Assembly: GCF_000940845.1 (NCBI RefSeq)
Contig: NZ_CP010341.1
Coordinates: forward strand, 420,001 to 452,000
Source: Propionibacterium freudenreichii subsp. freudenreichii
GTDB lineage: Bacteria > Actinomycetota > Actinomycetes > Propionibacteriales > Propionibacteriaceae
Reading direction: 5' to 3'
Length of the DNA stretch: 32,000 nucleotides
Below are positions 1-32,000 of the stretch, piece after piece (positions within the stretch are counted from its first letter, which is position 1; each line of letters starts with the position of its first letter). The translations under genes were made by a program, and so were the position numbers. The notes below the pieces were generated by a model. It had not been told where the DNA came from. It worked only from the letters and a program-made list of their open reading frames with translations, and searched no databases.

Positions 1-1600
1 ATCTGACCGTCATTCCTATATACTCAGATCGCGTGCCGTCAATGAATCCCAATAACAAGCGTGCCTGGATCTCCATCGTCCTTCGCCAGGTGGCCGGGTA
101 GCCGAACGTTGGATGCTTGATGTCGGTTGTCACCCGGCGTTCGTATGCCGAGGTGAGTGCGGCGATCCCTGCCCGGGTGAGGCGGACGTCCCCCAGAGTG
201 TGGGAGAACATATCCGCGGTGAGCGTCTGGTTATTGATGCAGGTGATCACCGCGGAATCCGCCACAGGTGCGCGGAACTCCTCCATGAGGTCCAAGGCCA
301 ATGCAGGCTTGTTCCGGCTGGGCGAGTGCAGAAACCCGCCATGCGGGTCCAAACCACATGCAGCGATCGCACGAACACAGTCTGCGAGCAGCATTCCATA
401 GGCGTAATTCAGCGCAGCATTGAGCGGGTCGATCGCGCCCCGACCATGCCGGCCGGGCCATTCGTCGAGGAAGTCCTGCGCCGAGTCCGACTTGAGTATC
501 AACGGGAACTCAGAAAAGTACGCCTTCGCCGCCCGTCCTTCGACGGCGAAGAGTTCAGGCAGGCTCTCGACCCTCATGGCTACCCGACTGAGCTCGCGGA
601 TCTCCTGGGGAGCGGTGGCTGCCGCGGCGTTCCTGCGCAGGAGGGTCGCTTGGTTGATCAACTTCGCGCGCACAATGGCCCGCGCGACCGGCAGACAGCC
701 CACCTCCGAGAGGGCCTGCTGATGCATCCGCGCCTGCCCATTGGGGGCCGCAGCTCCGGTGGCCCAGCCCACCACGCGGCCGCGCCCGCTGCACCAGACG
801 ATCGTCAATCGACGCCACAGAATCTCCCGAATGAGCGCGCCAGAAACATCCACATTGCCGTGGAGCACAAGCCCCTGCACACGTTCGAGTGGAACGGCGG
901 CGAGTTGCTCACCCTGGCGTGTGATGCGTATCTGCCGGTCGCGCATCGATAGCCTCGCGCCGGGTGTGACGGCGTGCAGAATCTCCCCGTGGGGATCGGC
1001 CACCGAGATGCGGCGCTTGAGCTCCCCTCCGTTGTGGACCTGCTCGTCAGGCAAGCAAATCGTGGCGTGTGAGCACCCATTGCAGCGGCTGTCGTCGAGC
1101 AGCGGCGGGGGCGCAGAGTCTGCCTCCACCACCTTGCGTGTTTCTGTCACCCAATCGCGGCACGCCTCGCGGGCCTCAGCACCCAGGGGAACCGGAACAT
1201 CCTTGTGATGATTCACAAAGTGCACCACCCCGCTCGTGACGTGATGACCCATCTCCTCCAGGCACATGGACTGCAACCCGACCTGCACGGCCTGGGCAGG
1301 GGTGATCTCTGCTTTCCTGCGCACCGGGGTGGACTTGTATTCGACCACCGACAGGCCATCGGACGAGACTTCCACCACGTCACAGCGGCCCGTGATGCCC
1401 AGCGATTCACTGTGCACCGACACTGCGCGCCGCACCTCGGGCCGTGACTCAGCAGGCTGGTCCACGCGCCGGTGTGCGAGCGTGCCGGCCGTCATTGCAT
1501 AGCTATCGGCCTGCTCGCCCTGGGCCTCCAACCAAGCCCGCCGCGGACAGAACACGGTGTGGGCCACCAGGCTGATCGGCAGCTTGTCATCACCAGACAT
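1..1600 (-). CDS. cas4/cas1: Cas4-Cas1 fusion protein (type I-G/I-U adaptation module); 3' end runs off the window
   Basis: Absent from the ORF track because it has no in-window stop. Manual reverse-complement translation from ATG at 1600 gives 533 uninterrupted codons down to position 2 (MSGDDKLPISLVAHTVFCPRRAWLE...RLLLGFIDGTRSEYIGMTVR). Cas4 signatures: N-terminal Cys (FCPRR), nuclease motif CDVVEVSSDGLSVVEYK, and C-terminal Cys cluster CNGCSHATIC. Cas1 signatures: EGRAAKAYF, NAALNYAYGML, GFLHSPSRNKPALALDLMEEFR. The start overlaps the upstream stop by 11 nt (ATGTCTGGTGA). No other minus-strand ORF is listed in this frame. Confidence 0.9.
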   Translation of the reverse strand, partial: MSGDDKLPISLVAHTVFCPRRAWLEAQGEQADSYAMTAGTLAHRRVDQPAESRPEVRRAVSVHSESLGITGRCDVVEVSSDGLSVVEYKSTPVRRKAEITPAQAVQVGLQSMCLEEMGHHVTSGVVHFVNHHKDVPVPLGAEAREACRDWVTETRKVVEADSAPPPLLDDSRCNGCSHATICLPDEQVHNGGELKRRISVADPHGEILHAVTPGARLSMRDRQIRITRQGEQLAAVPLERVQGLVLHGNVDVSGALIREILWRRLTIVWCSGRGRVVGWATGAAAPNGQARMHQQALSEVGCLPVARAIVRAKLINQATLLRRNAAAATAPQEIRELSRVAMRVESLPELFAVEGRAAKAYFSEFPLILKSDSAQDFLDEWPGRHGRGAIDPLNAALNYAYGMLLADCVRAIAACGLDPHGGFLHSPSRNKPALALDLMEEFRAPVADSAVITCINNQTLTADMFSHTLGDVRLTRAGIAALTSAYERRVTTDIKHPTFGYPATWRRTMEIQARLLLGFIDGTRSEYIGMTVR

Positions 1601-2591
1601 CAGCGTCCTCCTGAAAGGGATGCAGGGTGCCCCGGAGCAGCGTGCGTTCGGGGGCGCTGTCGTTGTCGGACTTGTCCAGTGGAAAGCTGCACGCGCCGAT
1701 CACCCCGCGTCTCACCAAGAGCTGTCTGGCGTCCACGGACCGGACGGGATCATCCGAGAAGGCTGACAACAGCTCCCGACTACGTGCCAGGGCCGTCCAC
1801 AGCACCGGCGAGATCGGATCGGCAACCACCGGGACCACCAGCAGCCGCGGATACGATCGCGCGGGCGGCACCGCACCCGCCGTGGCACTCACCCCGATGC
1901 TCTTGGGCACCAGCGTGAACGCGCTGATACCCCATAAGGAGCACCAGGCCAACGCATTGTCCGTGGGTCCCGGTGAGCTGAGCCCGGTAGGGGTTCGCGA
2001 ATCGGGTTTGTTCTTGCCCACCACATCGTTCACCGCGCGGCCCCCAAGCCCATCGAGCACCTTGCCCGCCGTCCAGGTGGACACCTCGCGGGCCAGGGGC
2101 GCCAACCGCTGTCCGATGAACTCTTCACCGCGGTTGCGGGTCTTCATCTCCCAGCGCGACGCAGCATGGTCGGGCCGCGGCTGACCGTCTTGGCGCACCC
2201 AATATCCCGGCTCGCCGAGATTGACAATCATCCGCTGATCCAGCCGCGTGAGCCCGGCGTCCAGGAAGTGTTCCCGCAGTTCCTCGAGCTCGAACCACCC
2301 TTCGTCGTCGGTGGGGGGCTTGAGTCGGGGACTGAACAACGCATGGCCGTCTTCGGGCGCCGGACGTCGGGCCTGCAGCCAGCACGCTGGGTCGGCATGG
2401 CGTCGGGCGTGTGCCAGCACGGCCTCACCAGCATCAGGGCCCTCCCACTGCAGTGTTGGGCGAGCCACTGCCCCGTCCTGCCACCACAGTCGTACCCGGT
2501 GGGCACCCGCCTCCTGGAGGATGTTCGCGAGACCGACGAGCGCGAAGTGGGTGATCGCCGTGTCCAATGTGCCGGTGATTTCGAATTTCAT
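1590..2591 (-). CDS. Short Cas8u-like protein (Csb3/Cas8u2-like putative large subunit), 333 aa
   Basis: Runs from ATG 2591 to TGA 1590, with GGAGGG 5 nt upstream and an ATGA overlap with the cas3 stop. The 425-aa track version is an upstream extension lying inside cas3. The N-terminus MKFEITGTLDTAITHFALVGLANILQEAG resembles the N-terminal motif of Cas8u/Csx17-type proteins. It sits between cas3 and cas4-cas1. The family call is from memory and context only. Confidence 0.6.
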   Translation of the reverse strand: MKFEITGTLDTAITHFALVGLANILQEAGAHRVRLWWQDGAVARPTLQWEGPDAGEAVLAHARRHADPACWLQARRPAPEDGHALFSPRLKPPTDDEGWFELEELREHFLDAGLTRLDQRMIVNLGEPGYWVRQDGQPRPDHAASRWEMKTRNRGEEFIGQRLAPLAREVSTWTAGKVLDGLGGRAVNDVVGKNKPDSRTPTGLSSPGPTDNALAWCSLWGISAFTLVPKSIGVSATAGAVPPARSYPRLLVVPVVADPISPVLWTALARSRELLSAFSDDPVRSVDARQLLVRRGVIGACSFPLDKSDNDSAPERTLLRGTLHPFQEDADVW

Positions 2592-5203
2592 GATCCCTCC
2601 TTGGAGACCTGGCAGTCGGCGGCGCGCAGGAGCGCCTCCAGATAGGCGCAACCCCACACGCCATAGGTAGTGCTCGTGGCGGCCATAAGCTCCGGCCACT
2701 CGCCGGACCCGAACAGGGCCGCGACGCGCTCGTTCACTTCGGCCGGATCGCTGGGGGTGGCAAGGCTCGCCGCATCGGGTTGCGGCAGGATCCTTCCCCG
2801 GCCATGGCTCGTGCCGATCAGCCGTGCCACCAAGGGGCCATGGGGCGCCAGCGAGACCTCTGCCCACGAGACCGCCACGGACCTCAGCTCATGGCGCCAA
2901 CCCCGGGGCAGCTCCCCCCCCGCGAATTGGCGGCGCACGACCGCTTGACTGCTTCGATGCTCGCTCTTGGCCAGCACCAGGGACGAATAGTTGCTCAGCC
3001 GTAAGTGTTGGAAGCGTGGATCGGCCTTGCCGTCGTCATGGTGCGCGCCCGCCAGCTCGAGTGCCGCCGTCAACTCCGGATCGAGCGCGACGCGCTCACC
3101 CAATCGGCGAGCCCGTCCGGCCACATTGGACTGGTGAGCGGTGAGGAGCACCGGCTGATCGGAAGCCGACCATTCCTGGCGAAGTTCCTCGTCCTCCTCG
3201 GCGGTCTTCTGCGAAGTCACGACGATCCAGGGGAGTTCACCGAGCGCGTTCGGGGGTCCCAGGGTGAGGAGGCCCTCGCCGCCGAGATCGCTGTATTCGG
3301 TCTGAGCGTCCTCCGCGGTCAGGTCCGCAAGCGCCGAAAGCCACTGCGAATCGGCCGAATCCTTCTGGATGACGGCCACGTCCGGGGTTCCCCACCGCGT
3401 CTCGAGGCTCTCGGCCCGATTCGCATCGCTGACCACCACGCCGTGACGCGTCAGGGCATGTCCTGCGTCCACGATCACCACGTCGCCCGGACGGATGGCC
3501 GAGGCATCGTCGGCACCCAACGGCGTGATCTCGTCGGCACGCGACAGGAAGGCGCGTGCGTGATCACCCCGGCCCTCGAGGATGCGGTCCACCACTGCCC
3601 TTGCGACAGCGATGCCCGCCGGGAAGACCTCTGCCTGGTCCACAGGGGTGGCCGCCAGCAGGGGAATGACCTCCGCGTCCTCATCAGGGAGCGGCTGGCG
3701 CACGACGATGCCCACCTGCGCATCGTCGGGTTCCAACGAATCGCGCACCCACAGCTCCAGGTCCTCATCGGCCCACATGAGGTCGGCGGTGGCGTCCCAG
3801 CGCATCACGTCGCCCACATGGGGAAGCTTGACGATCGCGCGTTCCGGGGTGCGCGCCTTCGGCGGGTGATCTGCCACGGCCTGCGGACTTGCGCCCTCGG
3901 TGTCAGGCAGGCCGCCGAGCCACTGCAGAGCATCGGCAAGGTCGTCGAGCGAATACGGCAATTGCTCGGCGAGCTTGTCCTGCGGCGGGGCGACCACCGT
4001 CAGGGGGCCGCTGTCCCGGAGCCCGCGGCGGTTGACACGTCCGAAGCGCTGGGTGAGGCTGTCGGCGGGCGCGAGCTCGGTGACCAGACCGCTGAGGTCT
4101 AGGTCGACCCCCACCTCGACGGTCTGGGTGGCCACCAGGAACCTCGGCATTGCCTGCCGAGGAGCGGTGTCGAGGCCCAACAGCGCTGGGTAACTGCGCT
4201 TGAGCTGCGCCAGGTCCAGGGGGCGCGTGGGGCCGACCCAGCACGGGCAGTCGTCGCCAAGGCGCTCAGCCACGCGCAGCGCAGTATCCACCCGGTTGAC
4301 GATGCATCCGATCGTGCCATCGTCGGCGGTTCGTGCCATGTCCTGTACCTGGTCGACCAGGGTTGAAATGTACTGGTCAGTGGCCTTCTTGCCACTCCAG
4401 GCCGCCGATTCCACGACGGTGACCGGCTTGGGCAGGGTGAGGCGCGGACGAAGGGTCGGATCGGCGAGGTCGTCCGGCCCGATACCGATACCATCAGGCG
4501 ATGCGGAACGCGTGGTGGCGGACGATTCCACCACCTGCAGCCCCGGCACCCCCAGCCGCTCGGCGACATCGGCGTTGTGCTGGCTGACCCAGCGTGCGGT
4601 TCCCACCAGCTGGCGGCTCAGGTGGGCCTCGTCGATCACCACCGCATTGTCGAGGCCCAGCAAGCCACCTTCCCGGGGACGAGCCGCCATGGATGAGCCG
4701 TACCCCCGCAGGAGCAGACGGCTTCCCCACATGTCGGGCGTTGCGCTGATCACCGCGCAGGCCGACGGATCGTCGATCCACGTGGACCGCAGCGAGATGC
4801 CGCCACGCAGGTGCCCGATCACCAGGGGCGGGGTGTCATCGGCGGCGCTGAGGCGCTGGAGGAGCGCACTCATCTCGCGAGCCAGGGGGGAGTCGCCCTC
4901 GTCGAGCCAGTCGGCGACCCGCTGCGCGCGGTCGGCCTGTGAGTCGACCAGTGCGCGCCTGGCGACCACGGTGGACAACCGGCGGGGCACGCGGGGCCCG
5001 GAGCCGGCGCTGTACAGGGCGTTCAGGAAGACATGCACTTCCACGACCGCGCTCTTGCCACTTCCGGTGGGGGCCGTGATGGCGCTGGGCCACCGCGCGG
5101 ATCCAGCGATACCCGTCAGCAGCGCCGTCTGCCACGGGAAGGGGTCGTGGCCCGCATTGACGGCACGGAAGAACGTTGCGAAATCATCAAGCGTGATGGT
5201 CAT
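2588..5203 (-). CDS. cas3: Cas3 helicase with C-terminal HD nuclease domain (type I-G/I-U architecture), 871 aa
   Basis: Helicase motifs: APTGSGKS (Walker A), VVIDEAHL (DEAH), SSAT, QRFGRVNRRG. C-terminal HD-type region: LELAGAHHDDGKADPRF followed by TSHGRGR. GGAGG lies upstream of ATG 5203, and the start forms an ATGA overlap with the csb2 stop. Confidence 0.9.
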   Translation of the reverse strand: MTITLDDFATFFRAVNAGHDPFPWQTALLTGIAGSARWPSAITAPTGSGKSAVVEVHVFLNALYSAGSGPRVPRRLSTVVARRALVDSQADRAQRVADWLDEGDSPLAREMSALLQRLSAADDTPPLVIGHLRGGISLRSTWIDDPSACAVISATPDMWGSRLLLRGYGSSMAARPREGGLLGLDNAVVIDEAHLSRQLVGTARWVSQHNADVAERLGVPGLQVVESSATTRSASPDGIGIGPDDLADPTLRPRLTLPKPVTVVESAAWSGKKATDQYISTLVDQVQDMARTADDGTIGCIVNRVDTALRVAERLGDDCPCWVGPTRPLDLAQLKRSYPALLGLDTAPRQAMPRFLVATQTVEVGVDLDLSGLVTELAPADSLTQRFGRVNRRGLRDSGPLTVVAPPQDKLAEQLPYSLDDLADALQWLGGLPDTEGASPQAVADHPPKARTPERAIVKLPHVGDVMRWDATADLMWADEDLELWVRDSLEPDDAQVGIVVRQPLPDEDAEVIPLLAATPVDQAEVFPAGIAVARAVVDRILEGRGDHARAFLSRADEITPLGADDASAIRPGDVVIVDAGHALTRHGVVVSDANRAESLETRWGTPDVAVIQKDSADSQWLSALADLTAEDAQTEYSDLGGEGLLTLGPPNALGELPWIVVTSQKTAEEDEELRQEWSASDQPVLLTAHQSNVAGRARRLGERVALDPELTAALELAGAHHDDGKADPRFQHLRLSNYSSLVLAKSEHRSSQAVVRRQFAGGELPRGWRHELRSVAVSWAEVSLAPHGPLVARLIGTSHGRGRILPQPDAASLATPSDPAEVNERVAALFGSGEWPELMAATSTTYGVWGCAYLEALLRAADCQVSKEGS

Positions 5204-6741
5204 GAAACCTCCGGTGAATCCATGGGGACGAGCAGGCCACCACCAAGGTGACGTGCCTGTCCCAGAGCGAGAAGGGCACGATCGTTGACCAGGTCGGCGA
5301 GGTCGAGCTGCGCCGAATAGGGCTGGACGACACCGATTGAGCGCGGCACCTTGTGCACATAGCGGGAGACCTCAGAATCGGGAATCAGATGGGTTCCCAG
5401 GATCTGGACGCCGCGGTCAGTCACGACCGAGACGGTCTCCCAGTAGGTGTTCGCCCTGGTGAGGGCCAGTTCCTCGCGGAACACATGGCCGACGGAAAGC
5501 AGCGCCGACTGGGGGAATCCCCAGGCGCCCAGCAGCTCGTGACGGGGTTGGCGCCGGGTCTCCGGAACCATCCCGTCCAGGGTGCGCCATTGACGACGCC
5601 ACCCGGGTTGGGGCGTGGGCCAGAACTGCGACGCGTCGATCCGCAGCGGGGTGCCGAGGGTGACGCGGCCGGCGCTTGACCACAGGCCCAATCGGGGGCT
5701 GTTGAGTGCCCGGACGATCTCACCGCGGTCCTCGGCGGCGATCGAGGCCGGCAGCAACAATGCGATAGCGCCGTGGGGAAAGTCTCCGGATTCTGCACGA
5801 TGCGACAACAGCGTCGGCGGCAGGTACTGGACGGCCACGCGATTCGCGGGCTGCGACGCGCCCCTGGCGTAATGGCCGGTGACGATGGCCGGTGCGCCGT
5901 CGCCGAGCCGGGAAATCAGCATCCGGTGCATGGCGACGCACCACGTGAGGCCGTCCTCAAGGGCGATGTGCGCCGACAACGGTAACAACATGGCAAGGGG
6001 CCACGGGGAATCAGCCGGAGGAGGGGTTGGCGACTTGTAGCGCAGCACACGCAGCCCCTCGGTCGGCACGCGGGACCCGCGTGGCATCTCGGAGAAGCTC
6101 GGAGAATCCTGGGCGGCACTCGGCATCTTCGGCGGGAAGGCCTCATGATGTGCCCGGATGAGCTCGTCGAGCCGGCCCGGGCCGGGGGTGCGGACCGCCA
6201 GTCCGATGGGGCGGAGCTGCTGGGTGGAGGCCACCAACTCGTGGGTGGGCACGAACTGATCCAGCGTGAGGATCACTGGGCTGTCATCCTCGCCGAGGCA
6301 GGAGACGTCGGCGCACAGCCGTCCCACGGTCTCCTGCACCTCGGAGGGTGCATCGGCCCAGAACCATCCGACGCAATCGTCGATGGCGGTTCCGGTGCTG
6401 ATCTGGCGGGCGCCGATTCGCATTGCGGGTGACTTCTTGGGGCCCTGTACCGTGCCGGTCTTTCGATACGCATCCGGACGCCGGTCTGGTGACACGGGAA
6501 CGTGGTTGGGGATGCGGATCATCGTCGGCGGGTGTTTCTCCAGCCAGCTCAACGCGGCGGTCGATTCCGATGACGGCTCGAGGCGACCCTTGACCGCGAT
6601 GGCCTCGGATCCCTGCCCGGCAGCATTGACCAGGGCGGAGAAGAGCCTGGCGGTGTCGGGTAGCCGGTCGGGCGACCCGTCGGCGCGGTGGCCCTGGAAC
6701 ACCCCCAGCGGAAATACCGCTCGGATAGTGAGTGGCGACAT
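5200..6741 (-). CDS. csb2: Csb2-type Cas5/Cas6-like RAMP protein (Cas5u), 513 aa
   Basis: The real start is taken as ATG 6741 (MSPLTIRAVFPLGVFQGHRADGSPDRLPDTARLFSALVNAAG), 1 nt after the csb1 stop and with GAGGA upstream. The 703-aa track ORF is a 5' extension into csb1. The N-terminal pattern with the ARLFSALV motif matches my memory of the Csb2/GSU0054 family. Confidence 0.75.
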   Translation of the reverse strand: MSPLTIRAVFPLGVFQGHRADGSPDRLPDTARLFSALVNAAGQGSEAIAVKGRLEPSSESTAALSWLEKHPPTMIRIPNHVPVSPDRRPDAYRKTGTVQGPKKSPAMRIGARQISTGTAIDDCVGWFWADAPSEVQETVGRLCADVSCLGEDDSPVILTLDQFVPTHELVASTQQLRPIGLAVRTPGPGRLDELIRAHHEAFPPKMPSAAQDSPSFSEMPRGSRVPTEGLRVLRYKSPTPPPADSPWPLAMLLPLSAHIALEDGLTWCVAMHRMLISRLGDGAPAIVTGHYARGASQPANRVAVQYLPPTLLSHRAESGDFPHGAIALLLPASIAAEDRGEIVRALNSPRLGLWSSAGRVTLGTPLRIDASQFWPTPQPGWRRQWRTLDGMVPETRRQPRHELLGAWGFPQSALLSVGHVFREELALTRANTYWETVSVVTDRGVQILGTHLIPDSEVSRYVHKVPRSIGVVQPYSAQLDLADLVNDRALLALGQARHLGGGLLVPMDSPEVS

Positions 6742-6742
6742 G

Positions 6743-7942
6743 TCAGTCCTCATCCGCATCGGCCGTGGCACCGGCAAGGATGATCGGGTTGCCGGTGACC
6801 TCGAGCACCTGCCCGTCCCAGCGGATCCCGGCCGTGGCGACGGCGCGTTCGATGGCAGTGGCCAGGATGGGCCCGGTGACCTCGGGCACCAGTGGCTCGA
6901 GTTCCGTGTGGGTGCCACGTCGGCCATCGAGCGTGACCACCGGGTCGCCGGCTTCCACCAGATCGCAATTGGCGCGCAGTTCGAGCTCCTGGTCAGACAG
7001 GGCGAGGCCATGCAGCGACAGGGCCGCCAGGAGTGCGCGGCAGGCGACATTGCCCGCATTGTCGGCGCCGAAACGCAGCTGGCGCAGGGCGCTGAACGAC
7101 AACACATGGGAGCGGATGATGCGCCTGCACGAGACGAAGCCGAGGCCATCGAGGCTCGGGGGGATCGCTCCGAGCCCGAGGACCGAAGCCGACGTCGGCT
7201 TGTTCTTGGCCTTCTTGGCGTCCTTCGTGATCTTGTCCACGGTGGTCGGCGACATCTCGTCTTCCTGCGTGGCGAGCAGGGTGAGCATGTCCTTCTCGTT
7301 GAGCTGCACACTCGGGGCGATGTCGTCCTTGCGGGCAGAGCCGCGCCGCGGAGGCTTTCGCCCGGCCTCGGTCTGGTCAGCCAGCTGGCCGATGATCTCG
7401 CCGACCAGGCATGAGCGGAAGCGGGCCTGATGCGCCTTGCGGGTCGAATCCCACGCGCCGAATGCCAAGCTCACGGGGCTCAACTCGAGCAGTGCGCGCG
7501 CGTTGGCCGGGGAGGCATTGCGGGCGGCCACATATGCCGGGTACTTGGTGGTCACCTCGCCGTCGATTGTGCCGAAGCGGATGTGGCCGTCGCTGAAGCG
7601 GTGGGGCAACTGGTAATCGGTGGCGCTCAGGGTTTCGTAGTCAACCCGGATCGACGGCATCCGGGTCAGCGATGGGTCACCTTCCTCGATGGCCAGGGAG
7701 ATGGCATCCTCCACGCGGTTGAGCTGGCTCGCCTTGCTGTCGACGACGACCACGCTGCTGGGCTCGCCGCCGATGAAGCGGGTCTCGTAGGCATAGGTCC
7801 CGTCGCGTCCCTGCACATAGCGGGCGGGGGCGATGCCTGCCTGCGGTCCGGCTGCGGGGGCGAGTTCCGTCACCGACGACAGGACGCTGGCTCCGCCGGC
7901 GTGGCAGGCCGCTTCGAGGTCGGAGTAGGTGAGATCGGTCAT
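6743..7942 (-). CDS. csb1: Csb1-type Cas7 RAMP backbone protein (Cas7u), 399 aa
   Basis: Start ATG 7942 with AAGGAG 7 nt upstream (MTDLTYSDLEAACHAGGASVLSSVTELAPAAGPQAGIAPARYV...VVVDSKASQLNRVEDAI). This matches my memory of the Csb1/GSU0053 family. The 532-aa track ORF extends over the untranslated leader and the tRNA. Confidence 0.75.
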   Translation of the reverse strand: MTDLTYSDLEAACHAGGASVLSSVTELAPAAGPQAGIAPARYVQGRDGTYAYETRFIGGEPSSVVVVDSKASQLNRVEDAISLAIEEGDPSLTRMPSIRVDYETLSATDYQLPHRFSDGHIRFGTIDGEVTTKYPAYVAARNASPANARALLELSPVSLAFGAWDSTRKAHQARFRSCLVGEIIGQLADQTEAGRKPPRRGSARKDDIAPSVQLNEKDMLTLLATQEDEMSPTTVDKITKDAKKAKNKPTSASVLGLGAIPPSLDGLGFVSCRRIIRSHVLSFSALRQLRFGADNAGNVACRALLAALSLHGLALSDQELELRANCDLVEAGDPVVTLDGRRGTHTELEPLVPEVTGPILATAIERAVATAGIRWDGQVLEVTGNPIILAGATADADED

Positions 7943-8219
7943 TGTGTTCTCCTTGAGTGGTTGGGTGGGAGGCAGCGGTGCTTCTTGATCGTGAGTATGG
8001 CGGTGACCACTGACAGTTCTTGGCGGTTGCTGTGGTTGGGGTGGTCCTGACGGGTTCGACGGGCTGGTTCTGGATGACGGTTCCCCGTCAGCAGTCACCA
8101 TACACACATCATCCCCCCCTTCGTTCACATTCCTCTGTATTGACGTCAGTAGGGAACCGAGGGGTGTGAGGTGTCGCAGGTGATTGAGGGTCAGAGCTGA
8201 CGTCCACGTCCCCAGACGC

Positions 8220-8252
8220 AAAAAAGGGCCAGCCGGCACCAGCCAGCTGACC
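8220..8252 (-). terminator. Intrinsic terminator downstream of tRNA-Ser
   Basis: On the minus strand: GGTCAGCTGGC-TGGT-GCCGGCTGGCC, an 11-bp stem including two G-U pairs and a 4-nt loop, followed after one C by TTTTTT. It lies 33 nt after the tRNA 3' end. Confidence 0.8.
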
Positions 8253-8285
8253 CAACAGGCCCGCGACACGACGGTCGACGAGCGA

Positions 8286-8373
8286 TGGCGGAGGATACGA
8301 GATTCGAACTCGTGAGGGCGTGAACCCAACCCGCTTTCCAAGCGAGCGCCATAGGCCTCTAGGCGAATCCTCC
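8286..8373 (-). tRNA. tRNA-Ser (anticodon GGA), class II with long variable arm, CCA encoded
   Basis: Hand-folded cloverleaf. Acceptor GGAGGAT/ATCCTCC. 3-bp D stem GCC/GGC. Anticodon stem CTCGC/GCGGG with loop TTGGAAA (anticodon GGA). 16-nt variable arm with GGG/CCC stem. T arm ACGAG-TTCGAAT-CTCGT. Discriminator G, then CCA. Confidence 0.9.
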
Positions 8374-8470
8374 GCGGGCAAGGTTAACAGGTTCCCCGCG
8401 ACGCCCACCACCCGCGCCGTTCACCAGCGATGGACAGCCCAACCCCCGCCGCGTCCTGCACGATAAGTGG

Positions 8471-9745
8471 GTGACCACTACCGAGGTATCCACGCTCGCC
8501 CATCTCGTCGACCAGGCCGCCGAGGGCCTTGCCGGCGTCGCCAGAGTCACCCCGCTGCAATACAACGAACGCATTTCCTCGACCTCGGGCTGTCGCGTCT
8601 GGCTCAAGCGCGAAGACCTGCAACCGGTGCGCAGCTATAAGTTGCGCGGCGCCTACACCTTCATCAGCAAGCTGTCCGACGACGAGAAGCGCGCCGGCGT
8701 GATCTGTGCCTCCGCCGGCAACCACGGCCAAGGCGTGGCCTGGGCCTGCGCACGGCTGGGCATCACCGGCACCGTGCACGTGCCCTCCACCACCCCGCGC
8801 CAGAAGCGCGACCGCATCCGCTTCTTCGGCGGCGACCATGTGCGCCTCGTGGTGGGCGGCGACACCTACGACGACGCCGCCCGCGCCGCGCAGGTTGAGG
8901 CCGACCGCACCGGCGCCACCATGGTGCCCGCCTTCGACGACCCACTGATCGCGTCGGGTCAGGGCACCGTCGCCCGTGAACTGGTGGAGCAGCTCGGCCA
9001 TGCCCCCGACGTGCTCGTGGTGCCGGTCGGCGGGGGAGGCCTGCTGTCCGGCTGCGGCGCATGGATGCGCGAGAACCACCCCGAGACCCGCATCATCGCC
9101 GTGGAGCCAGCCGGTGCCGCCGGCCTGGCCGCCGCCATGGACGCCGGCCGCCCCGTTCGCCTGGACCACATCGACAGCTTCGTCGACGGCGCCGCCGTGG
9201 CACGCGTGGGCGACTTCACCTTCAAGATCGCCCGCCAACTCGCCCCCGACCTCATCGCGATCCCCGAGGGCCAGGTGTGCACCGAGATGCTGTCGATGTA
9301 CCAGGTGGACGGCATCATCGCCGAACCCGCCGGGGCGCTGGCCGCCTCCGCGCTGAGCGTGCACCCGATGGACACCACGCTGGGCATCGACCCCAGCCAG
9401 GAGATCGCCATCATCGTCAGCGGCGGCAACAACGACGTCTCGCGCTACGCCGAAGTGGTGGAACGCTCCGGCGTGCACGAGGGACGCCGCCGCTACTTCC
9501 TGGTCAACTTCCCCCAGGAGCCCGGCGCGCTGCGTCGCTTCCTCAACGAGGTGCTCGGCCCCGACGACGACATCATCGTCTTCGACTACACCAAGCACTC
9601 CAACCGCGACACCGGGCCGGCGCTGGTCGGCATCGAGCTCGGCGATCCCACGAGCTTTGCCGAGTTGTGGACGCGCATGGAGGAATCGCCGCTCAACGTC
9701 GAGGTGCTGGAGCCCGACACGGCGATCTACCGGATGCTGGTCTAG
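8471..9745 (+). CDS. ilvA: Threonine ammonia-lyase (threonine dehydratase), 424 aa
   Basis: GTG start. PLP-lysine region LQPVRSYKLRGAY, the SAGNHGQGVA motif, the GGGGL glycine loop, and a single C-terminal ACT-like regulatory domain. Confidence 0.9.
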   Translation: MTTTEVSTLAHLVDQAAEGLAGVARVTPLQYNERISSTSGCRVWLKREDLQPVRSYKLRGAYTFISKLSDDEKRAGVICASAGNHGQGVAWACARLGITGTVHVPSTTPRQKRDRIRFFGGDHVRLVVGGDTYDDAARAAQVEADRTGATMVPAFDDPLIASGQGTVARELVEQLGHAPDVLVVPVGGGGLLSGCGAWMRENHPETRIIAVEPAGAAGLAAAMDAGRPVRLDHIDSFVDGAAVARVGDFTFKIARQLAPDLIAIPEGQVCTEMLSMYQVDGIIAEPAGALAASALSVHPMDTTLGIDPSQEIAIIVSGGNNDVSRYAEVVERSGVHEGRRRYFLVNFPQEPGALRRFLNEVLGPDDDIIVFDYTKHSNRDTGPALVGIELGDPTSFAELWTRMEESPLNVEVLEPDTAIYRMLV

Positions 9746-9852
9746 GACGCCGCCCCGACTGGGCCGGTATGTGGAGCGCCTGTCGGGGGTCGGGCTGGGA
9801 GCTGCAAGCCCCTTGATTCGCGCGAGCCGAACCCACAAGGCCCCGAAGACAT

Positions 9853-9947
9853 GAAGGGGTCCTCCGCGCACCCGGAAGAGCTCACTTACCCTTGCTGCCT
9901 TCCGGCCCTGGGGGAATTGGGCGAGGTACCGCCGCGCGGAGGACCTT
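9853..9947 (-). ncRNA. ffs: Candidate signal recognition particle RNA (small bacterial 4.5S type)
   Basis: The minus-strand RNA AAGGUCCUCCGCGC...GCGCGGAGGACC folds as one long hairpin with a perfect 12-bp basal helix (9934-9945 pairs with 9858-9869). The apex is CCC-CAGG-GCC-GGAA-GGC-AGCA-A-GGG. This gives a GGAA tetraloop, a 3-bp helix and a CAGG/AGCA internal loop, as in E. coli 4.5S (CAGG-UCC-GGAA-GGA-AGCA). A possible promoter lies upstream: TAACAT -10 (plus 9954-9959) and TTGCGC -35 (plus 9979-9984) with a 19-nt spacer. The ends are approximate. Confidence 0.65.
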
Positions 9948-10029
9948 GCCGCCATGTTACCCGGGAGCACGCCCGGTCGCGCAAGCCGGAGCCCGTCCCC
10001 GAACCCGCCGCCGCAGCATCCACAGCCCT

Positions 10030-10058
10030 TGACAAGGGCGCCGGTGATGCCCTTGTCA
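10030..10058. repeat. Perfect 10-bp inverted repeat TGACAAGGGC-N9-GCCCTTGTCA
   Basis: Read directly from the sequence. The left arm carries TTGACA (10029-10034), but no usable -10 follows on either strand. Confidence 0.5.
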
Positions 10059-10162
10059 CATACCCGATGCAACGCCCGTCCGGCTCCCCGGCGCAGCGTG
10101 ACAACGCGGTTCGCGGTGGACCCCGGACGGGACGTGATGGCGATCCCGGCGTCGGAAAGTTA

Positions 10163-10185
10163 TTATTACAACTAACTTGTAATAA
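10163..10185. promoter_or_regulatory. AT-rich perfect palindrome TTATTACAA-CTAAC-TTGTAATAA; candidate operator/promoter of the DUF2249-nirK operon
   Basis: 9-bp perfect arms with a 5-bp spacer, inside the only strongly AT-rich patch of the region (GTTATTATTACAACTAACTTGTAATAAATAGG). It ends 34 nt before ATG 10219. Confidence 0.55.
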
Positions 10186-10218
10186 ATAGGCGGCTGGCCG
10201 CCGCGCGAAGGGAATCCC

Positions 10219-10506
10219 ATGACCGACCTGCCCATCACCCAGACCCACCACTGCACCTGCGCGGAGGGGGAAACCAACACTCCCGAGCTCGACGCCAGCG
10301 CCATCCCGCACGCGATTCGCCACGCCGCCATCCTCGGCGCGCTGCAGGGCCTGGGCCACAACGAATCGATGATCCTGGTGGCCCCGCACAATCCGCTGCC
10401 GCTGCTCGACCAGATCGACTCCATGTGGCCCGACGTCTTCAGCCTCGAATATGTGCAGGAAGGCCCCGACGCCTGGAAGATCCGCTTCACGCGCGTGGCC
10501 GCCTGA
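10219..10506 (+). CDS. DUF2249-family small protein, 95 aa
   Basis: GAAGGGA RBS. The sequence LDASAIPHAIRHAAILGALQGLGHNESMILVAPHNPLPLLDQI...LEYVQEGPDAWKIRFTR fits the DUF2249 pattern (H..RH..I...L..G......H.P.PL...GP..W) as I remember it. Confidence 0.7.
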   Translation: MTDLPITQTHHCTCAEGETNTPELDASAIPHAIRHAAILGALQGLGHNESMILVAPHNPLPLLDQIDSMWPDVFSLEYVQEGPDAWKIRFTRVAA

Positions 10507-10511
10507 GCACC

Positions 10512-11522
10512 GTGGACGGCCAGACCGGCCTCGTTCGTCGCGCCGCAGTCCTCGGCGTCGGTGCGACGGATGGGGCTTACCCCAGCGACCGCGGCGCCCC
10601 GCTTGATCCGCAGTGCCAACGGCTGATGGACGCCCTGCTCACCGCTCCGGGGCCGATGACGGTGGCCCAGCTGGGTGTCGACGCGGAGATGCGTCCCAAC
10701 ACGGTGCGCTTCCACCTGGCCCACCTGGGCGATGCCGGGCTGGTGAGCGGTGTTTCGGCGCGCACCACCACACGCGGACGCCCCGGCGTGCTCTATCGCG
10801 CCACCGCGAGGGCCTTCGACAGCGGCCCGCAGCATCCCCGGCTGCTCACCGAGGTGCTCATGCACCATTTCCTTGCCGACGCCGCGACGCCACCGCCATC
10901 GGTTGAGGACCCGCAGCGTCCCACCACGGTGTGGGAGCGGGCCCGCCGTGCCGGACGCGCCTGGTCGTCGCACGTCGAGACGCTGCCCGGCGGAAGTCCG
11001 GCGCACGGCGGCGCCGGACCGGAACACGTGACTGACGGCACTGCGCAGTTCGACGCCCTCCTCACCCAACTCGGTAACTGGGGACTCGCACCCAACCGCA
11101 TCCGTGACCCTGGCGTCCCGGATGGCTCAGCGGTTCCGGATGAGTCGGCGGCAGCCTCGACACACAGTCCAGTGGGATCGACAATCGGCCCCGGCCCTGT
11201 TTCGCCGGACCCTGCAGCCGCCCAGCGTGATCACCTCCCCGACCGTATACGCATTGGACTCAACCGGTGTCCCTTCGCCCACGAGGCCAGCGAGTGCCCC
11301 GACCTCGTCTGCGGCGTACATGCCGGCATCATCGACGGACTACTCGCCCAACTCGGCGGGTCATGGCGCGTCGCACGGCTCACGCCCCACGCCTCGGCCG
11401 GCCAATGCCTGCTGGACGCCGAACTCACCCACCCTGCACTCCAGGCCCCTCCGTGCCCGGCGGCCGCATACCCAGACTCCGTGCACCGGGCCGGCCGCGG
11501 CGGCACCACGCCCCGCGCGTAA
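10512..11522 (+). CDS. ArsR-like winged-helix transcriptional regulator with Cys-containing C-terminal domain
   Basis: wHTH region MTVAQLGVDAEMRPNTVRFHLAHLGDAGLVSGVSARTTTRGRPGVLYRAT. C-terminal motif RCPFAHEASECPDLVCGVHAGIIDGLL...AGQC. The start is uncertain: GTG 10512 lies 5 nt after the DUF2249 stop, and the track start 10425 overlaps that gene. Confidence 0.65.
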   Translation: MDGQTGLVRRAAVLGVGATDGAYPSDRGAPLDPQCQRLMDALLTAPGPMTVAQLGVDAEMRPNTVRFHLAHLGDAGLVSGVSARTTTRGRPGVLYRATARAFDSGPQHPRLLTEVLMHHFLADAATPPPSVEDPQRPTTVWERARRAGRAWSSHVETLPGGSPAHGGAGPEHVTDGTAQFDALLTQLGNWGLAPNRIRDPGVPDGSAVPDESAAASTHSPVGSTIGPGPVSPDPAAAQRDHLPDRIRIGLNRCPFAHEASECPDLVCGVHAGIIDGLLAQLGGSWRVARLTPHASAGQCLLDAELTHPALQAPPCPAAAYPDSVHRAGRGGTTPRA

Positions 11523-11596
11523 TCACCGGGGTGCGGCCCTTGCGTGGCGCCGCAGCGCCTACCCTGAGCATGACCCGCCTGCAAGAAAGCCACCCC

Positions 11597-12874
11597 ATGT
11601 CACAGCCCGTTGCCGTCCCGGAACAGGGCAGCGCCGACCCGCCGCTCAAACCCGCCAGCCAGACCCGACGCGTGATCGTGCTGCTCGTGCCGTGCGGAGT
11701 GGCCATGGTGATGGGTTTGGACGCCGCCCTGGTGCTGCTCGGCCTGCCGGCCCCGTTGAGTGGTGAGCGGTTCTCGTCGGCCCACGGCATCATCATGACC
11801 ATCGGCTTCTTGGAAGCTCTCGTCAGCCTGGAGAGCGCGGTGTCCCTGCGTCGCCTGTGGGCCTACTGCGCTCCGGCTGCCCTCGCCGTGGGTGCCCTCC
11901 TCGTGCTCACACCGCTTCCCCTCCAGGCCGGTCAGCTGCTCATGCTTGTCGGTTGCGCGCTGCTGATCGTCAACTATTCGGTGTTGTGGACGCGCAAGCA
12001 CGAGCCGATGGTGGCGGTGCAGGTGGGTGGGGCCCTCGCCGCGCTGGGTGCCGTGCTCCTGTGGACGGGTGGGGTGTCGATCCCCGACTTGTTCGCCTGG
12101 CTGGTCACCTTCCTGATGCTCACCATTGCCGCCGAACGCGTCGTCATCTCGCGGTTCAGTCCCTCGGTGCTGACGCCGGCCGGGGCGCGGCGCTATCAGC
12201 GCGGCATCGTGGTGATCAGTGCCCTGATCGTGTTTGCGTGTCCCCTCACCACCATCTGGTCGGGCCGGGTGCTTCCCGTGTTCGGGCTGGCGCTCATCGC
12301 CCTGACCGTGGTGGCCGCATGGGGCGATGGTGCCCGCAGCGACCTCAGGGTGCGCGCCCGCGCGACGGTTGCGGGGTCGGACGCTGCGTCGGATGCGGAC
12401 ACTGCGTCCGGTTCGGCCATCACGCCGAGCCAGCGCTTCACCGGCGTCATGGTCTTCATCAGCTACCTGTGGTTGATCGTCACCGGCCTGCTCCTGGTGC
12501 ATCCCACCTTGTCAGGGCTGCATTACGATGCCCTGCTGCACGCCGTGTTCCTTGGTTTCGTGATGACCATGGTGGTGGCCCATGTGCCCACCTACCTGCC
12601 GTTCCTGCTGGAGATCCGGTTCCGCTTCAACCCCGGATTCTGGGGCGTCGCGGTGCTGTTGAACGTCGGGCTGGTGGTTCGCATCGTCGCCGACCTGGCT
12701 GGCTCCGAGACCGGACGCACCCTCGGCGGGCTGGCCAATATCGCCGCCCTGCTGTCGCTGGTTGCCGTTGCCGTCTGGGCAGCCGTCGTCAAGGGCCCTG
12801 AGGACCCGCAGGCACCCGCCGGCGACACGCGGGCGATTTCGGACACATCCCCCACCAAGGACTCCCGGGCATGA
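11597..12874 (+). CDS. Polytopic integral membrane protein (possibly NnrS-like; function unassigned)
   Basis: About 10-12 hydrophobic segments, with conserved-looking His residues in the segments SSAHGIIMTIGF and LLHAVFLGFVMTMVVAH. Start is ATG 11597 or ATG 11570. The stop overlaps the nirK start (ATGA). The track start 11267 lies inside the regulator gene. Confidence 0.6.
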   Translation: MSQPVAVPEQGSADPPLKPASQTRRVIVLLVPCGVAMVMGLDAALVLLGLPAPLSGERFSSAHGIIMTIGFLEALVSLESAVSLRRLWAYCAPAALAVGALLVLTPLPLQAGQLLMLVGCALLIVNYSVLWTRKHEPMVAVQVGGALAALGAVLLWTGGVSIPDLFAWLVTFLMLTIAAERVVISRFSPSVLTPAGARRYQRGIVVISALIVFACPLTTIWSGRVLPVFGLALIALTVVAAWGDGARSDLRVRARATVAGSDAASDADTASGSAITPSQRFTGVMVFISYLWLIVTGLLLVHPTLSGLHYDALLHAVFLGFVMTMVVAHVPTYLPFLLEIRFRFNPGFWGVAVLLNVGLVVRIVADLAGSETGRTLGGLANIAALLSLVAVAVWAAVVKGPEDPQAPAGDTRAISDTSPTKDSRA

Positions 12875-15507
12875 ACATCGAAAGCCCCACCACACGGAGA
12901 CGCCCCCACGGCCTGGCCAGCCGCCGGGTCTGGTTCACGGCCGTCACGGTGCCGGTCTGCCTGTGGGCGCTCGTCGCGCTCGCGGCACTGATCGGCCAGC
13001 GCTGGCGCGCCGACCTGGGCTGGATCGGCCTGCATGCCGCCGCCCTGGGCGTGGCCACCAACGCCATCGTCACCTGGAGCGACTACTTCGTCGACGCCCT
13101 GATGCGTGGAGCCGCCTCGTCGAAGGCCCGCCAGATCGGCGTGCTGGCGGGGCTCAACGTCGGCACCCTGGCGCTCATCGGGGGCATCGAGGCCGCCCTG
13201 AATCCCCTTGTCACAGCGGGTGCGGCGCTCATTGTCGTGGCGATCGTCGTCCACTGCGCCAGCCTGTGGCGACGCAGCCGCGGGGCATTGACCACCCGGC
13301 TTGGCAGCACGGTCGTGGGCTACTACATCGCCTGTGCCGGCTGGTTCGTGGCGGCCGGTGTCTTCGGCTTCCTCATGACCACCGCCGGCGGGGGCCACCT
13401 CAACCGTTACCTGCTGGCCCACATCGCCTCTGCGGTGCTCGGCTGCCTCGGGCTGGCCGTCATCGGCACCCTCGTCACGCTGTGGCCCACCATCCTGCGC
13501 ACCCGCATGGTGCCCGGTGCACAGACCGATGCCCGACGGGCCCTTCCGCTGCTCAACATCGCCCTTGCGGTGGTCGTCATCGGCGGCGTGATCGGACGCG
13601 GCTGGCTCTCGGCGCTAGGCCTGCTCGGATACCTGGCGTGCCTGGGCTTCACCCTGGCCGCGATGATGCGCGCCGCCCGGGTGAAGCCACCGCGCAGCTT
13701 CGCTGCCCGCAGCGTGATCGCCGGTATGGCATGGCTGGTGGGCACGCTCGTCGTGGCCACGGTGATCGCGGCCATGGGGCCCGACACCGCCACGATCATG
13801 AACCGACTCACGGCGCTGGCCTGGCCACTGCTCGCCGGTTTCGCCGCCCAACTGATCGCCGGGTCAATGGCCTACCTGCTGCCGGTGGTGATCGGTGGCG
13901 GCCCCGCCATGGTGCGCCGGCGCAACCGGGTGATGGACCTGGCGTCCAACACCCGCCTCGTCGCGGCAAATGGCGCCGGACTAGGCCTTCTGCTCCCGCT
14001 TCCGGCTGCCGGTCGGGTGGCGATGATCGCCGTGGCGGCAGCATGCGTTGCCGCGTTCCTGGTGCTCGTGGTGGCCACCGCCGTCGTCCGTAGGCCGTTG
14101 CAGATGGCCGACGTGCCACCGGCGCGCACCCACGGCTTCGAGGCAATGCTCGGCGTCGGCGTCCTGGTGATCGCACTGGCCATCGCCACCGCGATCTCGC
14201 CAGCCACGATGGTCGGCAAGGGCACTGCGAGCGGCGCCGGTTCCTCCGGGGCGGTCGGCAACGGGCAGAGTCAGCACGTGTCGGTGGAGGCCCACGACAT
14301 GAAGTTCACGCCCAACACCATCGACGTGCCGGCCGGCACTCACCTGTTCATCGACGTGAAGAACACCGACACCGGCGGCATGGTGCACGACCTTGTGCTT
14401 GCCTCGGGAGCCACCTCGGGACGCCTGTCACCCGGCGCGTCCGGCACGCTCGACGCCGGCGTGATCAGTGCCAGCACCGACGCCTGGTGCTCCATCGCCG
14501 GCCACAAGCAAATGGGCATGACCATGAAGATCAACGCGAGCGGCGCCGCGCCAGCCGGCGGTGCAGCGGCGGTGGGTTCCCCGAGCGCGACCCACGCGAC
14601 GCCCGACCCGAACGCGCAGATGACCGCCGATCCCTGGGATGCCGCCCTGCAACCGGCCGGCCCCGAGACCGAGCACCGCATCACCCTGGACGTCACCGAG
14701 AAGGAAGTGGAGGTGGCACCGGGCGTCCGCCAGCTGCGGTGGGTCTACAACGGCCAGGCGCCCGGCCCGGTGCTGCGCGGGCACGTGGGCGACAAGTTCG
14801 CGGTCACGCTGATCAACCACGGCACGATGGGCCACAGCATCGACTTCCACGCCGGCGCGCTGGCCCCCGACGGCCCGATGCGCACCATCCAACCCGGCGA
14901 GCAGCTCACCTACATCCACACCGCCACCAAGTCGGGGGTGTGGATGTACCACTGCGCCACCGCACCCATGTCGTTGCACATCGCGAACGGCATGTTCGGC
15001 GCGGTGATCATCGACCCGCCCGGCCTCACGCAGGTGGACAAGGAATACCTCATCATCCAGTCCGACCACTGGTATGGCGCCCAGGGGGAGGGCAACGACG
15101 CCGCCCGCATCAGCGACGGCAATCCGGACGCCGTGGTGTTCAACGGGTACGCCAACCAGTACGACGCGCACCCGCTGCCCGCCACGGTCGGCAACCGGAT
15201 CCGCTTCTGGGTGCTCGACATCGGCCCCAACGAGCCGATCAGCTTCCACATGGTGGGTGGCCAGTTCGACACGGTCTGGGCCGAGGGCGCATTCCGCCTG
15301 GAGTGCGGATACCAGCCGGCCGCCGGCGTCGACCCGGCCTGCGGCACGCTGGGGCCCGGCGGCTCCCAGACGCTGTCGCTCGGCCCCGCCGAGGGCGGCT
15401 ACGTCGAGATGGTGGCGCCCGAGGCCGGCCACTACAAGTTCATCAACCACGTGATGAGCGACGCCGAGAAGGGCGCCCACGGCACGCTGGAGGTCTCCGC
15501 GGGCTGA
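12871..15507 (+). CDS. nirK: Copper-containing nitrite reductase (NirK) fused to an N-terminal polytopic membrane domain and a cupredoxin domain, 878 aa
   Basis: Residues 1 to about 450 are multiple TM helices. Nt 14275-14535 encode a type-1 Cu cupredoxin (MVHDLVL...WCSIAGHKQMGM). Nt 14671-15507 encode the NirK core: GHSIDFHAG (T1/T2 His plus catalytic Asp), WMYHCATAPMSLHIANGMFG (His-Cys...His...Met), FHMVGGQFDTVW, and FINHVM. Confidence 0.85.
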   Translation: MNIESPTTRRRPHGLASRRVWFTAVTVPVCLWALVALAALIGQRWRADLGWIGLHAAALGVATNAIVTWSDYFVDALMRGAASSKARQIGVLAGLNVGTLALIGGIEAALNPLVTAGAALIVVAIVVHCASLWRRSRGALTTRLGSTVVGYYIACAGWFVAAGVFGFLMTTAGGGHLNRYLLAHIASAVLGCLGLAVIGTLVTLWPTILRTRMVPGAQTDARRALPLLNIALAVVVIGGVIGRGWLSALGLLGYLACLGFTLAAMMRAARVKPPRSFAARSVIAGMAWLVGTLVVATVIAAMGPDTATIMNRLTALAWPLLAGFAAQLIAGSMAYLLPVVIGGGPAMVRRRNRVMDLASNTRLVAANGAGLGLLLPLPAAGRVAMIAVAAACVAAFLVLVVATAVVRRPLQMADVPPARTHGFEAMLGVGVLVIALAIATAISPATMVGKGTASGAGSSGAVGNGQSQHVSVEAHDMKFTPNTIDVPAGTHLFIDVKNTDTGGMVHDLVLASGATSGRLSPGASGTLDAGVISASTDAWCSIAGHKQMGMTMKINASGAAPAGGAAAVGSPSATHATPDPNAQMTADPWDAALQPAGPETEHRITLDVTEKEVEVAPGVRQLRWVYNGQAPGPVLRGHVGDKFAVTLINHGTMGHSIDFHAGALAPDGPMRTIQPGEQLTYIHTATKSGVWMYHCATAPMSLHIANGMFGAVIIDPPGLTQVDKEYLIIQSDHWYGAQGEGNDAARISDGNPDAVVFNGYANQYDAHPLPATVGNRIRFWVLDIGPNEPISFHMVGGQFDTVWAEGAFRLECGYQPAAGVDPACGTLGPGGSQTLSLGPAEGGYVEMVAPEAGHYKFINHVMSDAEKGAHGTLEVSAG

Positions 15508-15660
15508 CGCCCTCCCGGCCGAGACTCCAGAGCGACCCGAGTGCGGGTCTGAGGGAAAGTGACTGGCTCATGGTGTTGCCCGCACCCCGTGATGTCCGAC
15601 GATCGATGAATGCCACGCCCTGCACGGTGCAGCGCTGGCACCGACCAAAGGACATGCGCC

Positions 15661-17040
15661 ATGAAGATCACACGAGCCCTGGCCGCCACTGCCACGCTGA
15701 CCGCGCTGTTGGTGGGCACCGGCGTTGCCGGGGCCGCCGCCGACGTCACCTGGGAATCATCGCCGGGACCCCACACCTTCAGCGTGGACGTCACCCCTGT
15801 TTCCTACATGGTCGACAGCTCCGGTGACGCCGCCCTGCGCGTGGAACACATCGTCGACGAGAACGGCCGGGCCTTGCTGTGCGCCCAGTTCGACCGGCCG
15901 TCGCCCTCGGGGACGCAGCTGCAGCCGTTGGGACGCGCCACTCCGCAACTTGCCTACCTGGCCAACCAGTTGGAGCATCCTGAGCTCAATCCTGACCTGG
16001 CCGGGCTGGACGCCATGCAGCAGTACTACGTGCTGCAATTCGTGGCCCACATGTATGACAGCCCCCATTTCGCCGCCTTCACCGATGTGCAGGACGGGCA
16101 ACGGGTCGCCGATCCGCATGGCCTGATCCCACGCATCACCGCGGTGAAGGCCAGGGCCGACGCCGCCTCGAATGGCGACTTCTTCGAGGGCCACAAGATC
16201 TCGGTGTCCGAGCCCGTCCCGGCCTCCGCCCTCGACGCCGAGGGATTCTGGCTGTCCGATCCGGTGACCGTGAGCGTGCAGGCCGGAAGCGCGCAGGTCA
16301 CCGTGAAGCCCACGTGGAATGAGGCGGCCACCGCGGCGGGCACCACACTGGTCGATGCCGCCACCGGCGCCCCGCTGGAGGCCGTCACCGACGGGGCACA
16401 GGTGCGGCTCAAGACCTCGGCCGACAAGCTGGCCGGTAGGGCCGGCCGGGTGGGCGTCACCCTCGACGCCAGCTTCGACGGGGGCACCGCCAAGATCGGA
16501 TATCTCTACGGCGGTGACGAGTCGGTGCAACAGATCGTCGGCTATGACGAGATCACCTACAACGAGCACCTGTCCACCGACATCTCCACCGCCTACACCC
16601 CGGTGCTCGGCTCACTGAGCGGCACGAAGGAGGGCGCGGCAGGCGAGCGGCTGGCCGGCGTGGAGTTCACGGTGAAGGACGCCGGGGGCACCGCGCTGAC
16701 AACCGTGACCACCGCATCGGACGGCACATTCACCGTCCCCGACGTGCCCTGGGGCACCTGGTTCATCCACGAGACCAAGACCCCGCAGGGTTATCTCCCC
16801 TTGTCACAGCCTGTCGAGGTGACCATCGACGGTGCCCACCGCCGCATTGACCTGCCGACCATCACCAACGACAAGGCCCCGGTGGCCAAGGGGCTGTCCA
16901 CCATCAACACCGGGCGGCCCCCATCTGACAATGCGCTGAACCCGGCGCTCGTCATTGCGGCGGGCGTCCTGCTGGGTGGCGGTGTCGGTGGTGGCGCCTG
17001 GTGCGTCGGAAGCCGTGTGACGCAGGCCATGGGCCACTGA
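15661..17040 (+). CDS. Secreted cell-surface protein with C-terminal CnaB/SpaA-type (prealbumin-fold) domain and C-terminal membrane anchor/sorting-like signal, 459 aa
   Basis: AAAGGA RBS. Signal peptide MKITRALAATATLTALLVGTGVAGAAA. CnaB-like LAGVEFTVKDAGGTALTTVTTASDGTFTVPDVPWGTWFIHETKTPQGY. C-terminus ...LSTINTGRPPSDNALNPALVIAAGVLLGGGVGGGAWCVGSR. A sortase gene lies immediately downstream. Confidence 0.75.
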   Translation: MKITRALAATATLTALLVGTGVAGAAADVTWESSPGPHTFSVDVTPVSYMVDSSGDAALRVEHIVDENGRALLCAQFDRPSPSGTQLQPLGRATPQLAYLANQLEHPELNPDLAGLDAMQQYYVLQFVAHMYDSPHFAAFTDVQDGQRVADPHGLIPRITAVKARADAASNGDFFEGHKISVSEPVPASALDAEGFWLSDPVTVSVQAGSAQVTVKPTWNEAATAAGTTLVDAATGAPLEAVTDGAQVRLKTSADKLAGRAGRVGVTLDASFDGGTAKIGYLYGGDESVQQIVGYDEITYNEHLSTDISTAYTPVLGSLSGTKEGAAGERLAGVEFTVKDAGGTALTTVTTASDGTFTVPDVPWGTWFIHETKTPQGYLPLSQPVEVTIDGAHRRIDLPTITNDKAPVAKGLSTINTGRPPSDNALNPALVIAAGVLLGGGVGGGAWCVGSRVTQAMGH

Positions 17041-17082
17041 CGCCAGGCCATGGGCCACTGACGCCAGGCCATGGGCCACCGA
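17021..17082. repeat. Three tandem copies of a 21-bp unit (CGCCAGGCCATGGGCCACTGA) spanning the surface-protein stop codon
   Basis: Copies at 17020-17040, 17041-17061 and 17062-17082. Copies 1 and 2 end in TGA and copy 3 ends in CGA. A degenerate partial copy follows (TGCCCACTGA). Confidence 0.9.
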
Positions 17083-17181
17083 TGCCCACTGATGCACAGT
17101 GCCGCGACGGAAAGTGCCGCGACGCGAGGGCGGAGAACGGGCGCCAGGGATGCGACGCGCCAGCAAGCAGGGGGAGTAGCG

Positions 17182-17916
17182 ATGAGGATGTCGACGGGTC
17201 CGCACCTGAGGGCTGCCCGCAGGTGGCGGCGGGGCCGGTTGTGGGCGGTGCTGGTGACCGTTGCGCTCGTCGCGGCGGGCGTCGCCCTGTTCCAGCACCG
17301 CATCCTGTTCCAGCACCGCGCACCGGGAGTGGCCGCTGAGCCGGTGCCGGGCATCACGACGAATGGTTCCGTGGTGGCGACGGGGGAACCGCGCACCGAC
17401 TCGGCGCCGCTTCCCCCGGCCCCGTTCGTGGCCGCGCGCCCGACCCCGGAAGCAGCCGTGGCGCTGGAGGTCGCGGCCGACCGGTTGGTGATCCCGTCAC
17501 TGGGCGTTGATGCCCCGCTGCTGGCGGCCCCGCTCGGCGAGGACGGATCGCTGGCCGTTCCCGATGACCCGCAGCAGGTGGGCGTCTCCACGATCGCCGC
17601 ACCCGTTGCCAGCTCGGCGGGAACCACCCTGCTGGCCGGCCATGTGAACATGCAGCGGGTTCCCGGCGCCCTGTGGAAGCTGTCCCAGATATTGCCCGGC
17701 GCCCGCATCATCACCACCGACCATGGCGGCGTCCGGCAGGAATGGATCGTCGACGGGCTCACCGTGCATCCCAAGCAGGGCCTGCCGGAGGGCCTCACCA
17801 ACACCACCGGCCGGCGGCGGCTGGCCGTGGTCACCTGCGGTGGCGAGGTGCACGACGGCCAGTACGAGAAGAATGTGATCGCCTGGGCACGCAGTGCCCC
17901 CACATCGGGCACCTGA
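17182..17916 (+). CDS. Class F sortase (transpeptidase), 244 aa
   Basis: GGGGAG RBS 5 nt before ATG 17182. N-terminal TM LWAVLVTVALVAAGVALF. LVIPSLGVDAPL, catalytic His in LLAGHVN, catalytic Cys in LAVVTCGG, and a conserved Arg near the C-terminus (NVIAWAR). Confidence 0.85.
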   Translation: MRMSTGPHLRAARRWRRGRLWAVLVTVALVAAGVALFQHRILFQHRAPGVAAEPVPGITTNGSVVATGEPRTDSAPLPPAPFVAARPTPEAAVALEVAADRLVIPSLGVDAPLLAAPLGEDGSLAVPDDPQQVGVSTIAAPVASSAGTTLLAGHVNMQRVPGALWKLSQILPGARIITTDHGGVRQEWIVDGLTVHPKQGLPEGLTNTTGRRRLAVVTCGGEVHDGQYEKNVIAWARSAPTSGT

Positions 17917-17946
17917 GGGCAATCACCCGGCGCCAACACCGTCGCA

Positions 17947-17975
17947 TTGGGTAAAACGTCAGTGCCGGCTAATAC
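17947..17975 (+). promoter_or_regulatory. Candidate sigma-70-type promoter of dnaX (TTGGGT-17 nt-TAATAC)
   Basis: -35 TTGGGT at 17947-17952, exactly 17 nt of spacer, and -10 TAATAC at 17970-17975. The in-frame GTG at 17986 lies 10 nt downstream, which would give a near-leaderless start. Confidence 0.4.
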
Positions 17976-17985
17976 TCTTGGGGTC

Positions 17986-20900
17986 GTGGATGGCGATCTG
18001 GATCCCGAGGGCCACGAGGCACCTGAGGACGATTTCTTCGAGCAGGACGGTCCTGCCCTGTTCGACGATGCCGCCAGCACCGAATCCACCAGCGCGGACA
18101 GCACGAAGGGAACCATGGCGAACAGCACCGATACCGGCGGCGTGGACGCACCACGCGACGAGCCCCTGGCGTCCGGTGAGATCCCGACGCCGGATGCCCC
18201 GGTGGCTGCTACGCCCGACGCGCCTGCGCCCGACAACGACCCGGGGGCGCCGCTGGCGCTCTACCGGCGCTATCGTCCCGACACCTTCGAGCAGGTGATC
18301 GGTCAGGACCATGTGACCCTGCCGTTGCAGCGTGCGATCGCCAACAACCGGGTGAGCCATGCCTACCTGTTCAGCGGCCCGCGCGGCTGCGGCAAGACCA
18401 CCTGTGCCCGCATCCTTGCGCGCTGCCTCAACTGCGAGAACGGCCCCACGCCCACTCCCTGCGGCCATTGCACGAGCTGCCGTGAACTGGCCACCGGAGG
18501 GCCCGGCAGCATCGACGTGATCGAGATCGACGCCGCCTCCCATGGCCGCGTCGACGACGCCCGCGAGCTGCGCGAGGGCATCTTCTTCGCACCGGTGCAA
18601 TCGCGCTTCAAGATCTACATCATCGACGAGGCCCACATGGTCACCAAGGAGGGCTTCAACGCGCTGCTGAAGGTGGTGGAGGAGCCGCCGCCGCACGTGA
18701 AGTTCATCTTCGCCACCACCGAGCCCGACAAGGTGATCGGCACCATCCGCTCGCGCACCCACCACTATCCCTTCCGGCTGGTGCCCCCGAAGGTGCTCAC
18801 CGACTACCTCGAGAAGATCTGCGTCGAGGAACACGTGCAGGTTGAGCCCGGCGTCCTGCCACTCGTGGTGCGTGCCGGCGCCGGATCGGTGCGTGACTCG
18901 CTGTCGGTGCTCGACCAGCTGCTCGGCTCGGCCGGTGCCGACGGCGTCAGTTACCAGCAGGCCACCTCGTTGCTCGGCTACACCCCCGATGCCCTGCTCG
19001 ACGAGATGGTCGACGCGCTGGCCGCCGGTGACGGCAAGGGCGTCTTCGGCACCATCGACAAGGTGATCGAGATCGGCCAGGACCCGCGACGGTTCGCCGA
19101 GGACCTGTTGCAGCGGCTGCGCGATCTGGTGATCGTGGCCGACGTGCCCGACGCCCTGAGCTCCGGCCTGATCGACGTGGCCGCCGACCAGGCGCAGCGC
19201 TTCGAACACCAGGCGGCACTGATCGGGCCCGGGGAACTCACGCGGGCCGCCGAGGTGATCGCCAGCGGCCTCACCCACATGCGGGGCACCACCGCGCCCC
19301 GACTGCACCTCGAACTGATGTGCGCACGCATCCTGCTTCCCGGCGCCGACGTGGACGGACGCGGCACCCACGCGCGCCTCGACCGGCTGGAACGTCGCGT
19401 CGGAATGCCCGGCGTGGCCGAGGAGCCCGCCGTCGAGCAGCCCGCGCCACCCCAGTGGGACGACCAGGCCAATGTCAGTCGAGACCCCCATGCCGACGCC
19501 CAACCCGGCGTCGACGACCAGCAGGGTGCCCGCACCCGACAGCGCTCCGTGCGCGACGGTGGTTCAGGGCTCAGCGGTGTGGGCCTGGCAGGTCCCGGCT
19601 ATGCCGACCGAGCGAACCAGACCCAGATGGGCAATGCTCCCGGTACCGCCGCCGGCATGGGTGTCGGTGCGCCCACCGGTGGTGGTCATGCCGCCACGGC
19701 CCGTCAACGCCCCGCCGTCGATCAGACGGTCGCCCCGGCATCCGGTGCGCCCCGCCAACAGCGGCCGGCTGCCGGCCCCGCGCCTGACGGGCAGGCGACG
19801 CCGCCCGGCAACGCTTCTCGCGGCCATGCTGGGCCCACCGATACTGGGCCCACCAGCGCCGGGCCCGGTATCGCCGCGTCTGATCAGGCTGCGTCCGATC
19901 ACCCTGCGCCGACCGACAACCTCGGGGACAGCCCGAACGCCGGCACATCGCACGCCACCGCCGCTGATGGCGCAGCGACCGGGGTCAATACGAACGCCGA
20001 CAACGCCCCGGGCGCCGACAACGCCGGGCCGGCCGGGCCCGCCCCGCAGGCCACGGGTGCGCAAGCCCCGTCGTCGGGGGATTCGTTCCCGGCGCAGGCT
20101 CCTTCCTCCGCTGCCGGCCGCCTGAACACCGCCGAGGTGCGCAGGCTGTGGCCGGAGGTGCTCACTGCGGTGAAGGGCCGCCGTCGCTTCACCTGGATTC
20201 TGCTCAGCCAGAATGCGCAGGTGCTGCAGGCCGACGTCGACGGCCTGTCGCTGGCCTTCAACTCGGCCGGCGCCCGGGACAGCTTCCAGAACGGTGGCTC
20301 CAACGACGTGCTGCGGGAAGCCCTGATCGACGTGCTCGGCGCCGACCTGCCGATCCACTGCGTGGTGGAGGGTACGGCCGCCATGAACGAGGCGCGTGGG
20401 GGAGAACCTGCCAGGCAGCGCCCAGCGCCGACCCAACAACAGGCGCCAACCCAACACCCGACATCGACCCAACACCAGGCACCCGCCCAGCAGCAGGCGC
20501 CGACCCAGCACGAGGCACCAGCCGGGCATTCGGCGCCCCAGGACCAGGCCGCGCCCCAGCGGCAACCCGGGGCTGGGCAACGTCCGGCCCCCGGTCAGGC
20601 GGAGCCTGATCAGTCGGGAACCGGCCCATCGGAACCGGCCCAACCGGCGTCCGACAAGCGGGAAGGCGGCCACCAAGGCCCCCCAGCTGAGGGCGGCGAG
20701 CGTGCGGGGGGCTCGTCGCAGCAACACCAGTCGCAGCAACACCGGGATGACGCGGATCAGCACCTGGCCGATCCGCCGGAGGTCCCGCGCCAACGTGCCG
20801 CGCAAGCCGGATCCCCCGGGGATGACGGGAGCCATGGAGCGACGGGAGTTCCCGATGACGCTGCACCGGCCCGCCGCAATGGCCGTCGTCGCCATGTGAT

Positions 20901-21390
20901 CCCCGATCTCGGCGAGGTCGCGTCGTCGATGCCCACCGAGCAGCGCGATCCGGGGTGGGACCCGTGGGCCACGCCGCAGGGCGACGCAGGCCAGCCCGAT
21001 CCACACGGGACTGGCTCATTTGGGACTGGCCCATCTGGGACCGGTTCACCCAATGCCGGCCCGAACGGTGCCGGTTCAGCAGGTGCTGGTCCCAACGGGT
21101 CCGGCACACGCTCCTCAACCACCGATGGAACATCCACCGACGGGCCGCAGGCGGCGGGTCACGCGGGCCCCCGGAACAACGCCGCGGCACCCGGTGCTTC
21201 CGGCCGCGCCCCGGAGCCCCACCATGAGATCCGCTGGGAGGTGCCCCTGCCCGACGACGAGCCGCCCTACGATCCCGATGCCGATGTGAGCATGAGCGAT
21301 CCCAACGTCGACGAGACCGGGAAGTCGGCCGCGGAGCTGATCATCTCCGAGCTCGACGCCGAGGTGATCGAGGAGATCGAGCACGGCTGA
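17986..21390 (+). CDS. dnaX: DNA polymerase III subunits gamma/tau
   Basis: LYRRYRPDTFEQVIGQDHV, GPRGCGKTT (Walker A), zinc module CENGPTPTPCGHCTSC, IYIIDEAHM, SRTHHYPF. Conserved C-terminal tail SAAELIISELDAEVIEEIE. The start is uncertain: GTG 17986, ATG 18115 (GAAGGGA upstream), or the track's TTG 17947, which overlaps the putative promoter. Confidence 0.85.
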   Translation: MDGDLDPEGHEAPEDDFFEQDGPALFDDAASTESTSADSTKGTMANSTDTGGVDAPRDEPLASGEIPTPDAPVAATPDAPAPDNDPGAPLALYRRYRPDTFEQVIGQDHVTLPLQRAIANNRVSHAYLFSGPRGCGKTTCARILARCLNCENGPTPTPCGHCTSCRELATGGPGSIDVIEIDAASHGRVDDARELREGIFFAPVQSRFKIYIIDEAHMVTKEGFNALLKVVEEPPPHVKFIFATTEPDKVIGTIRSRTHHYPFRLVPPKVLTDYLEKICVEEHVQVEPGVLPLVVRAGAGSVRDSLSVLDQLLGSAGADGVSYQQATSLLGYTPDALLDEMVDALAAGDGKGVFGTIDKVIEIGQDPRRFAEDLLQRLRDLVIVADVPDALSSGLIDVAADQAQRFEHQAALIGPGELTRAAEVIASGLTHMRGTTAPRLHLELMCARILLPGADVDGRGTHARLDRLERRVGMPGVAEEPAVEQPAPPQWDDQANVSRDPHADAQPGVDDQQGARTRQRSVRDGGSGLSGVGLAGPGYADRANQTQMGNAPGTAAGMGVGAPTGGGHAATARQRPAVDQTVAPASGAPRQQRPAAGPAPDGQATPPGNASRGHAGPTDTGPTSAGPGIAASDQAASDHPAPTDNLGDSPNAGTSHATAADGAATGVNTNADNAPGADNAGPAGPAPQATGAQAPSSGDSFPAQAPSSAAGRLNTAEVRRLWPEVLTAVKGRRRFTWILLSQNAQVLQADVDGLSLAFNSAGARDSFQNGGSNDVLREALIDVLGADLPIHCVVEGTAAMNEARGGEPARQRPAPTQQQAPTQHPTSTQHQAPAQQQAPTQHEAPAGHSAPQDQAAPQRQPGAGQRPAPGQAEPDQSGTGPSEPAQPASDKREGGHQGPPAEGGERAGGSSQQHQSQQHRDDADQHLADPPEVPRQRAAQAGSPGDDGSHGATGVPDDAAPARRNGRRRHVIPDLGEVASSMPTEQRDPGWDPWATPQGDAGQPDPHGTGSFGTGPSGTGSPNAGPNGAGSAGAGPNGSGTRSSTTDGTSTDGPQAAGHAGPRNNAAAPGASGRAPEPHHEIRWEVPLPDDEPPYDPDADVSMSDPNVDETGKSAAELIISELDAEVIEEIEHG

Positions 21391-21400
21391 GACCGCCACG

Positions 21401-21465
21401 GCACCACACTGCACGGGGCTCCGCACCACACCGCACAGGGCTCCGCACCACACCGCAGGGCTCTG
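21401..21465. repeat. Three tandem copies of a 22-bp unit (GCACCACACYGCACRGGGCTCC) just after the dnaX stop
   Basis: Copies at 21401-21422, 21423-21444 and 21445-21465. The last is 21 nt and slightly diverged. Followed by the small hairpin GTGGG-TGCC-CCCAC. Confidence 0.85.
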
Positions 21466-21640
21466 CCCGGGGATTTGTGGGTGCCCCCACGTAGAATGAA
21501 CAAGCCGGTTGGCCCGCCGACGGCCTGCGTGCCCCGCACATCCCGGTGCGCGGTGGCCCGGGCAAGGGCGGCACCGGCAGCGAACGTAGTGCATCGACTC
21601 AACGCGTCAGGCACGCTGGCGAACTTGTGAAAGGCATCAG

Positions 21641-21949
21641 ATGTTTCCTGAAGGCATGGACATGAACGCGCTCCTCGAGCAGGCCCAGCAGATGCAGGTG
21701 CAGCTGCAGCAGGCCCGCGACGACCTACAGGACGCCAGCTTCTCCGGCACCTCCGGCGGCGGCCTGGTGGAGGCAACCGTCACCGGCGGTGGCGTGCTCA
21801 CCGGCCTGGTGATCAAGCCCGAGGCCATCGACCCCGATGACGCCGAGGGCCTGGCCGACCTGGTGGTGGCCGCCGTGCGCGATGCCACCTCGAAGGCCGC
21901 ACAGGAAGCCGAGAAAGTGATGCCTGACCTGGGATCGCTGGGTCTTTGA
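21641..21949 (+). CDS. ybaB: YbaB/EbfC-family nucleoid-associated protein, 102 aa
   Basis: [22 protein letters not shown]...[41 protein letters not shown]. Conserved position between dnaX and recR. Confidence 0.9.
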
Positions 21950-21950
21950 C

Positions 21951-22577
21951 GTGTACGACGGACCTATCCAGGATCTGATCGACGAGCTCGGCAGGCTGCC
22001 GGGCGTGGGCCCCAAGAGCGCCCAGCGCATCGCCTTCTGGCTGCTCGACCAGCCCCAGGCCGACGTGGAGCAGCTGGCCAATACGCTGCGCACGGTGAAG
22101 GAGGGCACCCACCTGTGCTCGATCTGCTTCAACGTGACCGACTCCGACATCTGCCGCATCTGCCGCGACCCGCGTCGCGACCACAGCTCCATCTGCGTGG
22201 TCGAGGAGTCCAAGGACGTGATGGCCATTGAGCGCACCCGCGAATTCCGCGGGCTCTACCACGTGCTCGGTGGCTCGATCAGCCCGATCGACGGCCGTGG
22301 CCCCGGCGACCTGCGCATCGCCGAACTCGTGCGACGCCTGCAGGACCCGAAGGTCTCCGAGATCATCCTGGCCACCGACCCCAACCTCGAGGGTGACGCC
22401 ACCGCCACCTACATCTCGCGGCTGCTCGGCGAGACGCCCGGCATCCGCGTGAGCCGGCTGGCCTCCGGGCTGCCCGTGGGCGGCGACCTCGAATACGCCG
22501 ACGAGGTGACGCTGGGCCGCGCCTTCAGCGGCCGTCGCTATGTCAACGACGAGGAACCGGCCGACCAGAGCGCCTGA
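21951..22577 (+). CDS. recR: Recombination protein RecR, 208 aa
   Basis: GTG start 1 nt after the ybaB stop. [14 protein letters not shown] (HhH), zinc finger [16 protein letters not shown], and Toprim region [16 protein letters not shown]...[14 protein letters not shown]. Confidence 0.92.
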
Positions 22578-22600
22578 CCCCGCCCGGGGCCCCGGTGCTC

Positions 22601-23410
22601 TCAGGCGTCCAGCGGCACGTCGTCGGGGCCAAGGTCGTCGGGGCCCAGCTCCTCGGGGGCGCGGCACATCTCGGTCATCAGGCGCACCGCGAAGGCACCC
22701 AGCGTGCCGACGATCCACAGGTCCACCGACGGGTCACCGGCGCCCACCTCAAACGACCAGGCATAGCCGTGGGCCATGCCCGAATAGCAGTGGAAGACCC
22801 ACAACGCCGCCTCGCGCACGGTGGGTGCGAACTCGGCGGGTAGCCCCGCCGGACCGGCCGCCTCACTGATGGCCTGTGCCATCTCGCGCAGCATCGCCCG
22901 TTCGCCCCGGATGCGCGACAGCTTCTGCACCGTCTTGTTGGCCGACTTCACCTCGGCGAGGAACTCGTCGCTGGGACGCAGGCTGTGCAGCTGGGTGAAC
23001 TCGTGGGCCTCCTCCATGCCCTGCAACAGGCTGCCGCTCTCCTGTGAGATCACCTGCAGGCAGTGGGCGAGGCGCACCTCGTCGTCCTCGGCACCCAGCG
23101 CATAGATCACGCGTCCGGAGGCAAGCAGCAGGGAGCGGGCCAGGATCAGCACGGCCGGCCCGGGGCCCCGGGGCTGCTCCCCGAACAGGGCGTCACCCAT
23201 CGAGCGGGCGCATTCCTGGGCGGTACGCACCGCCTGCTGCAATGAATTCGTCAGCCCCACCACCGCGGCGTCGGGCATTTCCTTGTCGAGGCGGTCCAGT
23301 TCGGAGCCGGGCCTGGGCTGCGGCACCTGTGAGCCGGTGAGCATGAGCAGCGACTTCTCGATGGCCATCCACGCGTCCTGCGCGTCGGGAGGCGGCTGCC
23401 AAGGTTGCAT
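22601..23410 (-). CDS. Hypothetical protein, 269 aa, predicted mostly helical; no family recognised
   Basis: ATG 23410 with AAGGG upstream (MQPWQPPPDAQDAWMAIEKS...). G/C-rich third codon positions. Convergent with recR (23-nt gap) and divergent from the ileS leader. Confidence 0.55.
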   Translation of the reverse strand: MQPWQPPPDAQDAWMAIEKSLLMLTGSQVPQPRPGSELDRLDKEMPDAAVVGLTNSLQQAVRTAQECARSMGDALFGEQPRGPGPAVLILARSLLLASGRVIYALGAEDDEVRLAHCLQVISQESGSLLQGMEEAHEFTQLHSLRPSDEFLAEVKSANKTVQKLSRIRGERAMLREMAQAISEAAGPAGLPAEFAPTVREAALWVFHCYSGMAHGYAWSFEVGAGDPSVDLWIVGTLGAFAVRLMTEMCRAPEELGPDDLGPDDVPLDA

Positions 23411-23454
23411 GGTTTGACCCTTGCATCCAGTGGGCGGCCATGGCAAGGGGAATC

Positions 23455-23688
23455 CTGCACGCGACTAGACTTGCCACGTCGCAAGGCGTCGACGGGGCGA
23501 TCACCCCCGAGCCGCCGGAAGAACCGCCCCCTTCGGGCCCAGTAGAACCGGCAGCGGCCGCAAAGCAAGTGGGAACGCCTCCGGGCGTCTCCAAGAAGGG
23601 TGGTACCGCGGGCCACCACGGCGTTGCACGCCGAGGTCTCTCGTCCCTTCGTGAACCACGTCCCAGACGTAGACGACGAAGAGGAACG
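23455..23688 (+). promoter_or_regulatory. T-box riboswitch leader (Ile specifier), probably translational
   Basis: Exact T-box core GGGTGGTACCGCG at 23598-23610. Candidate specifier AUC followed by A at 23500-23503 in GGGG-CGAUCA-CCCC. CCCTTC (23645-23650) can pair either with GAAGGG (23595-23600) or with the SD-containing GAAGAGG (23678-23684). There is no U-tract terminator before ATG 23689. The 5' boundary is approximate. Confidence 0.8.
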
Positions 23689-26600
23689 ATGACGACCAGC
23701 TCTGAGCGCACTCCCGCGAAGAATGAAGCCCCGAAGAATGATGGGGTGAACGTCGAAGCCGCTGACCCGACGGGCTTCGGACACAGCTACCACGCCGTGC
23801 CGGCGCGCATCGACCTGCCCGCGGTGGACCACGAGATCATCGCCCTGTGGGAGAAGAACAACACCTTCACCAAGTCGTGGGAAGCCTCCGAGGGCGGCCC
23901 GCGCTGGAACTTCTACGAGGGTCCGCCCACCGCCAACGGCCAGCCCGGCACGCACCACATCGAGGCGCGCGTGTTCAAGGACATGTTCCCCCGCTACAAG
24001 ACGATGCAGGGCTTCCGCGTTGACCGCAAGGCCGGCTGGGACTGCCATGGCCTGCCGGTGGAACTCGCCGTCGAGAAGGAACTCGGCTTCGATCACAAGA
24101 ACGAGATCGAGGAATACGGCATCGCGCGCTTCAACGAGAAGTGCCGCGAATCGGTCACCGAGCATGTCGACGAGTTCGCCGAACTCACCCGGCGCATGGG
24201 CTACTGGGTCAACATGGACGAGGCCTACTGGACGATGGCCCCCGAATACGTCGACTCCGAGTGGTGGGCGCTGCAGAAGATCTTCAACGACGGCCTGCTG
24301 GTGCAGGACTTCCGCGTCACCCCCTATTGCCCCCACGACGAGACCGCGCTGAGCGATCACGAGGTGTCGCAGGGCTACCGGGAGGTCACCGAACCGTCGA
24401 TCTACGTCGCCTTCCCGCTGACGTCGGGGCCGTGGGCCGAGCGCGGCGCCAAGCTGGCCGTGTGGACCACCACCCCCTGGACGCTCATCTCCAATACGGC
24501 GGTGGCCGTGGCCCCCGACGTCGACTATGTGCTGGCGTCCAACGGCCACGAGGAGCTCGTGGTGGCCGAGCCGCTGTTCGATGCGGTGCTCGGCGAGCAC
24601 GACGACGAGGGCAAGCCGGTCTGGCATGTGGTGGACAAGAAGCAGGGCGCGGCGATGGCCGGCTGGGACTACGAGCGTCCCTTCGACTTCGTGCCCTTCG
24701 ACAAGCGCGCCAACTACATCCTGACCGCCGACTATGTGACCACCGACGACGGCACCGGACTGGTGCACGAGGCGCCGGCCTTCGGCGCCGACGACATGGA
24801 GGTGGGCCGCGCCAACGGCCTGCCGGTGATCAACCCGATCCGTGCCGACGGCACCTTCGAGGCCGACCTTCCCCTGGTCGGTGGCCTGTTCTTCAAGGAC
24901 GCCGATCCGAAGGTGATCGACGACCTGACCAAGCGCGGCATCCTGCTCAGGACCGTGATGTACAAGCACTCCTACCCGCACTGCTGGCGCTGCGGAACGC
25001 CGCTGATCTACTACGCCCAGCCGAGCTGGTACATCCGCACCACCCAGCGCAAGCAGGAGCTGCTCGACCAGAACGAGAACACGATCTGGCACCCCGAGTC
25101 GATCAAGTGGGGCCGCTACGGCGACTGGCTGCGCAACAACATCGACTGGGCGCTGTCGCGCACCCGCTACTGGGGCACTCCGCTGCCGATCTGGCGCAAC
25201 GACAAGACCGACAAGCTGTACTGCGTCGGCTCGCGTGCCGAGCTGGCGAAGCTGGCGGGCAATCCCGACCTGGCCGACATGGACCCGCATCGTCCCTTCG
25301 TCGACGATGTCACCTTCCAGCTGGACGGCGAGCAGGGCACCTATCGTCGCGTGCCCGAGGTGATCGACGCCTGGTTCGATTCGGGCTCGATGTCGTTCGC
25401 GCAGTGGGGCTACCCGTGGGTGGAGGGCAGCCAGGAGAAGTTCGAGCAGCATTTCCCGGCCGACTTCATCTGTGAGGCGATCGACCAGACCCGCGGCTGG
25501 TTCTACACGATGATGACCGTGCCGACGCTCGTCTTCGGCGAATCGGCCTACAAGCGCGTGCTGTGTCTGGGCCACATCCTGGCCGAGGACGGCCGCAAGA
25601 TGAGCAAGCACCTGGGCAACATCCTGTTGCCCATCCCACTGATGGACGACCACGGTGCCGACGCGGTGCGTTGGTTCATGGCCGCCGCCGGATCGCCCTG
25701 GTCGGCGCGTCGCGTGGGGCCCACCACGCTGCAGGAGGTGGTGCGCAAGGTGATGCTCACCTACTGGAACACCGTCGCCTTCCAGAGCCTGTATGCCCGG
25801 GCCAACGACTGGACGCCCGATGGCGATGCCCCGCAGGTGGCCCAGCGCCAGGTGCTCGACCGCTGGTTGGCCTCGGCCACCCAGCAGCTGGTCGTCGACG
25901 TGACCGACGCGCTGGAGAACTACGACACGCAGCGCTACGGCGCGCTGATCTCGGGCTTCATCGACGAGATGTCGAACTGGTACGTGCGCCGTTCGCGTCG
26001 CCGCTTCTGGGACGGGGACGCCGGGGCCCTGTGGACCCTGCACGAGACCCTTGAGGTGCTCACGCGGCTGATGTGCCCGTTGGCGCCGTTCATCACCGAG
26101 AAGGTGTGGCAGGACATGTTCCGACCCACGCTGCCCGGTGCCGCCGAGTCGGTGCACATGACCACCTGGCCGAAGGCCGACACCGCGCTCATCGACGCAC
26201 AGCTCGACGACGCCATGGAGACCGCCCGCCGGCTGGTCGAGGTGGGACGCGCCGCCCGCGCCGAGGCGAAGGTGAAGACCCGCCAGCCGCTGTCGCGCGC
26301 GCTGGTGAGTTCGGCCGCGCTGGCGAAGCTCGACAGCGAACTCGTGGGGGAGATCACCTCCGAGCTCAACGTGGAGGAGCTGGATTCCTTCGCGTCGGCC
26401 GGTGACGTAGTGGAGTACAGCGCCAAGGCGAACTTCCGGGCGCTGGGCAAGCGCTACGGCAAGCAGACGCCCGTGGTGGCCAAGGCGATCGCGTCGGCCG
26501 ATGCGGCCCGGTTGGCCGAGCAGCTGGCCGCGGGCGACACGACCCTTGCCGTGGACGGCGTGGGTGACGTCGAGCTGAGTGGCGATGACGTCTTCCTCAC

Positions 26601-26949
26601 CGAGCGTCCGCGTGAGGGCTGGTCGGTGGCCGATGTGCAGGGCGACACCATCGCCCTCGACCTGACGATGACCCCCGAGCTGGTGAGTGCCGGCAGGGCC
26701 CGCGAGATGATCCGCTTCGTGCAGGAGTCGCGCAAGGCGGCCGGCCTGGACGTGTCCGACCGCATCGACCTGGCGTGGTCGTCACCCGACGACGAGCTGG
26801 CCAGGGCCATCGAGACCCATGCCGACTTCATCGCCGGCGAGGTGCTCGCCACGTCGATGCACCGCGAGGCCACCCCCGAACCGGGCTGGCGCAGCGACGA
26901 CGAGGCCCAGGTCTCGGTGCGCGTGGTGAAGGCCGAACAGCCCCTGTGA
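23689..26949 (+). CDS. ileS: Isoleucine--tRNA ligase, 1086 aa
   Basis: GAGGAA RBS. PPTANGQPGTHHIEARVFKD (HIGH-type motif), GWDCHGLPVE, KMSKHLGN (KMSKS motif). The track start 23440 reads through the T-box leader. Confidence 0.95.
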   Translation: MTTSSERTPAKNEAPKNDGVNVEAADPTGFGHSYHAVPARIDLPAVDHEIIALWEKNNTFTKSWEASEGGPRWNFYEGPPTANGQPGTHHIEARVFKDMFPRYKTMQGFRVDRKAGWDCHGLPVELAVEKELGFDHKNEIEEYGIARFNEKCRESVTEHVDEFAELTRRMGYWVNMDEAYWTMAPEYVDSEWWALQKIFNDGLLVQDFRVTPYCPHDETALSDHEVSQGYREVTEPSIYVAFPLTSGPWAERGAKLAVWTTTPWTLISNTAVAVAPDVDYVLASNGHEELVVAEPLFDAVLGEHDDEGKPVWHVVDKKQGAAMAGWDYERPFDFVPFDKRANYILTADYVTTDDGTGLVHEAPAFGADDMEVGRANGLPVINPIRADGTFEADLPLVGGLFFKDADPKVIDDLTKRGILLRTVMYKHSYPHCWRCGTPLIYYAQPSWYIRTTQRKQELLDQNENTIWHPESIKWGRYGDWLRNNIDWALSRTRYWGTPLPIWRNDKTDKLYCVGSRAELAKLAGNPDLADMDPHRPFVDDVTFQLDGEQGTYRRVPEVIDAWFDSGSMSFAQWGYPWVEGSQEKFEQHFPADFICEAIDQTRGWFYTMMTVPTLVFGESAYKRVLCLGHILAEDGRKMSKHLGNILLPIPLMDDHGADAVRWFMAAAGSPWSARRVGPTTLQEVVRKVMLTYWNTVAFQSLYARANDWTPDGDAPQVAQRQVLDRWLASATQQLVVDVTDALENYDTQRYGALISGFIDEMSNWYVRRSRRRFWDGDAGALWTLHETLEVLTRLMCPLAPFITEKVWQDMFRPTLPGAAESVHMTTWPKADTALIDAQLDDAMETARRLVEVGRAARAEAKVKTRQPLSRALVSSAALAKLDSELVGEITSELNVEELDSFASAGDVVEYSAKANFRALGKRYGKQTPVVAKAIASADAARLAEQLAAGDTTLAVDGVGDVELSGDDVFLTERPREGWSVADVQGDTIALDLTMTPELVSAGRAREMIRFVQESRKAAGLDVSDRIDLAWSSPDDELARAIETHADFIAGEVLATSMHREATPEPGWRSDDEAQVSVRVVKAEQPL

Positions 26950-26983
26950 ACCGGATGATCTGAAGCAGGGCGCAGAACTACCA

Positions 26984-27043
26984 AGAAGATGTCCCGTCGC
27001 CAGGAGGCGGCGGGACATCTTCTGTTGTGTGTTCTGTTGTGTG
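26984..27043. terminator. Strong, probably bidirectional, intrinsic terminator between convergent ileS and the oxidoreductase gene
   Basis: 18-bp stem AGAAGATGTCCCGTCGCC / GGCGGCGGGACATCTTCT with one G-U pair and loop AGGA. Followed on the plus strand by the T-rich GTTGTGTGTTCTGTTGTGTG. On the minus strand the stem is followed by TTGGTAGTTCTG. Confidence 0.85.
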
Positions 27044-27075
27044 GGTTCCGGGTTGCCCCGGGTTGCGGCAGGCCC

Positions 27076-28062
27076 TCAGAAGTCCTCGTCGTCCAGCGGG
27101 CGGTACCCGAGCTGCTCCAGCGCGTGGGTCATCGCGCAGGCCACCGCGATGGAGTCATCGAGTGGCACGAAGGGGTGTTCGGTGAGGCCGGCCTCGATGG
27201 CCTCGCTCACGGCGGAGAGCTCCAGGCGGTAGCCGCGCCCGGGGAAGGGCAGCGTGACGTGCTCGGGCTCGTCGTCGTCGCGGTGCACCACGATGCTCGT
27301 CGGGTGGTGGAAGCGCGGCTCCACCTCGATGAAGCCGTCGGTGCCCATGATGGTCATGCGGCCCGGGCCGTGGGCCTGCAGCGAGATGCTCAGCTGTGCG
27401 GTGGCACCCGAGGCGTAGCGCAGCTGCATCGACGCGCTGGCATCCACCCGGGTCTCGGCGAGCTGGCCGGTGCAATCCACGGCGATCGGCTCACCCAGGA
27501 AGTCCTGCGCGAAATGGAGCGCGTAGACGCCCAGGTCGAGCATGGCGCCACCACCCAGCCCGGGCGCGAACAGCCGGTCGGTGGCATTGAAGGCCCGGTA
27601 GGCGAACAGATCGCCCTGCACGCAGGTGATGTCGCCGATGCGTCCGGTGGCGACCGCCTCATGGGCGGCACGGATCGCCGGCAGGAACCGGGTCCACATG
27701 CCCTCCATGGCGAACACGCCCTCCTGCCGGGCGGCCCGCGCCAGTTCCCGGGTGTGCTGCACCTGGCAGGTCATCGACTTCTCCACCAGCACCGCCTTGT
27801 TGGCGCCGATGACCGCCAGCGCCAGGGCATAGTGCTGCGCGTTCGGGGTGCCGATGTAGATGGCGTCGACATCGGGGTCGTCGAGCAGCTCGCGGTAGGA
27901 GCCGTGCGCATGGGGCAGGCCGAACTCGGCGGCGAACTGCCCGGCGCGCTCGGCGCTGCGTGAGCCGACTGCCACCAGTTCCGCGTGCTGCGCGGCGGTG
28001 AACTCGGTGGCCATGATGCGGGCGATACGTCCCGACCCTGCAATACCCCAGCGAACGGTCAT
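27076..28062 (-). CDS. Gfo/Idh/MocA-family NAD(P)-dependent oxidoreductase, 328 aa
   Basis: Start MTVRWGIAGSGRIARIM (Rossmann GxGxxG) at 28062, then AIYIGTPNAQH and VLVEKSM. The 904-aa track ORF is a 5' extension running antisense through ask. Confidence 0.85.
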   Translation of the reverse strand: MTVRWGIAGSGRIARIMATEFTAAQHAELVAVGSRSAERAGQFAAEFGLPHAHGSYRELLDDPDVDAIYIGTPNAQHYALALAVIGANKAVLVEKSMTCQVQHTRELARAARQEGVFAMEGMWTRFLPAIRAAHEAVATGRIGDITCVQGDLFAYRAFNATDRLFAPGLGGGAMLDLGVYALHFAQDFLGEPIAVDCTGQLAETRVDASASMQLRYASGATAQLSISLQAHGPGRMTIMGTDGFIEVEPRFHHPTSIVVHRDDDEPEHVTLPFPGRGYRLELSAVSEAIEAGLTEHPFVPLDDSIAVACAMTHALEQLGYRPLDDEDF

Positions 28063-28230
28063 GGACGAAATACTAGGGAGCCGGGCAACACCATGCGTCC
28101 ACGGTGGGCAATCGTGGCGGGTCGTGCGCCGCCACAGCGCCCGGAGCTGTCGTTCACTGACCGGCGCGGGGCCGGCTCGACGGGTCGCCATCCCGGTAGA
28201 CTGACGCCGTTGATCGTTCGGAAGGACCCC

Positions 28231-29505
28231 ATGTCCAGGATCGTCCAGAAGTATGGCGGATCGTCGGTTGCGGATGCGGAGTCGATCAAGCGCGTCGCGC
28301 GCAAGATCGCCCGTGCCAAGCAGCGCGGCGATGCCGTGACCGTTGTCATCTCCGCAATGGGTGACACCACCGATGAGCTGATGGACCTCGCCTACCAGGT
28401 GAGCCCCCAGCCCCAGACCCGTGAGCTCGACATGCTGCTCACCACCGGCGAGCGCCAGTCGGCCGCGCTGTTGGCGATGGCGTTGAACGACCTCGGCGTC
28501 AAGGCTCGCAGCTACACCGGCAGCCAGGCGGGCGTGATCACCACCGAGCGCCACGGCGACGCCCGCATCGTGACCATCACCCCCGGACGCATCGAGAAAT
28601 CGCTCGCCCAGGGCAATGTGACGATCGTCGCCGGCTTCCAGGGCGTCAGCCAGGACACCAAGGACGTCACCACGCTGGGTCGCGGCGCCTCCGACACCAC
28701 GGCCATCGCCCTGGCGGCCGTGCTGGGCGCCAAGTACTGCGAGATCTACACCGACGTCGACGGCGTCTTCACCGCGGACCCGCGCATCGTGCCCACCGCC
28801 AAGCGCATCCCCGAAATCACCTACGAAGAGATGATGGAGATGGCCGCGGCCGGCACCAAGGTGCTGCACCTGCGGGCCGTCGAATACGCGCGCCGCGAGG
28901 GCATCGCGGTGCATGTGCGCAGTTCGTTCAGTGACAACCCCGGCACCTGGGTCAAGGGACATGCCGACATCGCGAAGGGGAATCAGATGGAAGAGGCCAT
29001 GATCACCGGCATCGCGTCGGACGCCAGCGAGGCGAAGATCACCGTCGTCGGCGTGCCCGACGAGGTGGGTCGCGCCGCGCGCACCTTCGACGTGATGGCT
29101 GCCGCCGAGATCAACATCGACATGATCGTGCAGAATGTGTCGGCCGTCAGCACCGGACGCACCGACATCTCGTTCACGCTGCCGATGTCCGACGGGCAGC
29201 GCGCCGTGCAGGCGCTGAACGCCGTGAAGGACGAGATCGGCTTCGAGGAGCTGCTCTACGACGACCAGATCGGCAAGGTCAGCGTGATCGGCATCGGCAT
29301 GCGCACCCATCCGGGTGTGACGGCCGCGTTCTTCGACGCCCTGGCCGCCAATGACATCAACATTGACATGATCTCCACCTCCGAGATCCGCATCTCCGTG
29401 ATCGTCGAGGCGCCCAAGCTGGCCACGGCCGTGCAGGCCGCGCACACCACCTTCGGGCTCGACACCAATGGTGAGGCCGTCGTCTACGCAGGAACGGGGC
29501 GTTGA
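28231..29505 (+). CDS. ask: Aspartate kinase (alpha subunit frame), 424 aa
   Basis: GGAAGGA RBS. MSRIVQKYGGSSVADAESIKRVA, VVISAMGDTTDEL, YTDVDGVFTADPR, and two C-terminal ACT domains. Confidence 0.93.
   Translation: MSRIVQKYGGSSVADAESIKRVARKIARAKQRGDAVTVVISAMGDTTDELMDLAYQVSPQPQTRELDMLLTTGERQSAALLAMALNDLGVKARSYTGSQAGVITTERHGDARIVTITPGRIEKSLAQGNVTIVAGFQGVSQDTKDVTTLGRGASDTTAIALAAVLGAKYCEIYTDVDGVFTADPRIVPTAKRIPEITYEEMMEMAAAGTKVLHLRAVEYARREGIAVHVRSSFSDNPGTWVKGHADIAKGNQMEEAMITGIASDASEAKITVVGVPDEVGRAARTFDVMAAAEINIDMIVQNVSAVSTGRTDISFTLPMSDGQRAVQALNAVKDEIGFEELLYDDQIGKVSVIGIGMRTHPGVTAAFFDALAANDINIDMISTSEIRISVIVEAPKLATAVQAAHTTFGLDTNGEAVVYAGTGR
28987..29505 (+). CDS. Possible nested in-frame aspartokinase beta subunit (ACT domains only)
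   Basis: Internal ATG 28987 preceded by AAGGGGA (gcgAAGGGGAatcagATG). The product begins MEEAMITGIASDASEAKITVVGV, which parallels the Corynebacterium glutamicum lysC-beta start region as I remember it. Confidence 0.45.
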   Translation: MEEAMITGIASDASEAKITVVGVPDEVGRAARTFDVMAAAEINIDMIVQNVSAVSTGRTDISFTLPMSDGQRAVQALNAVKDEIGFEELLYDDQIGKVSVIGIGMRTHPGVTAAFFDALAANDINIDMISTSEIRISVIVEAPKLATAVQAAHTTFGLDTNGEAVVYAGTGR

Positions 29506-29861
29506 CCTATAGGCCTCGTCGGGCCGGGGAAGGCTCACCGGACAAGCCCGCGCGCTCACGGCGCTGGGGCGGGCCCGGCGATGCTGGCCCCGTGCCCGAA
29601 CAGGGCCCCGAACTCCCGCAGGAGACCTCCGCGGCGGACTACTCGCCCGGCCACGGTTCGTCCAGCCACGGCGGCGCCATCGATCGGCTGAGCCGCCGCC
29701 CCGAGCGGGCGGTGCACTCGGCCGAGGACACCGGACGCATCCCGGCTGTCGGGGCACCGATCCGTCGTCCCCGTGCCGATGCCCCGGCATCCGGCCAGCC
29801 CGACGAACCCACCCAGCCGGTGGGGCGCGGAACCAGCAACAGCGACGAGACGTCCACGGAA

Positions 29862-31535
29862 ATGACCATGACCAATATGGCCGCCGTGGACGACGAGATC
29901 GACGCCGCCGACCGCAAGAACCTCGGCCGCAATTCGCTGCTCATGGCATCGGGCACGCTGGTCAGCCGCGTGCTGGGCATGGTGAACGCCATGCTGCTGG
30001 CCAAGGTGGTGGGCCAGGCGCTCGCCGCCGACGCCTTCCGGCTGGCCAATACGCTGCCCAACTACATCCTGGTGCTGCTGTCCGGCGGCATCCTCAACGC
30101 GGTGCTGCTGCCGCAGATCACCAAGGCGATGAAGCGCCCCGATGGGGGCAAGGACTTCGTGGACCGCCTGCTGACGGCCACCCTCACCCTGATCCTCGTG
30201 GTGGCGGTGTTGTGCACCGCGGGCGCCGGGGTGTTGATGCGGGTCCTCTACCAACTTGAGGGCGCCGGCCTGCACCTGGGCATCGCCTTCGCCTATATCT
30301 GCATGCCGCAGGTGCTGTTCTATGCGCTGTTCGCGGTGCTGGGCAATCTGCTCAACGCCCGCGGATCGTTCGGCGCCTTCGGCTGGGCCCCGGTGGTCAA
30401 CAACGTGGTGGCCATCGGCGGCGAGATCGTCTTCCTGAGCCTGTGGGGCCAGCAGGCGGACCCGTCGGTGTGGAGCTCGCAGATGGTGTGGACGCTGGCG
30501 GGCAGCGCCACCCTGGGCATCATCGCCCAGACGCTCGTGCTGCTGCCGGTGCTGAAGAAGATCGGCTTCCGCTACACGCCCCGCTTCGGACTGCGCGGCT
30601 ACGGCTTCGGTCAGGTGGGACGCTTCGCGGCGCTCACCTTCATCGCCCTGTGCATCGCCCAGGCCGGCGGCATCTACATCGCCAATGTGGCCTCGGGCAT
30701 GATGTACCGCGCCCCGCAGGGCACGACGGTGGCCGGCTATGCGGCCTATCAGAACGCGATGACGCTGTTCCAGATGCCCTATTCGCTGATCGGCTTCTCG
30801 ATCCTCACCGCCCTGTTCCCGCAACTGGCCAGGGCCTGGCAACGTCGGGCGAGCGCGGGGCTGGGCGACGCCCGCGACCTGGTCTACCGGGGGCTCACCC
30901 TGCCGGCGGTCGGCATCATCCCGGTCGCCTTCCTGCTCATGGCGCTGGCCCGGCCCATCGTGCGCGGCATCTACTGGGGCATCTCACCGGCGCAGGCGTC
31001 GGTCACCGCCCCGCTGCTCATGTTGATGGCGGCGGCCCTGCTGCCGTTCACGATCGTCACTTTCCAGCAGCAGTTCTGCTTCGCGCTGGAGCGCGGCTTC
31101 ACGAACCTGTGGATGCAGTGCCTGGTCACGGCCGTGCAGGTGGGCTTCGGGTTCGCCGCACAACGCCTCGACCCGGCCCACGGCGTCGAGATCATCTGCC
31201 TGGGCATGATCGCCGGCAACTCGGTGCTCGCGATCGTCTTCGTGCTCTATGCCCGCCGCGAGATGGAGGGCATCGGCCTGGCGCGGATGATCTGGCTCTA
31301 CCTGCGGCTGGCAGTGGCCTCGTTGCTGGGCGCCACGCCCGCCTACCTGGTGGGACGCGTGGTCGTCGCCTCGCAGGCCGATTCGTTGATCTCACAGTTC
31401 GGCGCGATGGCGCTGGGTGCGGTGGTGTTCATCATCGGTTTCCTGATCGGCGTGAAGCTGCTTGCCATCGACGAATTCCGGGCCTTCCTGCGGCCGATCC
31501 TGCGGCGCCTGCACCTGGTGCGCAGCGCCGAATAG
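29862..31535 (+). CDS. murJ: Lipid II flippase MurJ (MviN family)
   Basis: SLLMASGTLVSRVLGMVNAMLLAKVVG, FRLANTLPNYILVLLSGGILNAVLLPQ, and about 14 TM segments. A conservative ATG 29862 is used here. The frame stays open back to TTG 29502 (TTGA overlap with the ask stop) and GTG 29592, so the true start may be further upstream. Confidence 0.8.
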   Translation: MTMTNMAAVDDEIDAADRKNLGRNSLLMASGTLVSRVLGMVNAMLLAKVVGQALAADAFRLANTLPNYILVLLSGGILNAVLLPQITKAMKRPDGGKDFVDRLLTATLTLILVVAVLCTAGAGVLMRVLYQLEGAGLHLGIAFAYICMPQVLFYALFAVLGNLLNARGSFGAFGWAPVVNNVVAIGGEIVFLSLWGQQADPSVWSSQMVWTLAGSATLGIIAQTLVLLPVLKKIGFRYTPRFGLRGYGFGQVGRFAALTFIALCIAQAGGIYIANVASGMMYRAPQGTTVAGYAAYQNAMTLFQMPYSLIGFSILTALFPQLARAWQRRASAGLGDARDLVYRGLTLPAVGIIPVAFLLMALARPIVRGIYWGISPAQASVTAPLLMLMAAALLPFTIVTFQQQFCFALERGFTNLWMQCLVTAVQVGFGFAAQRLDPAHGVEIICLGMIAGNSVLAIVFVLYARREMEGIGLARMIWLYLRLAVASLLGATPAYLVGRVVVASQADSLISQFGAMALGAVVFIIGFLIGVKLLAIDEFRAFLRPILRRLHLVRSAE

Positions 31536-31598
31536 GCCCTCGACGACCCGCCGGGGTGCCGCCTCCCAGCGTCTGCCCGCCGTGGCAGGTGGGGCACA

Positions 31599-32000
31599 AT
31601 GAACAAAGTGTCCTTCCTTCGGCGTCTCGGTAATTGGCTCACCAGCCCCCGTGTGCTGGCCCTGCTCATCGGCGTCGGCGGCATCATCAATGTGGTGGGG
31701 GTGATCGCCGCACCCCATGGTTCGCGGCGCATGCGCATGGTGCTCGACGTCTTCTCTCCCACCGTGGTGGGCCTGGCGTCGGTGGCCACGGCAATCGTCG
31801 GCCTGGTGCTCATTGCGCTGAGCACCGGCCTGAAGCACCGCAAGCGCGTCGCCTGGTGGCTGGCCGTCGCGATGGTCGTGATGACGGTGCTGCTGCACGT
31901 GGTGAAGGGCTTCGACTTCGAGCAGTCCATCGCCGGGCTGGTGGTGCTCGCGCTCCTGGTGGCCGGGCACCGCCACTTCACCGGCATCCCCGACCCGCGG
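31599..32000 (+). CDS. Membrane protein, 5' fragment running off the right edge (possibly MprF/LysX-type lysyl-phosphatidylglycerol synthase-like; weak)
   Basis: Absent from the ORF track because there is no in-window stop. ATG 31599 with GGTGGGG upstream, then 134 open codons: MNKVSFLRRLGNWLTSPRVLALLIGVGGIINVVGVIAAP...LKHRKRVAWWLAVAMVVMTVLLHVVKGFDFEQSIAGLVVLALLVAG. At least 4 TM helices. The functional guess is from pattern memory only. Confidence 0.55.
   Translation, partial: MNKVSFLRRLGNWLTSPRVLALLIGVGGIINVVGVIAAPHGSRRMRMVLDVFSPTVVGLASVATAIVGLVLIALSTGLKHRKRVAWWLAVAMVVMTVLLHVVKGFDFEQSIAGLVVLALLVAGHRHFTGIPDPR

What the first reader, a model, noticed from the sequence alone, without database searches (positions are those of the whole stretch)
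10219..15507. Four-gene putative nitrite/NO-handling operon: DUF2249 - wHTH regulator - polytopic membrane protein - membrane-anchored NirK
The genes are packed tightly: a 5-nt gap, then 47-74 nt depending on the start chosen, then an ATGA overlap. They share one upstream palindromic element. Only NirK has a defined biochemical role. DUF2249 proteins and NnrS-like membrane proteins tend, as far as I recall, to occur next to denitrification/NO-stress genes without an assigned mechanism. The combination looks like a self-contained, self-regulated nitrite-to-NO module with no nor gene visible in the window. That leaves open how the NO product is dealt with.
Basis: partly seen in the sequence, partly recalled or inferred. 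Interest (0 to 1): 0.65.

Follow-up and report, generated by a model that had tools for sequence, protein, structure and literature searches.

The report
Actinobacterial nitrite reductase operon, oxidase-like partners
This is a real four-gene copper nitrite reductase operon of Propionibacterium freudenreichii, conserved across Actinobacteria; its two uncharacterised membrane parts are predicted to fold like the core subunit of respiratory oxidases and nitric oxide reductases, which gives a testable lead on how these bacteria supply electrons to the enzyme or deal with its toxic product.

Summary
Four + strand genes lie at 10219-15507 with a 5-nt gap, a 47/74-nt gap and an ATGA overlap. A unique perfect palindrome (10163-10185) sits 34 nt upstream. 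The genes are DUF2249; a winged-helix regulator with an invariant Cys3His C-terminal motif and weak SufR resemblance; a 12-TM protein (g3); and an 878-aa protein made of 13 TM helices, a cupredoxin and NirK, with all copper and catalytic residues intact. The window is Propionibacterium freudenreichii.

The block is conserved. In 80 loci from other species, g3 is followed by the NirK fusion in 71-74. The g3 stop overlaps the g4 start by 4 nt in 49 of 56. DUF2249 lies within 6 kb in 61, usually divergent and, in the loci checked, fused to hemerythrin.

The "NnrS" call is only loosely right: the window's g3 has no Pfam hit. Both are predicted, from AlphaFold models, to have the heme-copper oxidase/NO reductase subunit I fold, but both lack the six-histidine catalytic set.

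The NirK architecture was already described, with its TM domain called "unknown function". No nor gene is in the window, but the rest of the genome could not be checked. This is a new member of a known but uncharacterised kind, and the mechanism is inferred.

The parts
10163..10185 (.). Perfect 9-5-9 palindrome TTATTACAA-CTAAC-TTGTAATAA inside an AT-rich island, 34 nt upstream of g1. It is the candidate operator of the g2 repressor and overlaps the likely promoter.
   Evidence: I6. It is unique in the window and appears in 0 of 100 shuffles. The arms are conserved with a variable spacer in L002 and L003. Binding by g2 is inferred, not shown.
10219..10506 (+). g1: a stand-alone DUF2249 protein of 95 aa. 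It carries the conserved CxC (C12, C14) and D25, H31, R34, H35 and H57.
   Evidence: PF10006 E 6.1e-22, 77.7 bits against a cut-off of 29.5. Conservation was measured across 62 homologues. In Knoellia, Mycobacterium and Streptomyces loci the homologue is a hemerythrin-DUF2249 fusion transcribed divergently.
10512..11522 (+). g2: an ArsR-type winged-helix regulator of 336 aa. Its C-terminal domain carries invariant C253, C267, H270 and C299. In this species a long low-complexity insert separates the two domains.
   Evidence: HTH_5 22.5 bits (cut-off 22) and HTH_20. The Cys3His residues are invariant in 53 of 53 homologues and the RGRP wing is conserved. PDB matches cover the wHTH only. 11 of 14 homologues give weak SufR TIGR02702 matches, and two of these extend to the first two Cys.
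11570..12874 (+). g3: a 12-TM membrane protein of 434 aa from ATG 11570 (alternative start ATG 11597). It belongs to an uncurated family and is predicted to have the heme-copper oxidase subunit I fold. Invariant residues are H72 (TM2), H324 and H338 (TM10), E88, E189, R190, D253 and D320.
   Evidence: No Pfam or NCBIfam hit. 161 homologues at E<=0.001 in the protein search. At least 577 relatives among species genomes. AlphaFold pLDDT 85.7, pTM 0.85, 12 TM helices. The top 22 Foldseek PDB matches are all NorB, CcoN or CoxI (4xyd_A E 7e-4; TM-score 0.52-0.60). Conservation.
12871..14190 (+). g4 residues 1-440: a 12-TM oxidase-like domain plus a 13th TM helix (421-439) that places the rest of the protein outside the cell. 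Invariant residues are H55 (TM2), H128 (TM4), H184 (TM6), Q327 (TM10), W32, Y152, W288 and R362.
   Evidence: AlphaFold pLDDT 87, pTM 0.85. Foldseek top hits are cbb3 CcoN 9g6b_A (E 2e-4, TM-score 0.57) and NorB 3o0r_B (TM-score 0.54). hhalign against the g3 family gives E 1.4e-5. 6 of 25 homologues give sub-threshold PF00115 COX1 hits, best E 1.1e-5. Conservation. Topology was read from the positive-inside pattern of the loops in the sequence.
14248..14535 (+). g4 residues about 460-555: an extracytoplasmic cupredoxin domain with an intact type 1 copper site (H506, C540, H545, M550).
   Evidence: Cupredoxin_1 PF13473 E 4.2e-8. The four ligands are invariant in 65 of 65 homologues. It aligns with the N-terminal cupredoxin of Hyphomicrobium NirK 2dv6_A.
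14668..15507 (+). g4 residues about 600-878: the NirK catalytic core. T1Cu ligands are H655, C695, H703 and M708. T2Cu ligands are H660, H694 and H860. The catalytic residues are D658 and H793.
   Evidence: TIGR02376 E 1.6e-41, although its 142.7 bits fall below the 296.3 cut-off. PDB NirK hits reach E 1.6e-43 to 1e-37. All listed residues are conserved in 60-65 of 65 homologues.

Best explanation
This is the Propionibacterium freudenreichii copy of a nitrite-reducing membrane module that is conserved across Actinomycetota.

Shown:
- g4 encodes a copper nitrite reductase with an intact catalytic core and an extra cupredoxin. Both are predicted to sit on the outer face of the membrane behind a 13-TM N-terminal region.
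- g3 and that N-terminal region are distant paralogues. Both are predicted to have the 12-helix fold of heme-copper oxidase/NO reductase subunit I, without the six-histidine binuclear site.
- g3 and g4 are almost always adjacent and overlap by 4 nt.

Inferred:
- g3 and g4 are co-translated and form one membrane complex.
- Each oxidase-like module holds one b-type heme near the outer face, through H72/H324 in g3 and H55/H184 in g4.
- The fused module passes electrons from menaquinol to the cupredoxin and then to NirK. This would make the enzyme independent of soluble donors in a bacterium without a periplasm.
- g3 acts in an NnrS-like way on the NO that partitions into the membrane.
- g2 is a SufR/ArsR-like repressor. 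It binds the palindrome at 10163-10185 and is released when its Cys3His site, probably an Fe-S cluster, is modified by NO or O2.
- DUF2249 is a metal-binding co-sensor or partner of g2. It has a CxC plus His motif and is fused to hemerythrin in most relatives examined.
For: Gene order and spacing.

NirK identity and intact Cu and catalytic residues. The cupredoxin T1Cu site is also intact.

Conservation of the block: the TM domain follows g3 in 74 of 80 loci, the cupredoxin in 73 and NirK in 71. g4 is a single ORF in 64 of the 70 loci where all three parts were found. The 4-nt stop/start overlap is present in 49 of 56.

Paralogy and fold: hhalign of A1 against A2 gives E 1.4e-5. Both AlphaFold models have pTM 0.85 and 12 TM helices. 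Their Foldseek matches are almost exclusively NorB, CcoN or CoxI, with TM-scores of 0.5-0.6. There are sub-threshold COX1 hits in 6 of 25 g4N homologues and weak NnrS hits in 4 of 34 g3 homologues.

Histidines: the invariant His lie at matching depth in TM2/TM10 (g3) and TM2/TM6 (g4).

Regulator: wHTH plus invariant Cys3His, with weak full-length SufR resemblance. In C. gilvus, g2 and DUF2249 form their own divergent pair with a 4-nt overlap.

Operator: unique in the window and conserved in L002 and L003 with a variable spacer.

Context: DUF2249 genes are induced under denitrifying conditions in Haloferax, and one acts in nitrate-respiration control in Thermus (PMC11218638, PMC6282519). Propionibacteria, including P. 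freudenreichii, reduce nitrite to N2O as a detoxification (Kaspar 1982, as cited in PMC3534718).
Against: - No cofactor was shown. The heme assignment rests on helix positions in AlphaFold models. I had no model coordinates, so no His-His distances were measured.
- HMM profiles of the g3 and g4N families (A1, A2) find no oxidase in the PDB at E<=10. The oxidase link is fold-level plus sub-threshold hits only.
- Stand-alone g4N homologues occur away from any NirK, and g3 occurs without NirK in 4 uncut loci. So these modules cannot serve only to feed NirK.
- No quinol-binding site was identified.
- The window's g3 departs from the family consensus at several positions that are at least 93% conserved (R89S, G82E, E192V, A339V, I342Y). 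It also carries a 23-aa insert.
- g2's SufR matches are far below the cut-off (at most 24 bits against 178.8), and the window's own g2 gives none.
- No transcript data exist, and there is no convincing terminator after g4.
Confidence: 0.55

Rival explanations
1. The g3 plus g4 complex is itself an unrecognised NO-consuming enzyme. NirK makes NO, and the attached oxidase/NOR-fold modules convert it, for example to N2O. The operon would then perform nitrite to N2O without a canonical nor gene.
For: The fold of both modules matches NorB and CcoN best. NirK is physically fused to one module, and the other is translationally coupled to it. g3 has invariant acidic residues and a third invariant His (E88, E189, D253, D320, H338), and g4N has H128. 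Propionibacteria make N2O from nitrite. Many Actinobacteria with NirK lack Nor (PMC10999283; PMC4770552 table). A Nitrospira g3 homologue sits between a hemerythrin gene and an Fe-S assembly gene.
Against: Neither module has the TM6/TM7/TM10 histidines that build the heme-FeB or heme-CuB site of every known NOR or oxidase. No profile reaches the COX1 threshold. Genome-based models assign NO reduction to Propionibacterium species by other annotated genes, so a conventional nor gene may exist outside the window.
Confidence: 0.17
2. The oxidase-like modules are redox-inert. They would act only as a membrane anchor or scaffold, or as a copper-delivery or assembly device, for an extracytoplasmic NirK in a bacterium without a periplasm.
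For: The canonical oxidase metal ligands are lost. Some actinobacterial NirKs lack the TM domain altogether (PMC4770552). L024 has g3 followed directly by cupredoxin-NirK with no TM-domain hit.
Against: A 12-TM domain is far more than an anchor needs, since one helix (421-439) already exports the enzyme. Three His in each module are invariant across 65-70 species. A second paralogue is kept and translationally coupled to g4. Stand-alone homologues exist without NirK.
Confidence: 0.15
3. One reading: g3 is an ordinary NnrS-family protein and the TM part of NirK is only an anchor. The operon would simply release NO, for signalling or as an antimicrobial, and NO handling would lie elsewhere.
For: UniRef names a few g3 homologues "NnrS family protein". 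4 of 34 family members give weak PF05940 hits. The HxHxxLFGF...TAVPNW motif of NnrS resembles the HxHxNVLGW...TLWPT motif of g4N.
Against: The window's g3 gives no PF05940 hit even at E<=10. Profile-profile comparison with an NnrS alignment gives E 0.63 for g3 and 0.29 for g4N. The NirK N-terminal domain is a conserved 12-TM paralogue, not a simple anchor.
Confidence: 0.1
4. The four genes are neighbours by chance, or they are transcribed separately and do not form one functional unit.
For: No transcript data are available. The 47-74 nt gap before g3 could hold a promoter. The only sigma-70-like match in the region (11157-11185) lies inside g2.
Against: The linkage is conserved in dozens of genera despite rearrangements of g1 and g2. 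The 4-nt g3/g4 overlap is conserved. There is a 5-nt g1/g2 gap here and a 4-nt g2/DUF2249 overlap in C. gilvus.
Confidence: 0.03

Closest known systems
The roughly 900-aa NirK of Propionibacterium (Cutibacterium) acnes and other long actinobacterial NirKs (described in PMC4770552, citing earlier genome surveys)
   Same: The architecture is the same: an N-terminal TM region of about 400 aa, then a cupredoxin with a CX4HX4M site, then the NirK core. g4 is 878 aa and has all three parts.
   Different: That work left the TM region as "unknown function". Its text as read here does not mention the upstream paralogue, the regulator or DUF2249. This analysis predicts the TM region to have an oxidase subunit I-like fold and finds it paralogous to g3.
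Three-domain NirK with an N-terminal cupredoxin, Hyphomicrobium denitrificans HdNIR (PDB 2dv6)
   Same: It is the best solved-structure match to the soluble part of g4 (E 1.6e-43), and the alignment covers both the cupredoxin and the core. The same copper ligands are present.
   Different: HdNIR is a soluble periplasmic enzyme with no membrane domain and no oxidase-like partner.
Heme-copper oxidase superfamily subunit I: NorB of cNOR (4xyd, 3o0r), qNOR, cbb3 CcoN (3mk7, 9g6b), ba3 and aa3
   Same: The predicted 12-helix fold is the same, with TM-scores of 0.5-0.6 over the whole length. A His is retained in TM2, and g3 also has His in TM10, the two helices that hold the low-spin heme in oxidases (established structural knowledge).
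   Different: The TM6/TM7 histidine triad and the TM10 HxH pair are absent. No subunit II or NorC partner is present. Sequence similarity is only sub-threshold.
NnrS (PF05940), and the "HCO homology" families of Pei, Li, Kinch and Grishin 2014 (Protein Sci 23:1220). That paper was not readable here, so its content is recalled from memory; it is cited in PMC11218638.
   Same: These are 12-TM proteins of denitrification and NO-stress contexts with few conserved His. As I recall it, that paper proposed that such proteins bind one heme and are built of three 4-helix units. PMC11218638 states that the paper also linked DUF2249 to this superfamily.
   Different: g3 and g4N do not reach significance against NnrS by HMM or by profile-profile comparison. 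I could not check whether these two families are already listed in that paper.
Thermus thermophilus DrpA (DUF2249), and the haloarchaeal DUF2249 genes next to nirK and nor
   Same: These are small DUF2249 proteins encoded in nitrogen-oxide respiration clusters. They have a regulatory phenotype (Thermus) or are induced under denitrification (Haloferax).
   Different: The partner differs. DrpB is DUF1858 plus two DUF2249 domains and has no DNA-binding domain, whereas here the partner is a wHTH regulator. DrpA is reported to be periplasmic, but g1 has no visible export signal.
SufR, a wHTH repressor with a C-terminal Cys-ligated [4Fe-4S] cluster (TIGR02702)
   Same: The N-terminal winged helix has an RGRP wing, and the C-terminal region has invariant Cys. 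In some homologues a weak match spans the HTH through to the first two Cys.
   Different: Scores are far below the family cut-off (at most 24 bits against 178.8). The ligand set is Cys3His with different spacing. The target is a nirK operon, not suf. No cluster has been demonstrated.

Membership tests
Copper-containing nitrite reductase (NirK) | Type 1 copper ligands His-Cys-His-Met in the core | tested here: met
   H655, C695, H703 and M708 are present in the window and conserved in 60-65 of 65 homologues.
Copper-containing nitrite reductase (NirK) | Type 2 copper ligands (three His) plus the catalytic Asp and His | tested here: met
   H660, H694 and H860, with D658 and H793, are conserved in 64-65 of 65. 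The region aligns to solved NirKs at E 1e-43 to 1e-37.
Copper-containing nitrite reductase (NirK) | Score above the NCBIfam TIGR02376 equivalog cut-off | tested here: not met
   142.7 bits against a cut-off of 296.3. The model is trained on classical short NirKs, so I weight the residue-level tests more heavily.
Copper-containing nitrite reductase (NirK) | Nitrite to NO activity | not testable with these tools
   Only indirect evidence exists: propionibacteria reduce nitrite to N2O (Kaspar 1982, cited in PMC3534718).
NnrS (PF05940) | Match to the family HMM at the gathering score | tested here: not met
   The window's g3 and g4N give no PF05940 hit even at E<=10. 4 of 34 g3-family members give weak hits, best E 0.0053.
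NnrS (PF05940) | Profile-profile similarity to bona fide NnrS sequences | tested here: not met
   hhalign of A1 against A3 gives E 0.63, and A2 against A3 gives E 0.29. The NnrS alignment had low diversity (at least 65% identity), so the test is not very sensitive.
NnrS (PF05940) | About 12 TM helices; heme and copper bound | tested here: inconclusive
   12 TM helices are predicted. Cofactors cannot be tested here.
Heme-copper oxidase / NOR subunit I (PF00115) | 12-helix core fold | tested here: met
   Foldseek of both AlphaFold models returns NorB, CcoN and CoxI as top matches, with TM-scores of 0.5-0.6 and E down to 2e-4. This is a prediction-based fold match, not a solved structure.
Heme-copper oxidase / NOR subunit I (PF00115) | Six conserved histidines (TM2, TM6, TM7 x2, TM10 x2) that bind two hemes and CuB or FeB | tested here: not met
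   g3 has only H72 (TM2) and H324 and H338 (TM10, 14 residues apart). g4N has only H55 (TM2), H128 (TM4) and H184 (TM6). Neither has a TM7 HH pair.
Heme-copper oxidase / NOR subunit I (PF00115) | Match to the family HMM at the gathering score | tested here: not met
   The window protein gives none. The best homologue reaches 25 bits against 34.8. The A1 and A2 profiles find no oxidase in the PDB.
DUF2249 (PF10006) | Match to the family HMM at the gathering score over the full domain | tested here: met
   77.7 bits against 29.5, covering profile positions 1-70 of 70.
ArsR/SmtB winged-helix regulators | ArsR-type HTH | tested here: met
   HTH_5 gives 22.5 bits against a cut-off of 22, which is marginal. 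The A4 profile matches ArsR-family structures 2p4w and 6j05. NF033788 is below its cut-off, at 19.6 bits against 55.
ArsR/SmtB winged-helix regulators | Known metal-sensing sites (alpha3N or alpha5) | not tested
   These sites were not examined. The conserved Cys and His lie in a separate C-terminal domain.
SufR (TIGR02702) | Score above the equivalog cut-off | tested here: not met
   Homologues reach at most about 24 bits against 178.8. The window's g2 gives no hit.
SufR (TIGR02702) | C-terminal Cys ligands that hold an Fe-S cluster | tested here: inconclusive
   Invariant C253, C267, H270 and C299 are present. The presence of a cluster cannot be tested here.

The most novel reading that the evidence does not exclude
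The two oxidase-fold modules (g3 and the N-terminal domain of NirK) would form a previously unrecognised class of heme-copper-oxidase-derived machinery. It would make actinobacterial NirK self-sufficient by taking electrons directly from menaquinol, by converting or sequestering NO in the membrane, or both. This would explain nitrite to N2O conversion, or NO tolerance, in the many NirK-bearing Actinobacteria that lack a recognisable nor gene. The module would be governed by a new Fe-S (Cys3His) wHTH sensor working with a hemerythrin/DUF2249 partner.
Probability: 0.2. Interest if true: 0.8.

Novelty: new member of a known kind. Interest (0 to 1): 0.5.

Why it matters
NirK-carrying Actinobacteria are abundant in soils, and surveys note that many lack Nor, so how they tolerate or process NO is unsettled (PMC10999283, PMC4770552). 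It is also unclear how an extracytoplasmic NirK gets electrons in bacteria that have no periplasm.

This analysis shows that the long actinobacterial NirK almost never travels alone. It comes with a translationally coupled paralogue of its own membrane domain, and both are predicted to fold like NO reductase/oxidase subunit I. It also comes with a dedicated Cys3His regulator and a DUF2249 protein that is often fused to hemerythrin.

That turns two open questions into concrete experiments on four named genes in a safe, cultivable dairy species for which nitrite to N2O reduction has been reported. If the modules prove catalytic, N2O-source and NO-budget models that score only nirK and nor would need revision.

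Tried and rejected
1. NnrS membership. Pfam at E<=10 on the window proteins found nothing. I fetched a real NnrS from S. meliloti pSymA, confirmed it as PF05940 and built alignment A3. hhalign against both families was not significant. Membership rejected; only a loose resemblance remains.

2. Direct sequence link to oxidases. HMM profiles of A1 and A2 against all PDB sequences found nothing.

3. g3 and g4N as close duplicates. BLASTP found nothing. Only profile-profile comparison shows the relationship.

4. Thermus DrpB as the counterpart of g2. Rejected, because DrpB is DUF1858 plus two DUF2249 domains.

5. The same palindrome in other Actinobacteria. It was found only in L002 and L003. Other loci have a different AT-rich element, so I do not claim one phylum-wide operator.

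6. An intrinsic terminator after g4. The scan found none on the + strand, and the region folds no better than shuffles (z +1.06).

7. Other conserved neighbours, such as nor or copper chaperones. All-against-all clustering of ORFs from the 80 loci found nothing shared by more than 12-20 loci outside the four-gene block. Shadow ORFs in this high-GC DNA made the clustering noisy.

8. Pei et al. 2014 could not be read, and no paper using their "HCOH" term is held.

9. No paper on nirK in P. freudenreichii was found.

Full report
**1. What is in the sequence**

The window is high-GC DNA, 66-73% per kb. Exact protein look-ups identify it as Propionibacterium freudenreichii: RecR, g4 and g1 are all found in P. 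freudenreichii records, where g4 is named "multicopper oxidase domain-containing protein" or "copper-containing nitrite reductase".

Four ORFs lie on the + strand:
- g1, 10219-10506
- g2, 10512-11522
- g3, 11570 (or 11597)-12874
- g4, 12871-15507

There is a 5-nt gap, then a 47- or 74-nt gap, then an ATGA overlap. Gene calls on a 97%-identical metagenome contig give the same structure (L084).

A perfect palindrome, TTATTACAA-CTAAC-TTGTAATAA, lies at 10163-10185 in an AT-rich island 34 nt upstream of g1. It is unique in the window and absent from 100 shuffles.

The stretch between ilvA and the operon is not empty. An SRP RNA gene sits at 9852-9948 on the - strand.

The rest of the window holds the following, and contains no nor, hmp or other NO-handling gene:
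- CRISPR-associated genes
- a tRNA-Ser gene
- ilvA
- a SpaA-type pilin gene and a sortase gene
- dnaX
- recR
- ileS
- an aspartate kinase gene
- murJ

**2. Gene identities**

g1 is a full-length DUF2249 domain (PF10006, E 6e-22).

g2 has an ArsR-type winged helix at its N-terminus (HTH_5/HTH_20). Its C-terminal region of about 240 aa has no family match.

g3 has no Pfam or NCBIfam hit, even at E<=10.

g4 has three parts:
- an N-terminal membrane region of about 440 aa with no family match
- a cupredoxin (PF13473)
- a NirK-like core (TIGR02376, E 1.6e-41, but below the equivalog cut-off)

The soluble part of g4 aligns best to the Hyphomicrobium three-domain NirK 2dv6 (E 1.6e-43), and the alignment covers both the cupredoxin and the core.

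In an alignment of 65 orthologues, all of the following are conserved:
- cupredoxin type 1 copper ligands: H506, C540, H545, M550
- core type 1 copper ligands: H655, C695, H703, M708
- type 2 copper ligands: H660, H694, H860
- catalytic pair: D658, H793

g4 is therefore very probably an active nitrite reductase.

This architecture is already in the literature. The roughly 900-aa NirK of P. acnes was described as a 400-aa transmembrane domain "of unknown function", plus a cupredoxin, plus NirK (PMC4770552).

**3. The two membrane modules**

The g3 family is widespread in Actinobacteria. A protein search finds 161 homologues at E<=0.001, none with a precomputed Pfam domain. At least 577 relatives are found among species-representative genomes.

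Homologues of the g4 N-terminal domain include fused forms of about 900 aa and forms of about 400 aa. A search of the 1.84-billion-protein representative library gives 1,772 at E<=0.001.

Several lines connect the two modules to each other and to the oxidase superfamily:
- BLASTP sees no similarity between them. Profile-profile comparison does: probability 80%, E 1.4e-5 over 151 columns.
- AlphaFold models are confident. g3 has pLDDT 85.7 and pTM 0.85. g4N has pLDDT 87.0 and pTM 0.85. Both show 12 TM helices, and g4 has a 13th helix at 421-439.
- For g3, the 22 best Foldseek matches in the PDB are all subunit I of NO reductases or heme-copper oxidases. They include NorB 4xyd_A (E 7e-4), cbb3 CcoN 3mk7, NorB 3o0r_B, and aa3, ba3 and qNOR enzymes, with TM-scores of 0.52-0.60 over about 470-520 alignment columns.
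- For g4N the picture is the same: CcoN 9g6b_A (E 2e-4, TM-score 0.57), 3mk7, and NorB 3o0r_B (TM-score 0.54).
- 6 of 25 g4N homologues give sub-threshold PF00115 hits, best E 1.1e-5.
- 4 of 34 g3 homologues give weak PF05940 NnrS hits, best E 0.005.

A real NnrS was taken from S. meliloti pSymA and confirmed as PF05940. An alignment built from it is not significantly similar to either family (E 0.63 and 0.29).

My conclusion is that both modules are divergent relatives of oxidase subunit I, at about the same evolutionary distance as NnrS. They are not NnrS members.

This fits my recollection of Pei et al. 2014, who described "HCO homology" 12-TM families, including NnrS, with about two conserved His and denitrification contexts. 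I could not read that paper. PMC11218638 confirms that it linked DUF2249 to the oxidase superfamily.

**4. What the modules keep and what they lack**

In 70 g3 sequences the invariant residues are H72, E88, E189, R190, D253, D320, H324, H338 and R371.

In 65 g4 sequences the invariant residues of the TM domain are W32, H55, H128, Y152, H184, P206, W288, Q327 and R362.

I mapped these onto the predicted helices and oriented the helices by the positive-inside pattern of the loops:
- In g3, H72 lies 6 residues from the outer end of TM2 and H324 lies 8 residues from the outer end of TM10. These are the two helices that hold the low-spin heme in oxidases.
- In g3, H338 lies deeper in TM10.
- In g4N, H55 (TM2) and H184 (TM6) each lie 8 residues from the outer end of their helix.
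- In g4N, H128 sits in the inner half of TM4.
- In g4N, Q327 occupies the His-equivalent position of TM10.

Neither module has the TM7 HH pair or the TM10 HxH pair. A canonical heme-CuB or heme-FeB site is therefore excluded.

One b-type heme per module near the outer face is plausible. It is not proven, because I had no model coordinates with which to measure distances.

**5. Conservation of the unit**

I ran tblastn with the window's parts against 80 loci. The loci come from Propionibacterium, Nocardioides, Mycobacterium, Streptomyces, Arthrobacter, Cryobacterium, Knoellia, Sanguibacter, Demequina and others, plus single Dehalococcoidia, Limnocylindria and Nitrospira MAGs.

| Feature near g3 | Loci (of 80) |
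|---|---|
| TM domain directly downstream, same strand | 74 |
| Cupredoxin | 73 |
| NirK core | 71 |
| DUF2249 within 6 kb | 61 |
| g2 C-terminal domain | 49 |
| g2 HTH | 39 |

- Five of the nine loci without NirK are cut by a contig end.
- Four uncut loci truly lack it: L059, L067, L076 and L081.
- Where all three parts of g4 were found, they form one ORF in 64 of 70 loci.
- The g3 stop and g4 start overlap by 4 nt (ATGA, GTGA or TTGA) in 49 of 56 loci. This is strong evidence for co-transcription and translational coupling.
- No other neighbour is widely shared.

The positions of g1 and g2 vary:
- In most loci DUF2249 is divergent. In Knoellia, Mycobacterium and Streptomyces it is the C-terminal domain of a hemerythrin fusion, joined through a His-rich linker and the same CxC motif.
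- In Cellulomonas gilvus, g2 and DUF2249 form their own divergent pair with a 4-nt overlap.
- Only the Propionibacterium-type loci have all four genes co-directional.

**6. Regulation**

Conserved residues of g2 are the recognition helix, an RGRP wing, and C253, C267, H270 and C299. The last four are invariant in 53 of 53 sequences.

A profile of the family matches only winged-helix and ArsR structures in the PDB.

11 of 14 homologues give weak matches to SufR, the wHTH repressor that carries a Cys-ligated [4Fe-4S] cluster. In two of the five checked, the match runs from the HTH to the first two Cys. All scores are far below the cut-off, and the window's own protein gives no match. This is a "works like" lead, not membership.

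The palindrome arms are conserved with a different spacer upstream of the DUF2249 gene in L002 (0 mismatches) and L003 (2 mismatches). That pattern is expected of a protein-binding site.

Other Actinobacteria carry a different AT-rich element, TTATTACAGT-N5-7-CCGTG, whose GTG coincides with the likely g2 start. This suggests a TANNNT -10 box and a leaderless g2.

I found no convincing terminator after g4.

**7. How it most likely works**

Shown:
- an intact NirK, predicted to lie outside the cell
- fusion of NirK to an oxidase-fold module, with tight coupling to a second one
- a dedicated regulator with a Cys3His motif
- linkage to DUF2249

Inferred:
- Each module binds one heme.
- The fused module carries electrons from menaquinol to the cupredoxin and on to NirK.
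- g3 handles NO in an NnrS-like way.
- g2 represses from the palindrome until NO or O2 modifies its metal centre, with DUF2249 as a partner.

Three observations caution against a role tied only to NirK:
- Stand-alone g4N homologues sit in other contexts. One example lies next to Pyridox_ox_2, Usp and cNMP/CBS/DUF294 genes.
- A Nitrospira g3 homologue lies between a hemerythrin gene and an Fe-S assembly gene.
- One locus (L024) has g3 followed by a NirK without the TM domain.

These favour a more general NO- or redox-stress function.

Kaspar (1982), as cited in PMC3534718, reported nitrite reduction to N2O in propionibacteria including P. freudenreichii. Genome-scale models assign nitrite to N2O conversion to all Propionibacterium species except P. 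propionicum. A conventional NO reductase may therefore lie outside the window, and I could not check this.

**8. Novelty and verdict**

Already described:
- the NirK architecture
- the DUF2249-denitrification link
- probably the oxidase-homology idea for such 12-TM proteins

Added here:
- the demonstration that the four-gene unit is conserved
- the paralogy and predicted fold of the two membrane modules
- the near-universal g3/g4 overlap
- the Cys3His, SufR-like regulator
- the operator

None of these parts has been studied experimentally as far as the held literature shows.

I rate this a new member of a known but uncharacterised kind. Interest is moderate (0.5). There is a 0.2 chance that the modules represent a new electron-entry or NO-consuming device.

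Noticed in passing
window 9852-9948 (- strand): A bacterial small SRP RNA gene (RF00169, 66.5 bits, E 8e-13) lies in the supposedly empty spacer between ilvA and the operon. It is divergent from the operon and from dnaX. The nirK operon and the pilin/sortase pair therefore sit between ffs and dnaX-recR, genes that I recall are often adjacent in other bacteria.
   Followed up: partly
window 10030-10058: A second perfect inverted repeat, TGACAAGGGC-N9-GCCCTTGTCA (10-nt arms), lies between the SRP RNA gene and the operon. Its left arm forms TTGACA together with the preceding T. Its function is unknown; it could belong to the ffs promoter region or be a hairpin.
   Followed up: no
window 1590-8341 (- strand): CRISPR-associated genes: a Cas3-like helicase/HD protein (2588-5203), a Cas_GSU0053-family protein (within ORF 6743-8341) and unannotated ORFs between them. 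This looks like a type I-U-like set. No array was searched for.
   Followed up: no
window 8286-8373 (- strand): A tRNA-Ser (GGA) gene. It overlaps the upstream end of the long ORF 6743-8341, so the real start of that cas gene must be further downstream.
   Followed up: no
window 17018-17086: A 21-bp tandem repeat (TGACGCCAGGCCATGGGCCAC, 3.3 copies, 93% matches) at the junction between the SpaA-type pilin gene (ends 17040) and the sortase ORF (starts 17071).
   Followed up: no
window 21401-21457 and 20425-20523: A 22-bp repeat (2.6 copies) lies just after the dnaX stop codon. 18/36-bp repeats lie inside the low-complexity C-terminal part of dnaX.
   Followed up: no
window 11570-12874 (g3): The P. 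freudenreichii g3 differs from the family consensus at several positions conserved in at least 93% of 70 sequences (R89S, G82E, A92S, E192V, A339V, I342Y). It also has a 23-aa insert in the loop before TM9. Its closest relative, P0002, shares the first changes, so this looks lineage-specific rather than decay.
   Followed up: partly
L001 about 18235-19590 (- strand), S. meliloti pSymA: A 452-aa polytopic protein in the stretch of pSymA that also carries nnrS and norB (L001). It has no Pfam hit and resembles the g4 N-terminal domain weakly (hhalign E 7e-4; motif HVVAIGWLGLLMTGALLQFVP). It may be another unrecognised oxidase-like family member in a denitrification region.
   Followed up: partly
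L076 7345-9422 (Nitrospira MAG): A g3 homologue without any NirK lies directly between a hemerythrin gene and an Fe-S cluster assembly protein gene (PF01883). This hints at an NO or iron-centre protection role that is independent of NirK.
   Followed up: partly
L085 3176-8487 and L086 4125-5432: Stand-alone homologues of the NirK N-terminal domain, about 410-435 aa, occur with no NirK nearby. One sits next to Pyridox_ox_2, Usp and cNMP-binding/CBS/DUF294 genes, a hypoxia- or NO-response-like neighbourhood.
   Followed up: partly
L006-L079, about 60-100 nt upstream of the g2 HTH-coding region: Most actinobacterial loci share an AT-rich element, TTATTAC(A/C)(G/C)T-N5-7-CCGTG(G/A)AAAA. Its GTG appears to be the g2 start codon (read directly in L009). 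This suggests a TANNNT -10 box and a leaderless g2 mRNA in a divergent promoter region shared with the hemerythrin-DUF2249 gene.
   Followed up: partly
L024 5501-8242 (Dermabacteraceae MAG): Here g3 is followed about 330 nt later by cupredoxin-NirK, with no detectable oxidase-like TM domain. g3 can therefore accompany a short NirK.
   Followed up: no

Follow-up and report, generated by a model that had tools for sequence, protein, structure and literature searches.

A three-module NirK encoded in a single reading frame

In the window, the 32,000-nucleotide stretch of DNA from the cheese bacterium Propionibacterium freudenreichii analysed here, one gene encodes a copper nitrite reductase (NirK) in which a 13-helix membrane domain is followed by a type-1-copper (T1Cu) cupredoxin and a complete NirK core. 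The product is almost certainly a dissimilatory NO-forming enzyme of the membrane-integral class typical of Actinomycetota, and its membrane domain may, as a tentative reading, serve as a single-haem electron-entry module that feeds NirK through the cupredoxin. The features of the gene are as follows.

12871..15507, + strand, full nirK ORF (878 aa; identical to P. freudenreichii WP_052809073.1)
12922..14085, + strand, 12-TM domain like subunit I of haem-copper oxidases (residues 18-405; AF2 pLDDT 91.2, pTM 0.89)
13033..13035, + strand, H55 codon (TM2, ~6 residues beneath its outer end; invariant in 189/189)
13420..13422, + strand, H184 codon (TM6, ~7 residues beneath its outer end; invariant in 189/189)
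14134..14196, + strand, 13th TM helix (residues 422-442), which brings the chain outside and is followed by a Gly/Ser/Ala linker (443-470)
14281..14526, + strand, T1Cu cupredoxin domain (~residues 471-552; Pfam Cupredoxin_1 and Copper-bind; aligned to the N-terminal cupredoxin of 2dv6)
14668..15507, + strand, two-domain NirK catalytic core (~residues 600-878; TIGR02376, 1.6e-41)

ORF reading of the window gave one unbroken 878-aa frame, the product of which was an exact match to a P. freudenreichii RefSeq protein and was identical across many independent genomes of the species. The original prediction of a three-module NirK in a single ORF was borne out by this frame, by the Pfam and NCBIfam domain matches and by the presence of the fusion in 60/80 actinomycete genomes examined. 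It had also raised the possibility of two genes joined by a sequencing frameshift, an artefact for which a naturally split version in some lineages might speak; the continuous frame, the identical protein in independent genomes and the recurrent fusion have already refuted it, and its probability is practically nil.

Domain searches placed Cupredoxin_1 at residues 464-528 and Cu-oxidase_3 at residues 608-717 (Pfam), and Cu_nitrite_red at residues 600-875 (NCBIfam, 142.7 bits). A PDB search returned >100 NirK matches for the core; the best solved relative was Hyphomicrobium HdNIR (2dv6; residues 476-875, E 1.4e-42), to which cupredoxin and core matched together. The motifs quoted beforehand were found at their stated places, with the ligands of both domains intact. 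In the cupredoxin, MVHDL (504-508) and WCSIAGHKQMGM (539-550) provide the T1Cu ligands H506, C540, H545 and M550, kept in 41/41 fused homologues. The core contains GHSIDFH (654-660), YHC..H..M (693-708), SFHMVGG (791-797) and FINHV (857-861), with T1Cu ligands H655/C695/H703/M708, type-2-copper (T2Cu) ligands H660/H694/H860 and catalytic residues D658/H793. All 13 copper and catalytic positions were kept in 36-41 of 41 fused homologues. The T2 copper of the core is, with very high confidence, the site that reduces nitrite to NO, outside the cell.

This architecture is already known and is widespread in Actinomycetota. Earlier reports describe long NirKs of actinobacteria that carry a transmembrane extension of ~400 aa "of unknown function" (PMC4770552, PMC5338063), among them the ~900-aa enzyme of P. 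acnes, which combines a 400-aa TM domain with a CX4HX4M cupredoxin (PMC4770552), and the 882-aa enzyme of Corynebacterium pseudotuberculosis, with ~13 TM helices (PMC5338063). The premise that extended NirKs are only soluble or periplasmic fails on these reports. The enzymes of Propionibacterium/Cutibacterium acnes and C. pseudotuberculosis, from the same phylum, have the same three-module order as the window protein (a polytopic N-terminal domain of ~400-450 aa, then a CX4HX4M cupredoxin and a NirK core), with no architectural difference. HdNIR of Hyphomicrobium denitrificans shares the extra N-terminal cupredoxin and the core with all T1Cu and T2Cu ligands, but it is soluble and periplasmic and has no membrane domain. 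The literature searched did not contain the oxidase fold, the invariance of the two histidines, the occurrence of split and stand-alone forms or the conserved partner gene, all of which are set out below as new.

Predicted oxidase fold and invariant histidines of the membrane domain

A confident AlphaFold model contained 12 TM helices at residues 18-405 and a 13th at 422-442. Because K+R numbered 15 on the inside loops and 4 on the outside loops, the topology was assigned as N-in/C-out, with the copper domains outside the cell. The modelled chain very probably starts on the cytoplasmic side and makes 13 membrane passes, and its first 12 helices are predicted with equally high confidence to form the three-fold pseudo-symmetric fold of subunit I of haem-copper oxidases (HCO) and NO reductases (NOR). 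When the domain was compared with the PDB by Foldseek, the best 35 matches were all HCO/NOR subunit I (3mk7, E 4.5e-4; 3o0r, 5e-4; 7jro, TMq 0.61). Self-hhalign revealed an internal four-helix repeat (prob 91.5%), and three homologues gave sub-threshold Pfam COX1 matches. No match of the membrane domain was found in Pfam, NCBIfam or PDB sequences, nor any sequence-level match to an HCO; the suspected haem-copper link holds at the level of fold.

Comparison with CcoN (3mk7), NorB (3o0r) and ba3 subunit I (1ehk) revealed a shared 12-TM fold of three four-helix repeats, histidines close to the outer end of helices TM2 and TM6, and a cupredoxin-bearing element next in the chain, like oxidase subunit II; the module order of 12 TM helices, one TM helix and cupredoxin mirrors HCO subunit I plus subunit II. 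The window domain differs in its lack of sequence similarity, in having 2/6 canonical histidines and in being followed by a T1Cu rather than a CuA cupredoxin, and the helix-by-helix register is not fixable, weak sequence matches being shifted by one repeat. Neither the TM7 His-His nor the TM10 His-x-His of the oxidases is present in the domain. With four of the six HCO histidines absent, a canonical two-haem/CuB centre was excluded.

Conservation was assessed in 189 family sequences at <=40% identity. H55, H184, G191 and R362 were invariant, and W51, F73, Y152, Q327, W288 and P338 were >=95% conserved. H55 (TM2, within GLHAAALG) and H184 (TM6, within LLAHIASAVLG) are the two histidines that had been pointed out as conserved-looking, and they lie at equal depth beneath the outer membrane face. 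Within the P. freudenreichii clade the family-typical R50, H72, R91 and N188 are replaced, and W192 is changed to C.

Fused, split and stand-alone forms

The membrane-domain family comprised 1778 cluster representatives, and the window domain was 59% identical to its P. australiense orthologue. The domain occurred alone, with neither cupredoxin nor NirK nearby, in 11/80 genomes, which argues for some function independent of NirK. Four loci encoded TM domain and cupredoxin only, one of which (L055) ends at a contig edge ~560 bases downstream and is perhaps incomplete. A clean end after TM domain and cupredoxin was seen in Prescottella P0004 (locus L003, outside the 80 genomes), where a hemerythrin gene follows. 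In the split form, the gene for a 449-aa TM protein overlaps by 4 bp the start of a gene for a 500-aa cupredoxin-NirK protein. Judged by sequence, the membrane domain is a family of its own that often stands alone, and it is more than a mere anchor. The original prediction had said as much, and the conserved family, the invariant polar residues and the stand-alone and split forms support it; the pure anchor it had named as the alternative, with no conserved polar or His positions across homologues, is contradicted by the conservation of such positions.

Gene cluster and second oxidase-fold protein

Three further genes precede nirK, which is the last of the cluster.

10219..10506, + strand, small DUF2249 protein, DrpA-like, at the head of the cluster (Pfam PF10006, E 6e-22)
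10425..11522, + strand, ArsR/SmtB-type HTH regulator (Pfam HTH_20/HTH_5 and NCBIfam HTH_metalloreg, weak)
11597..12874, + strand, 12-TM membrane protein, the second with an oxidase fold (425 aa; alternative ATG 11570)

The listed start of the regulator ORF overlaps the DUF2249 gene, and its true start probably lies downstream of 10506; in both P. australiense and Nocardioides malaquae the same position is taken by a 226-228 aa HTH gene. The cluster contained no gene for a cytochrome c or azurin donor. A DUF2249 gene was present <=3 kb upstream in most loci, fused (52/56) and TM-only (9/10) alike, hemerythrin genes occurred near the membrane domain in 7 loci, and in other actinomycetes the clusters adjoin narGH, NarK-type MFS and Moco genes. 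In Thermus, proteins with DUF2249 act as regulators or sensors of nitrate respiration (PMC6282519), and in Haloferax they are induced during denitrification (PMC11218638).

The stop of the third gene overlaps the nirK start codon (ATGA), an arrangement by which the two genes appear translationally coupled. Its product is, as anticipated, a polytopic protein of similar size to the NirK membrane domain, with 12 helices (AF2 pLDDT 86.9), and had no match in Pfam or NCBIfam; its best 34 Foldseek matches in the PDB were all HCO/NOR subunit I (ba3, TMq 0.60, rmsd ~7). Invariant residues include H63, E79, E180, D311, H315 and H329. The gene lay directly 5' of nirK in 48/58 fused loci and in 0/10 TM-only loci. 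Of the homologies that had been proposed for checking, hhalign detected the one between this protein and the NirK N-terminal domain weakly (prob 43-67%, E 2.4e-4 to 5e-5), suggesting a distant relationship. Homology to NnrS was detectable for neither: Pfam NnrS gave no match (a true NnrS scores 3e-116), and a profile of eight true NnrS sequences gave a non-significant hhalign prob of 0.2-3.4%.

Candidate roles of the membrane domain

In the electron-entry reading, which we tentatively favour, the oxidase-fold domain would have lost the canonical two-haem/CuB centre and retained H55 and H184 as ligands of a single cofactor, for which one b-type haem is the most plausible candidate, at the pseudo-symmetry counterpart of the oxidase low-spin haem site. 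Electrons would pass from menaquinol to this cofactor, directly or via the co-encoded oxidase-fold partner, and from there through the tethered cupredoxin T1Cu, the T1Cu of the core and the T2Cu to nitrite. T1Cu cupredoxins are electron carriers, and forms in which one is tethered to the membrane domain in the absence of NirK speak for the two exchanging electrons; the 60/80 fusions, the loci with TM domain and cupredoxin only and the split form all count for a functional link. Also counted in favour are the oxidase-like module order, the narGH, NarK-type MFS and Moco neighbours, the absence of a cytochrome c or azurin donor gene from the cluster and the nitrite reduction to N2O reported for propionibacteria. 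Pei, Li, Kinch and Grishin (2014, Protein Sci 23:1220; cited in PMC11218638) are said to have described the oxidase-like fold of NnrS and to have noted that two histidines, which could bind a single haem, are retained by most 12-TM families with HCO homology. Against electron entry, the TM2 and TM6 histidines of canonical oxidases share no metal, the domain stands alone in 11/80 genomes, family-typical residues are replaced in the P. freudenreichii clade, and no HCO was matched at sequence level. The neighbourhood (DUF2249, hemerythrin, NnrS-like partner) fits NO/O2 handling as well as electron supply. The N-terminal cupredoxin of HdNIR was also reported to be dispensable and too distant from the core for efficient transfer (PMC4770552).

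Nearly as likely, if somewhat doubtful in itself, is that the membrane domain and the upstream protein alike act as functional analogues of NnrS that bind, buffer or sense NO from NirK, protecting the cell or passing NO to a reductase, with NirK drawing its electrons from elsewhere. NnrS and other 12-TM HCO-homology families share the 12 helices and few conserved histidines, and their genes likewise lie next to nirK and DUF2249 genes and are controlled with denitrification: the Agrobacterium order norCBQD, two DUF2249 genes, NnrS and nirK resembles the actinobacterial order DUF2249, HTH, oxidase-fold protein and nirK. The DUF2249 and hemerythrin counts, the stand-alone forms in nitrate-respiration and Moco neighbourhoods without NirK, and a superfamily built for NO and O2 binding are consistent with such a role, as are the NnrS-like motifs of the upstream protein (H-x3-M-x2-G-F in TM2, H-A-x3-G in TM10), the alignment of its H315 with NnrS H317 by hhalign and the name 'NnrS family' on some UniRef entries. 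However, Pfam places neither of the two proteins in NnrS, the binuclear centre is missing, and a cupredoxin tethered in forms without NirK is left unexplained.

A cofactor-less scaffold, a degenerate oxidase relic that only anchors and orients trimeric NirK and might dock it to respiratory bcc-aa3 or Nar complexes, is improbable. The loss of four canonical histidines, the many conserved Gly, Pro, Trp or Phe positions typical of helix packing and the lack of database sequence matches would suit residues conserved for folding and packing, but two intramembrane histidines and one arginine are invariant, the family persists with nothing to anchor, and a single helix is enough for anchoring, as TM13 shows.

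A novel NO reductase, in which the fused domain, the upstream protein or both would convert NO to N2O at a non-canonical site and make the locus a nitrite-to-N2O unit, is very improbable. It would suit the NorB/qNOR fold, the existence of HCO families that reduce NO with altered active-site ligands (PMC11214002) and the reduction of nitrite to N2O by propionibacteria including P. freudenreichii (Kaspar 1982 as cited in PMC3534718); however, all known NORs keep the haem ligands and the metal-B site, none of which is present in TM7 or TM10 here, and canonical NOR genes are annotated in related propionibacteria. Still less credible is the transport or chaperoning of copper across the membrane to the three copper sites that each chain needs outside a monoderm cell. 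A weak CopD-like gene lies 3' of nirK in Streptomyces chartreusis but occurred in 1/91 loci only, Met/Cys motifs typical of Cu(I) pathways are not conserved, and stand-alone forms have no cuproprotein partner.

If the membrane domain does act in electron entry, a monoderm actinomycete without free periplasmic carriers would gain a self-contained pathway linking its quinol pool with nitrite. The cytochrome-c-fused NirK of Ralstonia pickettii (PDB 3ziy) and qNOR share the principle of electron-entry and catalytic modules in one chain; their modules are a soluble cytochrome c and the quinol-binding extension of a true two-haem NOR, respectively, whereas in the window NirK the candidate module is the membrane domain with its putative cofactor.

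The nirK frame encodes a complete nitrite reductase joined to a membrane domain

The original prediction described the nirK product as three modules, a membrane domain, a cupredoxin and a copper nitrite reductase (NirK) core, and this observation proved correct in every detail when examined by Pfam, NCBIfam, alignment to a solved homologue and assignment of copper ligands. The genes of the nirK cluster and the modules of its product are listed here.

10219-10506: DUF2249 gene, first gene of the nirK cluster
ending at 11522: ArsR-type regulator gene, second gene of the cluster
11597-12874 (+): 425-aa protein with 12 transmembrane helices (TM), directly 5' of nirK with an ATGA overlap
12871-15507 (+): nirK, a single uninterrupted open frame of 878 aa
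NirK residues 18-405: membrane domain of 12 TM, with a 13th TM at 422-442
NirK residues 464-528: cupredoxin (Pfam)
NirK residues 608-717: multicopper-oxidase domain Cu-oxidase_3 (Pfam), with Cu-oxidase_2 also matched

The whole core, two multicopper-oxidase-type cupredoxin-fold domains, could be aligned to more than 100 solved NirKs. The closest solved relative was the Hyphomicrobium enzyme 2dv6, with an alignment spanning both cupredoxin and core (residues 476-875). The NCBIfam copper nitrite reductase model TIGR02376 matched residues 600-875 with 142.7 bits, short of its equivalog cut-off of 296.3 bits. This model was built on short proteobacterial NirKs, which explains why RefSeq names the protein only as a 'multicopper oxidase domain-containing protein'. 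Cupredoxin and core were both intact, as predicted, and every copper and catalytic ligand could be located: H506, C540, H545 and M550 for the type-1 copper of the cupredoxin, H655, C695, H703 and M708 (His-Cys-His-Met) for that of the core, three histidines (H660, H694 and H860) for the type-2 copper, and D658 and H793 as the catalytic Asp and His. These positions were kept in 36-41 of 41 fused homologues. The cupredoxin was also considered as a homologue of the CuA domain of oxidase subunit II; this was rejected, with only marginal, non-discriminating matches (auracyanin, Cox2, HdNIR) and a ligand pattern of the type-1 kind. The positive-inside rule places the N-terminus in the cytoplasm and the copper domains outside, and the protein is a complete, extracytoplasmic NirK that is tethered to a membrane domain of the oxidase fold. 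The formation of N2O from nitrite by propionibacteria including P. freudenreichii, credited to Kaspar 1982 in a passage of PMC3534718, is compatible with an active NirK (EC 1.7.2.1).

The novelty that had been suggested for this architecture was not upheld. PMC4770552 describes actinobacterial NirKs about 900 aa long, in which a predicted TM extension of ~400 aa precedes a CX4HX4M cupredoxin and the catalytic core, and the window protein agrees with that description (878 aa; 13 TM within residues 18-442; C540-x4-H545-x4-M550). Helen et al. gave a length range of 700-990 aa for actinobacterial NirKs, and the NirK of Corynebacterium pseudotuberculosis has 882 aa and ~13 TM (PMC5338063, 2017). 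Our analysis of 80 species-representative loci from actinomycetes revealed a complete one-frame fusion in 60, and full fusions were found in Pseudonocardia, Nocardioides, Streptomyces, Cellulomonas, Mycobacterium, Rhodococcus, Arthrobacter, Microbacterium and other genera. Given these published and newly collected fusions, the premise that extended NirKs are only soluble was wrong, and the gene is a catalogued orthologue. A frameshift joining two separate genes was excluded by the continuous frame, by the recurrence of the fusion and by the identity of the window protein to WP_052809073.1 of P. freudenreichii.

The membrane domain has a predicted oxidase fold

A confident AlphaFold2 model of residues 1-450, built with a 61-sequence alignment (pLDDT 91.2, pTM 0.89), contained the 12 TM of the domain and the 13th at 422-442. 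When the model was compared with the PDB by Foldseek, the best 35 matches were all catalytic subunits of haem-copper oxidases (HCO) or NO reductases (NOR), with TM-scores of 0.42-0.61; they included cbb3 CcoN (3mk7, E 4.5e-4, TM-score 0.54), cNOR NorB (3o0r, 5e-4), ba3 oxidase and plant COX1 (TM-score 0.61). Comparison of the family profile with itself by hhalign identified an internal repeat offset by four helices (probability 91.5%, E 9e-7), which is the three-unit pseudo-symmetry of the HCO superfamily. The 12-TM core with three-fold pseudo-symmetry that marks an HCO is thus present in fold and repeat. Of the six canonical histidines (TM2, TM6, two each in TM7 and TM10), only H55 (TM2) and H184 (TM6) are conserved. 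In the model and topology both lie 6-7 residues beneath the outer ends of their helices, a depth comparable to that at which HCO bind their metals.

The proposal of an oxidase-related, functional membrane half was therefore borne out at the level of fold, but not by any HCO match at the level of sequence. Pfam COX1 (PF00115) did not match the window protein even at E<=10, and three homologues gave sub-threshold matches of 19.5-25 bits against a cut-off of 34.8. A search of the membrane-family profile against all PDB sequences returned no HCO, hhalign against NorB of Agrobacterium was insignificant (probability 0.6%), and Pfam and NCBIfam searches up to E<=10 gave nothing usable for either the membrane domain or the upstream 12-TM protein. 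The weak sequence matches are offset by one repeat unit, so a helix-by-helix equivalence to oxidases cannot be fixed.

In the literature searched for functional or structural studies of the membrane domain, outside which Pei et al. 2014 fell, it appears only as a region of 'unknown function'. The 'HCO homology' proteins of Pei et al. 2014 reportedly have 12 TM in three repeat units, two conserved histidines and a denitrification or NO context, and a single haem is said to have been proposed there for two-histidine oxidase homologues. The membrane domain fits this definition (12 TM, repeats, H55/H184, denitrification context), and its family may already have been classified in that work.

The membrane domain forms a family coupled to the cupredoxin

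A profile of the membrane domain, searched against 1.84 billion cluster representatives, identified 1778 relatives, 492 of them at E<=1e-30 and many with a length of 400-460 aa. Among 189 near-full-length members, 90 stop right after the domain, 73 continue into a long C-terminal part and 26 are intermediate. The domain occurs alone in 11 of the 80 loci, with neither cupredoxin nor NirK in any frame of the downstream sequence (at least 1.5 kb present in each case). Four loci encode the domain with a cupredoxin only, although one of these extends past the end of its contig and may be truncated. In a separate locus of Prescottella subtropica (L003, 6001-7677) such a cupredoxin-only fusion is flanked by a DUF2249 gene and an HTH regulator gene, with a hemerythrin gene after it. 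A split form was found in one lineage in two independent assemblies (L007, 646-1995 and 1992-3494; also L008), where the gene for a stand-alone 449-aa oxidase-fold protein shares 4 bp with a distinct gene for a 500-aa cupredoxin-NirK, adjoining Moco biosynthesis genes. The domain and the type-1 copper cupredoxin are thus tightly coupled in evolution, occurring in fused, split-adjacent and cupredoxin-only forms.

The 189 aligned sequences, typically 30-40% identical to the window domain, share four invariant residues, H55, H184, G191 and R362. Conservation reaches at least 95% at W51, F73, Y152, T200, P206, W288, Q327, L336 and P338, and 89% at H128. The two invariant histidines are exactly those singled out in the original prediction. 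The Propionibacteriaceae clade carries replacements at family-typical sites (R50 to G/D, H72 to Y, R91 to V/I, N188 to A/G/S) and P. freudenreichii alone has W192 replaced by C (codon 13444-13446); the invariant core is retained despite all of these changes.

The upstream protein and the nirK neighbourhood

The 425-aa upstream protein, which has no Pfam or NCBIfam match, was modelled with a pLDDT of 86.9, and its best 34 Foldseek matches in the PDB were all subunit I of HCO/NOR (ba3, TM-score 0.60, rmsd ~7 A). The invariant histidines H63 (TM2) and H315 (TM10) of this protein are placed like the low-spin haem ligands of oxidases. Homology between the two membrane proteins, which had been put forward for testing, found partial support: a weak collinear relation was detected by profile-profile comparison (hhalign probability 43-67%, E 2.4e-4 to 5e-5), but BLASTP returned nothing. 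The upstream protein lies immediately 5' in 48 of 58 fused loci and in 0 of 10 domain-only loci. DUF2249 genes were found within 3 kb in 52/56 fused and 9/10 domain-only loci. The regulators of nitrate respiration DrpA and DrpB in Thermus are DUF2249 proteins (PMC6282519), and DUF2249 proteins are induced in Haloferax denitrification (PMC11218638). Actinomycete clusters elsewhere adjoin narGH, NarK-type transporter and Moco genes. Scanning the window cluster for promoters and terminators gave no informative signal.

A close parallel to the window cluster was found on an Agrobacterium tumefaciens plasmid (L004, 12292-14525), where two DUF2249 genes and nnrS lie between norD and nirK (order norCBQD, DUF2249 twice, NnrS, nirK). 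NnrS occupies there the position of the oxidase-fold protein in the window and in the 48 fused actinobacterial loci. The neighbourhood of DUF2249, 12-TM protein and nirK is thus common to Proteobacteria and Actinomycetota, although the 12-TM proteins of the two are not detectably similar in sequence.

In Streptomyces chartreusis (L010) a TIGR04053 radical-SAM/SPASM gene (5769-7004), related to haem b synthase AhbD and to NirJ, takes the place of the upstream oxidase-fold gene, and a gene for a weakly CopD-like membrane protein follows nirK (9748-10194); narGH, hemerythrin, GAF histidine kinase and Usp genes are found next to this cluster. As general partners of nirK, the TIGR04053 and CopD-like genes were rejected (2 and 1 of 91 loci, respectively).

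Possible functions of the membrane domain

H55 and H184 would hold a single cofactor, the TM2/TM6 pair corresponding through the pseudo-symmetry to the low-spin haem ligands of oxidases in TM2 and TM10, and the domain would be the entry point in the membrane for electrons passing to the cupredoxin and on to NirK. The module order (12 TM, 1 TM, cupredoxin) mirrors HCO subunits I and II. No cytochrome c or azurin gene is present in the nirK cluster of the window, and actinomycetes are not known to have soluble periplasmic carriers. From the two histidines, the pseudo-symmetry and the module order, we tentatively favour such a one-cofactor, electron-feeding domain, at somewhat less than an even chance. 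A more specific version is doubtful: a putative one-haem, oxidase-derived module would oxidise menaquinol and deliver the electron to NirK by way of the tethered cupredoxin, and the polypeptide, possibly with the oxidase-fold partner, would be a complete menaquinol:nitrite oxidoreductase. No quinol motif was recognised in the membrane domain.

An NnrS-like role in NO handling is the main rival and nearly as likely. The neighbourhood of DUF2249, hemerythrin and NnrS type and the stand-alone forms of the domain favour it. NnrS homology, which had been proposed for testing, was not detectable in either membrane protein by Pfam or hhalign. Pfam NnrS (PF05940) did not match the membrane domain, and hhalign was not significant against NnrS of Agrobacterium, nor against a purpose-made alignment of 8 NnrS sequences, chosen to give the relation a fair test (probability 0.2-0.3%). 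For the upstream protein there were likewise 0 PF05940 matches in the window, 4 matches among 43 homologues (best E 0.044, against 3e-116 for a true NnrS as positive control) and an insignificant hhalign probability of 1.5-3.4%; the protein carries NnrS-like local motifs, yet has no Pfam NnrS membership.

A scaffold without cofactor is improbable. The conserved histidine and polar positions in the 189 sequences exclude a pure anchor, as the original prediction of a membrane half that does more than anchor had anticipated. TM7 lacks the canonical His-His, having no histidine at all, and TM10 lacks the His-x-His, having Q327 but no conserved histidine; this excludes a two-haem/CuB centre. A non-canonical NO reductase is very improbable, and copper delivery slightly more so.

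Almost all NirK enzymology comes from soluble proteobacterial enzymes with soluble donors, whereas in most of the 80 actinomycete loci, among them those of soil genera, mycobacteria and the propionibacteria of skin and dairy, NirK is an integral membrane protein. What is new here is that the ~450-residue membrane half has a predicted oxidase/NO-reductase fold with just two invariant histidines, and that it is accompanied by a DrpA-like DUF2249 protein and a further protein of oxidase fold. For a region of 'unknown function' this leaves a few hypotheses open to testing, on haem content, on activity driven by quinol and on the binding of NO, and the food-grade P. freudenreichii is a convenient organism for such work. 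The result also bears on the role of NnrS-like proteins, on NO/N2O release by actinomycetes and on nitrite tolerance in dairy and skin bacteria. If the menaquinol route were true, it would fill a long-standing gap, the electron-donor route for NirK in Actinomycetota, and give the two-histidine oxidase-homology families their first assigned biochemical function.

Other features of the window

Two genes lie between nirK and dnaX.

15610-17040: SpaA-fold (pilin/adhesin-type) surface protein gene
17071-17916: sortase gene

In P. australiense dnaX follows nirK nearly directly, which suggests that the pilin and sortase genes were inserted in the P. freudenreichii lineage alone. A 21-bp tandem repeat (17018-17086; 3.3 copies, 93% matches, consensus TGACGCCAGGCCATGGGCCAC) runs from the last part of the pilin-like gene into the beginning of the sortase ORF, and could form a length-variable junction. 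The dnaX-like ORF (17947-21390) encodes 1147 aa, of which the C-terminal half is a very long low-complexity region rich in Pro, Ala, Gln and Gly, compared with 802 aa for the gene at this position in P. australiense. Upstream of ilvA, a gene whose 871-aa product ends in a Cas3-like domain (2588-5203, -; PF22590, 4e-14) adjoins a 703-aa ORF without a Pfam match (5200-7311, -), and the two may represent a CRISPR-associated or defence locus.
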